This document shows positions 1 through 64,000 of a DNA stretch of 64,000 nucleotides, in pieces. The notes below the pieces were generated by a model that was not told where the DNA came from, did not search any database, and saw nothing but the letters and a program-made list of their open reading frames with translations. Both the position numbers and the translations under genes were made by a program. Source of the stretch: an uncultured Candidatus Saccharibacteria bacterium (GTDB taxonomy: Bacteria > Patescibacteriota > Minisyncoccia > Phycocordibacterales > UBA918); the NCBI GenBank assembly GCA_964350645.1, contig CAYGJY010000001.1, forward strand, positions 326,648 to 390,647, read 5' to 3'. Every line of letters starts with the position of its first letter. Positions within the stretch are counted from its first letter, which is position 1.

Positions 1-724
1 GACCTTCAAATCCACCAGTAAATTGTTCTTGATTTTCTGCATAGATATTCTTGAAAAGATCAGTAAAGCCGCCCTCTTTATAGCCTGGTACAGTGAAGCG
101 TGTTCCTGCTACTTTATTATATTGTTCTCCCGTTCCATCTGAGAAAACATCAGCTTGAATTTGACCCGGAACTTGCTGCCCGCCACTTATGCCGGCTGCA
201 GGTACAACAGCCGATTCGGTAATTCGGTAAATTAATCCATCTGGTGACTCAAAGCGGGTATTTTTTATTAAGCGTTCAGCACTGTCAGAATTATTGTAGA
301 TAGTAATTCGTCCAATTGCCTGATCACTCACCTCGTCTTGGCCAGTTGCTGTAACTTGACGTTCACCTTCAGCCTCAAGGGTCATGATTTCATAGGTAAG
401 TTCTCCCGCAGTCGGTGTGCGGTAGGCAGTAAAGGACGCGTTCACATTTGGTTCTCGATTGCGAGGATAAATGGTGAGGTCTGCCCCACCCAAGAGTATA
501 CTAGTGATAAATCCAACACCAAAAATAGCAAAGAAAAGTGCGAAAGCTATAACGTATCGTGATCTATTTTTAGCCCGGCCATCCCGCACTCCGATGCGAA
601 CAGTGCCGTCGTCTTCAGCAGTTACTTCATGTTCACGAGAGCGAACCATGTCTGGTGGGGGTTGGGTACGTCTTTTTCTTGGCTGTGACGGTTTAATGTC
701 TTGAAGATTCCACTTTTTATCCAT
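1..724 (-). CDS. Hypothetical membrane-anchored protein, partial (5' complete, 3' end beyond window start)
   Basis: My own translation of the minus strand from ATG at 722-724 stays open to position 1 (>240 codons, MDKKWNLQDIKPSQPRKRRTQPPPDMVRSREHEV...). A transmembrane-like helix YVIAFALFFAIFGVGFITSILLGG lies about 60 aa in. It is absent from the ORF track because no stop lies inside the window. The plus-strand ORFs 338..562 and 471..704 are antisense to it. Confidence 0.55.
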   Translation of the reverse strand, partial: MDKKWNLQDIKPSQPRKRRTQPPPDMVRSREHEVTAEDDGTVRIGVRDGRAKNRSRYVIAFALFFAIFGVGFITSILLGGADLTIYPRNREPNVNASFTAYRTPTAGELTYEIMTLEAEGERQVTATGQDEVSDQAIGRITIYNNSDSAERLIKNTRFESPDGLIYRITESAVVPAAGISGGQQVPGQIQADVFSDGTGEQYNKVAGTRFTVPGYKEGGFTDLFKNIYAENQEQFTGGFEG

Positions 725-741
725 AGTATCAAGTATACAGT

Positions 742-1953
742 TTACAGCTGCTCAAAGGTAGCGCAGTTCTCCGGATTGTGGAAAAAGTGCGCTGATAGCA
801 GTATGGCCGTGTCGTTGAGCTGATGATCCGGCAGTAACTTACTGGTAATGAGGTGGATACCATGTTCAGCTTTGGTAGCTTTGTGAGCAGCCTGCTTAAC
901 AATGTCTGAAAAGAAAGTCTCACATCTATCATCGGTATGAATAAACAACGGCCGAGGAATCGCTAGTTGATCACCCGTACGTTTAAACAAGGTGGCTATT
1001 TCTTCGATAAATGCATCTATCACTACCTGGAGTTCAGATTTTTTAGCTTCAGAGAGAGTTTCTACAAAGGTTGTGTTTCCACGTATAAACCCCAGAGCTT
1101 CTTCATGAGGGATATCACAGAGCGCTGCTATGTCTCTAGCTAGGGTATATATGCCAGATGGTGTATGTGTTGTGTAACGAAGTACGCCATCGCGGACGAT
1201 ACCAATTTCTGTTGCTTCAGAGGTGATATCGATCAGACAAACTTCGGTTGTGTCCGGGCGCATTTTTTGTAAAACGCAATAGAAAATGAGCATGAACGTG
1301 TAGCGCTCAAGTATTACGCTTGGTAATACTTTTTCTTTAGATTCCCTGATTGCATCAAGCAATTTTTTTTGTGAGATACCGCTAACGTGTGTGACGCTCA
1401 GCTTCTCTGCAGTTTGCCCGTAGACGCTACCGACGTTGTAGTCGTTAGCTGAGACATGGATAGTTGCACGAGTAATAAGTTCTAAACCCAATTTTTTTAT
1501 AAGATCATCTTCATCAATCAAGTCAATTGCTTGCTTTTGAGCTGTCTCGATGAGTTCTGTTACAAGACGCTTGGTAATTTCAAATGGCTCATCTTTGTGG
1601 TACGAGACAGATTTTGTGACGGTGTATGACCAGGGTGCAGAAATAGCTATTTGCATAGTCGCAACTTTAGCGTGTGAATCGTGTTGTTTAAGAGACTGAA
1701 TTCCTTCGCTGCCAAGTATCAGCATACAATTGACAAGTGTGGTAGTAATATTTTTAGAGCTATCTGTCGCAGCACTGTCTTTCTTTAGGATCATCCGTTC
1801 ACGATGTGTCCAAATTATTTCAGGACTATTTTCAAGTGGGTCTGAGGCTACAATAGCTAAACCAACGCTGCCTGAACCAATGTCAACAACTACACCATAG
1901 CGTCCATCTGGACCGTGCTTACCTAGACCGAACATATGTCTTAAGTATAGCAA
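742..1953 (-). CDS. Actin-like ATPase fold protein (FtsA/PilM/Ppx-GppA superfamily)
   Basis: The N-terminal phosphate-1 motif GVVVDIGSGSVGLAIV and a later LIDITSEATEIGIV ... DIAALCDIPHEEALGFIR block are typical of the ASKHA/actin-like fold. The real start is probably at the internal MFGLGKHG. Exact family is not resolved. Confidence 0.4.
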   Translation of the reverse strand: MLYLRHMFGLGKHGPDGRYGVVVDIGSGSVGLAIVASDPLENSPEIIWTHRERMILKKDSAATDSSKNITTTLVNCMLILGSEGIQSLKQHDSHAKVATMQIAISAPWSYTVTKSVSYHKDEPFEITKRLVTELIETAQKQAIDLIDEDDLIKKLGLELITRATIHVSANDYNVGSVYGQTAEKLSVTHVSGISQKKLLDAIRESKEKVLPSVILERYTFMLIFYCVLQKMRPDTTEVCLIDITSEATEIGIVRDGVLRYTTHTPSGIYTLARDIAALCDIPHEEALGFIRGNTTFVETLSEAKKSELQVVIDAFIEEIATLFKRTGDQLAIPRPLFIHTDDRCETFFSDIVKQAAHKATKAEHGIHLITSKLLPDHQLNDTAILLSAHFFHNPENCATFEQL

Positions 1954-1998
1954 GAGCGCGGCCTTCGGCCGCGCTCGACTATCCCCTGTTCTCTAAGT

Positions 1999-3936
1999 CT
2001 ACTCTAAGATTGCCTTGATGCGACGGACGCCAGCGGAAGATGATTCTTCTTTTTTGATTTTGAACGTGCCTTCAATTGATTCTAAAGTGTCAACGTGTGG
2101 ACCACCACACAGTTCTCGTGAAAAAATAGTGCCATCATGACCGGTCATGGTGTATACCTTTACTTCGTCCGGATATCGATCCCAGAAACTGGCTTCGATT
2201 GTTGCGTCGGCTTGAGCCACATCTTTAGGCATAATTTCAGTACTCACGGTACCGCCAGTTTTGATGGCGTTATTTACCCATTCTTCTATCTTATCTAAGC
2301 TCTCTCGCTCAACTTTTTCTCCATGAGTGAAGTCAAATCGTAAACGTTCCCCAGTGATGTTTGATCCAGCTTGATGGACGTGGTCGCCAAGGAAATGGCG
2401 CAAGGCGGCAAGCATTAAGTGGGTTGCGGTGTGGTATTGAACAACTTTGTCTGACTGATCAGCTAGTCCACCCTTAAATTTCTGTTCTGCACCAGCTCTA
2501 GATTTCTCTCGATGTTCTTCCATAAGTTTGGCAAAACCTTTTAGGTCAACCACTAAGCCTTTTTCTGTAGCAATTTCTTCAGTAAGCTCAATTGGAAAAC
2601 CGTAAGTAGTGAAGAGTTCGAATGCGTTTTGGGCGCTAATCGCCTTAACTTTAGTGGGCTCTTTTGCTGTATCAGGAACTCTAGCTCCGTCAACTTCTTT
2701 ACTAGCAAGATGTATCTGAACGTCGATTTTATTAAATTGCTTGAGTCCCTTTTCAAGTGTTTTACGAAATTGCTCTTCTTCGGCTGCAATAGCAGCTTTG
2801 ATGTCGTCGGCTTTTTCTCCCAAGGCGCCATAATGGTGTTTATAGGTATCAATGACACTTTGAGACAAGCTTTTGAACTCGCCTGGTGCTACTCCGAGGG
2901 TATCTGCGTAGCGGACTGCACGTCTAAGAAGTCGTCGAACAAAATAACCTTGTTCGGTATTACTTGGGAGTACGCCATCGCCAATCATGAAGACAGCTCC
3001 ACGAATGTGGTCAGTGACTACTCGAAAGGCTTCTTGGTCATCTTCATATTTTTTATCAGCCAAGGTTTGTAGTTGTTCTACTACTGTCCACAAAAGATCA
3101 ACTTTAAACATGTCGGGAGAATCAATTGCTGCCGCAGCAATGCGCTCTAATCCCCCACCGAAGTCAACATTTTGAGCCGGAAGTGGTTCAAAACCGTTTT
3201 CAGTTTTGAGGTATTCCATAAATACGGAGTTACCAATCTCCATGAAGCGACCGCAGTCACAGTTCGGATGACAGTGCTCGCCCCACTTTGGATCGTGTTC
3301 AATTTGAGTAAATTCATAAAAGACTTCGCTGTCTCCTCCACCAATTTCTCCAATTGGCATATTTTCTGGCTTGCCTGCTCGACTCCACCAGTTTTTAGAG
3401 CCGTCGTAATAGAAAATTCTTTCCCCTTTTTTCATTCCTCGAGTGTAGCCATCTGCTTCAGAACCGATTTCAGCTACTTCTTTTGAAACATTGCGTTCAG
3501 TGAAAAGTCGTTGCCAAATCTCAACCGCTTCGGTGTCTTTTGGTACACCAGCAGAATCATCGCCCATGAAGGCTGTGACGTAGAGACGTTCTGGATCGAG
3601 ACCAACTTCGTCAACCAGAAAGCTGTAAAACCAAGGTAGTTGCTCTTGCTTAAAGTAGTCTCCGAGTGACCAGTTACCAAGCATTTCAAAGAACGTCGTA
3701 TGACGATTGTCACCTACTTCTTCAATATCCTCTGCTCGAAAGCATTTCTGTGAGTCAGTGATACGGGTGCCTTTAGGATGCTTTTCCCCCATAAGATACG
3801 GCACAAGGGGTTGCATACCACTACCAGTAAACAGAGTGGTTGGATCATTTTCAGGCACTAGTGCTGACGAGGGCACGATGGCGTGACCATTTTTTGCCAT
3901 GAAAGCAAGATATTTTTCACGAATTTGATTACCTGA
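1999..3936 (-). CDS. alaS: Alanine--tRNA ligase (short form lacking C-terminal domain)
   Basis: The class II catalytic core (IVPSSALVPENDPTTLFTGSGMQPLVPYLMG, CFRAEDIEEVGDNRHTTFFEMLGNWSLGDY) and the editing-domain HxxxH motif (HTATHLMLAALRHF, GGPHV) are both present. The ORF-track start at 3987 is a TTG. A GTG at about 3936 gives an N-terminus MSGNQIREKYL that aligns with the canonical AlaRS N-terminus. Confidence 0.9.
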   Translation of the reverse strand, partial: SGNQIREKYLAFMAKNGHAIVPSSALVPENDPTTLFTGSGMQPLVPYLMGEKHPKGTRITDSQKCFRAEDIEEVGDNRHTTFFEMLGNWSLGDYFKQEQLPWFYSFLVDEVGLDPERLYVTAFMGDDSAGVPKDTEAVEIWQRLFTERNVSKEVAEIGSEADGYTRGMKKGERIFYYDGSKNWWSRAGKPENMPIGEIGGGDSEVFYEFTQIEHDPKWGEHCHPNCDCGRFMEIGNSVFMEYLKTENGFEPLPAQNVDFGGGLERIAAAAIDSPDMFKVDLLWTVVEQLQTLADKKYEDDQEAFRVVTDHIRGAVFMIGDGVLPSNTEQGYFVRRLLRRAVRYADTLGVAPGEFKSLSQSVIDTYKHHYGALGEKADDIKAAIAAEEEQFRKTLEKGLKQFNKIDVQIHLASKEVDGARVPDTAKEPTKVKAISAQNAFELFTTYGFPIELTEEIATEKGLVVDLKGFAKLMEEHREKSRAGAEQKFKGGLADQSDKVVQYHTATHLMLAALRHFLGDHVHQAGSNITGERLRFDFTHGEKVERESLDKIEEWVNNAIKTGGTVSTEIMPKDVAQADATIEASFWDRYPDEVKVYTMTGHDGTIFSRELCGGPHVDTLESIEGTFKIKKEESSSAGVRRIKAILE

Positions 3937-3988
3937 CACAGTTAAAATGTTAGACCAACAATGGCTTAAAATATAGCATAGATGCAAT

Positions 3989-4264
3989 TTATTGCGAGAG
4001 AGCCGTCATGACGTTTGCAAAGCACGTGTCTCCTGAACAATCGGAAAAGGGTGTGAACCCATAGAAATAGATTTCTAGAGTGTATCCAAAAACTATTAAT
4101 ACAATACCTGCTAGTGTCAGTACTCGCTCAACTTTGAATGATTTCAACACCTTTTTATCAATACGATGTTCGTGCGCAATTTCGCTGTGAGCAATAATGA
4201 CGCCAGCTGCCAGCAAGATTTTTCCAATAACACTAACTGTTAATCCCCAAAATAATAGAATCAT
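3989..4264 (-). CDS. Small hypothetical membrane protein
   Basis: A 91-aa ORF with two hydrophobic helices, whose stop lies 1 nt before the alaS start region. No recognisable motif. Confidence 0.4.
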   Translation of the reverse strand: MILLFWGLTVSVIGKILLAAGVIIAHSEIAHEHRIDKKVLKSFKVERVLTLAGIVLIVFGYTLEIYFYGFTPFSDCSGDTCFANVMTALSQ

Positions 4265-4282
4265 ATTATGTCAATATTATAG

Positions 4283-6118
4283 TTATTTTTTCTGGTTCAC
4301 CAAGTTCGAAAATGTATAAACGTCGTTTTCAAGTTGTTTAAGACCTGCTTCGAAAGAGCTAATCTTGTTAGTTTGAATTCCAATAGCTTTGAAGATATTA
4401 GCAACTGTGTCTGATTTCCCGGCACACAAGAAGGAATCTATTTGTTCGATATAATTTGGATCTTGGTAGTACTTCTCTGCCATAACATTGCTCATCAAAA
4501 TCCCAAAGGTGTAGGTGTAGACATAAAAACCATACCGAATATGTGACCAATACACATAACTATACCCGTCTTCCGGGCTTACTGTTACTCCCTCACCAAC
4601 ATAGGCTTTAAGGTGTTTTTGCATGAGATCACGCATTTCGATTCGCGTTAGACTACCTTCGGTCCGGATTCGGTTATGTAATTCGAGTTCATAATTGAAG
4701 CAGGCAATCTGACGCTGAATTGTTGCAATATTTTGAGCCACACGTTCATGTAGTAACACAATTTTTTGACTGGCATTTGCCTGTTCATAGAATTTTTTAA
4801 ATACGAAGTTTTCGAATAATGTACTAGCTGTTTCAGCGGTTGTGATTGAGTGGCCTTGATACAAAGGTGACTGAGTCTTACTGCGTTCACCATGGATTGC
4901 ATGACCCATCTCGTGCGCGAGGGTCTGTAATGAGCGGATATCATTAGTGTGGTTGAGAAAGACTTTAGTTGGCAAGTTCACAGAGTCAGACATGAAAGCA
5001 CCACCACGTTTCCCTTTACGGGGATACACATCAATCTGACCATTAACAAGCATGTTGTCAAAAATCTGACCGTATTCGGTCTTGAGACCATAAAACACAT
5101 CACGACAAATGTCGACAGCTTGGTCAAAAGTAATTACTGGAGTTTCCCCAATAGAATCGTACTTTTGCGAGTAGTCGAGAGTTGGTACGCCATGAAAAGT
5201 CGCTTTTGCTTTATAGAACTTTCGACTGAGTGCAAAACCTTTTGTACTTACAGCTGCTACGAGTGCTTCAATGCTTTTTTGGTCATCTTCGTAGGAAAGA
5301 ACGGTCTCACTGTATGGTAATGAGAAATGACGTAATTCATCTTCAGTTTTCTTGGTGGTAATAACCGCGTTGAGCTCGTGTTCTGCTACCTCGCTGATTT
5401 GCTCTAGTTCAGATAAAACTAATCGCCAGAAAGTAGGCTTTTCTTTTGAAGGTAAGCTGTTGAGTCGTTCTAGAGCTTCATTGATTGGGATTGATTCTTT
5501 TTTGTAGACGATACTTCGATTACTAATAATTTTCTCAGTGGCAGCAACCCACATGCCACTGGCTGGACCTGCTGTCAGATTGAGAATCCGTTCTTCTGCT
5601 TCAGATAGGTTGTGTTTAGCTTCCAGAAAGACTCTAGACAGATAGTAATGAAAGGGTTGTAAAGTAGTGTCGTTCAATAATTTTTTCTGGTCAGCCTTTG
5701 AAATTTTGCCCAGTTCAAGTTCAAAAAACAATAGTTCGTTGCCAGCCTTTGTGAGGCGTTCTGAAATCAAAGCTAGCTGCTTCTCGGCAACGTCGTCGTT
5801 GGCGTTGACCGCATGACGGAATCCAAAATACCTCCCTGGTTTACTAGTCTCAGGCATTGCTGCAAGCCTAGTAAGATCAACAAGAGCTTTGGTTAGTGTT
5901 TTGGTTGAGGTAGCGAAATCACTTCCACGGTAGCGTTTGGCAAAGTGTTTGTAAGCAGTAATGGTTTTCTTTAGATCAGCTTCGATTTGTGGGTCTTTGT
6001 CATTTTTGTAATATAAGGCTTTAAAATCCCATTCCGTTTTGATCTTACCAAGTTTTGGTAAGGTTGATGTCGGTTCGTACTTAAAAGGCTTCCCGGTCTT
6101 CTTTGGTTTTTTTGACAT
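4283..6118 (-). CDS. pepF: Oligoendopeptidase F, M3B family metallopeptidase
   Basis: A 611-aa protein with the zinc-binding HEMGHAIHGE (HEXXH) motif in M3-family context and an overall PepF-like length and layout. Confidence 0.8.
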   Translation of the reverse strand: MSKKPKKTGKPFKYEPTSTLPKLGKIKTEWDFKALYYKNDKDPQIEADLKKTITAYKHFAKRYRGSDFATSTKTLTKALVDLTRLAAMPETSKPGRYFGFRHAVNANDDVAEKQLALISERLTKAGNELLFFELELGKISKADQKKLLNDTTLQPFHYYLSRVFLEAKHNLSEAEERILNLTAGPASGMWVAATEKIISNRSIVYKKESIPINEALERLNSLPSKEKPTFWRLVLSELEQISEVAEHELNAVITTKKTEDELRHFSLPYSETVLSYEDDQKSIEALVAAVSTKGFALSRKFYKAKATFHGVPTLDYSQKYDSIGETPVITFDQAVDICRDVFYGLKTEYGQIFDNMLVNGQIDVYPRKGKRGGAFMSDSVNLPTKVFLNHTNDIRSLQTLAHEMGHAIHGERSKTQSPLYQGHSITTAETASTLFENFVFKKFYEQANASQKIVLLHERVAQNIATIQRQIACFNYELELHNRIRTEGSLTRIEMRDLMQKHLKAYVGEGVTVSPEDGYSYVYWSHIRYGFYVYTYTFGILMSNVMAEKYYQDPNYIEQIDSFLCAGKSDTVANIFKAIGIQTNKISSFEAGLKQLENDVYTFSNLVNQKK

Positions 6119-6683
6119 CTAAAATAAAGTTTTTATATTCGGTATAAACATGGTTGAACTCATGAATAATATCATTTTTAAGGCGTGAGTTGAGGACATT
6201 ACTGATGTCTTGATACATCAGGAGACGATCATCAAGGGTTCCTTTAAATTCCTGCATAAAGCGTGAATGGTCATCGAAGTATTCCTCCACGATCGTACGC
6301 ATATTATGGATTTTATCAGCAGCAGAAATTATAAGAGCCGGATCTGAGGCTTTTTTAAGTTTCTTGGCATAGTGTTTTTTTTGTTCTAACCACGAATGTT
6401 TTTTAGTGTCGGTATCTTGCGGTTCTGACAAATCAACAATGATATCGCGCACGTCGCCACCAAAATCTTCGACGAGTTCATCCTCAGTATAATCAGTGTC
6501 TTCTAGTGTGTCATGAAGCAGGGACGCTATTAGTGTGTCCTCGTCGTCAGAGTAATCGCGGACAATCATCATAACGGCCATCAGATGGGTAATGTATGGC
6601 AATGGCACCGAACCTTTACGAAGCTGATTCTTGTGCAAAATTGCCGCAGCACGAATGGCTTGTTCGATTCGGTAGGTGTACAT
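6081..6683 (-). CDS. Stand-alone RelA/SpoT-type HD domain hydrolase (small alarmone hydrolase-like)
   Basis: IEQAIRAAAILHKNQLRKGSVPLPYITHLMAVMMIV...LLHDTLEDT matches the SpoT/RelA HD hydrolase domain motifs, and there is no synthetase domain. 200 aa. Confidence 0.7.
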   Translation of the reverse strand: MYTYRIEQAIRAAAILHKNQLRKGSVPLPYITHLMAVMMIVRDYSDDEDTLIASLLHDTLEDTDYTEDELVEDFGGDVRDIIVDLSEPQDTDTKKHSWLEQKKHYAKKLKKASDPALIISAADKIHNMRTIVEEYFDDHSRFMQEFKGTLDDRLLMYQDISNVLNSRLKNDIIHEFNHVYTEYKNFILDVKKTKEDREAF

Positions 6684-6684
6684 C

Positions 6685-7062
6685 TTAGTTTCTTGCTTTT
6701 CTAATAGCTTTAATTAACTGCTCCGCTGGAGCTTCAAGTGCTGCAATAATAGCTTTATTTGTGTCAACTTCACGACGCGCTTTATCTGCGGCAACTACAA
6801 TACTCTTAGTATCGTCATACTCTCGTTGCAGCTGGTTCTTTATACGGCTATCTTCTTCATTTTTAATTTGGACTTCGAGATCCTTTTGCTCTTTTATGAG
6901 CTGTGGCAACTCTTTGGCTAAATCTCTATCAGCATCGGCTTTTTTAACAAATGCTTCAACTCCAGCTATTAATTCAAGAAGAGCTGTGCTGCGCGCAGTT
7001 TGGCCACCTGATCTATTTATTACTTCAATTGCTTTTCTGGCTGCATCTTTCGCTGTAGACAT
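6685..7062 (-). CDS. Hypothetical coiled-coil protein
   Basis: A 125-aa charged, heptad-rich sequence with no motif. It sits in a tight operon, with 1-3 nt gaps to both neighbours. Confidence 0.4.
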   Translation of the reverse strand: MSTAKDAARKAIEVINRSGGQTARSTALLELIAGVEAFVKKADADRDLAKELPQLIKEQKDLEVQIKNEEDSRIKNQLQREYDDTKSIVVAADKARREVDTNKAIIAALEAPAEQLIKAIRKARN

Positions 7063-7064
7063 AT

Positions 7065-7325
7065 TTAATTCAATTTAACTCCTTCTTGCAATAATAGCGC
7101 ACGTTTCTTTTCTATACCACCGCGGTTATAGCCACCTAAGGTGCCATCTGTACGGATTACCCGATGGCATGGTATCTCAGGAGCGTAGTTTGCTGCCATG
7201 ATGTTGGCCACTGCGCGAGCGGCTTGTGGGTTGCCAGCCTTCTCGGCTACTTGTTTGTAGGTTAGCACCTCACCCTTAGGTATGTTTCTAACAATGTCTC
7301 TGACTTTGTCGGCAAAAGTCTCCAT
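7065..7325 (-). CDS. Methylated-DNA--protein-cysteine methyltransferase family protein (C-terminal DNA-binding/active-site domain only)
   Basis: IPCHRVIRTDGTLGGYNRGG contains the PCHR active-site signature of the MGMT/Ogt C-terminal domain. At 86 aa it lacks the N-terminal domain. Confidence 0.7.
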   Translation of the reverse strand: METFADKVRDIVRNIPKGEVLTYKQVAEKAGNPQAARAVANIMAANYAPEIPCHRVIRTDGTLGGYNRGGIEKKRALLLQEGVKLN

Positions 7326-7328
7326 ATA

Positions 7329-8111
7329 CTATTTTTTTGTGTTATGAATAGCAAGAAGTTTTTTACCACAGGCTTCACGGTATGGACAAAATTCACAGGC
7401 AGAGCCAGTTTCAGGAAACATATCTGAATTAAGACAGGCTTTTATACTTTTTAGTGTCTCAGGTATCCAGTCGAGTTCAGCGGTAACCGGCACGAGGGTG
7501 GTTTCAAAAACAAGTTTGTCATCAAAAGCATCGACTGCTTTGTCGGCGTTAGCATAGACTAAGTAGCCAAGTTCTTCGGTCTCAAAACCATTCGCTTCTA
7601 ATAGCCAGCGATACACCCCAAGTTGACGCTTATATTGAGCTTCCCAGGGGCTGTCACCTAGTGCTTCGATTGTGCCTTCCTTTGAAGTAGACTTATAATC
7701 AACCACTATAAGCGAACCTGTTGGTGTCACCCAGATATCATCGATTGCACCGCTGACTACAAGGCCAGTTTCAGAATCGGTAGTTTCGATGCCTTCAAAA
7801 TTTTCGCGCCACGTGTCCATGTTTTTATGAGCAAAAGGAACCGCGTTGATCTTGTATTTTTCCATTATAGGATGCGGGGTAGCGGCTGTACGATGAACAT
7901 CGAATTCCTTTTTAAACAATTCATCAACAGCAATGTTGAGATTAAACGATGGAAAACCAGGACGTTTAGTACCAAGTTTATTGTCAATATAAAAGCACCG
8001 CGGGCACTCCATAAAGAAATCAATTTTTGAACGTGAAAGACGCCATTTTGCGCCACCGTAATTCCATTCTGAACTGCGATTTGGATTGTATTTGTATGTG
8101 TATTCTGCCAT
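7329..8111 (-). CDS. Cas4-like PD-(D/E)XK nuclease with 4-Cys (Fe-S) cluster
   Basis: An N-terminal CPRC cysteine and a C-terminal CEFCPYREAC (CxxCx5C) give the Cas4/DUF83 cysteine arrangement. The core nuclease motif is IVVDYKS (D...EXK-like). 260 aa. Confidence 0.65.
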   Translation of the reverse strand: MAEYTYKYNPNRSSEWNYGGAKWRLSRSKIDFFMECPRCFYIDNKLGTKRPGFPSFNLNIAVDELFKKEFDVHRTAATPHPIMEKYKINAVPFAHKNMDTWRENFEGIETTDSETGLVVSGAIDDIWVTPTGSLIVVDYKSTSKEGTIEALGDSPWEAQYKRQLGVYRWLLEANGFETEELGYLVYANADKAVDAFDDKLVFETTLVPVTAELDWIPETLKSIKACLNSDMFPETGSACEFCPYREACGKKLLAIHNTKK

Positions 8112-8130
8112 TGACTTAGTATACCAGACA

Positions 8131-8160
8131 CAAAAAAAGCCGGTTGTGCCGGCTTTTTTT
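8131..8160. terminator. Rho-independent terminator (bidirectional-looking)
   Basis: aaaaaaAGCCGGttgtgCCGGCTttttttt is a GC stem flanked by an A-run and a T-run. It lies just downstream of the stop of the 8176..8718 minus gene. Confidence 0.6.
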
Positions 8161-8175
8161 GTGTCTGTGTAAAGA

Positions 8176-8718
8176 CTACTTGGCTACAAAAGTTTCAACT
8201 GCCCCACTTACTTGGACATCTTCAGCTAGGTTGAAAACGCGATCACCATTTTCGCTGTAGAATACAACAGCGTAGGTATTTCCGGGTTCTGTTGCTCGTT
8301 GTAGAACGATTGATTGCGGCACAAGACCTTGTTCTTGACTGTATCGAACAACTCCGAGCAGACCAGCAAGCTGGCCATCAGCGTAGTCACGAACTCCGAT
8401 CCAGCCCTCATCTGATGGGAACGTAGCCCCAGCGAGTGATACTTCAAGACCAGCATCTTGATCCATGACTGAAGCGTCGCCGTCGCCTACAGGAAGCTCT
8501 GCAACTGGAGTGCTAGGAACAGCTGTGTCTGAGTCACTATCTTCTGAATCAGTACCACCTTCCATCATTTCACTTTCTTCAACTGAATCGTCATGATCCA
8601 TATGTTCTTTTGCTTCCGGTGAACCACTAAATACCCATACGAGCAAACCTCCAATAAGGAGACCGGCAATAAATGCTACGACGGTCTTCTGGCTTTCTTG
8701 CTTTTCTTGTTCTGACAT
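8176..8718 (-). CDS. Hypothetical membrane-anchored protein with highly acidic linker
   Basis: An N-terminal transmembrane helix (VVAFIAGLLIGGLLVWVF) is followed by a D/E/S-rich low-complexity stretch and a C-terminal globular domain. No motif. Confidence 0.45.
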   Translation of the reverse strand: MSEQEKQESQKTVVAFIAGLLIGGLLVWVFSGSPEAKEHMDHDDSVEESEMMEGGTDSEDSDSDTAVPSTPVAELPVGDGDASVMDQDAGLEVSLAGATFPSDEGWIGVRDYADGQLAGLLGVVRYSQEQGLVPQSIVLQRATEPGNTYAVVFYSENGDRVFNLAEDVQVSGAVETFVAK

Positions 8719-8774
8719 ATTGAAATCTGAATATTATTCGCTAAATTGCTTTTATAGCGCGATTATAGCAGGTT

Positions 8775-9635
8775 TTAGTCAGAGTTACATAGTTGACGAG
8801 CCTCAGAAAGTACTGCCTCAGTTTTTTTGGTACCAATATGCGCGTGACGCAATAAGTGTGGTTTATTGATAATATCACTACAAATAATGGCCCCACGTTT
8901 TATTAAAGCTTGTTTTTGAGCGCTTGAAAGTGTCTGTAAGACGGTAATCGGATAAAGACCAGCTCGTTGGATACGATCGTGCAGATTATCATGATGTGGA
9001 TAATCCCAACTGAGTAACTTTAACCCCACACACTCAGCATAACGCTCAGCTGTTGAAGTGAATTTTGTGTTAGTGGCAATCCAGAGTTCGCGTATGCCAC
9101 AAATATCTTTGTTACAAATCTTTATACCAGTGAGATCTAGCATGCGAGCATATGAATAGAGAGCTACTTGAAGATCAGATTTAACTCCAGGACGGGAATG
9201 AAATTTAGCTTCCATCACAAAACTATGGTCTTCTTTGTAGGCGACAACGTCGATTTCATGTTCGACACACTTTCCAGTTAGTGTCTGGCGAGTTCTGGTA
9301 GTGTATCCTTCGCGCTCTATTAAGCGAGCCATAAAATCTTCAAATGGAAAACCAGTTGGCCCTAAATTGAATAAAGCTCTCCGAAGTGAATAACGAGCTG
9401 CAACCGGTACTTCATTTTCGCGCAGGAGTGCAAATGCTTGGCTATATATCTCTTGGGTTTTAATTCCATCGTATAGCTGAGCCTCGATATGACGTACGAT
9501 TTCGCTCACTTCGTCTTTCGTTGCCCCAGATCGTCGTAATGATTTTTTTAATTTTTCAACTCGAAAGGTCTCGATGTTACCGTCGGCTTTAAGTACTTGT
9601 ACAGACATTAGGAAATAATACCACCTCCCAAACAA
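8775..9635 (-). CDS. ATP-cone domain fused to Mrr-like PD-(D/E)XK restriction-endonuclease-like domain
   Basis: The N-terminus (VQVLKADGNIETFRVEKLKKSLRRSGATKDEVSEIV) resembles the ATP-cone of NrdR/RNR. The middle region (EIDVVAYKEDHSFVMEAKFHS) has a D...E-A-K pattern like the Mrr catalytic core. It overlaps the mnmA start by about 28 nt. Confidence 0.55.
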   Translation of the reverse strand: MFGRWYYFLMSVQVLKADGNIETFRVEKLKKSLRRSGATKDEVSEIVRHIEAQLYDGIKTQEIYSQAFALLRENEVPVAARYSLRRALFNLGPTGFPFEDFMARLIEREGYTTRTRQTLTGKCVEHEIDVVAYKEDHSFVMEAKFHSRPGVKSDLQVALYSYARMLDLTGIKICNKDICGIRELWIATNTKFTSTAERYAECVGLKLLSWDYPHHDNLHDRIQRAGLYPITVLQTLSSAQKQALIKRGAIICSDIINKPHLLRHAHIGTKKTEAVLSEARQLCNSD

Positions 9636-10669
9636 ACGTCATCTGCATAGAGTACACAAGATTGCCCCGCTGACGGAATGTCGTGAGCTTCGTTTATCTG
9701 TACTATAAGCGCTTTATGTGTCATGGAAGAAATTTTAGCCTTAAGTGGCCGCTGACGATAACGTGTCTGGAGCAACACTGTTGTTCCTACAGTCAACGTA
9801 TCTGTGAAGAGATTGAGGCTCGTAAGTGCCAGCTCTCCACTCTCTGGCTTCGTTGGCTTAGTGTGACTAACCGTTATGGTATTGGTTATTAGATTGCGCT
9901 CAATTACATAATATGGTGCTTGTGTATCACTATGAACGTTGATGGTAAAACCGTGGCGCTGACCGATAGTATAAACTTGAACACCTTTATGCTCCCCTAT
10001 TACATCACCAGTTTCATTTAGTACCTCACCAACTTGTAAGTCAATAAAGTGACTTAAAAACTCAGGAATATCAATGTGTCCAAGAAAACAGACCCCCTGA
10101 CTATCTTTCTTGGTAGCCACTGGAATCCCCGCTGCTAATGCTTCTCTTCTGATTTGTTCCTTGGGTGAATTACCAACTGGGAGTAAGACGTGTCTGAGGT
10201 GCTCTGCTGGAATCATCCACAAAAAATAACTCTGGTCCTTTTCAGTATCAACACCACGAAGTAGCTTTGGTGATTCGACGTTACTCACTTGGGCATAATG
10301 ACCAGTGGCAATATAGTCGGCTCCGTGCTTCATAGCAAAGTCATAAAACACACCAAATTTTACTGCTTTGTTGCAAAGTACATCAGGATTTGGTGTACGC
10401 CCAGCAGCATACTCAGCTATAAAATAATCAGCCACCCTTTGTTTATAGGCTTCTTGTGCATCACACATTAAAAATGGCATCTGCAGATGAGCGGCAACGC
10501 GCATAGCATCGAGACGCTCTGCCTCCCAGTTGCAGTCAATAAAATCAGGTTGCCAAACACGGATAAACACGCCGACCACATCATAGCCAGCCTGTTGAAG
10601 ACGAAGTGCTGCTACGGCAGAGTCAACACCACCTGAAATTCCCACAAATACTCTTCCCCGCGCTGTCAT
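9608..10669 (-). CDS. mnmA: tRNA-specific 2-thiouridylase MnmA
   Basis: The PP-loop VFVGISGGVDSAVAA, catalytic cysteines, and a 353-aa length and domain order typical of MnmA. Confidence 0.9.
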   Translation of the reverse strand: MTARGRVFVGISGGVDSAVAALRLQQAGYDVVGVFIRVWQPDFIDCNWEAERLDAMRVAAHLQMPFLMCDAQEAYKQRVADYFIAEYAAGRTPNPDVLCNKAVKFGVFYDFAMKHGADYIATGHYAQVSNVESPKLLRGVDTEKDQSYFLWMIPAEHLRHVLLPVGNSPKEQIRREALAAGIPVATKKDSQGVCFLGHIDIPEFLSHFIDLQVGEVLNETGDVIGEHKGVQVYTIGQRHGFTINVHSDTQAPYYVIERNLITNTITVSHTKPTKPESGELALTSLNLFTDTLTVGTTVLLQTRYRQRPLKAKISSMTHKALIVQINEAHDIPSAGQSCVLYADDVCLGGGIIS

Positions 10670-10691
10670 GATGTCGCTAGGCTAGCACAGC

Positions 10692-11690
10692 CTAGCGGAG
10701 ATAGCGAGCGATATTTGCCGTGTGTTCGGTGTAGGTTTCTGCGAAGTGAAAAACTCCATCCGGATCTGTAATGTAGTAGAAATATTCAGATGGTGTTGGC
10801 TCCAAGACAGCCTTAATAGCATCAAGTCCAGGGTTACCAATTGGCGTTGGCGTTAGTCCACGATAGAGGTACGTATTATAAAGAGAATCAATCTTGAGGT
10901 CTTCAGGAGTTAATTTAGACAAAGGTTTGTCGAGTATATATTCAATAGAAGCATCAGCTTGGAGTGGCATATCGATCGCTAAACGGTTTTGTAGGACACT
11001 GGAGACAAGTTTCATTGAATCAGCCGAGTTCGCTTCTCGTTCGAGAAGAGAAGCTAAAACAATAATTTCATATTCATTCAATGGATGAAATTCAATTTGA
11101 GAGCGCAGTGGTGAAATTTGTTCTTCGTAGGTGGATCGGAGTAAGTCATAAAACTCAGCATCAGTAAATTCTTCTGGCAAGAAATAGGTCTCAGGGAATA
11201 AAAAACCTTCGTCAGTTTCTGCATAAGAGATAAAGGATGTGGGTTTAAAATTATCGAGTTTTTCAGCGGCAATAGCAGCAATTTGCTTGACGGTACTGCC
11301 TTCTGGAATAGTGACCCGCACGAGCTCATCTTTCGGGCCAATTTTTGTAATTACTGAAGCAACTTCGGTAACTGGGACTGGATTGGCAAAAGAATATGTC
11401 CCTGCCCGAATGTCTGTGGCGTCATGGAGAAAAACTAAAGTTAGGTAAAGTAAATTACTAGAAGCGACATAATCATTTGCTTCAAATTGTTCAACTATAT
11501 CGCGCACTGTGCTGCCAGGTTCAATAGTAATTTGTGAATTAGCTGGGAAGTTAGTTGGAGCAGCATAATTGCGTGCGAGATACAGACCACCCACAATGCT
11601 GATAACCAAGGATATTAAAGCGCAGGTGATAACTATCAACTTAAGTGTTTTTATCAGAGAATGTGATTCTGGTTGGTCTTGGGGAATCAT
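10692..11690 (-). CDS. mltG: Endolytic murein transglycosylase MltG (YceG-like)
   Basis: An N-terminal transmembrane helix plus the YceG signatures LQADASIEYIL and YNTYLYRGLTPTPIGNPG. Confidence 0.8.
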   Translation of the reverse strand: MIPQDQPESHSLIKTLKLIVITCALISLVISIVGGLYLARNYAAPTNFPANSQITIEPGSTVRDIVEQFEANDYVASSNLLYLTLVFLHDATDIRAGTYSFANPVPVTEVASVITKIGPKDELVRVTIPEGSTVKQIAAIAAEKLDNFKPTSFISYAETDEGFLFPETYFLPEEFTDAEFYDLLRSTYEEQISPLRSQIEFHPLNEYEIIVLASLLEREANSADSMKLVSSVLQNRLAIDMPLQADASIEYILDKPLSKLTPEDLKIDSLYNTYLYRGLTPTPIGNPGLDAIKAVLEPTPSEYFYYITDPDGVFHFAETYTEHTANIARYLR

Positions 11691-13078
11691 GGTTGTGTTG
11701 GTGGTTCAAAAATTGGAAGATTTGATGGTGCTTCCGCTCGGTTAGAGGCAATACGGTCAAGCGTTGGTGTCAGTGCTACTGTGCCCGGAATATGAAACAT
11801 GGTCGCCAGTTCTTCAACAGTCCAAATCTTTGGTTCGTCGCCCTGACAATGTGGAGCAAGTTTACGCAATTTGTAATGTTTGTGTTCAAGCGCCCTATAT
11901 TTTGGTAGCAAGTCTCCAAAAGGGTCTGAAAACCACATGTAGTTGAAATCTGTTCGCCATCTGACACCAATACTACCGCGTCCCACGCTGTCAAAAATAC
12001 TAAACGTTCGGTTAAGTGGATTAAGTAAGTCTGAGCGGAAGTGGCCCTTGCGCGCTGCATACAGGTAGCGAATATTGCCTCGAAAAGCGTGCTTCGTGGC
12101 ATTTCGTTCGATCGCTTCAACATCTTCTCGTTCGCCAGGAGAGATGCGTGGTGATCCTTCAAAATCAGTGTCCCCGGCATTGAGGGGACCTTTGGTTTCA
12201 TGGTCACGTTTAAGAAGTTCGTCTACCCGTTCTTCTGCCATTTTGTTCCAGCTTGGACCTTCAAACAACCGCAGATCACCTCGGACAAGACTTGGCTTAT
12301 TGGCAGCCCGGATAATAATTTGGAAATAGAGTCTTTCATTTGGTCCGATCTCTCCAAGACGATCAAGCAGAATTGTGATCGGATCTACTTTTTCTTCTTC
12401 TTTGGGATTGTCTTGTAGACCAAACTCAACGTACGTCTTAATCGGTCCCCATTTTTTATCTTTTTTGTTTAGATGAGTAGACCAAATTTCCCATTCTGGG
12501 TCGCCGACCTTAATTTCGCCCGCATAGTCCACTGGCTCCTCTACGAGCTCAATCCCTGGGTATTGGGAGTATATGCTGGGCACAAACTGTTCTTTCATTT
12601 TTTTGCGTGAAATGTTCACATAAAAGCGGACATCTCCCCCAATTGAAACCATCTCAAGCGAAGCGGGTTGCGGGGCTTTCCCTTGAATCCAGCCTTCATA
12701 GAAGTTATCCGGAGTAGCTTGATTCCAGAGCTGGTTTAAGACAAACTCCATTGCTTCAGGGGATTTTAGAACCTCTTGAGGTAATTTGATTCGGTATTGA
12801 ATTCTGCCCTGTTGTAAATAAAAACGCTTCCTAATGCCATCAAAATGTCTGAAGTGCCAAATAGAAAAGGTTATTAATGGTAGCCAAATCGGTGCCAAGG
12901 TGAAGAAAAAGGAAAATCCAGATGGTAACAATGTGTCAGAAACTGACCACACAGTGTAAAGCAGAAAAGCGCAAATGCCCGTAACAATATACGCAAAGTC
13001 AAGGTTATTTTCTGAGAGCCAGCTAATGGTGCCGCCAATGTACGGCAGGTCATTAAACGTAAAGTTAGTAAACGGCAT
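11687..13078 (-). CDS. Hypothetical membrane protein (large soluble C-terminal domain)
   Basis: A 460+ aa protein with N-terminal hydrophobic helices and no motif. The ORF-track start at 13123 runs into a 20-bp perfect hairpin, so an ATG at 13076-13078 (MPFTNFTF) is the more plausible start. It overlaps the mltG start by 4 nt. Confidence 0.5.
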   Translation of the reverse strand: MPFTNFTFNDLPYIGGTISWLSENNLDFAYIVTGICAFLLYTVWSVSDTLLPSGFSFFFTLAPIWLPLITFSIWHFRHFDGIRKRFYLQQGRIQYRIKLPQEVLKSPEAMEFVLNQLWNQATPDNFYEGWIQGKAPQPASLEMVSIGGDVRFYVNISRKKMKEQFVPSIYSQYPGIELVEEPVDYAGEIKVGDPEWEIWSTHLNKKDKKWGPIKTYVEFGLQDNPKEEEKVDPITILLDRLGEIGPNERLYFQIIIRAANKPSLVRGDLRLFEGPSWNKMAEERVDELLKRDHETKGPLNAGDTDFEGSPRISPGEREDVEAIERNATKHAFRGNIRYLYAARKGHFRSDLLNPLNRTFSIFDSVGRGSIGVRWRTDFNYMWFSDPFGDLLPKYRALEHKHYKLRKLAPHCQGDEPKIWTVEELATMFHIPGTVALTPTLDRIASNRAEAPSNLPIFEPPTQP

Positions 13079-13096
13079 AGGCAGTCTTATTGTACA

Positions 13097-13139
13097 ACAC
13101 ACCGGCCCAGTTTTGCGAAGCAAAACTGGGCCGGTGTGT
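13097..13139. terminator. Perfect 20-bp hairpin with GAA loop (putative terminator of the 13152..14177 gene)
   Basis: ACACACCGGCCCAGTTTTGC-gaa-GCAAAACTGGGCCGGTGTGT. There is no clear U-tract. Confidence 0.45.
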
Positions 13140-13151
13140 TGAAAGCATATA

Positions 13152-14177
13152 TTATTCAGTGATTACGTAGGTGCCGTTACTGAGGCGTTTGAAAAGATTT
13201 CCGTCTTGGAGATTGACTACGATAGTGTTGTCTTTGACGTAGCGTTCTTTGCGAACTTTGTCGATTATTTCTTCACGAGAGAGTGGGCCGTGTTTTTCAA
13301 GAATATCCCGAAGGACATCCTTTACCACACCAGCCGAGTAGCCCCACTCCGTAAGAGCGTAGAGACCGCGACCTACTAACACAAAGCGCTCGTCTTTAAT
13401 AAGTTCGTTGTGGGTAGTTGCAGTGTGAGCTTTACGACTAAACAGTTCTTCGATTGCCTCAGCGACTTCACGGAAGTGCATCGGTGAGCCATGTCGTTTG
13501 ACTACCAAGTAAGCGTAATCACGGATCCCTTTCACCCGCACGTTTGGGCTCGCAGCGTGTCCCCATTCGCCAAGTGGATTACTTGAAATTTCTTTAGAAA
13601 TTTGTAGCCAGCGCTTTAAAATTGCTTCGTCTTGTTTGTCTGCAATGCCAATCAGTTCATTACGAAATCGTTCCAAAACTTCTTCTTCTGAAACAAGTTC
13701 ATCTCGATTAAGTGACTGATGAACATTCTTGAGACCTTTCTCAACAATGTCAGCTATTTTCTTTTCTGTGTACCAACGATGTGCGTATGAGGTATTTTCT
13801 TTACTTCGATAGAATGGGTCACCAAGTACAAGGAGGAAATAGATATCGTTACGGGTCGCTGGGTCGCTGGCGATCTCTTGCAATAAGATATGTTCAGGGA
13901 TAACACCACCACCAAGAGTTTCAATCACTGTGTGCAGCTGCTGAAAAGCATCTGAAAATTCTTTATATACGTCAGATTTCTGAATTGATTGAATACCATA
14001 GTTTTCAATCTGGCGGACTCGTTCACGAGTAATACCATAGGTTTGACCAATAGCCTCTAGAGTATAGGTGTCAGTGTCTTTACCTAGACCATAACGTTTC
14101 TCGAGTACATCTCGAGCGCGATCAGGCAAAACAGCCAACATTTTAGTGCTTACTTGTTTTGGTTTAAACGTAATCAT
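13152..14177 (-). CDS. DNA-binding protein with N-terminal sigma-70 region-4-like HTH and C-terminal HARE-HTH-like winged helices
   Basis: LEAIGQTYGITRERVRQIE is a region 4.2-type HTH. Two C-terminal segments end in ...GRGLYALTEW and ...NGTYVITE, as in HARE-HTH/RpoE-delta-like domains. 341 aa. Confidence 0.45.
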   Translation of the reverse strand: MITFKPKQVSTKMLAVLPDRARDVLEKRYGLGKDTDTYTLEAIGQTYGITRERVRQIENYGIQSIQKSDVYKEFSDAFQQLHTVIETLGGGVIPEHILLQEIASDPATRNDIYFLLVLGDPFYRSKENTSYAHRWYTEKKIADIVEKGLKNVHQSLNRDELVSEEEVLERFRNELIGIADKQDEAILKRWLQISKEISSNPLGEWGHAASPNVRVKGIRDYAYLVVKRHGSPMHFREVAEAIEELFSRKAHTATTHNELIKDERFVLVGRGLYALTEWGYSAGVVKDVLRDILEKHGPLSREEIIDKVRKERYVKDNTIVVNLQDGNLFKRLSNGTYVITE

Positions 14178-14288
14178 ACTGTTGTAATTTCTAATTCCTT
14201 TGCCTCAGATCGTCAGTGATTTGAGGTAATACATCTATGCGTAGCTGTATTTGTAACATTACTGTTGACAATCGTCAAGTATCTTGTG

Positions 14289-16793
14289 TTATTTAGTTAC
14301 AATGATGTTCAAGATCTTCCCTGGTTTGTAAATAACTTTAGTAACTTCTCCATCTTTCAGCCACTTAGCTAAGTTTTGGTTGGCTTTAGTGGCTTCAAGG
14401 ACGCTCGCTTCGCTCGCATCCAGCGCCACTGTAATATCACCCCGCACCTTGCCATTAATCTGTACCCCAATAGTGACGACATCGTCTTTAGCCAGGGCCA
14501 TATCTGCTTCAGGAAATGCCTCCAAGTGAATTGAGGTTTCCCCTCCAAGCTCAGACCACAGCTCTTCAGCTAGGTGTGGTGCTAGTGGTGCTAAGAGTAA
14601 AAGCAAAGTCCGGTATGATGCAGCCGAGATGCCTTCCTTTTCCACTGAGTTAATCAGTACCATCATGGCACTAATGGCTGTATTGAACTTATATTGTGGA
14701 ATGTCTTGCCGCAATTTTTGAATAGTCTTATGAAGCTGCTTAGTCACTTCAGCTGGCTCAGAGTCAACAATATGCTCTGACAGTCCATTTACCCGCTCCA
14801 AGAAGCGTCTGATGCCAGCGATACCACCCATGTCCCATGGGTAGTTTGCGCCTTCGTATGGACCCATAAAGCCAAGATAGAGTTTAACCGAGTCAGCTCC
14901 AACTAACTTCACCTGTTCATCCGGGTCAATCACGTTCCCTTTACTTTTGCTCATTTTATTACCGTCAGGACCCAGGATCAGACCGCGGTTGATGCGTCGC
15001 TTATATGGCTCAGCGTGGACCGCTAGCCCCATATCAAAAAGAGCTTTTTGCCAAAAGCGTGAGTAAAGCAAGTGCATCGTGGTGTGCTCGGCTCCACCAA
15101 AGTACATATCAACCTGCATCCAGTCTTTTTGCGCTTCGAGACTCGCCAGTGAATCTTCATTTTCATTATCGATATAGCGCATGAAGTACCATGAAGAATC
15201 GACAAAGGTATCGAGGGTTTCAACTTCTGGCGTCCAGCCAGCTCCAAAAATATCTTCCGTGCGTTTCTTGAGTTCGGCACTTTTAGCGAGCGGCGGTTCA
15301 CCGGTTGGCTTGAAATCAACATCTTCTGGTAGTGTCCATGGTAAGTGCTCCTTGGGGATTGGATGCGCCTTCCCGGCCGGATCGTACACAATCGGAATTG
15401 GCACTCCCCAATAGCGCTGACGACCAACAGACCAGTCACGCAGACGATAGGTATTAGTCATCCGACCACCGACTTTTTCTGTGATGGCAATCTTGGCTTC
15501 TTCAGAACTCACTCCATCAAATTCACCAGAGTTGATCAAAATGCCGGGTCCAGTCCAGCAATAACTCCCCTCTTTAATAGCATCAATCGTCGCTTTTCTA
15601 TTCCTATTAATTGCCTCGCTTAAGGTCGAATTTTCTGGATGTGCATTTATAATTGGTCCGGCGAAGTGTCTGCGTAAGTCTGGTAGTGAGAAATCAGGCT
15701 TAATAACATCTATTAGTTCAATATTGTAGATTTCAGCAAATTCTTTATCTCTATCATCATGCCCTGGTACAGCCATAATTGCCCCAGTCCCATAACTCGC
15801 TAGTACATAGTCGGCGATGTACACTGGGATTTCTTCGCCTGAAGCTGGGTTAGTGGCAGTAATACCTTCCAACTTTACGCCAGTTTTTTCCTTGGTGTCG
15901 TTAAGTCGGTCTTGTTCGTCTTTCTGCTTTGTTATTTCAATATAGGTGGCTACTTCGTTCCAGTTTGTGATTGTCGCTTGGTTTTTGGTTACGAGTGGGT
16001 GCTCTGGAGCTAGAACTAAAAACGTCGCCCCATAGAGCGTATCTGCCCTGGTGGTAAATACAGTCACTTGATCATCGGTAGACAGTTTAAAATCAATTTC
16101 TGAGCCTGCAGAGCGGCCAATCCACTGTCGTTGTGCTTCTTTAATATGTTCAGGCCAGTCGAGTGTCTCAAGGTCGTCAACTAAGCGGTCAGCGTAGTCA
16201 GTAATCTTCAACATCCACTGGGGCATTTCTTTCTTTTCGATCTTGTCGCCTGACCGCTCACAGGTGTCGTCTGGAAGAACTTGTTCATTGGCAATCACTG
16301 TATTACAACCAGGGCACCAGTTCACTTTTCCTTTACCTCGGTACGCGATACCTTTTTCAAAGAATTGAGTAAACATCCACTGTGTCCATTTGTAGTAGTC
16401 CGGATCAGTCGTTGAAGCAGACATATTCCAAGTGAAAGAATTACCCATGTTACCTAGTTGGGTTTTCATGTAGTCAATATTTCCTTCAGTCCATTCCTTT
16501 GGATTGATATTGTTTTTGATCGCAGCGTTTTCTGCCGGTAGTCCAAAAGCGTCAAAACCCATTGGGTAGATAACTTGTTTCCCCATCATGCGCTGAAAAC
16601 GCACATAGATATCGGGTACACCAAAGGCGTACCAGTGGCCAATATGCAGGTTACCCGAGGGATACGGGAGTTCGACAAGGATGTATTCCTTTTCCTTGCT
16701 TTCATCGCGTTTAGTCACATCGTAGAGACCATCAGCTGCCCATTTCTCTTGCCACTTCTTTTCAATTGCCTGATTATCAAACTTTTTGTGCAT
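14289..16793 (-). CDS. leuS: Leucine--tRNA ligase
   Basis: The HIGH-type motif (PYPSGNLHIGHW), the KMSKS motif (NKMSKSKGNVIDP) and an editing-domain insertion. 834 aa. Confidence 0.95.
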   Translation of the reverse strand: MHKKFDNQAIEKKWQEKWAADGLYDVTKRDESKEKEYILVELPYPSGNLHIGHWYAFGVPDIYVRFQRMMGKQVIYPMGFDAFGLPAENAAIKNNINPKEWTEGNIDYMKTQLGNMGNSFTWNMSASTTDPDYYKWTQWMFTQFFEKGIAYRGKGKVNWCPGCNTVIANEQVLPDDTCERSGDKIEKKEMPQWMLKITDYADRLVDDLETLDWPEHIKEAQRQWIGRSAGSEIDFKLSTDDQVTVFTTRADTLYGATFLVLAPEHPLVTKNQATITNWNEVATYIEITKQKDEQDRLNDTKEKTGVKLEGITATNPASGEEIPVYIADYVLASYGTGAIMAVPGHDDRDKEFAEIYNIELIDVIKPDFSLPDLRRHFAGPIINAHPENSTLSEAINRNRKATIDAIKEGSYCWTGPGILINSGEFDGVSSEEAKIAITEKVGGRMTNTYRLRDWSVGRQRYWGVPIPIVYDPAGKAHPIPKEHLPWTLPEDVDFKPTGEPPLAKSAELKKRTEDIFGAGWTPEVETLDTFVDSSWYFMRYIDNENEDSLASLEAQKDWMQVDMYFGGAEHTTMHLLYSRFWQKALFDMGLAVHAEPYKRRINRGLILGPDGNKMSKSKGNVIDPDEQVKLVGADSVKLYLGFMGPYEGANYPWDMGGIAGIRRFLERVNGLSEHIVDSEPAEVTKQLHKTIQKLRQDIPQYKFNTAISAMMVLINSVEKEGISAASYRTLLLLLAPLAPHLAEELWSELGGETSIHLEAFPEADMALAKDDVVTIGVQINGKVRGDITVALDASEASVLEATKANQNLAKWLKDGEVTKVIYKPGKILNIIVTK

Positions 16794-16798
16794 AAAAA

Positions 16799-16828
16799 CC
16801 TCTACGTGTTTAGTAAATAACGTAGAGG
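16799..16828 (-). terminator. Hairpin plus U5 immediately upstream of the leuS start codon (terminator of upstream gene or attenuator-like)
   Basis: On the minus strand, CCTCTACG-(14 nt)-CGTAGAGG is followed by TTTTT and then the leuS ATG. Confidence 0.4.
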
Positions 16829-16921
16829 TATTATGCCTCGAAAGAATAATTTGTACAGTTTTGTCAGGCTATGGTAAGCGACTAATCCGTTATTAACTGA
16901 TTTAGTGACTCCATATTTAAT

Positions 16922-17821
16922 TTATGGTCGATACTGGTCATCAATCACGCGTTCAAAACAGTAGGTTCCAGCTAGGTACGTCCAATCGTAATTTTTTTCG
17001 CCTACTGGGTAGGCTCGGGAGTATTCATCTCGTACAGAATCTTTACTAAACTCTGCGCAGAGTTGGTACTCAGTGTCGCTTTCTACTTCATACGTGTAAG
17101 CTGCCCGTCCTTCAGGGGCTTCTGGGACAGGGAGATTGCCATACACTGCTTCAATATTTTCAGGGAGTGACTCGTTAGTACGGTAGTAGTCTTCGATCCG
17201 CCATTGCATGTCTTGCAAGTCGCCTACTTGGTTGTTATCGATCTTCATCTCGCGTACGTCAGCAGGAGTTTCTGAGTTCATGAAGCCAACAATAACAGCG
17301 AGTAGCACAACAGCACTGGCACCAATGCCAAACATAATAGATTGCTTTTCGTGTGTCTGCCAGTACCCTTGAGCGTCTTTTAAGTAGTAGTAGAAAGCAG
17401 CTCCAATACCGATCGCTAAGACAGCCGCTTTAAGTGCAAATCGTACTGTCAGTTCTCCATTTAAGAAACCATAAATTACAACAACAAAATCACCGAGTAA
17501 CACCGCCCCACCAACTAAAAGTGACAAGTAGATAAGCCACTTGGTAAGTGATAGATACATCCCCTCTTCTCGGCGACGGATTTGATTCATAGTGCGGGTT
17601 AGCCATAGATAGACAGGGAAAAACACCACCAGCATCGCAATTGAAAATTTAATACTTGAAGAAGCTTGTTCGATCTGCCAGTAGTTATCAGCTGCGTCAG
17701 GAAGGGTGACATTAATAATGCTAAATAACAAAACCACCAGTGATGTAAGAGACGCGTAGAGGGTTATAAGAGCTCCAAGCTGGAGGGCAAAGTTTTTTGG
17801 TGTGTTCATACTATTTTTCAT
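16922..17821 (-). CDS. DUF5671-like integral membrane protein
   Basis: A 299-aa protein with several transmembrane helices and a C-terminal soluble domain. The family call is from memory of the CPR DUF5671 architecture and is low-certainty. Confidence 0.45.
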   Translation of the reverse strand: MKNSMNTPKNFALQLGALITLYASLTSLVVLLFSIINVTLPDAADNYWQIEQASSSIKFSIAMLVVFFPVYLWLTRTMNQIRRREEGMYLSLTKWLIYLSLLVGGAVLLGDFVVVIYGFLNGELTVRFALKAAVLAIGIGAAFYYYLKDAQGYWQTHEKQSIMFGIGASAVVLLAVIVGFMNSETPADVREMKIDNNQVGDLQDMQWRIEDYYRTNESLPENIEAVYGNLPVPEAPEGRAAYTYEVESDTEYQLCAEFSKDSVRDEYSRAYPVGEKNYDWTYLAGTYCFERVIDDQYRP

Positions 17822-18101
17822 TTAAATTTGATAATTCTACTCTGATCAATCTTTCTAATTCACTATATCTGTTAGTTTTAAACAAAAACTCCTGGAATTT
17901 AGTTTTGTTTTGTATACGAACCAAAAATTTTGTGTTTGGTTCAACATTTGTGGGCGGACTAGCACTAAGGACAGTAGCCTCACCAACTAAATTGAGTTTT
18001 TTGTCAAGAATTGGATAAGCAATATTAATGTTGATTCCCTTGGTAAAGAGTGGACCTTGCTCAACTTCAACAGCGCCTGATGGTTGACCTTCGATGCTCA
18101 T
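17811..18101 (-). CDS. Hypothetical protein
   Basis: A 96-aa ORF that overlaps the upstream gene by 11 nt. No motif. Confidence 0.3.
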   Translation of the reverse strand: MSIEGQPSGAVEVEQGPLFTKGININIAYPILDKKLNLVGEATVLSASPPTNVEPNTKFLVRIQNKTKFQEFLFKTNRYSELERLIRVELSNLNEK

Positions 18102-18124
18102 AACTTGTAGTATACTACGTATCT

Positions 18125-18394
18125 ATGAAACCAGAAGATCTTAAAAAAGCGCCAAAATTATTTGCCGAAAATATTAAAATTGGCTTTACCCCTGAATACT
18201 TTGTTATGGGTGTAAGCTCCGGTGCCCAGGCGCAGATTTATTCACTTACACCTGGTCACGCTAAGCGATTGCAGCAGTATCTCAGCCATGAACTAGCATC
18301 GTTTGAAAAAGAGCATGGAGAAATCACTGCTGAATGGAATCCGAACGTAGTGAGTCCAGTGCAAAAGGCCAATCCACCAACTGAAGGCAGTTAG
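18125..18394 (+). CDS. Small conserved hypothetical protein (DUF3467-like)
   Basis: An 89-aa plus-strand ORF, convergent with the dsbB-like gene. The family call rests on weak pattern recollection (TPEYFVMGVSSG...TPGHAKRL). Confidence 0.4.
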   Translation: MKPEDLKKAPKLFAENIKIGFTPEYFVMGVSSGAQAQIYSLTPGHAKRLQQYLSHELASFEKEHGEITAEWNPNVVSPVQKANPPTEGS

Positions 18395-18927
18395 ACAACT
18401 TCGTTTTTAGTCTTGATGATATAGATGTAAAGTACAATCAAGAAAGCGAACATAATCGCCGACAAAAGTGGGAATGTCAGAAAGCCAAATTCAAACAGAA
18501 TTCGCTTGGCACAGTCTGCTCCCTCGCCAGCAGTTGGACACGCTACGAGCTCTGCTCCACCCATTTGCAGGTAGTGCTGATAGAGTGCAACAATAATTCC
18601 TGGTATAGACAGAACTATGCCATACACTGCAACAGTTTTATCTTTAATCCACAGCGCTGTACCAGTCATGAAGATCTGTGGATACATAAAAACTCGTTGT
18701 AGCCAGCAGAGACCACACGGCACAAAGCCAAACACTTCAGAATAGAGTAGTGTCATAGCACCGGCGCCAACCGTAATTATAAAGGCAATCAACAGACCCC
18801 ATTGCCGGACAAGCTGTGCTAGTGATCGAGTAGTTTTGAGGTCAACCACTAAAAAAACTGTTGTAAGCAGTAGGACGACACCACCAAGAGCTAACAAGAA
18901 GTTTAAAAATTCAATCGTTTCGTTCAT
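18391..18927 (-). CDS. Disulfide bond formation protein B-like (DsbB/BdbC family)
   Basis: A four-helix membrane protein with a CxxC pair in the first loop (PCGLCWLQRV) and a second Cys pair (ACPTAGEGADC), matching DsbB/BdbC topology. Confidence 0.65.
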   Translation of the reverse strand: MNETIEFLNFLLALGGVVLLLTTVFLVVDLKTTRSLAQLVRQWGLLIAFIITVGAGAMTLLYSEVFGFVPCGLCWLQRVFMYPQIFMTGTALWIKDKTVAVYGIVLSIPGIIVALYQHYLQMGGAELVACPTAGEGADCAKRILFEFGFLTFPLLSAIMFAFLIVLYIYIIKTKNEVV

Positions 18928-18935
18928 AGCCGAAG

Positions 18936-19331
18936 TTAAACTGCAGGTTCGTCTTCTTTAAATTCACAACTAGTGATTTCAGCTAGACGCTCAAATGTTT
19001 GTGTACCAGTAATGCGTTCACCATCAGCCAGTACCCATGTTGGGTAGCTTTTGATTTCAGCATCAATACAAGCTTGTGTTTGATTTTGTCGGTCAGGTGT
19101 TGAACATTCTACATACGGAAGAAACTGTTGCGATGCACCAAACATATTTCGTTGGTCTTCACAGTGAGGACACCAAAAAGCACCATAGAAAGTAGCGCCA
19201 CTTTCTTGGATGCACTGAGCAAACTGATCATATTTACCCGGCTGTGCCTCATTCCAATAACGACCTCCCACAAGACCTCCAATAGCAATAACAATAAAAA
19301 AAATATAGTAGTGATAAGATTTTAATTTCAT
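18936..19331 (-). CDS. Thioredoxin-fold thiol-disulfide oxidoreductase (CPHC; VKOR/DsbB-partner-like)
   Basis: An N-terminal transmembrane anchor, then GATFYGAFWCPHCEDQRNMFG, which resembles the Trx-like domain fused to bacterial VKORs. It is adjacent to, and in the same orientation as, the DsbB-like gene. Confidence 0.6.
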   Translation of the reverse strand: MKLKSYHYYIFFIVIAIGGLVGGRYWNEAQPGKYDQFAQCIQESGATFYGAFWCPHCEDQRNMFGASQQFLPYVECSTPDRQNQTQACIDAEIKSYPTWVLADGERITGTQTFERLAEITSCEFKEDEPAV

Positions 19332-19390
19332 ACAATCAGTTTAAATTAGCATTATGCATTATACACGAATGAAAAAGAGGTGCAGACGCT

Positions 19391-20491
19391 CTAGCTGTGC
19401 ATGAATTCAATCACATCTCCGTCTTTCACAATATACTCCTTCCCTTCAGTACGAAGCTTACCAGCCTCACGGGCTTTAGCCATCGAGCCAGTTGCAACGA
19501 GGTCTTCAAACGTAACAACCTGCGCACGAATGTATTTGTCTTTAAAATCTGTGTGAATAGCGGCACCAGCTTCCGGACCAGTACTGCCGATTGGTACTGT
19601 CCAAGCACGAGTCTCCTTAGGTCCCGTGGTGAAATAGCTCATCAGGCCAAGTTTGCGATACGCTGCCTTAATCAATGAAGCGACGCCATTGTCTTGACTG
19701 CCATATTCACGGCGGAATTCATTTTTTTCGTCTTCTTCAAGATCTTTAAGTTCATGCTCAACACCAGCATCCACAACCACGTACTCCGCTCCGGTGGTCT
19801 CAAAGAAGTGCAGCAACTCAGTCCAGCGTTCATCATTATTCTCATCGAGATTATATGAACTATTCTTTTTGTTACAAATGTATAGAAAGGGTTTCAAGGT
19901 CAGTAGATGTAGGTTTTTGACCAAGGGGAGCTCTTCTTTTGTGAATGCAAAGCTATTTGCTAGGTTGCCATGCTCTAGATGCGGTAGCAGGCGTTTGAGT
20001 ACGTCGTTCAGGGCTACAGCAGCCTTGTCACCGCGTTTGGCGTCGCGCTCGAGGTTGTTAAGCCGTTTACTAACAGTTTCTGCATCTGCCATGATCAACT
20101 CAAGATTGATCACTTCAATATCACTCATTGGATCAACTGCTCCAGCAACATGATGAATATCTTCATCTTCAAAGATACGTACTACTTCACCGATCATATC
20201 GCACTCACGGATATTAGCGAGAAACTTATTGCCCAACCCTTCACCAGTTGATGCACCTTTAACTAGCCCAGCAATGTCAACGAATTCGACAACTGCCGGC
20301 AAAGCTTTTTCACTACCAGAAACCTTACTCAAAGTATCGAGACGATGATCGGGCACAGCAACTACCCCGACAGTGGGGTCAATGGTTGCAAAGGGGTAAT
20401 TGGCAATGAGAACTTCATTTCTGGTGAGTGCGGTAAATAGCGTTGATTTACCAACGTTAGGGAGACCGACGATTCCGACAGATAGTGACAT
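19391..20491 (-). CDS. ychF: Ribosome-binding ATPase YchF (Obg-family GTPase)
   Basis: A G1 loop [14 protein letters not shown], a 366-aa length and a C-terminal TGS domain pattern. Confidence 0.9.
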
Positions 20492-20527
20492 GCGTGGTAC
20501 TCTAGCAAAAAGCTAGTGCTTTTACTA

Positions 20528-21106
20528 CTAGCAAGCTTTTTTACCTAGCTTTTCAATTTCTTTCATCCACTTTTCTTTACACACCTCACCAACTTTTTCA
20601 CAGGGTCCATAAGCTGATACTTTAGTTTTGATACCAGCAAAATCAAGAATCCCGTATTGGATTTCATTGGTAAAGTCACCAAACTTCCACCAAGTTTTAA
20701 AGGGCGAATGAGTTCCAGAGATAATGATGACTCGGCCAGTTTTTCCTTTGAGATGTTGCTCTAGTCGCTTAGTTTCTTTATTGAAGTTAAAAGCAAAGCC
20801 TGGAATCCAAAAACGATCAAAAAGTCCTTTAAGAAGAGCCGGCATCGTCGTCCACCAGTTTGGGTACACAATCACTAAGTGGTCACACCAACGGATGTCA
20901 TCTTGTAGTGCGAGCAAATCAGGTTCGAGAGCTTGAATTTCTTTGTAACCACGATGTAAAATCGGGTCAAACTGTAAATCGCCTAGATTGCAACGACGAA
21001 CTTCGTGCCCCGCTTCTTCGGCACCAGCTTGATAGCGGTCTGCGACTGCACCACTAAATGTTTCGGCATCTGGATTCGCCATCAGGACGACTATTTTCTT
21101 TGACAT
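20528..21106 (-). CDS. Flavodoxin-like fold NAD(P)H dehydrogenase (quinone) family protein
   Basis: KIVVLMANPDAETFSGAVADRYQ...HLVIVYPNWWTTMPALLKGLFDRF is typical of the NQO1/MdaB/Flavodoxin_2 family. The ORF-track start at 21151 overlaps a GC hairpin, so the ATG at 21104-21106 (MSKKIVV) is preferred. Confidence 0.65.
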   Translation of the reverse strand: MSKKIVVLMANPDAETFSGAVADRYQAGAEEAGHEVRRCNLGDLQFDPILHRGYKEIQALEPDLLALQDDIRWCDHLVIVYPNWWTTMPALLKGLFDRFWIPGFAFNFNKETKRLEQHLKGKTGRVIIISGTHSPFKTWWKFGDFTNEIQYGILDFAGIKTKVSAYGPCEKVGEVCKEKWMKEIEKLGKKAC

Positions 21107-21128
21107 AATGCCAGTAGTATACGACAAA

Positions 21129-21149
21129 GGGCGCGCCGAAGGCGCGCCC
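21129..21149. terminator. Perfect 9-bp GC hairpin with GAA loop (putative terminator of the 21170..21484 gene)
   Basis: GGGCGCGCC-gaa-GGCGCGCCC. Confidence 0.45.
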
Positions 21150-21169
21150 ACCTGTTAGTAACTAAATGA

Positions 21170-21484
21170 TTAGCGACGAATACTACCGTTCGGATTAAAC
21201 TTTCCTTGAGAGCCCATCTGTTGCTGAATCAACTGCTGCTTCATGTCTTCAGGCATCACAGCGAGAAGTTCTTTTTGATATTTCGGCAGCACTTTCATTG
21301 CAGCAGCCATTTGATTATTGCCATTTGCTTTCATCTCTGCCTGCATTTCCTTGGCAATTTTTTCCAATAATTCTGGGTTACTTTCCATCAAGCCCATTAC
21401 CATTGCTCGCTGTTCTGGGGGTGCATCTTTTAGTTGTCTCTCCAATAGCTTTTTTAAAGCATAATTTTTTACTTTTCCAAACAT
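21170..21484 (-). CDS. Hypothetical small protein
   Basis: A 104-aa helical, charged protein with no motif. Confidence 0.35.
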   Translation of the reverse strand: MFGKVKNYALKKLLERQLKDAPPEQRAMVMGLMESNPELLEKIAKEMQAEMKANGNNQMAAAMKVLPKYQKELLAVMPEDMKQQLIQQQMGSQGKFNPNGSIRR

Positions 21485-21592
21485 AGACTAATATTGTAGC
21501 AGGCTAAGAACATTGGGTAAACGCATAGGTGCAACTATTGACAAATCAGTTAAATATAGTACTTTTGTCACAAATCTAACAAATATATCTGT

Positions 21593-23176
21593 ATGAATAT
21601 TCCTGGAATTCAGAAGCTTTTTAACTGGTACGGTAAAAAAACTGTCGTCGTAGTTTTAATCGGCATTATCGCACTAATAGTTCTTGCAGTTGTGCTGAAA
21701 AAAGCTGACCAAACAGAGCCAGAAGTAACCGCAACTTCAGTACCGACTGTTGAAACAGCCTCGGTTGGCACTTTGTCAGGATCTGTTAATTGGACTGTAA
21801 TTGGACAAGTTGAAGCTGTAAGTCGAGCTGAAGTTAAAAGTGAAACTAGTGGTCGCATCATCTCAGTCTCAGCAAAATTAGGTGACACTCTCCCAGCGGG
21901 AGCTATTATAGCCCAAATTGAAAATGCTTCAGAGCGTGCTGCTGTACTACAAGCTGAAGGTGCATACGAGGCTGCTCAAGCAGCAGCAAGTCAGAGTGAT
22001 CTTGGTACTGGTCAAGCAATCACCAACCTAGAAACTGCTAAAAATAACCTTCAGGCAGCCCAGAATGCAATTCTCAATCTAAATCGAACTGCTTATACAA
22101 CAAACAATCAAATCCTCCTAGAATCAATTGATAATTTCTTTACCAATCCGATTAGATTAGAAGCCAGACTTAATATTGACGGACGTACAAAAACGGATCA
22201 ACTTATCAATGAGCGGACCGCTTTTAGAATGATGTTTCCATCATGGCAAACTGCTACAACTGATACTATTGCAGACCCCCGCTCAACACTTAATTTAGTT
22301 GAAGCAAACACTAAAAGAGTCCTCACGATGGTCGATATTTTTATTGAACTCCTTCCCCGAGCCGACGAAAACTTTTACTTTACCACTGCAGAACTGGCAG
22401 CGGAGCTAGACAACTTTAACGCAATTCGTTCCCAACTCGTTGGAATCATCGCTGCTGTTGAACAGAACCGTACTGCTTTAAACAACGCTGAAAAAGTAGT
22501 CGAAAACGCTTCTACAGCTCTACAACAAGCAGAAATCGGTGGCACTGGTAGTGAAGTCTCTACTGCCAACGCTCAAGTAAAACAAGCACTTGGTTCACTA
22601 CGCAGTGCCCAGGCAAATCTAGCCAAGACAATCATCCGGACACCGATTGCTGGCGAAGTTAATAGTATTGACATCAATATTGGAGATTTTGTTGCTCCAC
22701 AAAGTATCATCGCCGAAGTAGCAAACAACAAGGCCCTTGAAATTACTGCTTTTGTTGGAGAAGCTGATCGCAATCAAATCACTGAGGGTCAGATTGTTAT
22801 GATTGATGGCCAGTACGAAGGAGTAGTAACAACGATCGCTAGTGCTATCAACCAAAATACAAAAAAATACGAAGTTAAAGTTGCCACAGAAAATGACACA
22901 CTTGCAAATGGTGCTACGGTTACAATTGAGAGCACCACTGAAGTAAACACTGCGTCTACTGAACTCTATATTCCTATAACTGCAGTGAAGTTCACTGACA
23001 CGAATGGTTCTGTGTATTTTGTCGAAGACAGTATATTAGTCGCGCGGCCAGTTACTATTGGACGAATTTCTGGTTCATCAGTTGAGATCACGGACGGCAT
23101 CACTAGTTCTGACATGATTGTAATCGACGCTCGTGGATTGGTCGTTGGCCAACAAGTTGAAGTAACAAACGGCTAG
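21593..23176 (+). CDS. Efflux RND transporter periplasmic adaptor subunit (HlyD/MFP family)
   Basis: An N-terminal transmembrane anchor, a long coiled-coil hairpin region, and the beta-barrel motif IIRTPIAGEVNSIDINIGDFVAPQSIIAEV. It is immediately followed by the RND permease. Confidence 0.8.
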   Translation: MNIPGIQKLFNWYGKKTVVVVLIGIIALIVLAVVLKKADQTEPEVTATSVPTVETASVGTLSGSVNWTVIGQVEAVSRAEVKSETSGRIISVSAKLGDTLPAGAIIAQIENASERAAVLQAEGAYEAAQAAASQSDLGTGQAITNLETAKNNLQAAQNAILNLNRTAYTTNNQILLESIDNFFTNPIRLEARLNIDGRTKTDQLINERTAFRMMFPSWQTATTDTIADPRSTLNLVEANTKRVLTMVDIFIELLPRADENFYFTTAELAAELDNFNAIRSQLVGIIAAVEQNRTALNNAEKVVENASTALQQAEIGGTGSEVSTANAQVKQALGSLRSAQANLAKTIIRTPIAGEVNSIDINIGDFVAPQSIIAEVANNKALEITAFVGEADRNQITEGQIVMIDGQYEGVVTTIASAINQNTKKYEVKVATENDTLANGATVTIESTTEVNTASTELYIPITAVKFTDTNGSVYFVEDSILVARPVTIGRISGSSVEITDGITSSDMIVIDARGLVVGQQVEVTNG

Positions 23177-23179
23177 TAT

Positions 23180-26100
23180 ATGTGGGAATTTTTCATTAAA
23201 AACAACAAGTTTGCATACTTGTTCTTGGCTGCATTAATTGGCGTTGGGTTATACAGCCTGATCGCGATACCAAAAGAGTCAGCACCTGAAGTTATAGTTC
23301 CAGTTGGAATTATTAGTACAGTTTTGCCTGGTGCACCTGCGGCTGATGTTGAATCACTAGTTACAAATGAAATTGAGCGTGGTCTTTCTTCAGTAGAAAA
23401 TGTGAAGAAAATTACTTCTACCTCTCGTGAAAGTGTCTCAGTTATTACTGTCGAATTCGACGCTAGCGCCAACATAGATGATTCAATCCAAGATCTGAAA
23501 GATCAGGTCGATATCATCAAGACTGACCTGCCAACCGATGCCGAGGATCCGTCTGTGTCAGAAGTAAATTTTGTTGACCAACCTATCATCACATTTGCAC
23601 TGGCTGCTGATCTTACACCTCAAGAATTTACTCGTTTGGCTGATTCTGTTGAAGAAGAAATTGAAGTTCTAGCAGGTGTGTCGAGAGTAGAGAAAAGTGG
23701 CGTGCGTAATCGTGAAGTGACGATCATCGTAGACCAGTCAAAGCTGTTTCTTTTCGATATATCACTCACAGATATTACGAATGCCATTCGCAATGCAAAC
23801 GTCACCTTCCCTATTGGTCAAATCGAAAATAATGGCGTCTCATATAATGTTGCCTTTGAAGGTGACATAGAAGATCCAAATCAAATCGCAAACATTAGTA
23901 TTACCACTCGCGGTGGTCAATCTGTGTACGTCCGCGACATCGCAACAGTGATTGATGGCTTATCCCCTGCAAACTCTATCTCACGGTTAAGTGTTGAGGG
24001 TGCTCCATCTAAATCGTCAATTTCTTTTGATGTGTATAAGCAAACCGGTGGAGACATTACAGCAATTGCGCGTAATATCAATAGCCGACTCGCTGAACTG
24101 CAAACCTCCGGAGAAATCCTTGAGAGCATTACCAGTGTAACTGTTCTCGATGCTGGAAAAGATATTGAAAACGACTTGATTCGTCTTTCTAGTTCTGGTG
24201 TCCAAACTGTAATTCTCGTAGTTTTACTCTTGGTCCTTGCCTTAGGCTGGCGTGAAGGTCTCCTTGCAGGAGCGGCAATTCCTCTATCGTTTTTGTTTGG
24301 TTTTATTGGATTGTATTTATCAGGAAATACAATTAACTTCCTTAGTCTCTTTTCATTAATTCTTGGTATTGGTATTTTGGTCGACTCGGCGATTGTGATG
24401 GTTGAAGGTATCAACCGACGAATGAAAGATGATCCTACCATCGACAAACGAGCAGCCGCTTACGCCGCTATCTCAGAATTCAAAGCGCCGCTTATATCAG
24501 GAACACTAACAACAGTTTCGATGTTTGTGGGTCTATTTATTGTTTCTGGTGTTATTGGTCAATTTATTGCCAGTATTCCATTTACGTTAATTTTTTTACT
24601 GTTCGCTTCAATGTTTGTTGCCCTAGCAATCATTCCGCTGCTTGCTGCTGACGTGATGCGACGACGCAGCACAACAAAATTTGAACAACGTCAGGTTGCA
24701 TACGCACGACGACTTGAAGACTGGTACCAATCAAAGCTCGCTTTTCTGTTGGATGACTTGGGACGACAAAATACCTTCCTGGCTGCCATAATTACTCTCC
24801 TTGTATTCTCACTGCTGCTACCGGTCAATCTAATTGCCGGCTGTGTCGCAGCACCGTTTATCTACTTTTTGAGTAAGCGAATCCTACGCATTAATGTACG
24901 TCGTTTTCGCGAAGGAGCGAAAGTTATCTTGTTATTACTTGTGACAATGATTATTTCAGTAATCACTGTCATTGGAACACAGTTTCTGGCCCCAACTATC
25001 AGCTTAGTAAAAGTAGTGTTCTTTGAGCAAGGTGATGTTGAGTTCATTATTATAGAGGTTGAAAATCCTGAAGGCACAACAAAGGAAGTGACCGATATTG
25101 CTGTGCGTCGCGTTGAAGAACTCTTATACCAACGAGATGATATCGAATCATACACAGCTACAGTGGGTAGCGGAAGTCAGTTCGGCGCCGGAGGTAGCGG
25201 TGAAAAACTTGCCAATATTTTTATTTCTCTAGATGAAGACCGAACTGAAACTAGTACTGAGATCGTAGAAGAACTGCGTAGTGAACTAGCTGTTATTCGA
25301 GATGTTAAAGTCACTGTCAATCAACCAAGCGACGGACCACCAACAGGAGCAGCCTTAATAATTAAATTTCTTGGTGATGATCTAACCGAAATCACTCAGT
25401 TTGCCAACGAAACCGCTGAGCTAATTCGTAGTATCGACAATACGACAAACATCGAAACCAGTACTAACAGTAATAATACAGAGTTTGTATTAGAACTTGA
25501 CCGCAACAAAACTGCTGCCCTTGGCCTCAACCCCTTCACTGTATCCCAGATAGCTCGAACAGCTGTTTTTGGTACTGATGCTACCTCACTCACTACACTT
25601 GATGAAGATATTGATGTCGTAGTAAAACTCGACATTGACCAAAGTGGAACACGCGATCCTGAAGCAACTAATATCACTACCATTGATGATCTTACCCGCA
25701 TCAACCTGCCGACCATCAATGGACTGGTTCCTCTTTCAGAATTAGTGACTGTGAGTTTACGAGAATCAAGTTCCGTTATTAACCACGAAGATAAAAAGCG
25801 AGTTGTCAGTGTAACAGCTGATGTAACCGCAGAAGGCAATGCTCGCGAAATTCAAGCAGAGATTCTTCGACGAGTAGAAACTGAACTCGGCGTACCTGCA
25901 GGAGTTGAAATTAGTACTGGTGGTGGTGAAACTGATGAGTCAAATCAAGCCTTCGTCGAAATGTTTTTAGCTCTCGTGGTCGGTATTGGTTTAATGGTAG
26001 GAATCCTCACATTGCAGTTCAACTCATATCGAGCGATGGCCTATGTACTTTCAATTCTGCCGTTCTCACTCATCGGAATTATGTTTGGTCTTGCAATCAC

Positions 26101-26443
26101 CCAAAATCCACTTTCCTTCCCTTCTATCATGGGCTTTATCGCACTCTCTGGAATTGTCGTCAACAACTCTATTCTCTTGATTGATATGATGAACACAATT
26201 CGAAAGAATCAGCCAGAAAAATCATTGCGTACTGTCGTGCTTGAAACAGCTGGTAACCGATTGCGACCAATTCTGCTGACTACAATTACAACTGTGATAG
26301 GTATGGTGCCCCTCACCTACGCAGGTGATCTTTGGTCACCTCTTGCTTACGCTGTTATGTTTGGTCTTGTCTTTTCAGTGGTGATTACGCTCGTTCTCAT
26401 TCCAATCATTTACTTCCGAAAGCCAAGTAAATTAGCCGAGTAA
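23180..26443 (+). CDS. Efflux RND transporter permease subunit (AcrB/AcrD/AcrF family)
   Basis: A 1087-aa protein with 12 predicted transmembrane helices in a 1+5 / 1+5 arrangement and two large periplasmic loops. Conserved RND transmembrane segments are present (e.g. GIVVNNSILLIDMM). Confidence 0.9.
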   Translation: MWEFFIKNNKFAYLFLAALIGVGLYSLIAIPKESAPEVIVPVGIISTVLPGAPAADVESLVTNEIERGLSSVENVKKITSTSRESVSVITVEFDASANIDDSIQDLKDQVDIIKTDLPTDAEDPSVSEVNFVDQPIITFALAADLTPQEFTRLADSVEEEIEVLAGVSRVEKSGVRNREVTIIVDQSKLFLFDISLTDITNAIRNANVTFPIGQIENNGVSYNVAFEGDIEDPNQIANISITTRGGQSVYVRDIATVIDGLSPANSISRLSVEGAPSKSSISFDVYKQTGGDITAIARNINSRLAELQTSGEILESITSVTVLDAGKDIENDLIRLSSSGVQTVILVVLLLVLALGWREGLLAGAAIPLSFLFGFIGLYLSGNTINFLSLFSLILGIGILVDSAIVMVEGINRRMKDDPTIDKRAAAYAAISEFKAPLISGTLTTVSMFVGLFIVSGVIGQFIASIPFTLIFLLFASMFVALAIIPLLAADVMRRRSTTKFEQRQVAYARRLEDWYQSKLAFLLDDLGRQNTFLAAIITLLVFSLLLPVNLIAGCVAAPFIYFLSKRILRINVRRFREGAKVILLLLVTMIISVITVIGTQFLAPTISLVKVVFFEQGDVEFIIIEVENPEGTTKEVTDIAVRRVEELLYQRDDIESYTATVGSGSQFGAGGSGEKLANIFISLDEDRTETSTEIVEELRSELAVIRDVKVTVNQPSDGPPTGAALIIKFLGDDLTEITQFANETAELIRSIDNTTNIETSTNSNNTEFVLELDRNKTAALGLNPFTVSQIARTAVFGTDATSLTTLDEDIDVVVKLDIDQSGTRDPEATNITTIDDLTRINLPTINGLVPLSELVTVSLRESSSVINHEDKKRVVSVTADVTAEGNAREIQAEILRRVETELGVPAGVEISTGGGETDESNQAFVEMFLALVVGIGLMVGILTLQFNSYRAMAYVLSILPFSLIGIMFGLAITQNPLSFPSIMGFIALSGIVVNNSILLIDMMNTIRKNQPEKSLRTVVLETAGNRLRPILLTTITTVIGMVPLTYAGDLWSPLAYAVMFGLVFSVVITLVLIPIIYFRKPSKLAE

Positions 26444-26446
26444 AGA

Positions 26447-26959
26447 TTATTTCTGAGCGTTCTTTTTACTTAGCTGTACAAGAGCATATACAAGCAGTGT
26501 CACTATCGCAGAAAATCCAACATACCAAACAAGCAGAAATAGAAATTTAGTCTCCACAACGAAAGCTGAAGGCAATGCCACTAAAACTCCCATTGAATAC
26601 CAGGCAGAGGCTTGAATCCCAGGGCCAATTGAACTTGGCATAAGATGTTTTGTCATTAAAACTGCATTTCCAAACAGAACTGCAATCAATACCCAAAAGA
26701 GAGAGCTATAACCAGTGAGGTATGCATCACCAATCACTGAATATGACACGTAGGCCAGGATAGTGGTCGTCGCGAGAATCAAAACCATCGCTACGCGTAA
26801 AAGTGTATACAACACACCCATAATGCGTCGCTCACCTTCACCAATCGTGCCATCTTTGATAGCTACAAAAAAACTCACAATCGCTGCTGTTGAACAACCA
26901 ACTCCAAGTGAGATAGCGACTGACTGCAACACTGAAAACAAAACAAATATTAGATCCAT
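26447..26959 (-). CDS. Hypothetical integral membrane protein
   Basis: A 170-aa protein with about five transmembrane helices, convergent with the RND permease. No motif. Confidence 0.4.
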   Translation of the reverse strand: MDLIFVLFSVLQSVAISLGVGCSTAAIVSFFVAIKDGTIGEGERRIMGVLYTLLRVAMVLILATTTILAYVSYSVIGDAYLTGYSSLFWVLIAVLFGNAVLMTKHLMPSSIGPGIQASAWYSMGVLVALPSAFVVETKFLFLLVWYVGFSAIVTLLVYALVQLSKKNAQK

Positions 26960-26975
26960 ATGTAAGTACTATAGC

Positions 26976-27004
26976 AAACAGCGGCGCCAAAGGCGCCGCT
27001 GTTT
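26976..27004 (-). terminator. 13-bp perfect hairpin with AAA loop downstream of atpC (putative atp operon terminator)
   Basis: AAACAGCGGCGCC-aaa-GGCGCCGCTGTTT lies about 20 nt after the atpC stop on the minus strand. Confidence 0.5.
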
Positions 27005-27023
27005 GTGTATATGTACTTCCTTG

Positions 27024-27274
27024 TTAAATCAAAACCGTGGCGTGATTGTGGCTGATCTCCAACGTGCCAGATTCAATTTCGTGAGTTTCAGTTTCTCCGC
27101 CGACTTTTTTGATTGTAATCTTCCCTTTTTTCAGTGGTGAAATAAGCGCTGTGTGATTAGCCAGGATCTCCATTTCACCATCAGTGCCAGGTAAGACTAC
27201 TGAAAGTACCTCACCCTCAAATACCGGAGCGTCAACTTTTGAAACGGTGAGTTGTAGTAATTTTTGTTCAGACA

Positions 27275-27275
<1 letters not shown>
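27024..27275 (-). CDS. atpC: F1Fo ATP synthase subunit epsilon (short form)
   Basis: An 83-aa protein made only of the beta-sandwich N-domain (VVLPGTDGEMEILANHTALIS). It is the last gene of the atp operon and overlaps the atpD stop. Confidence 0.8.
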
Positions 27276-29667
<2,392 letters not shown>

Positions 29668-29675
29668 GGTGTGAA

Positions 29676-31247
29676 TTATTCAGTTACTGCGTAAAGGTTG
29701 CTGTTTGCTTCCTTAAAATTCTTCATAGCTGTATTGATTTTCTCTACCACTTCGTCAGTCAGTTCTCGGCCTGATTCGAGGGTGGTGAGAATATCTTTTT
29801 GATCACGTTCAATAAAGTCCAGAAGAGCAGCCTCAATCTTGCGAGTGTTTTCCACTGGCGCACCGTCGAAGATACCGTTGTTGGCAGCGTAGATAGCCAC
29901 CACTTGTTTGTAGAACGGTACCGGCGCGTTCTGTGGCTGCTTAAGCATTTCCACATACTTGCGACCAGATTCGATCCGGGCCTTAGTGTCATCATCGAGG
30001 TCTGAAGCGAACTGCATAAAGGCTTCTAACTCACGGAATTGAGCCAGTTCAAGTCGAATTTTTCCAGCCACTTTCTTCATCGCCTTTGTTTGAGCTGAAG
30101 ATCCTACCCGAGATACTGAAATACCAACGTCGAGAGCTGGTCGAATTCCCTTGTTGAAGAGGTCGGTATCAAGGAAGATCTGACCGTCAGTGATCGAGAT
30201 CACGTTAGTTGGGATGTACGCAGACACGTCTCCTTCTTGGGTTTCAATGATTGGCAGCGCAGTGATTGATCCGCCACCAAGCTCAGCTGATAGCTTAGCT
30301 GATCGCTCAAGGAGTCGTGAGTGTAGATAGAAAATATCTCCTGGGTACGCTTCACGTCCTGGTGGTCGTCTAAGAAGTAGCGACATTTGTCGGTAAGCGT
30401 TCGCATGCTTTGAGAGGTCGTCGAGAATGATCAAGACATCCTTACCTTGTTGCATGAAGTATTCTCCAATCGCCATTCCAGCAAATGGTGCCAAGAAAAG
30501 CATCGGTGACGCTTCAGAGGCTGAGGTTGCCACGATAGTCGTGTACTCCATTGCGCCAGCTTCTTCAAGCTTAGCCATAATACTTACGGTCTTTGAACGT
30601 TTTTGCCCAACTGCCACATAAATACAGATTGGTCGTTTATCTTTTGGTTCGTATTTTTGGTTGATGATGGTGTCGACAGCGATAGTTGTCTTACCAGTCT
30701 GACGGTCACCAATGATCAATTCACGTTGCCCACGTCCGATCGGGATCATTGAGTCGATTGCCTTAATACCAGTGTGAATTGGTTCGTTTACCGAAGAACG
30801 ATCCATCACGCCGTACGCCACTCGCTCAATCGGCATATCTTTATCAGTGTCGATTGCACCATTGCCATCGATTGGTTCACCGAGAGCATTCACTACTCGG
30901 CCAACGATTGATTCACCAACTGGAATTGAGAGTAGTTTGTTAGTACGCATCACCCGCATACCTTCTTTTACTCGGTTTGATTCACCAAGCACCACCACTT
31001 TTACAGTATCCTCTTCGAGGTTCAAAATAAGACCGTAGAGAGCATCCTCGTTTTTGAGGGCCTCTTCAAGTGACTTACCATCACTGTCGTCAAAGATGAT
31101 CATCTCCATCATCTGGGCAGTTTTAAGGCCGTCGATTTCAGCGATACCGTCACCAACAGTGGTAACGACGCCGACCTCTTCGGGCATGCTTGCCGTGTCG
31201 AGACCAGCGATTTCTTTTTTGATCTTGTCGATTATTACAGTGCTCAT
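29676..31247 (-). CDS. atpA: F1Fo ATP synthase subunit alpha
   Basis: The Walker A motif [19 protein letters not shown] and a 523-aa length. Confidence 0.95.
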
Positions 31248-31283
31248 AGATTTAATAATTTAATTGTAAGTGGTGGTGAATAA

Positions 31284-31664
31284 TTAGGCAGTTAGTGAAC
31301 GATAGAGTTTTACTAACTTCGATTTGTAACTGTGGTCGAGACGTCGGTTGTTTGCCTCGACGACAAAGCCACCGACAAGTGTCTCATCTACAGTAACAGT
31401 TGGTTCTGACTGCGCATCTAGCTCTGCTAAAGCAGTAGCAATAGCCGCAGCGTACTTGTTTTTGTCAGCTTCTGAAGCAACAAATGCCTCAGCGCCAGTT
31501 AGGTCTTTTGCGGACATGATTCGAACCACACCATGTAACACTGAGCCCAAAAGTGCCTGGTGCCCATGGGCAGTTAAGGTCGTTTTTAAGCCAGCGATAA
31601 CCATCTCTGGCTCATTGCCAGCTTCAATCATTGCAATCACTGCTTGTGTGTAGTTTTCTTTCAT
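31284..31664 (-). CDS. atpH: F1Fo ATP synthase subunit delta (OSCP; short form)
   Basis: A 126-aa protein between atpF and atpA. The call rests on position and helical character. Confidence 0.6.
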   Translation of the reverse strand: MKENYTQAVIAMIEAGNEPEMVIAGLKTTLTAHGHQALLGSVLHGVVRIMSAKDLTGAEAFVASEADKNKYAAAIATALAELDAQSEPTVTVDETLVGGFVVEANNRRLDHSYKSKLVKLYRSLTA

Positions 31665-31666
31665 GA

Positions 31667-32113
31667 TTACGCTTCTTTTCTCAGGATTTTTTCAGCAGCC
31701 AAAACAGCCAGTTTAGCGATCTCCGCTTCACTTTCTTTAAGGGCTTGAGCTTTAAGGTCAACGCTCTTCTTTTCTGCGGCGCTGATGACTCCAGCTGCTT
31801 TTTCTTCAGCGACAGCCAAAATGTCAGCAGTTTTTTGGTCAGCAGCAACTTTAGCGCGAGCGTTCACCTCCTCAGCATCCTTGTGAGCAGATGTCAGAAT
31901 TGCTCGCTTTTCAGTATCGGCTTCTGCCTTGGACTGGGCGGCTGCTTCAGCATCACTAATTCCCTGCTTAATCTTTTCCTCACGATCGTTTAAGACCTTA
32001 AGAACTGGCTTATACAGGAAATAACTCAACAATCCCATAAGGATCACGAAGTTGATGATTTGGATGGTAATTAACTTTACGTCAATTCCGAATGCTTCAA
32101 TGAGTTGTTCCAT
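31667..32113 (-). CDS. atpF: F1Fo ATP synthase subunit b
   Basis: A single N-terminal transmembrane helix, then a long Ala/Glu/Lys-rich helix. The ORF-track start (a TTG at 32176) is probably over-extended, and the preferred start is MEQLIEAF. Confidence 0.75.
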   Translation of the reverse strand: MEQLIEAFGIDVKLITIQIINFVILMGLLSYFLYKPVLKVLNDREEKIKQGISDAEAAAQSKAEADTEKRAILTSAHKDAEEVNARAKVAADQKTADILAVAEEKAAGVISAAEKKSVDLKAQALKESEAEIAKLAVLAAEKILRKEA

Positions 32114-32210
32114 ACTAATAGGTTTTAACTTGTGATAAGCGTGTCTGAATGCCTTGTAGGAACACAAGATCTGCAAACCACTGCTTAATCATAGTTGCTA
32201 CACTCGCTGA

Positions 32211-32477
32211 TTAAGCAAACTTAATTACGAACGCTACAACCAAGGCAAAAATAGCCAACGCTTCCACGAAAACGATACCAAGAATCATAGTACTTTGTAC
32301 CTTTGCGGCTGCTTCTGGGTTGCGACCAATCGCTTCAAGCGCTTTAGAAACAAGGATACCGATACCGATACCTGGGCCCATAACTCCGAGTCCGGCTGCA
32401 AGAGCCATAGCGATTGCTTTAATTGAGTCTGCACTCATTTGTGACGCCTGTAGCGCCAATTCCATTTCTGGTGACAT
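32211..32477 (-). CDS. atpE: F1Fo ATP synthase subunit c
   Basis: An 88-aa two-helix hairpin proteolipid with a GxGxGxG packing motif (GPGIGIGILV) and the conserved carboxylate in helix 2 (VEALAIFALV). Confidence 0.85.
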   Translation of the reverse strand: MSPEMELALQASQMSADSIKAIAMALAAGLGVMGPGIGIGILVSKALEAIGRNPEAAAKVQSTMILGIVFVEALAIFALVVAFVIKFA

Positions 32478-32563
32478 AATATAGTTGTTTTAGATAATAA
32501 TGATAGCTAGAAGCTAACGAACAAGTACGAACCACGCGTCTCCGCGAGATTCGTGATTATTCA

Positions 32564-33340
32564 CTAGTGCGGCTCTGCTACAGCTAACTTGATAAAAATC
32601 AGGGTTAAGAAAGCAAATACTCCAGCCTGGATAAAGCCAACAAACACCTCATACGCTAAGATCGGCACCGGTAGCAGGAGTGGTACAAAGAACATCGCCA
32701 CTACTAAGAGCGTTTTACCGGCAAAAATGTTACCGAAAAGACGAAATGAGAATGAAACAAGGCGTCCAATCTCACTAATGAGCTCAATAATACCAACTAA
32801 GAAGTTAAGCGGCGATGAAAAGTTAATGAATTTTCCTCCATATTTCCACGCACCAAGAGCCACAATACCAGCAAATTCAATCACGAACATCGCCACAAGC
32901 GCAAAGGCAATGGCAATATTAAGGTCAGTAGCTGGTGGATATAAAAAAGGAATAAAGTGTGATTCCTCACCATGACCAGCATAGTAGCCAATTGACGTCA
33001 CCCCCGGCAAGAGACCGACCCAGTTCATCACGAGGAGAAACAGGAAGATAGTCATCAAAACCGGGAAGTATTTTCGAGCCAGGTCTTTGCTCTCAAGGGT
33101 TGTTTCAACATAGTTATATGCCCCACCTACCAAAGCCTCAATAGCACTCTGAAACTTGTTTGGGACAAGTTTCAATCGACTTTTCAGAAGAACAGCAATA
33201 ACAATCAGAATCAGCATCGCAAGCCAGGTTGTTATCAGTGTCGCCGTAATTGGCACACCAAATACCTCACCCACAATGTATGGATTGAGTTTCACAGAGA
33301 TTCCCTCGGCGGCATGTGCTGTCTGTACTAGTGAAAACAT
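32564..33340 (-). CDS. atpB: F1Fo ATP synthase subunit a
   Basis: A 258-aa polytopic membrane protein that is the first gene of the atp cluster. A conserved Arg-containing penultimate helix is present (FSFRLFGNIFAG). Confidence 0.85.
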   Translation of the reverse strand: MFSLVQTAHAAEGISVKLNPYIVGEVFGVPITATLITTWLAMLILIVIAVLLKSRLKLVPNKFQSAIEALVGGAYNYVETTLESKDLARKYFPVLMTIFLFLLVMNWVGLLPGVTSIGYYAGHGEESHFIPFLYPPATDLNIAIAFALVAMFVIEFAGIVALGAWKYGGKFINFSSPLNFLVGIIELISEIGRLVSFSFRLFGNIFAGKTLLVVAMFFVPLLLPVPILAYEVFVGFIQAGVFAFLTLIFIKLAVAEPH

Positions 33341-33591
33341 AGTTCAAGCAAGCGCTCAGTATAAACTGCGTGCATTTCAGCAATTCAAGACAAATGAAAA
33401 TGTAAACATCCTATTCTGTTTACAACTCTGATTGTCCGAAATTGCACTGTATGCGGCAGATACCTCACCTGCGTCCGCAGAGTAACACACTTTTAGTAAA
33501 AAATAAATAGTTTATCTGGGGGTTTTAAACTGCGTATGTACACAACTTTATCGAACAAATAAGGTATTATGCTACATACTAAAACTTTACT

Positions 33592-34938
33592 ATGTCATTT
33601 GATCACCTCAACACAATTTATCGTAGTTTTGACATTCGTGGCAAATACCCTGAAGAAATTACTGAAGATGAGGTTAAGAAAATTGGACAGGTGCTCGTAC
33701 AAAAGTATTCACTAAAACGGATTGCGATTGGTCGAGATATTCGCCCATCAGCCAATTCTTTATTTGTAGCCCTGGCTGAAGGTATCACAGCACAAGGAGC
33801 TGATGTGATCGATCTTGGCCTAACAACAACTCCCATGACATACTTCATGGCTGCATCCGATATGATCGACGCAACAATTATGATCACTGCTTCGCACATG
33901 CCATCTGAGTATAACGGGCTAAAGATTACCACCAAGGACGCCATTCCACTCTCAGCAGAAGTTATCCAAGAGATTCGTACTATTGTTGGTGAGCATACGT
34001 ATTCTGAAGTAGAAACGCATGGTCAGATCGAAAGTCATGCCATGCAACCAGCGTGGATAGCACATTTCAAAAAGCAACATAATCTCACTGGAGCTGGTCT
34101 CTCTATTGTAATTGATCCCGCTAATATGATAGGTGCGCTTGAAGTTGCTACCTTTAGAGCTTTTGAACCTGATCTTCACGTAGCTACTATATTTGACACC
34201 TTCGACCATACCTGCCCAAACCACGAAGCTAACCCAGTAAAACACGAGACTCTTGTCGATCTTGGCGAAGCTGTCCGTTGCCAAATGGCTGACATTGGAA
34301 TTGCCTTCGATGGTGATGCTGATCGAGTTGGCTTTGTCGATGAAACTGGCACACCAATTCCTTCAGACATAATTGGTATATTATTGGCGCGACAAGTACT
34401 TGAGCGCTATCCAAAAACAACGGTTGTGTATGACATCCGCTCGACCAGAGCTTTACCTGAGTTTGTTGAACACCATGGAGGAAAAGCTCTTATGAATAGG
34501 GTTGGCCATAGTTTTATAAAAGATACAATGAGAAAGAACGACGCAGCTCTTGGAATTGAACTATCTGGCCACTTCTTCTTTAAAGACTCATTATTTGCAG
34601 AAGGTGGACCACTGCCTGCTTTTATGATCTTAGAACTCATGAACACCACAGGTAAAAAACTCTCAGAGTTAGTCGCTGAAGTGACCAAATACCATCACAG
34701 CGGTGAGATAAACAGCGAAATTTTGAGAAAGCCTGAAGAAATATACACCGAACTGAAACATACATTTGCTGAAGCGACTTTTGATACCACTGACGGACTT
34801 TTAATAAAAACTGATACGTGGTGGTGCAATGTTCGACCATCCGCTAACGATCCAGTCATGCGACTTAATCTCGAGGCTGATACTAAGGAGTTGATGGCTG
34901 AGAAAAGAGACGAAGTCTTGAAGATAGTACGAAGTTAA
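33592..34938 (+). CDS. Phosphoglucomutase/phosphomannomutase family protein
   Basis: The active-site Ser loop ITASHMPSEYNGLKI and the metal-binding loop FDGDADRVGFVDETG, with the four-domain alpha-D-phosphohexomutase layout. 448 aa. Confidence 0.85.
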   Translation: MSFDHLNTIYRSFDIRGKYPEEITEDEVKKIGQVLVQKYSLKRIAIGRDIRPSANSLFVALAEGITAQGADVIDLGLTTTPMTYFMAASDMIDATIMITASHMPSEYNGLKITTKDAIPLSAEVIQEIRTIVGEHTYSEVETHGQIESHAMQPAWIAHFKKQHNLTGAGLSIVIDPANMIGALEVATFRAFEPDLHVATIFDTFDHTCPNHEANPVKHETLVDLGEAVRCQMADIGIAFDGDADRVGFVDETGTPIPSDIIGILLARQVLERYPKTTVVYDIRSTRALPEFVEHHGGKALMNRVGHSFIKDTMRKNDAALGIELSGHFFFKDSLFAEGGPLPAFMILELMNTTGKKLSELVAEVTKYHHSGEINSEILRKPEEIYTELKHTFAEATFDTTDGLLIKTDTWWCNVRPSANDPVMRLNLEADTKELMAEKRDEVLKIVRS

Positions 34939-34967
34939 TTTAGTGGCTGATCCAAAACCTCCAGCTG

Positions 34968-35017
34968 CCGCACTCAGAGATACAAAAGTCGCCTGATGCT
35001 AAAGCATCAGGCGACTT
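34968..35017. terminator. 22-bp perfect palindrome between the pgm 3' end and the tRNA-Ala 3' end (bidirectional terminator candidate)
   Basis: AGATACAAAAGTCGCCTGATGC-taaa-GCATCAGGCGACTTTTGTATCT. Confidence 0.55.
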
Positions 35018-35026
35018 TTGTATCTG

Positions 35027-35099
35027 TGGACTCGACAGGACTTGAACCCGCTACCTCCTCAGTGCAAATGAGGCGCTCTACCAGATGAGCTACGAGCCC
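35027..35099 (-). tRNA. tRNA-Ala (anticodon UGC)
   Basis: Hand-folded cloverleaf: acceptor GGGCUCG/CGAGUCC carrying the G3:U70 Ala identity pair and discriminator A73. The D-arm is GCUC...GAGC, the anticodon stem CCUCA/UGAGG encloses the loop UUUGCAC (anticodon UGC), and the T-arm is GCGGG-UUCAAGU-CCUGU. No encoded CCA. Confidence 0.85.
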
Positions 35100-35230
35100 A
35101 AATTATCTTGGAGACAATTTTGTTGAGTAACATACTCATCTCCAGCTAAATTAGAAAGTAATATACTGACAAACTTAGTGGGCACTATATTACTGATTGT
35201 CTAGCGACAAGTCAATACGCATTCACCCAA

Positions 35231-35791
35231 TTACTGTAATTTCCAAGGTGTTTCAGTACCAATAGCGGTGAATTGAGCGTACTGTGCTGTCCCGTCTGGA
35301 AGCCATACAAACTCTTGTTTACTGATTGATGTTGTAACTGCTGAACCAGAAATTTTAATTGGTCGTATGACGTTATTTGCAACGTCATATATATAATCAG
35401 AACACTCTGCATCGTTGTTCATTTGTTGCTCACAATAATATATAAAGCGTCCATCTGGAGATACCTCATAAAAAGGTATTGCAGAATGAAAGCCTGGTCC
35501 TGGTTCGATTTCATCTGTCAATTTGCCAGAGACAACCGCCTCTTCTCCACCTAGTGTCGAAAACATTCCTGAGTCAGTGAACAATACACCGGCGACCGTG
35601 TTGTTGTTTGCTTCTACGTTATCAGTAGTAGTTTTGTATAGAGAAATTGGCACTGGTTCAGCAATAGTTACACTGCCTTCTGCAGGATCAAAACTGATTC
35701 CAAAAGCAATGTACGCAGTCGTAAAACCAATAATATAAGCGAGGACTAGAATAGCTACTTGTTCGTGTCTCATAGCAAAATTATACAACAC
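35231..35791 (-). CDS. Hypothetical membrane-anchored/secreted protein
   Basis: A 186-aa protein with an N-terminal transmembrane/signal-anchor helix (VAILVLAYIIGFTTAYIAFGI). The start may be the internal ATG (MRHEQ) at 35773, which lies 7 nt after a TATAAT box. Confidence 0.4.
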   Translation of the reverse strand: MLYNFAMRHEQVAILVLAYIIGFTTAYIAFGISFDPAEGSVTIAEPVPISLYKTTTDNVEANNNTVAGVLFTDSGMFSTLGGEEAVVSGKLTDEIEPGPGFHSAIPFYEVSPDGRFIYYCEQQMNNDAECSDYIYDVANNVIRPIKISGSAVTTSISKQEFVWLPDGTAQYAQFTAIGTETPWKLQ

Positions 35792-35811
35792 CCGAACTAA
35801 CGAGTGAGTAC

Positions 35812-36120
35812 TTATACACGCGTAGTTGGTTTTAGCTGATCAATTTTTTCTAAAAGTTTTACATCGCGCACCGTTAAACCTTTCGCCTCATGCGTCGTTA
35901 ACTTAACTGTGACTTTCTGATACGAGTATAGAATCTCAGGATGATGTTGCTGTACCTCAGCATGTACAGTGACACGTGCGATAAACACAAGTGCTTCAAC
36001 GTGTGACGGAAATATAATCGATATTTTCAAAATCTTATTGTTAGCTGAAGCAGTCCAATCAGGATATTTTTTCAGTACTTTTTCAACTGCATGTTTTGTT
36101 AAAAGAGACAGTTTTTTCAC
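35812..36120 (-). CDS. Pterin-4a-carbinolamine dehydratase (PCD/DCoH family)
   Basis: AEVQQHHPEILYSYQKVTVKLTTHEAKGLTVRD fits the PCD signature [E]-x-HHP-x5-Y...H...D. 102 aa. Confidence 0.7.
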   Translation of the reverse strand: MKKLSLLTKHAVEKVLKKYPDWTASANNKILKISIIFPSHVEALVFIARVTVHAEVQQHHPEILYSYQKVTVKLTTHEAKGLTVRDVKLLEKIDQLKPTTRV

Positions 36121-36205
36121 TTATGTAATAGTACTGGTATCCTTGATCATTTTGTATTACTACTGTGAGTAACTTTTTTACAATTGTCTGTGTATACTTA
36201 TATAA

Positions 36206-36898
36206 ATGTCCGAAATCACGCTCACAATCTTACCTGGCTGGATGCACACAAGTTCAAGCTGGCAAACTATTGTGCGTGAACTTAGCAAAACCATTCCAAC
36301 AACAGAGGTAATCGATATACCTGGGTTTGGTGTATCACCACTAATAAGAAAACAACAGTCATATCAAGAGGTGCTGCACTGGATGAAGCAACAACTTCCC
36401 ACAAATGCCAGCAAACATATCCTAATCGGGCACTCGTTTGGTGGTCGTCTAGCACTGGATATGGTGGCAAAAAATCAGTCAGATTATGCTGGTTTAGTAC
36501 TCATTGCGGCGCCGGTTATTTACCGGCCACCTCTTGCAGTTACACTAAAAAAATTACTTGCCAAACTCATTTCCCCCCTTTTTCCGATAATACCGAAACG
36601 GTGGCGTGCTCGATATCGTTCAGCAGATTACGAGCAAGCAGCCAACTCCCCCCTCCGGACTTTGTTTTTGGATGTAATCACGTATGACCAATCTGAGATG
36701 CTCAAAAAATTATCGCTCCCAGTCTTGATCCTCTGGGGTGATCAAGATAAACAAGCTTCACCAACTTTAGTTGCTGAACTTGTAAAACTGATGCCACACG
36801 CAACAGTATCTATAATCAAAAATTCTGGACACGATCTACATCTTGAGAAACCAGCTTTACTCAGCGCAACCTTGCTGCAATATGTCAAAACTATATAA
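36206..36898 (+). CDS. Alpha/beta hydrolase fold protein
   Basis: The nucleophile elbow ILIGHSFGGRLALD (GxSxG), plus a likely catalytic Asp and a C-terminal His (GHDLHLEKP). 230 aa. Confidence 0.7.
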   Translation: MSEITLTILPGWMHTSSSWQTIVRELSKTIPTTEVIDIPGFGVSPLIRKQQSYQEVLHWMKQQLPTNASKHILIGHSFGGRLALDMVAKNQSDYAGLVLIAAPVIYRPPLAVTLKKLLAKLISPLFPIIPKRWRARYRSADYEQAANSPLRTLFLDVITYDQSEMLKKLSLPVLILWGDQDKQASPTLVAELVKLMPHATVSIIKNSGHDLHLEKPALLSATLLQYVKTI

Positions 36899-38189
36899 AC
36901 TTCTTTTTCCAATTAAAGACTTCCTATATATCTTACAACTCGAAGAGTATGATCATCGTCGCTACATATTGCAGGTTAGCAAAAGATTTTTTAAGCGCTC
37001 TTTTGAGAAACGCTCCAAGCTTCGGTTTACTGGCAGAATCTATCTAATTCTCTTTTTTTACTTGCTTCTCTCTTTTTTTATTCTTAGCATTACTCTGTAT
37101 TTCTTCGGTCTAATAACTTCCATCGCACTAATAGCTGTCTATGTGTTTAGCACGCCGCTTACGCTCGGATTAGTTTCTTGTATCATTGGACCATGTATTT
37201 TTTTAGTTCGAGCTCAAAAACTAAGACGTACCCATGCCTGGTTTAAGAAAACATATCCAGCTACAAAAATTATTGCTATTACCGGTAGTTACGGGAAAAC
37301 AACCACAAAATATGCTCTACAATCACTCTTAACCTACAGTTTCAAAACAGCTATCGTGCCCGAGAATATCAATACCACCCTAGGTATTTCAGACTATCTT
37401 TTGTCTAGTAATATCCCGCGTGATACTGAGTATCTTATCGTTGAAATGGGTGCCTATCGCCGTGGCGATATCAAAGAAGCTGTCTCACTGCTTCCACCAG
37501 ACATTTCAATTATTACCTGCCTAGGTGATCAACACCTTGAACGTTTTGGCTCATTTGAAAATCTGGTGACAGGAAAAAATGAAATTTTTTCCTGCGCACC
37601 TCAAGGAGCAGTTCGTTTTGCTGACCAGAACACTCTAGCAACACTCAGGAAACATAGCAAAAAAACCGACAATATAGAGGTGGTGCAATCGACAACCACG
37701 AACGCGAACCTAGCTCTTGCTACTGCTGTTGCTCGACACCTACATGTATCAGAATCTCTTATTTCTGATGCACTTCAAAACTTTGTTTCACCTGAACGGC
37801 GAGATCAAACCTATGAACTAAATGGTGTCACGATCATTGATAACTCTTATAACATTAGTCCACAAACCGCTCGCTACATAATAGAAAAAGCTGCCACAGC
37901 TGCAATCACTGAAAACAAAAAACTCGTTGTCCTAACCGCGGGTATTGCTGAACAAGGCAACGAGAGTAATCAAGTAAATCAAGATCTTACTACACTCATT
38001 AACAACTACGCTGCCCGTGCCATCCTTCTGCCTAGTTGTTATATGCCAAGCATCAAATCAAAGCTCACTATTCCAGTAACAGAAATCGAGTTTGCTCTTG
38101 CCGTTCTGCATAATATTACCGACTTTGTCGACAGAGACTCAGAGGTACTACTCCAACTACCAGAGCACACTGATCTTGTTTATTTTTAG
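36882..38189 (+). CDS. murF: Mur ligase family protein, MurF-like (UDP-MurNAc-tripeptide--D-Ala-D-Ala ligase) with N-terminal transmembrane region
   Basis: The P-loop IAITGSYGKTTTKYAL, with IVEMGAYRRGDIK and HLERFGSFENLVTGKNEIF, matches the MurF central domain. The roughly 130-aa N-terminal region is made of hydrophobic helices rather than the usual MurF N-domain. The start is taken at MSKLYK. Confidence 0.7.
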   Translation: MSKLYKLLFPIKDFLYILQLEEYDHRRYILQVSKRFFKRSFEKRSKLRFTGRIYLILFFYLLLSFFILSITLYFFGLITSIALIAVYVFSTPLTLGLVSCIIGPCIFLVRAQKLRRTHAWFKKTYPATKIIAITGSYGKTTTKYALQSLLTYSFKTAIVPENINTTLGISDYLLSSNIPRDTEYLIVEMGAYRRGDIKEAVSLLPPDISIITCLGDQHLERFGSFENLVTGKNEIFSCAPQGAVRFADQNTLATLRKHSKKTDNIEVVQSTTTNANLALATAVARHLHVSESLISDALQNFVSPERRDQTYELNGVTIIDNSYNISPQTARYIIEKAATAAITENKKLVVLTAGIAEQGNESNQVNQDLTTLINNYAARAILLPSCYMPSIKSKLTIPVTEIEFALAVLHNITDFVDRDSEVLLQLPEHTDLVYF

Positions 38190-39346
38190 CTGGCTAAGAA
38201 TTTACTGACGATATCAGTTTGATACGACACGACAGTATTTTTATTTGAGTGCCGGCGTTGAGCATCTTCAAGTGACTTAGTAATCTGTTCAGTAAATTGT
38301 TCCCCAGCTGGCTCCCATAAATAAAAAGACATGGAACCGGGAATTGGATTAATTTCTGTACAGTACAATCGGTCGCTATGATACATAAAGTCAATCCGCA
38401 CGAGACCAGCCAACCTGGTTGCTCGGTAGACCTTTTTTGCCGTGTCTGTAATTTCCTTTTTAAGCTCACTCGAAATATCAGCCGGTACAGTACGATCTAA
38501 TAACTGCATTCCGCCACCAATTTTTTTACCACTCTTCCCACCTGTTTTTTTACTACCATTGGCATATTTATCGTCAAACGACAACATATCACCTTCACGT
38601 TTTGGTTCTTCGATCGGTGAAACTTCAAGACCAGAATCACTACTGCGTACAGAGGCATTGTACTCAGTGAAGTCTGATAGGGCTGGTTCAATTAAGACTT
38701 CAGAATCTACCCGTGTAGCTACGTTGAGATACTTTTCAAGATCAATCTCATTTTTAGCAATTTCAATACCAATACTTGAGCCGAGATGAACTGGTTTAAT
38801 AATCACCGGAAATGCAAATTCTGCTTGTATCTTAGTCAAAATTGTAGCTGTTTCAAACTGATACTCAGCCGAGTTAACTATCAAGCTATCAAGAACGGAA
38901 ATATCGTTGGCTCGAAGTACTTGCTTTGTTAATGCTTTATTCATCGCAATAACCGAACCTTCAGAGGATGGTGATGTGAACGGCACACCAAGAATTTCCA
39001 ACATTCCTTGAACACCACCAGATTCTCCTGTGCCACCGTGAAAACCAAGATACACACAATCCAGCTTATGTCGCTTACCAAACAAACCTCGCTCAATCAT
39101 AAATACTTCATCGCCAACTTTCTCAAACACTACTGGCACTCTCTTTTTTTGTAAAAAATCTTTGCGGGCTGAAAATCCTTTAATGAAAAAAGGATGATTT
39201 TCTTTATCAAAATATACAAACAACGGCCTAAACTCTGTTTGATCAATCGCTTCAACTACTTGAATACCAGTAATAATTGATACTTCGTGTTCATACGATT
39301 CACCTCCACAAAATACTGCAACTTGTTTCATAGTTATAACCTGCAC
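38186..39346 (-). CDS. ddl: D-alanine--D-alanine ligase (ATP-grasp)
   Basis: The N-terminus MKQVAVFCGGESYEHEVSIITG and the ATP-grasp core KPVHLGSSIGIEIA. 386 aa. Confidence 0.8.
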   Translation of the reverse strand: MQVITMKQVAVFCGGESYEHEVSIITGIQVVEAIDQTEFRPLFVYFDKENHPFFIKGFSARKDFLQKKRVPVVFEKVGDEVFMIERGLFGKRHKLDCVYLGFHGGTGESGGVQGMLEILGVPFTSPSSEGSVIAMNKALTKQVLRANDISVLDSLIVNSAEYQFETATILTKIQAEFAFPVIIKPVHLGSSIGIEIAKNEIDLEKYLNVATRVDSEVLIEPALSDFTEYNASVRSSDSGLEVSPIEEPKREGDMLSFDDKYANGSKKTGGKSGKKIGGGMQLLDRTVPADISSELKKEITDTAKKVYRATRLAGLVRIDFMYHSDRLYCTEINPIPGSMSFYLWEPAGEQFTEQITKSLEDAQRRHSNKNTVVSYQTDIVSKFLAS

Positions 39347-40305
39347 GAAGCAGTAGTGATTAATACTTCTAATACATCGTTACTAGTTCCGCCAACCGCC
39401 GCTACTCCAGCCATAAAAGGTGACTGACGAGCCAAGGATGGAATGGTATTGATTTCGAGAAAATACACATCACCCTGATCAGTCACACGGAAATCGGAGC
39501 GTGAAATCTGGTCGCATCCGAGCAACTTGTGTATGCGTGCTGTTATACTTTCAACTTCATCTTTTGCAGTAACATCTATCTCAGCTGGCACCCGCTTTTC
39601 AGCTGCGACACCATCAACTTGAGATTTCTCAACAGCGATAATCTGCACCGGTGGAAACGTGTAATCAACTTTACCCCGAAAAGAGCTTAAATAACCACAG
39701 GTTACATCACGCCCGGTTATGTATTCTTCTACAAGTACTTGTTCATACACCAACAGGCTAGTCTCAAGACCGTTAATAAGATTCTTCAAACCTTCAACGT
39801 ACATGACTCCAAGTGAGGAACCACTCGATACTGGTTTGATGACATACTGTGGACCAAACAGTGTGTAAATCGTACTAGCAATACGACTGAGATTAGTAGC
39901 ACTTTCTCGTGAAACGCGCATGTGACGCGGCATACGTACACCAGCTGATTGCAGCCGTTCTTTAGTAGCCATTTTATTGAAGCCAAGTGCCGAAGCCATT
40001 GCGCCACTACCAATGTACGGCGTCCCATGGCGTGATATGAGGCGCTGTACTGTACCATCCTCACCATAAGCTCCATGAGTAGCCAAAACGACAACATCAA
40101 GCGTATCGAGGATCTGTGCTGGAGCTTTAACAATACCATTTTGCAACCACTCCCCACCTTTTGTGATAATAATGTCCACTACATCATATGAAGTATTCTG
40201 CAAATAAGACAAGACATCCTGTCCTGATGTCATCGAAAGCTGGTACTCCTCGCTCGGTCCTCCCCTGAAAACAGCTAAGCGTTTTTTGTCAGTTAAAATG
40301 CCCAT
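39334..40305 (-). CDS. D-alanine--D-alanine ligase paralog (D-Ala-D-X ligase family, ATP-grasp)
   Basis: LAVFRGGPSEEYQLSMTSGQDV and IKPVSSGSSLGVMYVEG. At 323 aa it is a second Ddl-family gene, overlapping the first by 13 nt. Confidence 0.7.
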   Translation of the reverse strand: MGILTDKKRLAVFRGGPSEEYQLSMTSGQDVLSYLQNTSYDVVDIIITKGGEWLQNGIVKAPAQILDTLDVVVLATHGAYGEDGTVQRLISRHGTPYIGSGAMASALGFNKMATKERLQSAGVRMPRHMRVSRESATNLSRIASTIYTLFGPQYVIKPVSSGSSLGVMYVEGLKNLINGLETSLLVYEQVLVEEYITGRDVTCGYLSSFRGKVDYTFPPVQIIAVEKSQVDGVAAEKRVPAEIDVTAKDEVESITARIHKLLGCDQISRSDFRVTDQGDVYFLEINTIPSLARQSPFMAGVAAVGGTSNDVLEVLITTASCRL

Positions 40306-40326
40306 ATCGCATCAAATTATATCACG

Positions 40327-41190
40327 TTACTTTTTAGCACGATTTTTTACATCTACGATCTTTTGATCACCATACACGCCAGTCAACAAATCAATATCTT
40401 TGTCTGTTTCTGAAAGTAATTTGATATTGTAATCAGCCATCGCCTGTAGCAAATCCTGACCAAGTGGGTCGTTGGTATTCAAATACATTTCTCTAAAGGC
40501 CTCAAAATCTTTGATGAAACAATGTCCGCCAGCTCCACGACCACTTTTATGAACTGGTTCAGTATGACTTTGTCCAATACGAGGGTCATGAATCATTGCT
40601 TCTCGAACTGTTCTCCAGTCACCATCACTACATGCTATAAGATCGTGCAGTAAATTCATATACAACACCTTGGTCATTAAGAAGCAGTTGCCAGCGTACT
40701 TCACTAGTTCAGCATCGCGAGCAAGCATAATCCGTTGATACGGGGCATCCGGTAGAACGTTTAATACCTCCTGAGCTCGTGTACGGTATTCAACGGTATC
40801 CTCAGGAATACCGATAATATTGCGGTTTGGGTGTGCCGCATCATGTGCGGCAGTTAGCTCTACTAAAAATTCCGGACTGTGCATCACAAAAATATTAGGA
40901 TTTTCAGCCTGAATCGAAGCAGTCGTGCCTGGTGTGATCGTTGATTTAATCACTGCTGTCTTCCCTTCCCCGACCAAGGTAATAACAGCCCGAACAATTG
41001 AATCATCAAAACCTTCTGGTGTTGTCGGTGTCGGTACCGCAATAAACACAATGTCGCACTCAGCAATCTTATCTTTGTTGTGCGCAAACTCTGATTCTAG
41101 TGCATAGCGTACTGGAGCATAGCCGCGTGCCTCAAAGTCATTAGCATAATTACTACCAATCCATCCTTGTCCAATAAAGCCAATTTTCAT
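40327..41190 (-). CDS. UDP-glucose/GDP-mannose dehydrogenase family protein (short form: NAD-binding + central domain, no C-terminal UDP-binding domain)
   Basis: A Rossmann motif MKIGFIGQGWIGS, the central-domain signature AELVKYAGNCFLMTKVLYMNLLHDL, and a catalytic-Cys motif GGHCFIKD (compare GGxCxPKD). It is only 287 aa. Confidence 0.55.
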   Translation of the reverse strand: MKIGFIGQGWIGSNYANDFEARGYAPVRYALESEFAHNKDKIAECDIVFIAVPTPTTPEGFDDSIVRAVITLVGEGKTAVIKSTITPGTTASIQAENPNIFVMHSPEFLVELTAAHDAAHPNRNIIGIPEDTVEYRTRAQEVLNVLPDAPYQRIMLARDAELVKYAGNCFLMTKVLYMNLLHDLIACSDGDWRTVREAMIHDPRIGQSHTEPVHKSGRGAGGHCFIKDFEAFREMYLNTNDPLGQDLLQAMADYNIKLLSETDKDIDLLTGVYGDQKIVDVKNRAKK

Positions 41191-41214
41191 ATATGTATTT
41201 TAACCTACTTTGTT

Positions 41215-42450
41215 CTACCTAAGTTTCGCTTTTCTACTTTTTTCACGATGATAGGTGATAGCAAACCGGTGTGACTCAGCGTTAGCTAGCAGAATCTCTT
41301 GTTCGTGCTCTGCTTTCATCTTAGCAGTTGCCAGAAGGCGAACTGGCCGGTGGCGGTCGTCTTTGACGACCGCCACCACTGGAATCACCAATCCCACCTT
41401 TTTGAGCACCCACTGAGCTGCATTCTTTTGTGCTGTGGAACCATCTACCACAAGAATCTGTGGAAACGGCCACTCTGGGTGCCGGAAGCGCCTTTCTAAA
41501 ACTTCTTTTAGTGCCCCCGGGTCATTACTTCCATGTACAGACTGGATTTTGAACTTCCTATACTCACTTTTTCTCGCTTCACCACCTTCAACAACCGTCA
41601 TCACACCAACCATGTCTTCTCCCTGAAGGTGGGCAATGTCATAAGCCTCAATCCGTAGCCGCCTGTCATCACGATAATGTTTCTTATCATCCTGAATCAA
41701 GGCGATATCTTGAATGTGCTGCAAAGCAAAAATTTTCTTTTTTATGATATGAGCAATTTCAAATTCTTCTATCTTAGCTAATCGCATCATATCTTTCTCA
41801 AGTTCTTTCAATAAGATATGTTTCTTACCCTCGAAAAACAACTTAATATGACGAATGGTTTTTAGGTATTCTTCTTTGCTCTGTTTTTCTGGGTAGAGAC
41901 CAATCTGGCGATTGAAGTCGATCTTGCCGCGGGCCATTTTAGTCTTCTCTGCTCCGACCGGAATACTCGTGTCATAGTATTTAAATAGTTTGCGAACAAT
42001 TTTTAACGCTTCGCGAAAAAGTTGTCCACTCGGAAATGGTCCAAAGTGATACTTTATTTCATGCTCAGTATACTGCTCAGTTAGATCCTTACCACGTACA
42101 ACCAATACCCGTGGGTACTCTTCGTTGGTAATAATAAGATGATTGAAACTTTTATCATCTTTTGAAAGAGTATTATATCTGGGCTTATGCGAACGAATCA
42201 GGTTAGTCTCAAGAATCAGCGCCTCAAGTGTACTGTCAGTTTCTGTCCACTCAACTGTTTTTGCTTTTCCCACCATTTGCCCAATCAATTCAGAACGCTT
42301 TTCTCCTACATCAGCTGAAAAATAGCTTCGCACGCGATTGCGTAGCGAAGTTGCCTTACCGATGTATAAAATCTCCTTCTTACCCCCAAGAAAAAAGTAG
42401 ACTCCCGGAACATCGGGCAGTTTCTTCTTTGCTAAATCAGTTTTGTTCAT
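41215..42450 (-). CDS. uvrC: Excinuclease ABC subunit C-like (GIY-YIG + RNase H-like domain, no HhH tail)
   Basis: The GIY-YIG block GVYFFLGGKKEILYIGKATSLRNRVRSYF...ETNLIRSHKPRYN, and a C-terminal UvrC-type block DGSTAQKNAAQWVL...ESHRFAITYHR (compare DGGKGQ...DEAHRFAI). At about 410 aa it lacks the (HhH)2 domain. The start is taken at MNKTDL. Confidence 0.7.
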   Translation of the reverse strand: MNKTDLAKKKLPDVPGVYFFLGGKKEILYIGKATSLRNRVRSYFSADVGEKRSELIGQMVGKAKTVEWTETDSTLEALILETNLIRSHKPRYNTLSKDDKSFNHLIITNEEYPRVLVVRGKDLTEQYTEHEIKYHFGPFPSGQLFREALKIVRKLFKYYDTSIPVGAEKTKMARGKIDFNRQIGLYPEKQSKEEYLKTIRHIKLFFEGKKHILLKELEKDMMRLAKIEEFEIAHIIKKKIFALQHIQDIALIQDDKKHYRDDRRLRIEAYDIAHLQGEDMVGVMTVVEGGEARKSEYRKFKIQSVHGSNDPGALKEVLERRFRHPEWPFPQILVVDGSTAQKNAAQWVLKKVGLVIPVVAVVKDDRHRPVRLLATAKMKAEHEQEILLANAESHRFAITYHREKSRKAKLR

Positions 42451-43060
42451 GACTTTTAATCGCTGTGCGGTATGGCAGTAGCGCCACCAACACAAGCAAC
42501 AGCTTCACAGCAAAGTCAGCAATCGCTAAACTGACCCACAGTGGTGCAAGGACACCGACACCCAAGATCGGCACCAACTCATTTGCCCAAGCGACATCAA
42601 CTCCGGGTGCAACAAAAACAAATGCGGCCGAGAAGGCAATTGTGAAAAACACGATGGTATCAATCAACGATCCAACTACCGATGAGAGCAACGGTGCTTT
42701 GTACCAAGGAGATTTTTGTACTGAGTTAAACACGACAATATCAGTCAGTTGCGCCATCAAAAAAGCCAGTCCAGAACCAAGCGCTATTCTTATAGTGGTA
42801 AGTGGAAAACCATCTGCAGTAGTGAACTCACTTGCAATTAACGAGCACAGAACACCGGTTACAAAGCCATACAAAACCACTTTCCGAGCCATCTTTGTAC
42901 CAAGTAGACGATTGGTAATGTCAGTAATCAAGAATGCCACTGGATACGTAAACGCCGCCCAGGTGAGCCAATCACCAAGTAAAAACTGAACTAAAATATT
43001 TGAGACAACCACCGTCAGTGCCATCGCGCACACTAAAGAATAAAATACTTTGTTGTCCAT
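42437..43060 (-). CDS. Queuosine precursor transporter (YhhQ/VUT family, DUF165)
   Basis: A polytopic 207-aa membrane protein with TYPVAFLITDITNRLLG, close to the YhhQ signature TYPxxFLxTDxINExxG. Confidence 0.65.
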   Translation of the reverse strand: MDNKVFYSLVCAMALTVVVSNILVQFLLGDWLTWAAFTYPVAFLITDITNRLLGTKMARKVVLYGFVTGVLCSLIASEFTTADGFPLTTIRIALGSGLAFLMAQLTDIVVFNSVQKSPWYKAPLLSSVVGSLIDTIVFFTIAFSAAFVFVAPGVDVAWANELVPILGVGVLAPLWVSLAIADFAVKLLLVLVALLPYRTAIKSHEQN

Positions 43061-43064
43061 ATTA

Positions 43065-45686
43065 TTAGAGATGTTTCTTGAGGTATTTGCCAGTATGAGA
43101 TTTTTGATTTTCAGCCACTTCTTCGGGAGTACCCTTAGCTACCAATTGCCCGCCGCCAGCCCCACCTTCGGGTCCAACATCGAGAATGTAATCAGAACAT
43201 TTGATCAAATCTAGGTTGTGTTCGATGACCATCACGGTATTACCACGATTGACTAACTCTTGAAGAATCTCAATCAGCTTTCTGACGTCTTCGTAGTGCA
43301 ACCCAATAGTTGGCTCATCAAGAAGATAGATGGTTTTTTGCGTGTGTGGTCGATAGAGTTCTGAAGCAATTTTAACGCGTTGCGCCTCTCCACCAGATAA
43401 CGTAGTAGCACTTTGCCCCAGCTCTAAATATCCTAGTCCAACATTTTGTAAACTGTAAAGACGTTCATAAATCGCCGGTACATCTTTGAAAAATTCTACG
43501 GACTCTTCAATATTCATATGAAGGACATCATAAATATTCTTCCCTTTGTAGTAGATCTCGAGTGTTTCTTTAGTAAAGCGTTTACCGTCACACACGTCAC
43601 AGGTTACAAATACTGTCGGTAAAAAGTGCATCTCGACTGCAATCACCCCATTACCCTGACACGCTTCACAGCGACCACCTTTGACGTTGAATGAGAAACG
43701 GCCTGGTTTCCAGCCACGCGCTCGAGCTTCACTGGTTGCGGCAAACATATCACGAATATGGGTAAAAGCACCGGTGTATGTAGCAGGATTCGAGCGTGGT
43801 GTACGTCCAATCGGCGACTGATCAATCAGCACAGAACGGCCCAGATACTCAGTACCAGTGATAGATGACACATTATAGGTTTTGGCTGTTCGGTATTTTT
43901 TTTCCAGTCTTGCTTGGAGATTTTTATGCAGAATCTCGTACATGAACGTAGACTTACCTGAACCTGATACACCAGTCACTGTAATCAAACGACCAAGCGG
44001 AATATCCACATTCAGATTCTTAATGTTGAAAGCCTTGCCACCTTTGATTTTGATTGCTCCTTTTTCACCAGTGCGTCGTTCTGGAATCGGAATAGTTTTG
44101 TCTCCCCGCAAGTAATCAAGTGTAATAGATTTTGAAGGGTTTGTTTTTGCCTCTAGGAGCTTCGGGAGATAGTCTGCTACGACTACTTCCCCACCATGAA
44201 CACCAGCACCAGGACCAATATCAATAATATAATCAGCGGCATAAATAGTATCTTCGTCGTGCTCAACCACAATAATTGTATTCCCCAGATCGCGTAGTTC
44301 AGTAAGTGTCTGAATCAGTTTGTCGTTGTCTCGTTGGTGGAGCCCGATAGTGGGTTCGTCAAGTACGTAGAGCGCGCCAACCAAACCAGAACCCAGCTGT
44401 GAGGCGAGTCGAATCCGCTGCGCTTCCCCACCCGAAAGTGTATTAGCTCTACGGTCGAGGGTTAAATATTCAATCCCAACATTATTCATAAATTGAAGAC
44501 GTTCGATAATTTCACGAAGGGCTGGCCAAGCAATATCTTGCTGCTTTTTAGTCAGTTTCAGACTATCAATAAAATCACTGGCCTCTCGGACGGTCATACT
44601 GGTGAAATCAACTATATTTTTACCAAGATCTTTACTGGTGCCTCCCAAGTACACTCGCAGCGCTTCTGGGCGCAACCTAGCTCCTTTACATGATGGACAT
44701 TCATCGGAATTAAAAATTCCTACGACCCCAAGACCGTTACATTCAGGACACGCACCATATGGTGAGTTAAATGAAAAAAGACGCGGTTCTACTTCTGGGA
44801 AAGATGACCCATCGACTGGACAGATAAACTTTGCTGAAAGGGTGCGTTCTGTGCCGTCAGGTGATTCTACCTTTACAAGGCCATTTGATTGTTGCAGTGC
44901 CAATTCTACTGCCTCAGAGAGTCGTTCCCTGGATCCTTTTGGATCGTCGGTGAATTCACTTACATAGATCGCATCAACTAAGACATCAATATCGTGTCGC
45001 TTTGTTTTGGTGAGTTCTATTTTGTCACGTAATTGGTGAATTTTGCCGTCAATCTTAACAGTCTCATACCCTTTACCAAGTAAATCATATAACAATTGAT
45101 AGTACTCCCCTTTACGTCCCACAATGACTGGCGAAAAAATTCCAACCCGTCCTTTATTCAACTGAATTCCCATCACTTTTTCCGCATCTTTTTTTGCAGT
45201 TTTTACTTCTTTGTCTTCAATTGATTTCAGAACAATACCTAGAATTTCGTCTTGAGAAAGTTTTTCAATCGGCACATCAGTATCAAGACAATAGGGCTGA
45301 CCTACCCGCGCATACAAAATACGGAGGTAGTCATAAATTTCTGTAATAGTTGCCACGGTTGAACGCGGGTTCCGACTGGCAGACTTTTGGTCAATCGAAA
45401 TAGCTGGTGAGAGCCCTGAGATCTCATCAACATCAGGCTTCTGCATTTTATTTAAAAACTGACGCGCGTATGGAGACAATGACTCAACATACCGACGTTG
45501 ACCTTCGGCGAAGATCGTATCAAAAGCTAGTGATGACTTACCTGAACCAGATGGCCCTGTAATAGCAATCATCTTACCGCGCGGCATTTCAACATCAATA
45601 TTTTTAAGATTGTGCGTACGGGCACCACGAACCACGATCTTGGCATCATGTTCATTCCATTCTGTTTTTGTTTTTTTCTGTGCCAT
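43065..45686 (-). CDS. uvrA: Excinuclease ABC subunit A
   Basis: Two ABC ATPase modules (GPSGSGKSSLAFDTI and GVSGSGKSTFMYEIL), zinc-finger Cys clusters (CPVDGSSF...CPECNGLG, CEACQGNG...CDVCDGKR) and two LSGGEAQR signature motifs. 873 aa. Confidence 0.95.
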   Translation of the reverse strand: MAQKKTKTEWNEHDAKIVVRGARTHNLKNIDVEMPRGKMIAITGPSGSGKSSLAFDTIFAEGQRRYVESLSPYARQFLNKMQKPDVDEISGLSPAISIDQKSASRNPRSTVATITEIYDYLRILYARVGQPYCLDTDVPIEKLSQDEILGIVLKSIEDKEVKTAKKDAEKVMGIQLNKGRVGIFSPVIVGRKGEYYQLLYDLLGKGYETVKIDGKIHQLRDKIELTKTKRHDIDVLVDAIYVSEFTDDPKGSRERLSEAVELALQQSNGLVKVESPDGTERTLSAKFICPVDGSSFPEVEPRLFSFNSPYGACPECNGLGVVGIFNSDECPSCKGARLRPEALRVYLGGTSKDLGKNIVDFTSMTVREASDFIDSLKLTKKQQDIAWPALREIIERLQFMNNVGIEYLTLDRRANTLSGGEAQRIRLASQLGSGLVGALYVLDEPTIGLHQRDNDKLIQTLTELRDLGNTIIVVEHDEDTIYAADYIIDIGPGAGVHGGEVVVADYLPKLLEAKTNPSKSITLDYLRGDKTIPIPERRTGEKGAIKIKGGKAFNIKNLNVDIPLGRLITVTGVSGSGKSTFMYEILHKNLQARLEKKYRTAKTYNVSSITGTEYLGRSVLIDQSPIGRTPRSNPATYTGAFTHIRDMFAATSEARARGWKPGRFSFNVKGGRCEACQGNGVIAVEMHFLPTVFVTCDVCDGKRFTKETLEIYYKGKNIYDVLHMNIEESVEFFKDVPAIYERLYSLQNVGLGYLELGQSATTLSGGEAQRVKIASELYRPHTQKTIYLLDEPTIGLHYEDVRKLIEILQELVNRGNTVMVIEHNLDLIKCSDYILDVGPEGGAGGGQLVAKGTPEEVAENQKSHTGKYLKKHL

Positions 45687-45744
45687 AGCAAGCCGTCTTC
45701 GGGTGGAGCCGAAGACATGAAACGTTAGTATAACAAATACTCAC

Positions 45745-47088
45745 CTACTTAGAAACGGTTGGCAAGGGCAAGGTAATAACTACATGCGTACCAACATTTT
45801 TAATAGATTCAATGGCAATAGTTCCCCCCATCAACTCAAGAAATTGACGAGTAATCCACATACCTAGTCCAGTGCCGGTAATAGCCGAAACATCAGTTGA
45901 ATCTACTCTAAAAAATGGTGCAAATAATTTTTCTCGATCAGCAGCCCCAATCCCCATACCAGTATCCTTGATCCGTATTTCAATGCTTCGAATTTTAGTC
46001 TCTGCTACGATAGTGATTGAGCCAGTCTTTGTGTATTTGATTGCATTACTAATAATATTGATAAGTACTTGATGTAAACGTTTAGGATCAGCCGCCACCA
46101 TCAAACCTGATGGCACTTCTGATATAAGTTCAAGATCTTTCGCTTTCGCCGAACTTTGCAACTCCTCTAATACAGCCAGTGAAACACCTTCCAGATTAGT
46201 TTCTTCAATATCAACCTTGAGTTTCCCAGACTGGATGCGTGCAACGTCGAGTAAATCGTTGACGATAGTGAGAAGACGATTGCCGGCTTCTTCTATCCGT
46301 TTGGCGTACGTCCTATTAGTTTCTGACAAGTCACTCTCTTGGAGCATGCTGGCATATCCCTTCATGGCGGTTAATGGCGCTCGCAACTCGTGTGCGATTA
46401 AATTAGTGAACAAATCTTTGGTTGCAATAGCTTGCTGTGCTTCTTGATAGAGCTGTCGATAGTTAACACTAGAAATATGCCAATAAGCAATTACCAATAC
46501 AAGTGCATACACCAAACCCAATGTGACATAGGCAGTTCGCTCTTGCTCTGCGAAATACTGATCAATCTGGGAAAAGTTATTTTCGGTCAAAATAAAATAC
46601 GTACCACCCTCTGTACTAATTGCTCTCACTGACTGCCAGACCCTAACACCATCTTCCATAAAAGGAAAAATTAGTGACTCATCAAAGCGAACGGCTGCTG
46701 TTTGATACAAGGCTTTATTTGCCTCTTCCTCACCCACTAAAGTAGTATCGAGACCAGCTCGCACTAAAAATGTATTCTGTTGCTGCTCAACAATTCTAAA
46801 CTTAGTGATGTCTGGGTTTAAATCAGCTATCTTTTCTAACTGTGTCTGGGCTATTGCTGTATCAAAATTTGTCGCTTCCAGCAGCACCACGAATGAGTCA
46901 TGCAGTAGACCAATGCGATCCCGTTGTAACTTATCCTGATTGGAGCGCCCTGCTTCCAAAAAAGCATTACTTGTATACAAAAACGCCAGCGGAAGAACGA
47001 TAATCAAAAGCAGCGCAAACTGAATTTGCGGATGCGCTTTAATAAAAGTGAACGAGCGTTGGACAGAAAAAAGTAGACCAGAAATCAT
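45745..47088 (-). CDS. Sensor histidine kinase
   Basis: An N-terminal transmembrane and sensor region, the H-box HELRAPLTAMKGY, and HATPase_c N/G boxes (INIISNAIKYT, DTGMGIG, GTGLGM). Its start overlaps the stop of the upstream 972-aa gene in an ATGA arrangement. Confidence 0.85.
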   Translation of the reverse strand: MISGLLFSVQRSFTFIKAHPQIQFALLLIIVLPLAFLYTSNAFLEAGRSNQDKLQRDRIGLLHDSFVVLLEATNFDTAIAQTQLEKIADLNPDITKFRIVEQQQNTFLVRAGLDTTLVGEEEANKALYQTAAVRFDESLIFPFMEDGVRVWQSVRAISTEGGTYFILTENNFSQIDQYFAEQERTAYVTLGLVYALVLVIAYWHISSVNYRQLYQEAQQAIATKDLFTNLIAHELRAPLTAMKGYASMLQESDLSETNRTYAKRIEEAGNRLLTIVNDLLDVARIQSGKLKVDIEETNLEGVSLAVLEELQSSAKAKDLELISEVPSGLMVAADPKRLHQVLINIISNAIKYTKTGSITIVAETKIRSIEIRIKDTGMGIGAADREKLFAPFFRVDSTDVSAITGTGLGMWITRQFLELMGGTIAIESIKNVGTHVVITLPLPTVSK

Positions 47089-50003
47089 ACTACCTGAGTC
47101 AACTCAGCAACTCTTGTGACAGCAAATTTTTTCTCACGTGTACGTAAGTGTAAGCCGAGTAAAATGAGAATCACCCCGATAGACACTATTGAAAGTGACC
47201 CAACTAGTAACAGAATATTTGGCGATACTAGACTTTGTCGTTCTGTTTGTCCAACAACAGCAAGCTCTGTATCAGCATCGACTGGAGTAAAGGCTTCGGC
47301 AGTCTTAATGAAGCGGGTTGGCTCACTTTTTGCGACTACTCGTCCTGCGTTATCTGTCACACCAACATACACTTCATGCTCCCCATCTTCAATTTCTTTA
47401 TCGAAAGTATATGACCAATTGCCATCTTTGTCTGTTTTTATTGTAACGACAACAGGATTGGAATACACAAATAAGGTTACAAAACTATTTGGCAAACCAC
47501 GTCCAGAAATGACAGCGGTTGGTAGCGGCTTTGTATCGGGTGCATTGTCTCCTTTTTCTGACTTAACAGAAGTGATGGCAGTAATCTCAAATACATCAGG
47601 CCTAAGGGCACCGGTTGTCTTCGGTGATTCGTAAGCGACTACCACTTCTGACTCAGCACTCGTTGGATCGTAGCCGTTTAAAATTTCAATACCATCAATG
47701 AAACCGTCATTGTCTGAGTCAGCCATGAGTGGGTCAGTTTGATAAATATTTCTTTCGTCATAATCAGTTACTCCATCATTGTCAGTATCAACAAGAGCCT
47801 CATCACCAACTCGTTCTCTCACGATTCGCTCAGTTTGCTCGGTACGTAGTGTCATTTCTGCTAATTGTCGGCGGAGACGGTTTTCAATTAAAGAAACTAG
47901 TTGATCGGTATCAGCTTCAGAAAGAGCTGACCTGACGATATCTGTCTCCAAGAGATTAAGCTGCTCCTGAATTTCTCCAATAGCGGTACTATCTTTACCC
48001 CGAATAGCAATCGCTAAACGCTTGAAGCTTTCATCGAGTCTTGCTTGGTAGCGAGCTAACAGAGCTGTCAATTGCTGATCCGCTTTCTCTGAGTCTGTTT
48101 CTGAAGCTTCAATAGCTTCTGGAACATCAGCTCTTGTGATTATTTCAGATTTCGTAATCGCTTCATCAACAAAACGCTGTCTTGATGCTGGAGCAGTCAG
48201 TATCTGAGGACGTGATTCAATTTCACCGGATGTGGTACTGGCATTCTTTAGGCGATTCAACTCAGCTGAAATTTGATTGTCACTCTCAAATGTTTTAGTT
48301 GATGCTTCTGTCACTGGTGATACCGCTTCTTTTTTTGTCTCAGTGGAAACAAGAGGCTTTTCTACTTCAGGATTAGCAATTCTAACCAATGCATCTTGAC
48401 CAAAATATGAGACATTTTCAAGCCACGTGCGTGTAAAGATTGTGTAGTTTCCATTCGGTAAATTATTTGTATCAACAGCAATCCGCCATGTCTGCCCTTC
48501 AGCTCGATTTGCAACTCCAACGTATGAAGCGGATAAGGTATTTTCCCGTCGCATATACACTTCGATTTTTTGTAATTCTCGGTTTGTCTGAATCACAAAT
48601 GGAGCTATCCCAGAGAGACGCTCTCCGTTAACTGGTTTGATACTAACCGACAGGGGCAGTTTAATTTGAGTATTTTCAGCAGTAGCAGTCTCTGCATTCA
48701 CTGATATTGGTTGCTCGTTAAATTCTTCAACTTTTGTAGCACCTACATCCTGCTGTGACTCATTAATCAAAAATGAACGCTTTTTAGTTTGATAAGAAAC
48801 ATCATTAACCACTGTATCTGCAAACAGATAATACTGTCCAGGAGCTAGATCAGTCGTCTTGTATGTAAGTGAAAAGTTTGTCGGCGAAATTTTTTCGCCG
48901 GCTCCAAGGCTCGTGATATCGCCACGATCATTTGCAATACTAAAGGTAACTCGGCTAGTTGCGGAGGATGATTTGGCTCGTAGTTGCACTGAATTTTCTT
49001 GTCGCTCAAAATCAAGTGTTAAATTGAACTCTTCAGTCTGATCCGTTACTGCTGTAGCATCCGTTTCTGAAGCTTCAGACTCAGTAGCCTCAGATTCGTT
49101 CTCTGTCTCGGTAACAGTGGTCGCATCAATCAGACTTGTGTTTGTAGTTGTATCTGGCTGTTCAACTGGTTCCTCATTTTTTATAAGGTTATCTGTTACG
49201 GGTACTGCAACCTGGTTCTTTATTTCATACTTGTCAGATGTTTTGGCAAATGAAGTCTCCTCTGTAATTACAATTGCCTCAACCTTATAAAAACCATTCT
49301 CGTATTTAGCTGTATCCCAAACAAATTCCCAAACTCCATCAGATACCCGCTTTGCTGTTCCTAAAGTGAAACGTTGAGAAGCATCAATTCGGTGGGCTAC
49401 TACATCAACTCGTTTTGCAGTCGCTACCTTAATATGGACTTTCACAGACTTTTTAAAGTAACCAGCTTGGTCAAAATCAAAACTAACTTCAGGTTTTGGT
49501 ATCACCCCAGTATTAGCCTGCTCACCTTCTAGCAGCTGCTGCTCTGTATTACTAGTTAGAGACAAAGCCGCTGCATACTGCTTTCCAGGCACCAAATCGA
49601 GTGCCGAAGCATGAAAATAAGTTAGGAGAGCACCTAATATAACCACCCCTATACCACCATAACGTGCCAAACCAATAGCCAAGGTATCAATATCAACTGG
49701 CATTTTTGGTAGTACAAACAACGACAAAGCAACCGTGCGCGGCAAAGCATAGCTGTCTTTTTTTTCTTTTGGTGAGTTGAAAAGCGTTTCTTTTTTCTTT
49801 GGCTTGAGTAACTTAGACTGCGGTACTGATTTTGTAGCTTTGGTGCTAGTTTTTTTTGGAGTAGTTTTTTTGACAGTGGCTTTTTTTGTCACTTTCTTAG
49901 GCGTTTTCCTAGTAACCGCTTTCTTAGCGGCAGGTTTTTTTGGAGCAGTTTTTTTCTTACTAGAAATTACCGCTTTTTTGGCGGTTCGCTTTGTTGTACC
50001 CAT
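47085..50003 (-). CDS. Large membrane protein with lysine-rich (histone H1-like) N-terminal tail, extracellular Ig-like/beta-rich region and thrombospondin type-3-like Ca-binding repeats
   Basis: The first 70 aa or so consist of KKxxPKK-type repeats (KKTAPKKPAAKKAVTRKTPKKVTKKATVKKTTPKKTSTK). A transmembrane helix follows at about residues 100-125, then roughly 800 aa rich in T/S/E, including DTDNDGVTDYDE and DSDNDGFIDGIE motifs. A C-terminal transmembrane helix (LLLVGSLSIVSIGVILILLGL) closes the protein. The gene is co-operonic with the response regulator and kinase. Confidence 0.55.
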   Translation of the reverse strand: MGTTKRTAKKAVISSKKKTAPKKPAAKKAVTRKTPKKVTKKATVKKTTPKKTSTKATKSVPQSKLLKPKKKETLFNSPKEKKDSYALPRTVALSLFVLPKMPVDIDTLAIGLARYGGIGVVILGALLTYFHASALDLVPGKQYAAALSLTSNTEQQLLEGEQANTGVIPKPEVSFDFDQAGYFKKSVKVHIKVATAKRVDVVAHRIDASQRFTLGTAKRVSDGVWEFVWDTAKYENGFYKVEAIVITEETSFAKTSDKYEIKNQVAVPVTDNLIKNEEPVEQPDTTTNTSLIDATTVTETENESEATESEASETDATAVTDQTEEFNLTLDFERQENSVQLRAKSSSATSRVTFSIANDRGDITSLGAGEKISPTNFSLTYKTTDLAPGQYYLFADTVVNDVSYQTKKRSFLINESQQDVGATKVEEFNEQPISVNAETATAENTQIKLPLSVSIKPVNGERLSGIAPFVIQTNRELQKIEVYMRRENTLSASYVGVANRAEGQTWRIAVDTNNLPNGNYTIFTRTWLENVSYFGQDALVRIANPEVEKPLVSTETKKEAVSPVTEASTKTFESDNQISAELNRLKNASTTSGEIESRPQILTAPASRQRFVDEAITKSEIITRADVPEAIEASETDSEKADQQLTALLARYQARLDESFKRLAIAIRGKDSTAIGEIQEQLNLLETDIVRSALSEADTDQLVSLIENRLRRQLAEMTLRTEQTERIVRERVGDEALVDTDNDGVTDYDERNIYQTDPLMADSDNDGFIDGIEILNGYDPTSAESEVVVAYESPKTTGALRPDVFEITAITSVKSEKGDNAPDTKPLPTAVISGRGLPNSFVTLFVYSNPVVVTIKTDKDGNWSYTFDKEIEDGEHEVYVGVTDNAGRVVAKSEPTRFIKTAEAFTPVDADTELAVVGQTERQSLVSPNILLLVGSLSIVSIGVILILLGLHLRTREKKFAVTRVAELTQVV

Positions 50004-50062
50004 TTGTCTTTATTATAAAGTAAAAAGCCACTACAAATTAAACACCTGTCGATAACTATTTG

Positions 50063-50425
50063 TTAAAGATGACTACTGACTAATGCGTTCAATTCAGTTG
50101 GATTGGTAGTTGCCTTAAAATAATAGTCAGTTGCACCAGCCGTGATCACAGCAGTTTTTAATTCCGGTGTGTCGTTATTTGAGAAAATAATTATTGGTAC
50201 TGTTTTATACTCTTCGTTAGCACGAACTGCCTTAAGAATTTCAAGTCCTGATGTACCTGGCAAGTCTAGGTCAAGTAAAATCAAATCTGGGACTTCAGTA
50301 AGTATGTGATCATAGGCCAAGTTTCCATCAGCACACACTGTAACTTTGTGGCCGGCATCGCTCAAATGTTTAGATACAAAATCTTGCATGAACTGATCAT
50401 CCTCGATCAATGTAATTGTTTTCAT
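50063..50425 (-). CDS. Single-domain response regulator (CheY-like receiver)
   Basis: A 120-aa protein with acidic-pocket and phospho-acceptor context ...DLILLDLDLPGTSGLEILK and a conserved Lys near the C-terminus. No output domain. Confidence 0.8.
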   Translation of the reverse strand: MKTITLIEDDQFMQDFVSKHLSDAGHKVTVCADGNLAYDHILTEVPDLILLDLDLPGTSGLEILKAVRANEEYKTVPIIIFSNNDTPELKTAVITAGATDYYFKATTNPTELNALVSSHL

Positions 50426-50444
50426 ATACCACTATCGTAGCACG

Positions 50445-52478
50445 CTACTTTTTCTTCTTGGTGAGACTATCCTCAAGCACTTTAATCTCATCACGAATGA
50501 TAGCTGCCGTTTCAAAATCAAGGATTGCCACCGCTTCTTCCATTTGGCGCCGCTTTTCTTTCATGACTTTCTTCGGGTTTTTCTTGAAGAGTTCCATGTC
50601 CACCTTTAGCAAGGTGTCGACTGTTTCATCGTGCACAGTGCGCATTTGATCAGCAATAGATTTAATCTCTTTCTTAATCGACATCGGGGTGATGCCGTGC
50701 TCTTTGTTATAGGCAATTTGTTTATCACGACGTCGCTGTGTCTCACCAACCGCATACTCAAGCGCTGGTGTCATTTCGTCGGCATAGAGTACTACTCGCC
50801 CATTCACGTTTCGAGCCGCTCGACCGATAGTTTGAATGAGGGCTGTTTCGCTGCGCAAAAAGCCAGACTTGTCAGCGTCAAGAATAGCCACCAATTCGAC
50901 TTCGGGTAAGTCGAGACCTTCCCGCAGGAGGTTAACCCCCACCAAACAATCGAACACTCCGCGGCGGAAGTCATTGAGGATTTCGATCCGCTCAATCGTA
51001 TCGACGTCACTGTGGATATACTTGGTCTTCATTCCCTTCTCTTCTAGGAATTCCGCTAAGTCTTCTGCCATACGCTTAGTGAGCGTGGTTGTAAGGACAC
51101 GAGCACCGCCTTTGATAATCTTCTCGGCTTCGGCAATAAAATCTTTGATTTGTCCTGGGTAAGCACCTTTTTCAGTTACTGGGCGCAGATCAATCTCCGG
51201 ATCAACCAAGCCAGTGGGGCGAATGATCTGCTCCACCATCTGACCACCACTTTCTTCGAGCATTGCAAATTCATACTTGCCGGGAGTTGCCGTTGTGTAA
51301 ATTCTTTGACCGAGACGCTCATCTATCTCATCGTATTTGAGTGGGCGGTTGTCAACCGCACTTGGCAGGCGAAAGCCAAACTCCACCAAGTTGTCTTTCC
51401 GAGAACGGTCACCAGCGTACATGCCGTTCATTTGCGGCACCGTGACGTGTGATTCGTCGATAATGGTCAAGAAGTCTGGGGTGCCATCATCTTTGTGTGG
51501 GAAATATGAAAGTAAGGTGTACGGTGCTTCTCCCGGCTTGCGGCGGTCAAAGTGGCGTGAATAGTTCTCAATCCCGTTACAATAACCAACCTCCCGCATC
51601 AATGCGAGGTCATGTTGCGTCCGGCGCTTAATGCGTTCTGCTTCAAGTAACTTCCCTTCTTTTTTAAATTTTACTAATTGCTCTTTGAGTTCAACCTCAA
51701 TATCAGCAATGGCTAACTTTCGCTCCGCTTCTGGCGTCACAAAGTGCTTGGCTGGGAACAAGAAAAATACGTCTGGTTCAGAGATAATCTCGCGCGTCAC
51801 TTCGTCGATTTTTGTAATCCGACTAATCTCATTGCCGGTAAAACTCAGACGATAGATCACTCGTTCGTTGGTCGGCATGAGTTCAATCATATTACCGACG
51901 GCGCGGAAGCTCGCTGGTGTCAGGTCAGCGGTGGTTCGTTCGAATTGCATATCAATCAACGTCCGCAGCATCTCTGTTCGAGTTGACTCATAGCCAATCC
52001 CGATCTTCATCAGCTTAGCTTCATACTGCTCAGGTGAACCAAGACCATAAATGCACGACACCGACGCCACGATGATAACGTCCTCGCGAGTCAGTAGCGC
52101 CTGGGTTGAGGCGTGACGCAGTCGATCAATCTCTTCGTTTATCTGGGCCTCTTTTTCGATGTACGTATCAGACGTCGACATATAGGCCTCTGGCTGGTAG
52201 TAGTCGTAGTAGGAGACGAAGTAATGCACGGCATTGTTCGGGAAAAAGTCCCGGTACTCTTGCGCGAGCTGCGCGGCCAAAGTCTTATTATGAGCAATCA
52301 CCAACGTCGGCTTCTGGATCTGCTGAATCACGTTGGCGGCCGTAAAGGTCTTCCCTGAGCCGGTCACACCCAAAAGCGTCTGGTGTTTTTGACCAGCCTT
52401 AATTCCCTTCACCAACGCCTCAATCGCCTTCGGCTGATCTCCAGCTGGTGTTTTTTCTGTAGATATCTCAAATTTCAT
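50445..52478 (-). CDS. uvrB: Excinuclease ABC subunit B
   Basis: The helicase motif I LLGVTGSGKTFT, a DExH-type motif II (IIDESH), a C-terminal UvrB/UvrC interaction domain (AAIIRDEIKVLE) and the beta-hairpin region. 677 aa. Confidence 0.95.
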   Translation of the reverse strand: MKFEISTEKTPAGDQPKAIEALVKGIKAGQKHQTLLGVTGSGKTFTAANVIQQIQKPTLVIAHNKTLAAQLAQEYRDFFPNNAVHYFVSYYDYYQPEAYMSTSDTYIEKEAQINEEIDRLRHASTQALLTREDVIIVASVSCIYGLGSPEQYEAKLMKIGIGYESTRTEMLRTLIDMQFERTTADLTPASFRAVGNMIELMPTNERVIYRLSFTGNEISRITKIDEVTREIISEPDVFFLFPAKHFVTPEAERKLAIADIEVELKEQLVKFKKEGKLLEAERIKRRTQHDLALMREVGYCNGIENYSRHFDRRKPGEAPYTLLSYFPHKDDGTPDFLTIIDESHVTVPQMNGMYAGDRSRKDNLVEFGFRLPSAVDNRPLKYDEIDERLGQRIYTTATPGKYEFAMLEESGGQMVEQIIRPTGLVDPEIDLRPVTEKGAYPGQIKDFIAEAEKIIKGGARVLTTTLTKRMAEDLAEFLEEKGMKTKYIHSDVDTIERIEILNDFRRGVFDCLVGVNLLREGLDLPEVELVAILDADKSGFLRSETALIQTIGRAARNVNGRVVLYADEMTPALEYAVGETQRRRDKQIAYNKEHGITPMSIKKEIKSIADQMRTVHDETVDTLLKVDMELFKKNPKKVMKEKRRQMEEAVAILDFETAAIIRDEIKVLEDSLTKKKK

Positions 52479-53016
52479 GAATCAAGTCTGATTGTAACAA
52501 ATATTCCCAGTCTTTATCCCAATATCCAGTGGTGTAATTTTTAATGTTAGCCTGAAATTCAAAACTTTTATCTAAAAATTTCCATAATTCATCCTCCACA
52601 AAAGTTGACAACATGTTTACTATTTCATTTACACTTTTATTATCGATGTGAATTTCTGAATTCCTTAGAGTAGTATTATGGATAAAACCTTTGCTTATCA
52701 ACTTATCCAACTCTTTACCAAAATATATTTTTTGAATTGTCTTAAATTGCTCTAATATTTGAACTTTTTGTGTTTTATCAATTTTATTAGCTTCAAATAG
52801 TAGATTAATTGCTTCACTAATACATACATCGTCGTTGTATTTCTTATCTGAGATTACATTCCTTAAAGATACTAAAATAGCAAGATTTAAGTTCTCAACT
52901 AGTAAATGAGCAACTCCTTCAAGTCTCTTATTATCAAAATATGACTTAAATCCAATCATCCGGCATAAGTGCTGAAGCTCGCCAATAGAATTATCTAAAT
53001 ATTTTTCTAATTGCAT
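52468..53016 (-). CDS. Hypothetical protein in AT-rich insert (possible HEPN-like Rx4H motif)
   Basis: A 182-aa ORF whose DNA is conspicuously AT-rich by eye, very roughly 30% GC against roughly 45-50% in the flanks (not computed). It contains TLRNSEIHID, which fits an R-[ND]-x3-H HEPN-type motif. Its stop overlaps the uvrB start by 11 nt. Confidence 0.4.
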   Translation of the reverse strand: MQLEKYLDNSIGELQHLCRMIGFKSYFDNKRLEGVAHLLVENLNLAILVSLRNVISDKKYNDDVCISEAINLLFEANKIDKTQKVQILEQFKTIQKIYFGKELDKLISKGFIHNTTLRNSEIHIDNKSVNEIVNMLSTFVEDELWKFLDKSFEFQANIKNYTTGYWDKDWEYLLQSDLIHEI

Positions 53017-53019
53017 GGA

Positions 53020-54222
53020 TTAACTACTTAGGATTTGTTCTCGTAGTTTCTTCGTGAAATTAACAATGTAGTACAGATTATGAAGACTCGCGAGTTGTGG
53101 GCCGAGCATTTCTTGGGAACGGAATAGGTGCGCTAAATACGCTTTGGTGTAGTTCTGACAAACGTAGCAGTCGCAGGATTCGTCAGGCTTGCTGAAGTCG
53201 CGGATATATTTTTGGTTTAAAAGATTAGTCCGCTGATGTCCGGCGTTAGTTGTCTCATAAATCGTCCCGGTGCGACCAATCCGGGTCGGAGCGACACAGT
53301 CAAAGGTATCGCAACCAAGCGCTACGCCTTCGCGAATATCACCGGGCTCACCGATGCCGAGTAAGTGTCGTGGTTTGTCCTCGGGGAGAATTTCGTTCAC
53401 CACTCGAATCGCTTCACCTAAGTCCTCTTTACTAAAACTCCCCCCAATGCCAAAACCATCAAAGTCCATGTCGGACAACACCCGGGCACTCTCAGCCCGC
53501 AAGTCGAGATGCCGACCCCCTTGCACCACGCCGTATAGCCCCTGCTTCTTGAGAGCGTCGTAGTTGCGCTTATGCGCCAAAATACTGCGCTTCGCCCAGC
53601 GGTGGGTACGATCCATGGCCTCTTTTTGGTATTCATAATCAGCCGTTGGACTGGTGCATTCATCAAAGGCAATGATGATATCAGCACCGATATTGTGCTG
53701 AATATCAATGGAGCGTTCTGCCGTGAAGCGGTGCATTGAGCCATCGAGGTGTGAAGTAAAGGTCACTCCTTCTTCATCAATAATACAGAGTTTTCCGTGT
53801 TCACTGGCGATGTCTTTGTTGTAGACATTGAGACTCGAGCGTTCAGTCGTCTCACTCGCCTCCCCTTTTGCAAACTTACTTACCCCTTTACCAAACGCCG
53901 CCCCCAGACTAAAGACTTGAAAGCCACCACTATCGGTCATGGTTGGCATATTCCAGTTAGCGAATTTATGCAGTCCACCGGCGTCTTTCACGACATCATC
54001 GCCCGGCTGGAGAAAAAGATGGTAGGTATTGGCGAGCGCCACTTGGTTGCCGACATACTGCTTCATGTCTTCGGGTGAGACGCCTTTCACTGTTCCCTTA
54101 GTGCCAACCACAACAAACGCCGGTGTTTCGATATCGCCATGAGGCGTATGAATAACACCAGCCCGGCCGAGAGTGCCGGGCTGCTTTTTAATCACCTCAA
54201 ATGTGACTGGTCGATCTGCCAT
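53020..54222 (-). CDS. tgt: Queuine/preQ1 tRNA-ribosyltransferase
   Basis: The N-terminus FEVIKKQPGTLGRAGVIHTPHGDIETPAFVVVGTKGTVKGV, a catalytic Asp region, and the zinc site CDCYVCQNYTKAYLAHL (CxCxxC...H). 400 aa. Confidence 0.9.
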   Translation of the reverse strand: MADRPVTFEVIKKQPGTLGRAGVIHTPHGDIETPAFVVVGTKGTVKGVSPEDMKQYVGNQVALANTYHLFLQPGDDVVKDAGGLHKFANWNMPTMTDSGGFQVFSLGAAFGKGVSKFAKGEASETTERSSLNVYNKDIASEHGKLCIIDEEGVTFTSHLDGSMHRFTAERSIDIQHNIGADIIIAFDECTSPTADYEYQKEAMDRTHRWAKRSILAHKRNYDALKKQGLYGVVQGGRHLDLRAESARVLSDMDFDGFGIGGSFSKEDLGEAIRVVNEILPEDKPRHLLGIGEPGDIREGVALGCDTFDCVAPTRIGRTGTIYETTNAGHQRTNLLNQKYIRDFSKPDESCDCYVCQNYTKAYLAHLFRSQEMLGPQLASLHNLYYIVNFTKKLREQILSS

Positions 54223-54761
54223 TAGTTGATCTCAAGTAATTCAATGGCAAACACTAGCGTGGCGTTCGGTGGAATTGGTCCTGCACCTGCTTTGCCATAC
54301 GCCTTAGTTGGTGGGATCACTAAGATTCGTTGACCACCAACTTTCATCCCCAGCACACCTTCATCCCAACCTTCGATTACTCGGCCTTCACCAAGAGTAA
54401 ACGTAAACGGAGCACCTTTTAAGTATGAGTTATCAAACTGCTGTCCATTTTGCAGTGTACCAATATAGTGCACTGTGACGGTGTCACCAAGTTGTACCAG
54501 AGCACCTTCACCAGCAGTGACGTCATCAATAATTAAACGCTCCAGATCTCCCGATGAGTCAGAGGCGTCGACGACGGCGTCAGCGACTGCAGCTCGACGA
54601 TTATCATCATCAGCAATGTACACGGCCGCTGTTTGTTCTTCTGTTTCTAGTGCACTGAGTGGGTCACTAGTAGTTTCTTGTTGAATAAACCATAAAGCAA
54701 GCACCATAATACCAATACTCCCTGCAATTCCGACTACTTCAAATTTATTTACCATATACAA
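54222..54761 (-). CDS. FKBP-type peptidyl-prolyl cis-trans isomerase (membrane-anchored)
   Basis: An N-terminal transmembrane helix and a C-terminal FKBP domain (VTVHYIGTLQNGQQFDNSY...FTLGEGRVIEGWDEGVLGMKVGGQRILVIPPTKAYG). Its ATG start codon overlaps the tgt stop codon by 1 nt (shared position 54222). Confidence 0.8.
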   Translation of the reverse strand: MYMVNKFEVVGIAGSIGIMVLALWFIQQETTSDPLSALETEEQTAAVYIADDDNRRAAVADAVVDASDSSGDLERLIIDDVTAGEGALVQLGDTVTVHYIGTLQNGQQFDNSYLKGAPFTFTLGEGRVIEGWDEGVLGMKVGGQRILVIPPTKAYGKAGAGPIPPNATLVFAIELLEIN

Positions 54762-54810
54762 AATTTAGTCTCGACATACTAGTCTAAATATGGTCAAACT
54801 GCAAGTGACC

Positions 54811-55863
54811 CTAAAATATAATCACCCCAGACATAATTGCTGATTGTAAGTCAGTGGTACTTCTTGCAGCCAACTCACGTAAGAAATTTTGTCGTTCTAA
54901 ACCATCCAGCAAATAGGGCGACACTCGCCTCCCCAAACTTGATACGGGCATAAGGGTGAGCGCTGAGCTTGTACCAAATGAAGCGGAGACAAGTAATCCA
55001 GTTTGTACCTCATCACTAAAATACTGATCAAATACAAAATTACCTAGTGAATAAACAATTGGCACGCCTTGGTATATATCTATATCTTGTACAACATGTG
55101 GATGATGTCCGATTATTAGATCAGCGCCGGCATCAATGAGATCCTCAGCAAATAACTGCTGGGAACGCGAATGAGTGAGCTGATACTCACTTCCCCAGTG
55201 CACATAAACAATTTGTTTTATAGTTGTAGTGGCAAACTGCGAAAGCGTAGCGATGGCTTGTGTTCGATTTGACTCTTCATAGATGTCATTGAAACTAAGT
55301 AATGCTACCTCGCCGATAGTGGTGTTGATACTAGTGACCGACTCTTCTGCTGTCGCCTGATTGGGATGACCAAATGTCACTAACCCTTCATTTCTGAGCG
55401 CAGTTCGAGTATGCTCGAAGTCATCTACACCATAATCGAACGTATGATTGTTAGCCAATGAAAGATGCGTAAAACCTGCGAGTTGTAAGCCAGTTAAATA
55501 GTCACTAGCAACTGAAAATTGAAAAGTGAGATCAGGTGTTTGGGCGTGCACTGTTGGCACAGCTGCTTCAAAATTTCCGATAACATACTCATGTTCCCAA
55601 AGAGTATCTTCAATCAGACGAAATGGATAGTCACTGCCATACTTACGAAGATAATCTTCAACATCACGTGCCAACATAACATCACCAACAAATAAGAGTG
55701 ACGAAGAAACCGGCATTCTAGCCAACTCTTTCTCAGCAGAAATAACTTGTGCCACACTTCCGTAAGAGGAATTAAAATATGACCCAATCTCAAACGTTGC
55801 ATTGGTAAACCAAATAGCCGAACAAAGAATCAGAATGAGGACTGAGAAAAAAGCGTGCTTCAT
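54811..55863 (-). CDS. CapA/PgsA-family metallophosphoesterase-like protein
   Basis: A signal/transmembrane anchor, then LLFVGDVMLARDVEDY and the metal-binding GADLIIGHHPHVVQ, typical of the CapA (PGA_cap) family. 350 aa. Confidence 0.65.
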   Translation of the reverse strand: MKHAFFSVLILILCSAIWFTNATFEIGSYFNSSYGSVAQVISAEKELARMPVSSSLLFVGDVMLARDVEDYLRKYGSDYPFRLIEDTLWEHEYVIGNFEAAVPTVHAQTPDLTFQFSVASDYLTGLQLAGFTHLSLANNHTFDYGVDDFEHTRTALRNEGLVTFGHPNQATAEESVTSINTTIGEVALLSFNDIYEESNRTQAIATLSQFATTTIKQIVYVHWGSEYQLTHSRSQQLFAEDLIDAGADLIIGHHPHVVQDIDIYQGVPIVYSLGNFVFDQYFSDEVQTGLLVSASFGTSSALTLMPVSSLGRRVSPYLLDGLERQNFLRELAARSTTDLQSAIMSGVIIF

Positions 55864-55873
55864 AGCCTATGTC

Positions 55874-56281
55874 TTACCACTCAGAGTGGAAAATACCAAC
55901 CTTCAAAAACCACATCATTCCCATCAAAAAAATAACTGCCAACAAAATCGTGATAATAACAATTGAAATTATTTGACCACGGTAGGCTCGTGCTAACGAA
56001 TCTTCATGTTCCTTTGATATATCACTAAGGTTTATTTCAATGCCAAGGAGAGAATGTAAGGTATCCGGACTAATTGGATTATTGGTATTGAACACATTAT
56101 GAAAAGAGTCAATGTGTTGGTGTTTTTTTTGCGGATCTTCACGAAGAACCACCAGAGCTGTTTCGACATCATTTTCATGCCAACGGGCACTGATTAAGAG
56201 TGACTTAATTTCCTCATCTGGGGCATCTGGTCGTAACCCATTGAGGTGCAGGAATTTTTCAATATGCTTGCGATCAATCAT
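55874..56281 (-). CDS. Hypothetical protein with C-terminal transmembrane helix
   Basis: A 135-aa protein that overlaps the start of the upstream AI-2E transporter gene by 8 nt. Confidence 0.35.
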   Translation of the reverse strand: MIDRKHIEKFLHLNGLRPDAPDEEIKSLLISARWHENDVETALVVLREDPQKKHQHIDSFHNVFNTNNPISPDTLHSLLGIEINLSDISKEHEDSLARAYRGQIISIVIITILLAVIFLMGMMWFLKVGIFHSEW

Positions 56282-57323
56282 GATGCGATGTGGTTGCGTC
56301 AGAAGCGATTGAGATGTGTTGGGAGTATAATTCCAACAACACCATAAACAGCGTCACAATTACTGGTCCAACAATAAACCCAATCGGTCCGAACAATGAA
56401 ATTCCACCCAGTACCGACAACAGAATCAAAAACGGATGCATAGCGTTACCACGGCTCATTAAGTACGGACCGAGTAAATTATCAATGAGTCCAACCGCTA
56501 ATATACCCCAAATTGCTAAGCCCATTGCACTCAAGTATGACCCAGTCACAACCAAGTACAGCACAGTTGGTACAAATACAATTGACGTCCCGACACTCGG
56601 AATCAAAGCACCAAACGAGGCTATGACCCCACCAAAAACAGCTCGCTCAAAGCCAAACAGCCACAAACCAAGAGCAGTCAGAGTCCCCTGAATGATCGCA
56701 ACCAAGAGTGTCCCTGTCAGTACAGCTCGAAGTGACTGTGCCATACGGCGAAGGATTTTGTCATCTTGGTCATCTGGAAGCGGACTTATAGCCACTAACT
56801 TTTTTGTAAACTCTCGGCCATCACGGAAGAAATAAAAGGAACCAATCATGGCGATAAAGAACAAGAAAATTGTCGAAGCAGTACCGGCAAAAATCGCTCC
56901 TAAGTTACCCGCTAAAAAACTAGCTGCCTGTGTAAGATATTCGGTGATGTTAAGTTCAAAACCAGGGAGATAGGTGTTGACTGCTGTTTCAAACGAGCGT
57001 AAGCCAGCTTCAAAGCCTATCTGCTCTTCACCGGCCGCTCTGTAGACAGATACTGCTTCATTGACTAAAGCTGAAGTAATAAGCAAGAGTGGGATGATAA
57101 CAATCATAAATACGATGACTGTTGTTAGTAGAGCAGCAAGCGTTTCATTATGACGTGGAACGCGCTTTTTGATTCGTTCGTAAAGTGGAAATGAGATCGT
57201 AACGATAATAGCAGCGAGTGCAAGCGCTGAGACAAATGGCTGGAGCATTTCCCATACCAAATATGCCACGACACCCATCAAACCGAAAAAGAAAACGTAT
57301 TCAACTATGCGGTTCATTACCAT
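56274..57323 (-). CDS. AI-2E family transporter (UPF0118/PerM/TqsA-like)
   Basis: A 349-aa protein with about 8 transmembrane helices and an N-terminus (VFFFGLMGVVAYLVWEMLQPFVSALALAAIIVTISFPLYERIKKRVP) characteristic of the AI-2E family. Confidence 0.75.
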   Translation of the reverse strand: MVMNRIVEYVFFFGLMGVVAYLVWEMLQPFVSALALAAIIVTISFPLYERIKKRVPRHNETLAALLTTVIVFMIVIIPLLLITSALVNEAVSVYRAAGEEQIGFEAGLRSFETAVNTYLPGFELNITEYLTQAASFLAGNLGAIFAGTASTIFLFFIAMIGSFYFFRDGREFTKKLVAISPLPDDQDDKILRRMAQSLRAVLTGTLLVAIIQGTLTALGLWLFGFERAVFGGVIASFGALIPSVGTSIVFVPTVLYLVVTGSYLSAMGLAIWGILAVGLIDNLLGPYLMSRGNAMHPFLILLSVLGGISLFGPIGFIVGPVIVTLFMVLLELYSQHISIASDATTSHHD

Positions 57324-57416
57324 GTGGTTATTGTAGCAAACTAGTGGTGCGGAGTGTTAGTTAATTGCAGAACAACACAAGAGCCGGACGGAAATGTCCG
57401 ACTCGTCGTGTTACCT

Positions 57417-57572
57417 TCAGTCAATTGACTCGAATTGTCTTTGTGACTGAACGGCGGCTGCCTCGAAGGCGCCGAAGGTTTGTACAATTGCGTTCTCGAA
57501 CGCTACAAACGCATTCCCTAACAGATGCGAAATCGCGTACAACACAATGACAAAGCCAATTGCTCTGAACAT
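57417..57572 (-). CDS. Candidate micro-ORF (51 aa) encoding a single-transmembrane-helix peptide in a long intergenic gap
   Basis: My own translation of the minus strand gives ATG...TGA: MFRAIGFVIVLYAISHLLGNAFVAFENAIVQTFGAFEAAAVQSQRQFESID, with a hydrophobic N-terminal helix. It falls below the ORF-track length cutoff. There is no strong RBS, and the alternative is a non-coding RNA or UTR. Confidence 0.25.
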   Translation of the reverse strand: MFRAIGFVIVLYAISHLLGNAFVAFENAIVQTFGAFEAAAVQSQRQFESID

Positions 57573-57689
57573 AACACGTTTTGTTGCAAACCCGCTTCCA
57601 GAGCCACGCTCTGGCTACTAAGCGTCGAGTTTGTAGTTCTGCAATGAACTACTCTATCTTAATTAAACTAGATAAATTAAATTTGTCAA

Positions 57690-58442
57690 TTATAGGTATC
57701 CAAAAATTACATCAATCCCAAGCCAATAGAAGAGCTGGTTGCCATACTCGACTGTTAAACCAAAGTTATCCGAAAGTAATAACAAACCGACTCCAATCAG
57801 GAATACACCACCAATTAGTGAAACCGACTTACTTAAAAATGTATATTTTTCTATGTATTTGGAAGCTCTTTCATACAATAGAGCGGTCAACAAAAATGGT
57901 ATCGCTAAGCCAGCTGAAAAGACGCTAAGTAAGAGGACTCCCTCCAAGACTGTCGTACTGGTCGACGCAAGTAGCAGGATTGAAGCCAAAATGGGTCCAA
58001 TGCAAGGTGTCCAACCAATTGCAAAAATTGCACCAATCAAAAACGCACTTTGTGGTCTACCAGGTTTCAAGCTTTTAGGTACAGCAAGCTTGTTGTCTTT
58101 AGCGAGTGGTGAAAACGAAAAAACATTAAGCATGAACAGACCGAATAAAATAATACACACACCACCAACTTGAGTTAGTGGTCCACGCCAGGGACCAATA
58201 AAACTACCGAACAGTCCAGCTACAACACCGAAAAATATAAATACGAGTGAAAAGCCAATCACAAAAGCTAGGCTATTTTTTCGAATTTGTTTCTGCGCTA
58301 CGGATCGATCTTTTTTTATATCAACTGCAGAAACCCCACTGATAAAAGCCAAATATGCCGGCACCAATGGCAGCGTACAGGGAGCTACAAACATGAGTAG
58401 GCCGGCAAAAAATGCTGGAATAATCAGTGTAATAATGTCCAT
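57690..58442 (-). CDS. ccdA: Cytochrome c-type biogenesis protein CcdA / DsbD-family transmembrane electron transporter
   Basis: The N-terminus FFAGLLMFVAPCTLPLVPAYLAFISG (compare the CcdA pattern FLAGLLSFLSPCVLPLLPxYL), a second conserved Cys in a later helix (GWTPCIGPILASIL), and six transmembrane helices. Confidence 0.75.
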   Translation of the reverse strand: MDIITLIIPAFFAGLLMFVAPCTLPLVPAYLAFISGVSAVDIKKDRSVAQKQIRKNSLAFVIGFSLVFIFFGVVAGLFGSFIGPWRGPLTQVGGVCIILFGLFMLNVFSFSPLAKDNKLAVPKSLKPGRPQSAFLIGAIFAIGWTPCIGPILASILLLASTSTTVLEGVLLLSVFSAGLAIPFLLTALLYERASKYIEKYTFLSKSVSLIGGVFLIGVGLLLLSDNFGLTVEYGNQLFYWLGIDVIFGYL

Positions 58443-58448
58443 AATAAT

Positions 58449-59000
58449 TTATTCCGTCTGACTCAGAGCAGCTTCAGTGTGTTTTTGCATTTCCGCAAGC
58501 TTCATAGAGCCACGCTTATGAAAGACGACATTCCCTTCCCGATCATAAAAAATTGTCTCTGGCATAGCAAAACCTGCAATTGATTCATAAAAGAAATCAG
58601 TTTGGTCTTGGACGAAGATAAGGTTGTCTTGATTAGAAATTTTTGAAACAAACTGTTTTGCCAGTGCATTCGGCTCCGCACGATTAATTGCGATGACAAC
58701 TACGTCTTCTTTTGGATACTCACCTGCCAATACCGCAAAGTCTTTGAGCTCAGTGGCACAAAATGGACACCACGTCGCCCACGAATTTACCACTCGTACC
58801 CGACCATTGTATTCTTTCAAAGAAACCGGATTCCCGTCGAGATCAGTATAAACCGAAGTTTGATCAGTCGCACTCAGTGAACGTGCTGCGTCAGAAGTGA
58901 CATCTTCATTTGAACTGACAACAAAAAATACATATCCTGCCGCTACTAACAAAATAGATGCGATTGTGGCTATAGTAATAATAATTGAACGATCTTTCAT
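58449..59000 (-). CDS. TlpA/ResA-like thiol-disulfide oxidoreductase (membrane-anchored thioredoxin fold, WCPFC)
   Basis: An N-terminal transmembrane anchor and VVNSWATWCPFCATELKDF. 183 aa. Confidence 0.75.
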   Translation of the reverse strand: MKDRSIIITIATIASILLVAAGYVFFVVSSNEDVTSDAARSLSATDQTSVYTDLDGNPVSLKEYNGRVRVVNSWATWCPFCATELKDFAVLAGEYPKEDVVVIAINRAEPNALAKQFVSKISNQDNLIFVQDQTDFFYESIAGFAMPETIFYDREGNVVFHKRGSMKLAEMQKHTEAALSQTE

Positions 59001-59003
59001 ACG

Positions 59004-59666
59004 TTATAAAGATAGTAATGCTCGCCAATTAGCGTATGGCAAAGCTCCTGAAACAGGTTGCGTCCGACCGTCAGCGAACAAGATGACGCTGAAAGGTGTA
59101 CCGTTTCCACCGAGTGCCTGAGCGGTAGCTACATCAGATGCAATCTGTTGGCTGATCGTATCATCGGTTTCACATGCAGCAAAAGCTTCAGACGAAAGAC
59201 CATATCTCTCGGCTGCCTCTAGAAGATAGGTTCTTGATACCTCTCGATAATTGGCAAAAATATCGTCAGTATACTGCCAGAAAGCTGTCTGCCCTACTTC
59301 CCGAGCCACACATTCAGCTGCTGTCGCTGCTAGCTCAGCGTTACGATGACTCGGTAGCGGTAAGTGTCGAAACTCCCAGTTTATGGTGCCCTCAGACTCA
59401 TCAACAATCCTACGAATTGTTGGGTGTAATTGAGCGCAAAACGGACATTCGAAGTCAGAAAATTCAATAATAGTAGTCTCTGCTTCGGCAGCTCCATACA
59501 TAAGCCGATCGGCGCTATCTCGCTGCGGAGATATAGTATTAGCTGATACAACTGAGCGACCTGTGTTTGATTGGTCGTTCAATCCAGTTACGTACAGTGC
59601 CCCTGCTACCAGTGCAAACCCAATGACTATAGCAAGAGGTGTGTAGTAGGTGGTACTCATGATCAA
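59004..59666 (-). CDS. DsbA-like thioredoxin domain protein (CPFC)
   Basis: An N-terminal transmembrane anchor and IIEFSDFECPFCAQLHPTI. 220 aa. Confidence 0.7.
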   Translation of the reverse strand: MIMSTTYYTPLAIVIGFALVAGALYVTGLNDQSNTGRSVVSANTISPQRDSADRLMYGAAEAETTIIEFSDFECPFCAQLHPTIRRIVDESEGTINWEFRHLPLPSHRNAELAATAAECVAREVGQTAFWQYTDDIFANYREVSRTYLLEAAERYGLSSEAFAACETDDTISQQIASDVATAQALGGNGTPFSVILFADGRTQPVSGALPYANWRALLSL

Positions 59667-59691
59667 TGTAATTAACGTAAATACAAATTAA

Positions 59692-60186
59692 TTAACCTTT
59701 GACAAACACTTCAAAATCTTCCGGTGTCTCTCCTTCAGCCGGCGGAATTAAGTTGACTCGTATGTGGCGGTCCATAAAATGACCGTGAAAAGAAACTTCT
59801 GGTGGACCAGCGACGTCAATCCGAAAGCGCGCCGGGGTAATAACCTCGGCACACGATTCTGCATTGTTAATAACAGCAAAATCTAATTCAATTTCAGGTG
59901 ACGCAGTTTCTATGAGAGTTCCTGATGACGTCAACAAATCGCATGGGGTTGGCATCAGGATCTCACCAACCAAAATCCAGGTGCCATCTTGATAAAAAGC
60001 TTTAGCGTCGACTGCGTCAATATAGTCGTATGGAGTTGTCTGTTCTTTCTCAGCCGCAGCCGTTTGGTCTTCCACAGAGTCAGGCTGCATTTCTTGCTTT
60101 TTAAGAAATGCAAAAGTAAACATCCCAATAACTAGTAAGGCAAATATGACGATAGTGAAAATAATTGATTTTTGATGCATATTCAA
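59692..60186 (-). CDS. Hypothetical secreted/membrane-anchored protein
   Basis: An N-terminal hydrophobic signal-anchor (IIFTIVIFALLVIGMFTFAFL) and a 164-aa length. No motif. Confidence 0.4.
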   Translation of the reverse strand: MNMHQKSIIFTIVIFALLVIGMFTFAFLKKQEMQPDSVEDQTAAAEKEQTTPYDYIDAVDAKAFYQDGTWILVGEILMPTPCDLLTSSGTLIETASPEIELDFAVINNAESCAEVITPARFRIDVAGPPEVSFHGHFMDRHIRVNLIPPAEGETPEDFEVFVKG

Positions 60187-60200
60187 AAGTATATCATTTG

Positions 60201-61883
60201 CTATCTAACAATTTGGTTCTGGCCAACAAAGACGGTGATATTGGGAACTTTAGTTGTTGTGCTCGCCACCTCATCGCTAGTGGTAGCAGTTCGAGCAGAC
60301 AAAAGTGCCCCACCAAATTTTCGGCTAATTTTTAAGGCTTCTTGCGGTACCGACGCATCAAAGACAATTACGGTATTTTTATTGACCCGAGATGTATCGG
60401 CTCTCAGCTCGGAAACAGCATAGCCTGACTCAGTCAGACTGTAGGCAGCATAAGCTGCTGTTCCTGATTTACCACTAGTGTTTACAACCGAAAGTGTGAA
60501 GCGTTGGTCACTTGTTGTAGAGTCACTAGACAAACTGACACCATTAGACAAAGAATCAAAGACGATTTCTTCAGCATTAAGGCTGGTAGTACTATCAGGA
60601 TTATCGATCGATACATCGTAATTCTTATTTTCGTCAGTGACATCTGCAATAAAAAATCCAGAGATAACAATGATCACAATGATACATGCTATGAATCCAA
60701 AAAATAATCGGTATTGTTTAAGAAATGTCACCAGTACTCGAACGACATCCCATAAAGCATGTACGTTTTGCAAACGATTTTTTAAATCGTCAAATCCGTT
60801 CCGTACTGGAGCGGTGATGGTTTTATACTTACTCACTTCAATATCACCAGCACTTACTTTTTGCATAGTTCTGCGTTCTGGATTAACACCAGCCATGAAA
60901 AGCATATGTCTGACATACGTTCTAATCCCAACCACAATAATGAAGATTGCCCCAAACAGACCAGCCAGTGTGAAAAAGAGAGCTTTAAGAGGAACGACCC
61001 AAAAATAAGTGGCCGAGCTAACAAACTGAGTACTACCAGCGCCATATGCAAGCGACACATCAGCTTTGTAGCGACCTATATCCGTAAAAGAGGATTCCCC
61101 TTCCCATGAAAATCTAAAGTTACGAATACTGTTTGGCAATACGTTTCCGAAGTGAGTGCGGTAGTTAATCGGAATTACTCCGCGTTCTTTACCCCACATA
61201 TTGTATATTGTAATTTCACCACGTGGCTGCAAGTGCACATTACCTTTATTTTCAAATCTAAGTTCAAACTCTGCGGCAGGCGACTGTAAAAATGATTGTG
61301 CCACTGAGAACGACCGAATTGTCCCATCTTCAATCACATCACCAGACACTCGCACAAAGAAAAGTGAAGAAACAACTTGTGAAGTTTTAACTGAGAGCTT
61401 ACTACCATCTTCGGCAGTTGGTTGGGTGCTGATAAGAATTGCAGCGAAGTGCCCGCCCGGTGAAGCATCATCAGGTACAAATACACCAAAAGGCACCACT
61501 TTGCTTTGTTCAGCTAAGACCGTCACCGGTGAAGAACTTATTTCTACCCACTCAGCTAACGTTGAACCTTCCGTCATTGATTCCAGTACTGGCAATAGGC
61601 GACCCTGACCCGCCTCACCCTGAGGTTCAAAATTTACAACGCTTGGATACACGACAATATCAAAGGGATTACTATTGATGACTTTCACTGAGGACTGCCA
61701 AATCTGTCCTGGATTAGCAGACATCTCAAACAACGTTGGTGTCACTGCCAGTGAAAATGAGTTTTGAGCGTATGCTACTGGCACCATTAGGCAGCTGACA
61801 AAAAAAATCCCGAGTACAGTAACTAACCGCCAGTTATACAGTGCTTTATTTTTGTTTGAGATTGATATCATGATCTTTATCAT
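60201..61883 (-). CDS. Surface protein with signal peptide, beta-rich extracellular domain and C-terminal membrane/unknown region
   Basis: A signal peptide with an AxA site (LVTVLGIFFVSCLMVPVAYA/QN) and an extracellular domain paralogous to the next gene (shared YPSV-N-x-E block and DUF916-like pattern). Two further transmembrane helices lie mid-protein. The ORF-track start at 61955 is over-extended, and MIKIM at 61883 is preferred. Confidence 0.5.
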   Translation of the reverse strand: MIKIMISISNKNKALYNWRLVTVLGIFFVSCLMVPVAYAQNSFSLAVTPTLFEMSANPGQIWQSSVKVINSNPFDIVVYPSVVNFEPQGEAGQGRLLPVLESMTEGSTLAEWVEISSSPVTVLAEQSKVVPFGVFVPDDASPGGHFAAILISTQPTAEDGSKLSVKTSQVVSSLFFVRVSGDVIEDGTIRSFSVAQSFLQSPAAEFELRFENKGNVHLQPRGEITIYNMWGKERGVIPINYRTHFGNVLPNSIRNFRFSWEGESSFTDIGRYKADVSLAYGAGSTQFVSSATYFWVVPLKALFFTLAGLFGAIFIIVVGIRTYVRHMLFMAGVNPERRTMQKVSAGDIEVSKYKTITAPVRNGFDDLKNRLQNVHALWDVVRVLVTFLKQYRLFFGFIACIIVIIVISGFFIADVTDENKNYDVSIDNPDSTTSLNAEEIVFDSLSNGVSLSSDSTTSDQRFTLSVVNTSGKSGTAAYAAYSLTESGYAVSELRADTSRVNKNTVIVFDASVPQEALKISRKFGGALLSARTATTSDEVASTTTKVPNITVFVGQNQIVR

Positions 61884-62859
61884 CTGATACGGTGTTGCTG
61901 TAAAATAATGGAACGACGTGGTGATCCTCTGGTTCATAATCATCCATTCCGGCATACCGTCGATGTAGCCAAAAGGTAACTATCAGCGCCAACAACAACA
62001 CGATTCCAAAAATAATTGCTAATCGCTGCCACGGAATGACATAAAAGAAAGCAGTGTCATACACGCTAGCAACCTGAGTGGTGCCGTAATCAACTGACAA
62101 AAAGGCTTTGTACTTCCCCAGCATATCAGCTGTTGGCGCAGCGATGACATAGGTTGTTTGTTGACCAGGAGCTAATTGTTCATTATTAGGATTGATAGGA
62201 ATTGCGGCCACTTCTTCTCCCCGGTTATTTGAGAAAATGATTTCTCCTTTTGGAGTTACCTCTGAGCTTCCAGGATTATCTAGCGTATAAGAAATAGCAG
62301 TGTTTTCTGGGGTAGTTACAAACCTATCAACAATAAATTTTTTTAGTTTTAAGAACTCAGTTTTTTCTTGCTCAATTGATAAGGTGACAACAACTCCAGG
62401 GGCGTCGCCACTTCGCGCCTGCTGTTCTGCCTGAGGACGATTAGTACCAGTTCCAAAACCAAGAAATACATGGTACACACCTGGCTTTGCTTCTGGATGA
62501 ATCCTTACTTCCATAGGAATAGTCACCGTTTGCCCTGACTCAACACTTTGTCGGGCTCGAGAGATTGATATCCAACTCGTTGGTGTAATGGTGTTATCTG
62601 AAACTGAAGCTGGTGAAAATTGAGTAATATCACCACCTTCGTCGAGATTAACCTCATTCACTGATGGGTAAATATTAGTGCGGAAATTATTGTTATTGGT
62701 GATGGTAATAAACTCTGTAAAGATGTCTCGCTGCTTCACCTCTCGATCAATCACCAATGGTGTCACTTTATATCCCGTAGCAAAACTAGTAAAGGGTACA
62801 CCTAGAAAAATGAGCAAAAGGATTGAAGTAAAGATATTTTTTGTCAGAGTACTTGTCAT
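61846..62859 (-). CDS. Surface protein paralog (signal peptide, beta-rich domain, C-terminal transmembrane helix)
   Basis: A signal peptide (IFTSILLLIFLGVPFTSFA/TGY), a domain similar to the N-domain of the 60201..61883 gene, and a C-terminal transmembrane helix (LAIIFGIVLLLALIVTFWL) followed by a short charged tail. Confidence 0.5.
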   Translation of the reverse strand: MTSTLTKNIFTSILLLIFLGVPFTSFATGYKVTPLVIDREVKQRDIFTEFITITNNNNFRTNIYPSVNEVNLDEGGDITQFSPASVSDNTITPTSWISISRARQSVESGQTVTIPMEVRIHPEAKPGVYHVFLGFGTGTNRPQAEQQARSGDAPGVVVTLSIEQEKTEFLKLKKFIVDRFVTTPENTAISYTLDNPGSSEVTPKGEIIFSNNRGEEVAAIPINPNNEQLAPGQQTTYVIAAPTADMLGKYKAFLSVDYGTTQVASVYDTAFFYVIPWQRLAIIFGIVLLLALIVTFWLHRRYAGMDDYEPEDHHVVPLFYSNTVSDDKDHDINLKQK

Positions 62860-62866
62860 ATGAAGT

Positions 62867-64000
62867 CTAGAATGCCGGTACGGCAATGTATACCACCTCA
62901 GTGCCATACTCACCAGCTGGCTGTAGTTCAGTCACTTGAAGCTTATACACTATATCAATTGATTCATTAGTTGGCACGGAACTGTGCATGATTTCTTCTG
63001 GTGTAGTGGTTGATAGTTCTGCATAACTGTCGTCTGGGGCAAAGCGAGTTGAACCACCCTCGAGCACATCATCACCAGTGTGATATCCAAAACAACCAAT
63101 TGCCGTTGGTGAACAGCCTGTCGACCAACCCGTCGGGACTTGGTTCGTACCCGTAACAAATGGTATTGCTTCGCCGTAGCTGTTAAGAAGTGGTTGTCGA
63201 GCAAACATCAGCAAACGATACCCTTCAGTTGCTGAGGTATCAACATTTAGCCTATAAATCGCCTCATACTCAGTATCAATTGGTACTGAACCGAATGGAA
63301 TTGATGTTGGCGTAGTATCCACATCTGACGTCACACCTTCACTAACTGTGCCTGAGGTTACACCACTTAATGTAAATGTCAGTTGAGGGCCTTCGATCTG
63401 AATGCTCGGGTAGCTACTTGAAGCAACCAAAATATCGTCCGTACTTACTTCAACCAATCTAAAGTAATAGACCGCATTAGCTCTAGCCCCAGCTTGTCGT
63501 AGTGTAAAGTCGAGTTCAATCGTACCCAAAGCAGGATGAACCAACGTACTGTTTGTCGATGTGGCAATTTCATTAAACGTCCCACAACCAGCTCCAACAC
63601 CACCAGTACACGCGTCAGTATCAGAGATTACTCTTTCTTGAATCAACTGATTATCAACCCCAGCGCCATCGGCATAACACCAGATTGAGTTTGCGGTACA
63701 CGTACTCGTACTCCGCACGAAGGTAGCCCCAAAAGAAAAGTCTGAGGATTCTGAATACTGTAAAGCGAACTTAACGTTATTACCGGTCGCACTCTCTACT
63801 TCACCCACTGATACTCGCAACTTGATTTCATTTTGGTTAGCTATGTCGGTCGGAGTAATATTTTCAGCTGCTAAGCTCGTGACCGGAGTAAGACTGTCAG
63901 CATCGTCATACCAACGCCAATTACTGATCACTGGGGTATACCCTGATGTACGCAAAGTTGGATAGTTGTTGTAAGCATCGAGCAAGGAACCATCACTTTC
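62867..64000 (-). CDS. Cys-containing secreted beta-rich protein, partial (5' end beyond window)
   Basis: The reading frame stays open to position 64000, and the ORF-track start at 63985 is a TTG. Paired cysteines suggest disulfides (TCTANSIWCYADG, CTGGVGAGCG, GCSPTAIGCFGYH). The sequence is T/S/G-rich. Confidence 0.45.
   Translation of the reverse strand, partial: ESDGSLLDAYNNYPTLRTSGYTPVISNWRWYDDADSLTPVTSLAAENITPTDIANQNEIKLRVSVGEVESATGNNVKFALQYSESSDFSFGATFVRSTSTCTANSIWCYADGAGVDNQLIQERVISDTDACTGGVGAGCGTFNEIATSTNSTLVHPALGTIELDFTLRQAGARANAVYYFRLVEVSTDDILVASSSYPSIQIEGPQLTFTLSGVTSGTVSEGVTSDVDTTPTSIPFGSVPIDTEYEAIYRLNVDTSATEGYRLLMFARQPLLNSYGEAIPFVTGTNQVPTGWSTGCSPTAIGCFGYHTGDDVLEGGSTRFAPDDSYAELSTTTPEEIMHSSVPTNESIDIVYKLQVTELQPAGEYGTEVVYIAVPAF

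Follow-up and report, generated by a model that had tools for sequence, protein, structure and literature searches.

A polycationic N-terminal tail on a kinase-coupled, receptor-like surface protein family of Patescibacteria

The locus and the kinase-coupled protein

The stretch of DNA analyzed here (the window, 64,000 nucleotides from an uncultured Candidatus Saccharibacteria bacterium) carries an open reading frame with an ATG start (positions 47085-50003, minus strand) that encodes a protein of 972 aa; every other gene and element described below lies on the same strand. A gene for a histidine kinase of 447 aa (45745-47088), with HisKA and HATPase_c domains in Pfam and two predicted transmembrane (TM) helices as judged by eye from the sequence, starts within the 3' end of the larger gene and overlaps it by 4 nt. 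Such a gene lies directly downstream in 72 of 76 loci and overlaps in 49, and translational coupling of the 972-aa protein to a membrane histidine kinase is strongly supported. A large part of bacterial diversity belongs to the Patescibacteria (CPR), whose cells are tiny and have few recognizable regulators and whose surface proteins are mostly without known function. We define here, as X-HK, a previously unnamed family of this group by two features, full-length homology to the 972-aa protein and a histidine kinase gene that follows immediately. The constant kinase partner was missed in a preliminary description of this DNA; the module is conserved across a large CPR lineage.

Upstream of the pair, an open reading frame at 50063-50425 encodes a receiver-only response regulator (Pfam) of 120 aa, which is very acidic, with a net charge of about -10 by residue count of the translation. 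A receiver gene sits beside the module in only some related loci, as a REC-REC protein in one subtype, and the associated regulators are REC-only or REC-REC proteins without a DNA-binding domain. The conserved outer flanks are uvrB upstream (50445-52478; open reading frame and synteny) and uvrA downstream (43065-45686; synteny). The X-HK pair lies between these two genes in 43 of the 44 loci of the tailed subfamily, which could be inherited synteny without functional meaning.

The 972-aa protein has two membrane-spanning segments, which the AlphaFold2 model places at residues 105-134 (pLDDT ~90) and 928-958. The first (TM1; 49602-49691) is a signal-anchor helix recognized by hydropathy, the model and invariant alignment columns (R114, G117 and G124), and its hydrophobicity is moderate (Kyte-Doolittle ~1.6-1.8). 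The second (47130-47222; hydropathy, alignments and AlphaFold2), IGVILILLGLHLRTRE, is highly conserved and is followed by a short cytoplasmic C-terminal tail, residues 959-972, and the stop codon (47085-47129; open reading frame and AlphaFold2). Between the helices lies an ectodomain, residues 135-927 (47223-49601), delineated by Pfam, the AlphaFold2 model and Foldseek. It consists of three Ig-like sandwiches (173-261, 326-414 and 453-542), a helical stalk (555-732), TSP3 Ca-binding loops (739-780) and a Big_13 Ig domain (806-907). The Pfam matches above the gathering score are Big_13 (43.8 bits, cut-off 27), TSP3_bac (36.8, cut-off 25) and Big_7 (31.9, cut-off 24.1); Foldseek matches the ectodomain to Ig/FN3 arrays of adhesins, S-layer proteins and receptors, and a profile search of PDB sequences gave no match. 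With the Ig-like, TSP3 and Big_13 domains, which are of extracellular type, on the outside, N-in/C-in is the only reasonable topology, and the N-terminus stands at the inner face of the membrane, where the preliminary description had placed it. It is strongly supported that the 972-aa protein is a receptor-like surface protein specific to Patescibacteria and that the tail considered below is its N-terminal arm.

A TATAAT -10 box (50012-50017) ends 8 nt before the ATG, and a box at the same distance is found in a related locus, L001. Across the tailed loci, a -10 box ends 4 to 10 nt (mostly 6 to 8) before the start in 30 of 45 cases, versus 1 of 75 for the coupled kinase. The box was found through comparison of related loci; a scan with the sigma-70 consensus found no promoter at the locus, since there is no -35 box at the standard spacing. 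A -10 box so close to the ATG indicates a leaderless mRNA, and it is strongly supported that the gene of the 972-aa protein heads its own, probably leaderless, X-HK transcript. A conserved cis element, GTTATCGACA (50047-50056), lies ~53 nt upstream of the ATG and 29 to 30 nt upstream of the -10 box. A reading of the upstream motif as a DnaA box (TTATCGACA is one mismatch from TTATNCACA) was rejected; consensus DnaA boxes occur in the window at chance level, none of them near the locus. A search of Rfam around the locus returned only a Glutamine-II match that lies within the kinase gene and below threshold, which we attribute to chance. What emerges is a widespread, unnamed module of three parts (a tailed Ig-domain receptor-like protein, a histidine kinase and, often, a receiver-only protein) with a fixed promoter layout and a fixed slot between uvrB and uvrA.

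The tail in the 972-aa protein and across the family

Residues 1-85 (49749-50003) form a tail of 29 Lys and 2 Arg with a net charge of +28, or 0.33 per residue, and no Asp or Glu occurs before residue 72. Measured against the Lys background of 5.8% in the 33 other open reading frames of the window, 21 Lys in the first 60 residues have a P value of 9e-12 and 29 in residues 1-85 a P value of 2e-15. In a six-frame scan the tail is the strongest basic tract of the whole window and the only one of its kind, scoring +14 in 30 aa, whereas other long open reading frames (at least 150 aa) never exceed +10. The preliminary description had reported a stretch of almost pure Lys/Ala/Pro/Thr repeats over about the first 70 residues (49794-50003), directly before a TM helix, and quoted residues 17-58. 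The lysine-rich tract is real, but it reaches about residue 85 (49749), and its composition is better described as K/T/A/S/V (in the first 60 residues, K 35%, T 22%, A 13%, V 8%, S 7% and P 7%). As for repeats, there is a weak spacing of KK doublets at 4 to 5 residues; a tandem repeat at the DNA level was not found in this region, and the basic runs are short K doublets. Nor does the tail adjoin the helix, as a less charged, conserved juxtamembrane segment of about 20 residues (86-104; 49692-49748), ALPRTVALSLFVLPKMPVD, intervenes, with low charge density near TM1 and a family motif of approximately LALLSPYRFPxD. AlphaFold2 leaves residues 1-100 disordered (pLDDT below 50, with 34 to 44 and no secondary structure in the tail). 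Taken together, composition, statistics, the model and family conservation strongly support that residues 1-85 are translated and form an intrinsically disordered, polycationic tail facing the cytoplasm, and we hold this descriptive account with high confidence.

Homologues of the X-HK family number 1,253 representatives at E <= 1e-30. We scored a protein as tailed when its first TM helix fell at residue 60-160 and the preceding net charge was at least +10; by this measure 123 of 151 representatives of clusters at 50% identity have a polybasic N-terminus of 60 to 140 aa. With 43 genome loci and a homologue, P0002, that is 43% identical to the 972-aa protein, shares its MGTTKR start and has a tail of similar kind, this answers the suggestion that orthologues be surveyed: the tail is present in them. 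The profile scan of genome contigs found nothing with a two-sequence alignment and needed one of 39 sequences, and a short, underpowered profile of the juxtamembrane segment and TM1 (54 columns), meant to reveal this N-terminal module in proteins of other architecture, gave no significant match among 5.8 billion proteins. Literature searches on lysine-rich tails of bacterial membrane proteins, and on Patescibacteria combined with leaderless or Shine-Dalgarno initiation, returned nothing on the X-HK family or on Patescibacteria.

The TM-start motif could be located in 102 representatives; their tails contain 24% Lys, compared with 4.8% elsewhere in the protein, and hardly any aromatic residues (F 0.9%, Y 0.1%, W 0%). 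The tails are also rich in Thr and Ser, and [ST]PxK motifs in the family occur only about 1.5-fold above the composition-based expectation (55 observed versus ~36). The ratio K/(K+R) drops to 0.28 and 0.54 at loci with 62% and 60% GC, where Arg takes the place of Lys and the charge is kept. This replacement indicates that selection acts on charge and not on codons; that it acts on positive charge and not on sequence is strongly supported. Among 469 open reading frames of at least 200 aa in related loci, 36 have a strong basic tract, 32 of them in the X-HK family and the remaining 4 looking like spurious antisense frames; a lineage-wide habit of basic tails is therefore unsupported in this limited sample (the window plus about 820 kb of related loci).

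Net charge along the tails is about +0.3 per residue at 50 to 100 residues from TM1 and only +0.04 to +0.14 per residue within 30 residues of it. The tail-less relatives have an ordinary short signal anchor by which they insert. With its charge far from TM1, the tail is more than a simple topogenic signal. The L011/P0119 lineage has kept the uvrB-X-HK synteny and lost the tail, and a tail-less sister subfamily is also paired with a kinase; the tail is therefore dispensable for the core receptor-kinase function.

Comparison with known tails and accessory proteins

By analogy, Rv3852 of Mycobacterium tuberculosis is the best working model for the tail; homology is not expected. DNA binding by Rv3852 is the work of lysine-rich PAKK repeats at its N-terminus, and a TM helix keeps the protein tethered to the membrane while DNA is bound (PMC4433263, PMC8233713). 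The preliminary description had called a membrane-tethered DNA- or RNA-binding tail unusual, and a tethered H1-like DNA binder is indeed rare, but Rv3852 is a precedent (PMC4433263, PMC8233713). Rv3852 is small, with a C-terminal helix anchor, and restricted to M. tuberculosis and close relatives (PMC8233713), and its repeats are regular PAKK/KKAP tetrapeptides (PMC4433263). What the two proteins share is a lysine-rich cytoplasmic region joined to a TM helix (here a tail at 1-85 and a helix at 105-134), an architectural analogy only. The X-HK tails, in contrast, are 60 to 140 aa long, non-repetitive and K/T/S/V-rich, and the 972-aa protein has a 790-residue Ig-domain ectodomain, a second TM helix and a coupled histidine kinase and belongs to Patescibacteria. 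To our knowledge, no large ectodomain or kinase partner has been described for Rv3852.

The tail is also like the C-terminal domain of H1 and the bacterial H1-like tails, of which AlgP, the HupB C-terminal domain and the phasin PhaF are examples, in being a disordered polycation of about +0.3 per residue that has very few aromatic or acidic residues and a scattering of S/TPKK-type motifs (APKK at 20-23, TPKK at 34-37 and 48-51). The resemblance to H1, AlgP and Hc1 that the preliminary description had drawn is one of charge density only. Linker_histone (H1/H5) gave no match to the whole protein at E <= 0.1 or to residues 1-140 at E <= 10; no Hc1, HU or DksA domain was found in the 972-aa protein, and the AlphaFold2 model has no folded domain in residues 1-100. 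Membership in Hc2 was rejected, as the HC2 family (PF07382) scores the tail below threshold (E = 0.041, 14.4 bits versus a cut-off of 40), a compositional likeness only. A tail of the AlgP, PhaF or HupB type was likewise rejected, the KPAA/PAKKA/AAKK tandem repeats being absent, with one APKK and two TPKK in their stead. Unlike H1, AlgP, HupB, DdbA, Hc1, Hc2 and PhaF, which are soluble, the tail is tethered to the membrane, and it contains much more Thr, Ser and Val and less Ala and Pro. DdbA of Streptomyces is an example of how an H1-like DNA-binding domain may be combined with a different functional module in one protein (PMC3643593).

The 972-aa protein can be set beside the accessory membrane proteins of two-component systems, such as YycH/YycI with WalK and LiaF with LiaS. 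Like these, it is a non-kinase membrane protein with a large extracytoplasmic part that stands beside a histidine kinase in a conserved pair. Unlike them in sequence and fold, it bears a doubly anchored Ig-like/TSP3/Big_13 ectodomain and a polycationic tail for which YycH/YycI and LiaF have no counterpart.

Candidate ligands and roles of the tail

In a very small cell, a membrane-tethered polycation could reach DNA, RNA or ribosomes, anionic phospholipids and polyphosphate alike. Our tentative preference, at somewhat less than an even chance and by analogy with Rv3852, is that the tail is a membrane-tethered nucleic-acid binder without sequence specificity. On this proposal the tail would bind a cytoplasmic polyanion, most likely a nucleic acid, with chromosomal DNA favored, and binding would hold the receptor-kinase complex and the nucleoid together. 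As the module is without a DNA-binding response regulator of its own, the tail could also connect signaling to the chromosome. The nucleoid anchoring and polyanion binding suggested in the preliminary description are thus plausible. We count against nucleic acid the K/T/S/V/A composition, where the H1 C-terminal domain, AlgP and Rv3852 have K/A/P, together with the lack of tandem repeats, the HC2 score below threshold, the small excess of [ST]PxK motifs and the existence of tail-less relatives that keep the kinase. If the tail does bind DNA, the X-HK proteins would be the second case, after Rv3852, of a histone-like arm tethered to the membrane, independent of the first and far more widely distributed, and they would be candidates for connecting surface sensing with the nucleoid in episymbiotic bacteria; if lipids or ribosomes are bound instead, the tail is still a clear case of charge-only selection in a bacterial disordered region.

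A bolder extension, which we regard as a long shot, is that the tail is the chromosome-contacting output arm of this receptor-kinase module, driven by sensing through the ectodomain. The Ig domains would sense something outside, such as host-cell contact, the coupled kinase would pass the signal on, and the tail's hold on the nucleoid at the membrane would change through modification of the tail; alternatively, intramembrane cleavage at the Gly-rich TM1 would free a histone-like fragment. Surface sensing in these ultra-small cells would then couple directly to chromosome organization or to access for the UvrA/UvrB repair proteins, whose genes flank the module.

Compared with nucleic-acid binding, binding of the tail to anionic lipids of the inner leaflet (phosphatidylglycerol or cardiolipin head groups) is a less probable reading, which we consider unlikely but take seriously. 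The head groups are the nearest polyanion, since the tail is tethered to the membrane, and the binding of acidic lipids by polybasic juxtamembrane regions is well known. Such binding might stabilize the N-in orientation of TM1, whose moderate hydrophobicity and invariant Arg and two Gly fit a weakly hydrophobic helix in want of support, or might gather anionic lipids around the receptor-kinase complex or sense them there. Yet the charge density is lowest beside the membrane and highest 50 to 100 residues away, and the tails have hardly any of the aromatic and hydrophobic residues that usually mark lipid-binding polybasic segments. A few charges suffice for topology, the tail-less relatives insert anyway, and a net charge of +14 to +32 over 60 to 140 residues far exceeds what the positive-inside rule needs.

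More improbable still is a regulatory disordered arm, one that docks the receiver protein, the kinase core or some other acidic partner, works as a switch phosphorylated on Ser/Thr or serves as an entropic spacer. Such an arm would suit the genetic setting, in which a kinase and often a strongly acidic receiver-only protein share the operon, and also the abundance of Thr and Ser in the tails and the short cytoplasmic motifs [VI]xIx[DN]NTKK and KLxxVEALHxKK of many family members, though the 972-aa protein is without them. However, many tailed loci have no adjacent receiver gene, and conservation of composition without sequence is unusual for a specific docking site. We also found no support for an electrostatic pairing of tail and kinase: the median net charge of the kinase's cytoplasmic part is -1 in tailed loci and -3 in tail-less loci, so that a tail does not go with a more acidic kinase.

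The tail might instead bind ribosomes or rRNA and keep ribosomes at the membrane, which we judge quite improbable. The model here is the Oxa1, YidC2 and Alb3 tails, which are positively charged and poorly structured and bind the ribosome, a nucleic-acid-rich particle (PMC8733628). Like these tails, which face the cytoplasm or matrix, the X-HK tail is a polybasic extension of an integral membrane protein, and rRNA would offer a plentiful polyanion. Those tails, however, are C-terminal, belong to a five-helix insertase core and carry defined conserved motifs, whereas the tail here is longer and N-terminal on a receptor-like Ig-domain protein that is no insertase and has no YidC-like core; no ribosome-related genes were found among the neighbors either.

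Two further readings would remove the tail from the mature protein or from translation altogether, and both seem highly improbable. In one, residues 1-134 are a very long cleaved signal peptide with the site HASA/L at 132-134; an AXA-like ASA does stand directly after TM1 and is identical in P0002. Across the family the AXA motif is not conserved, which makes such a peptide unlikely; its n-region would be about 100 residues long, and the conservation of TM1 (invariant R, G and G) goes far beyond that of usual signal peptides. In the other, the true start is the in-frame ATG at codon 101, a downstream start being what the preliminary description had named as a possible refutation. The upstream ATG is sound: the conserved -10 box sits there, Met101 is not conserved (it is Leu in P0002), and in a strain variant of the locus, L083, only 2 of 23 codon differences fall in the tail, both synonymous. 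Against either reading, the polybasic composition, not the sequence, of the upstream ~85 to 100 codons is kept in more than 120 distant homologues.

Least credible of all is that the composition is a nucleotide-level feature with the amino acids as a by-product, an A-rich unstructured 5' coding region aiding leaderless initiation or poly(A) runs giving phase variation or ribosome slippage: the gene does appear leaderless and six A7-A8 runs fall in its first 250 nt, of 41 A/T runs of at least 7 in the window, but the basic stretch of 60 to 140 codons extends well past the initiation region and Arg codons replace Lys codons in GC-rich relatives with the charge kept. Phase variation at the A tracts and a codon-level origin of the bias were accordingly set aside; the A-tract lengths are the same in L083, and the reading frame is kept in all homologues.

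The polybasic N terminus of X and its start codon

The gene for X, the 972-aa surface protein, is an ORF with an ATG start at positions 47085 to 50003 of the minus strand. The preliminary description had noted a lysine-rich N-terminal stretch, and the composition bears this out. Residues 1 to 60 comprise 35% Lys, 22% Thr, 13% Ala, 8% Val, 7% Ser, and 7% Pro, the first acidic residue comes no earlier than position 72, and residues 1 to 85 contain 29 Lys and 2 Arg (net charge, +28). Against a background of 5.8% Lys, taken over 33 further ORFs in the window, the probabilities of 21 Lys in 60 residues and 29 in 85 are ~9e-12 and ~2e-15, respectively, and in a six-frame scan of the window the tail is the strongest basic tract of the 64 kb. 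KK doublets weakly tend to recur every 4 to 5 residues; no tandem repeat was found in the tail region at the DNA level. The coordinates originally given to the tail, 49794 to 50003, cover residues 1 to 70, but the basic tract extends to about 49749. Nor does the tail lie immediately before the membrane helix, as had been stated: a conserved juxtamembrane segment of ~20 residues intervenes.

An AlphaFold2 model built from a 39-sequence alignment (mean pLDDT, 69) leaves residues 1 to 100 without secondary structure (pLDDT, <50). There follow a confident first transmembrane helix, TM1 (residues 105 to 134), three Ig-like sandwiches (173 to 261, 326 to 414, and 453 to 542), a helical stalk (555 to 732), TSP3 loops (739 to 780), a Big_13 sandwich (806 to 907), and a second helix, TM2 (928 to 958). 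Pfam matches Big_7 at residues 184 to 243, TSP3_bac at 739 to 761, and Big_13 at 832 to 893. A Foldseek search of the PDB retrieved tandem Ig/FN3 arrays, which come from giant adhesins, S-layer proteins, and cell-surface receptors; no relative of X was found among PDB sequences, and public sources label family members only as "hypothetical protein" or "Ig-like domain-containing protein." Because extracellular-type domains lie between the two membrane helices and basic residues follow TM2, an N-in/C-in topology is indicated. The tail would therefore be cytoplasmic, and the placement originally proposed holds on the strength of the positive-inside rule and the domain types. Arg114, Gly117, and Gly124 of TM1 are invariant and TM2 is also highly conserved, which suggests helix-helix contacts, plausibly with the histidine kinase (HK) coupled to X.

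Several observations bear on whether the true start could lie downstream of the lysine-rich stretch. A TATAAT −10 box (50012 to 50017, minus strand) ends 8 nt 5′ of the X ATG, and an orthologue with 43% identity (L001) shares its position relative to the start. In loci from species-representative genomes, 30 of 45 tailed X genes have a TATAAT/TATACT box that ends 4 to 10 nt (mostly 6 to 8 nt) ahead of the start, compared with 24/44 for uvrB, 5/40 for uvrA, and 1/75 for the translationally coupled HK gene. A −10 box this near the start codon is the signature of a leaderless mRNA whose 5′-terminal AUG is the start; Shine-Dalgarno motifs are scarce in the X-related loci. Met101, the sole downstream ATG ahead of the membrane helix, is Leu in the orthologue. 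In L083, a strain variant with 99% protein identity, 23 codons of the X gene differ; within the tail there are two differences, both synonymous third-position changes, and the A7-A8 runs all keep their lengths. Together with the family-wide polybasic character, these features uphold the upstream ATG and argue that the tail is translated. Leaderless-type promoters are common for first operon genes in this lineage (starts of uvrB and X in L001 to L060; window positions 50004 to 50017, minus strand).

Conservation of the tail and its gene neighborhood

A word-indexed search returned only three relatives of X, and an exhaustive profile search returned 1253 cluster representatives at an E value of ≤1e-30. 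We surveyed the tail in the best 150 of these plus the representative P0003. A Met start, a first hydrophobic helix at residues 60 to 160, and a net charge of at least +10 ahead of it occur together in 123 of these 151 proteins, which answers the concern that orthologues might lack the tail. In the 102 representatives with a locatable TM-start motif, the tails have a median length of 85 residues and a median net charge of +20, contain 24% Lys (4.8% in the remaining protein) and few aromatics (Phe, 0.9%; Tyr, 0.1%; Trp, 0%), and begin with a loose consensus, M-A-T-T-K-K-V-A. Charge per residue is about +0.3 at 50 to 100 residues upstream of TM1 and +0.04 to +0.14 in the last 30, a profile unlike a simple positive-inside signal. 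Arg replaces Lys in GC-rich relatives (K/(K+R), 0.28 at 62% GC and 0.54 at 60% GC) and the charge is maintained, which argues that selection acts on the positive charge of the protein and not on A-rich DNA. Of 469 ORFs with a length of ≥200 aa in related loci, only members of the X family have tracts of comparable basicity, bar four apparently spurious antisense ORFs. Many tails (P0019, P0027, P0036, P0040, and others) carry, within the N-terminal 60 to 120 residues, the short conserved motifs [VI]xIx[DN]NTKK and then KLxxVEALHxKK, which could be docking sites within the disordered region; X of the window has neither.

When the family alignment was used to scan genomes, 80 loci were returned, nearly all in MAGs labeled Patescibacteria/CPR (Paceibacteria/Parcubacteria, Kaiser-, Nomura-, Lloyd-, and Moranbacteria), many with automatic labels such as "Saccharibacteria." Labels of Acidimicrobiales, Bdellovibrionales, or Saccharibacteria on module-bearing MAGs (L008, L063, L067, L069, L071, L077, and many "Saccharibacteria" loci) are probably binning or labeling errors. 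The HK gene lies directly 3′ of X in 72 of the 76 loci with enough downstream sequence and overlaps it in 49 of the 72, chiefly by the 4-bp ATGA type. The gene order of the tailed subfamily is uvrB-(receiver)-X-HK-uvrA: 43 tailed loci have uvr neighbors, and one is on a short contig without flanks. Tail-less relatives are shorter, with ordinary short signal anchors, and 24 of them lack uvr neighbors. The one that has them, L011 (X protein P0119, positions 3866 to 6649 of that locus), retains uvrB-X-HK and the ARxxG helix, but its X protein has only ~10 residues ahead of that helix and seems to have lost the tail naturally. This loss, and the pairing of the tail-less sister subfamily with kinases, show that the tail contributes an added function and is dispensable for the receptor-kinase pair. 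The uvr-flanked order (window positions 43065 to 52478, minus strand) is kept across Paceibacteria-type genomes even at X identities of 28 to 36%; nesting of a signaling module between excision-repair genes may have either functional meaning or reflect inherited synteny.

Candidate ligands of the tail

These data strongly support a translated, disordered, cytoplasmic, membrane-tethered polycation that is conserved for charge on a receptor-like kinase partner. Such a tail would bind a polyanion electrostatically. We tentatively favor a nucleic acid, most likely the chromosome, because the tail resembles H1-like DNA-binding tails in charge density, length, and lack of aromatic and acidic residues. 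The charge also sits ~30 to 50 residues out on a leash and not at the bilayer, which favors nucleic acid over anionic lipids, a possible but less probable ligand for a polycation tethered to the membrane. A nucleic acid ligand further has direct experimental precedent in Rv3852, a nucleoid-associated protein (NAP) of Mycobacterium tuberculosis, whose Lys-rich PAKK repeats are high-affinity DNA binders (PMC4433263). The transmembrane helix of Rv3852 holds the DNA-bound protein at the membrane, resulting in a diffuse nucleoid, and without the helix it becomes a condensing NAP (PMC8233713). Rv3852 appears to be the closest functional analogue of the X tail, although size, architecture, composition, kinase coupling, and taxon all distinguish the two. 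Histone-like arms tethered to the membrane are thus already known in kind; what is new here is such an arm as a conserved N-terminal part of a CPR-wide receptor-kinase module. The description of the tail as histone H1-like stands for its probable action as a polycation and fails for family membership: Pfam finds no linker-histone, Hc1, or HU domain in X, the HC2 match to the tail reaches 14.4 bits, below the cut-off of 40, and the tail has no KPAA/PAKK tandem repeats.

A tail on a kinase-coupled receptor could also serve a protein partner as a regulatory or docking arm, but charge complementarity with the kinase was tested and was negative, and we consider this role unlikely. Ribosome binding in the manner of Oxa1/YidC/Alb3 tails (PMC8733628), another use for a membrane-tethered polycation, is more doubtful still. 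That the composition is a nucleotide-level by-product, that the tail is a long signal peptide that is cleaved, or that the start is wrong is in each case very improbable.

Other features of the locus

At 50047 to 50056 (minus strand), ~53 nt 5′ of the X start, lies a non-palindromic element, (T)AGTTATCGACA(G), that is conserved (related loci L001 to L048). It coincides with the stop codon of the upstream gene, be it receiver or uvrB, at a near-constant intergenic distance of 52 to 54 nt, and is 29 to 30 nt upstream of the −10 box, too distant for a standard −35. The window contains one exact copy of the 10-mer, and in 824 kb of related loci, 24 to 25 of 33 matches are upstream of an X gene. 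The element, which differs from the DnaA-box consensus by one mismatch, is probably where a dedicated regulator binds.

Regulators near X either consist of a receiver alone, as the one in the window does, or are REC-REC, and the adjacent receiver gene is missing in many loci. A DNA-binding output domain was absent from all four associated regulators scanned with Pfam (window, L020, L028, and L042). A second tailed subtype (L031, L036, L037, L040 to L047, L052, L060, and L075) has a juxtamembrane motif of another type, LPxNMSxRxxEKSxVL, and is preceded by a ~270-aa receiver protein with two REC domains instead of one; in some of these loci X lies 3 to 33 nt from the two-REC gene and the upstream element is missing.

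A Glutamine-II riboswitch candidate inside the kinase coding region (47014 to 47057, minus strand) scored 21.9 bits in Rfam against a gathering score of 33 and was set aside as a chance match. The window's tgt-uvrB spacer (52480 to 53033, minus strand) is not homologous to that of L083, the 99%-identical strain, although both flanks align. It measures ~550 nt in the window, with a 182-aa ORF (52468 to 53016, minus strand) that has no significant Pfam match, and ~290 nt with a 40-aa ORF in L083, and is a small strain-variable cassette.
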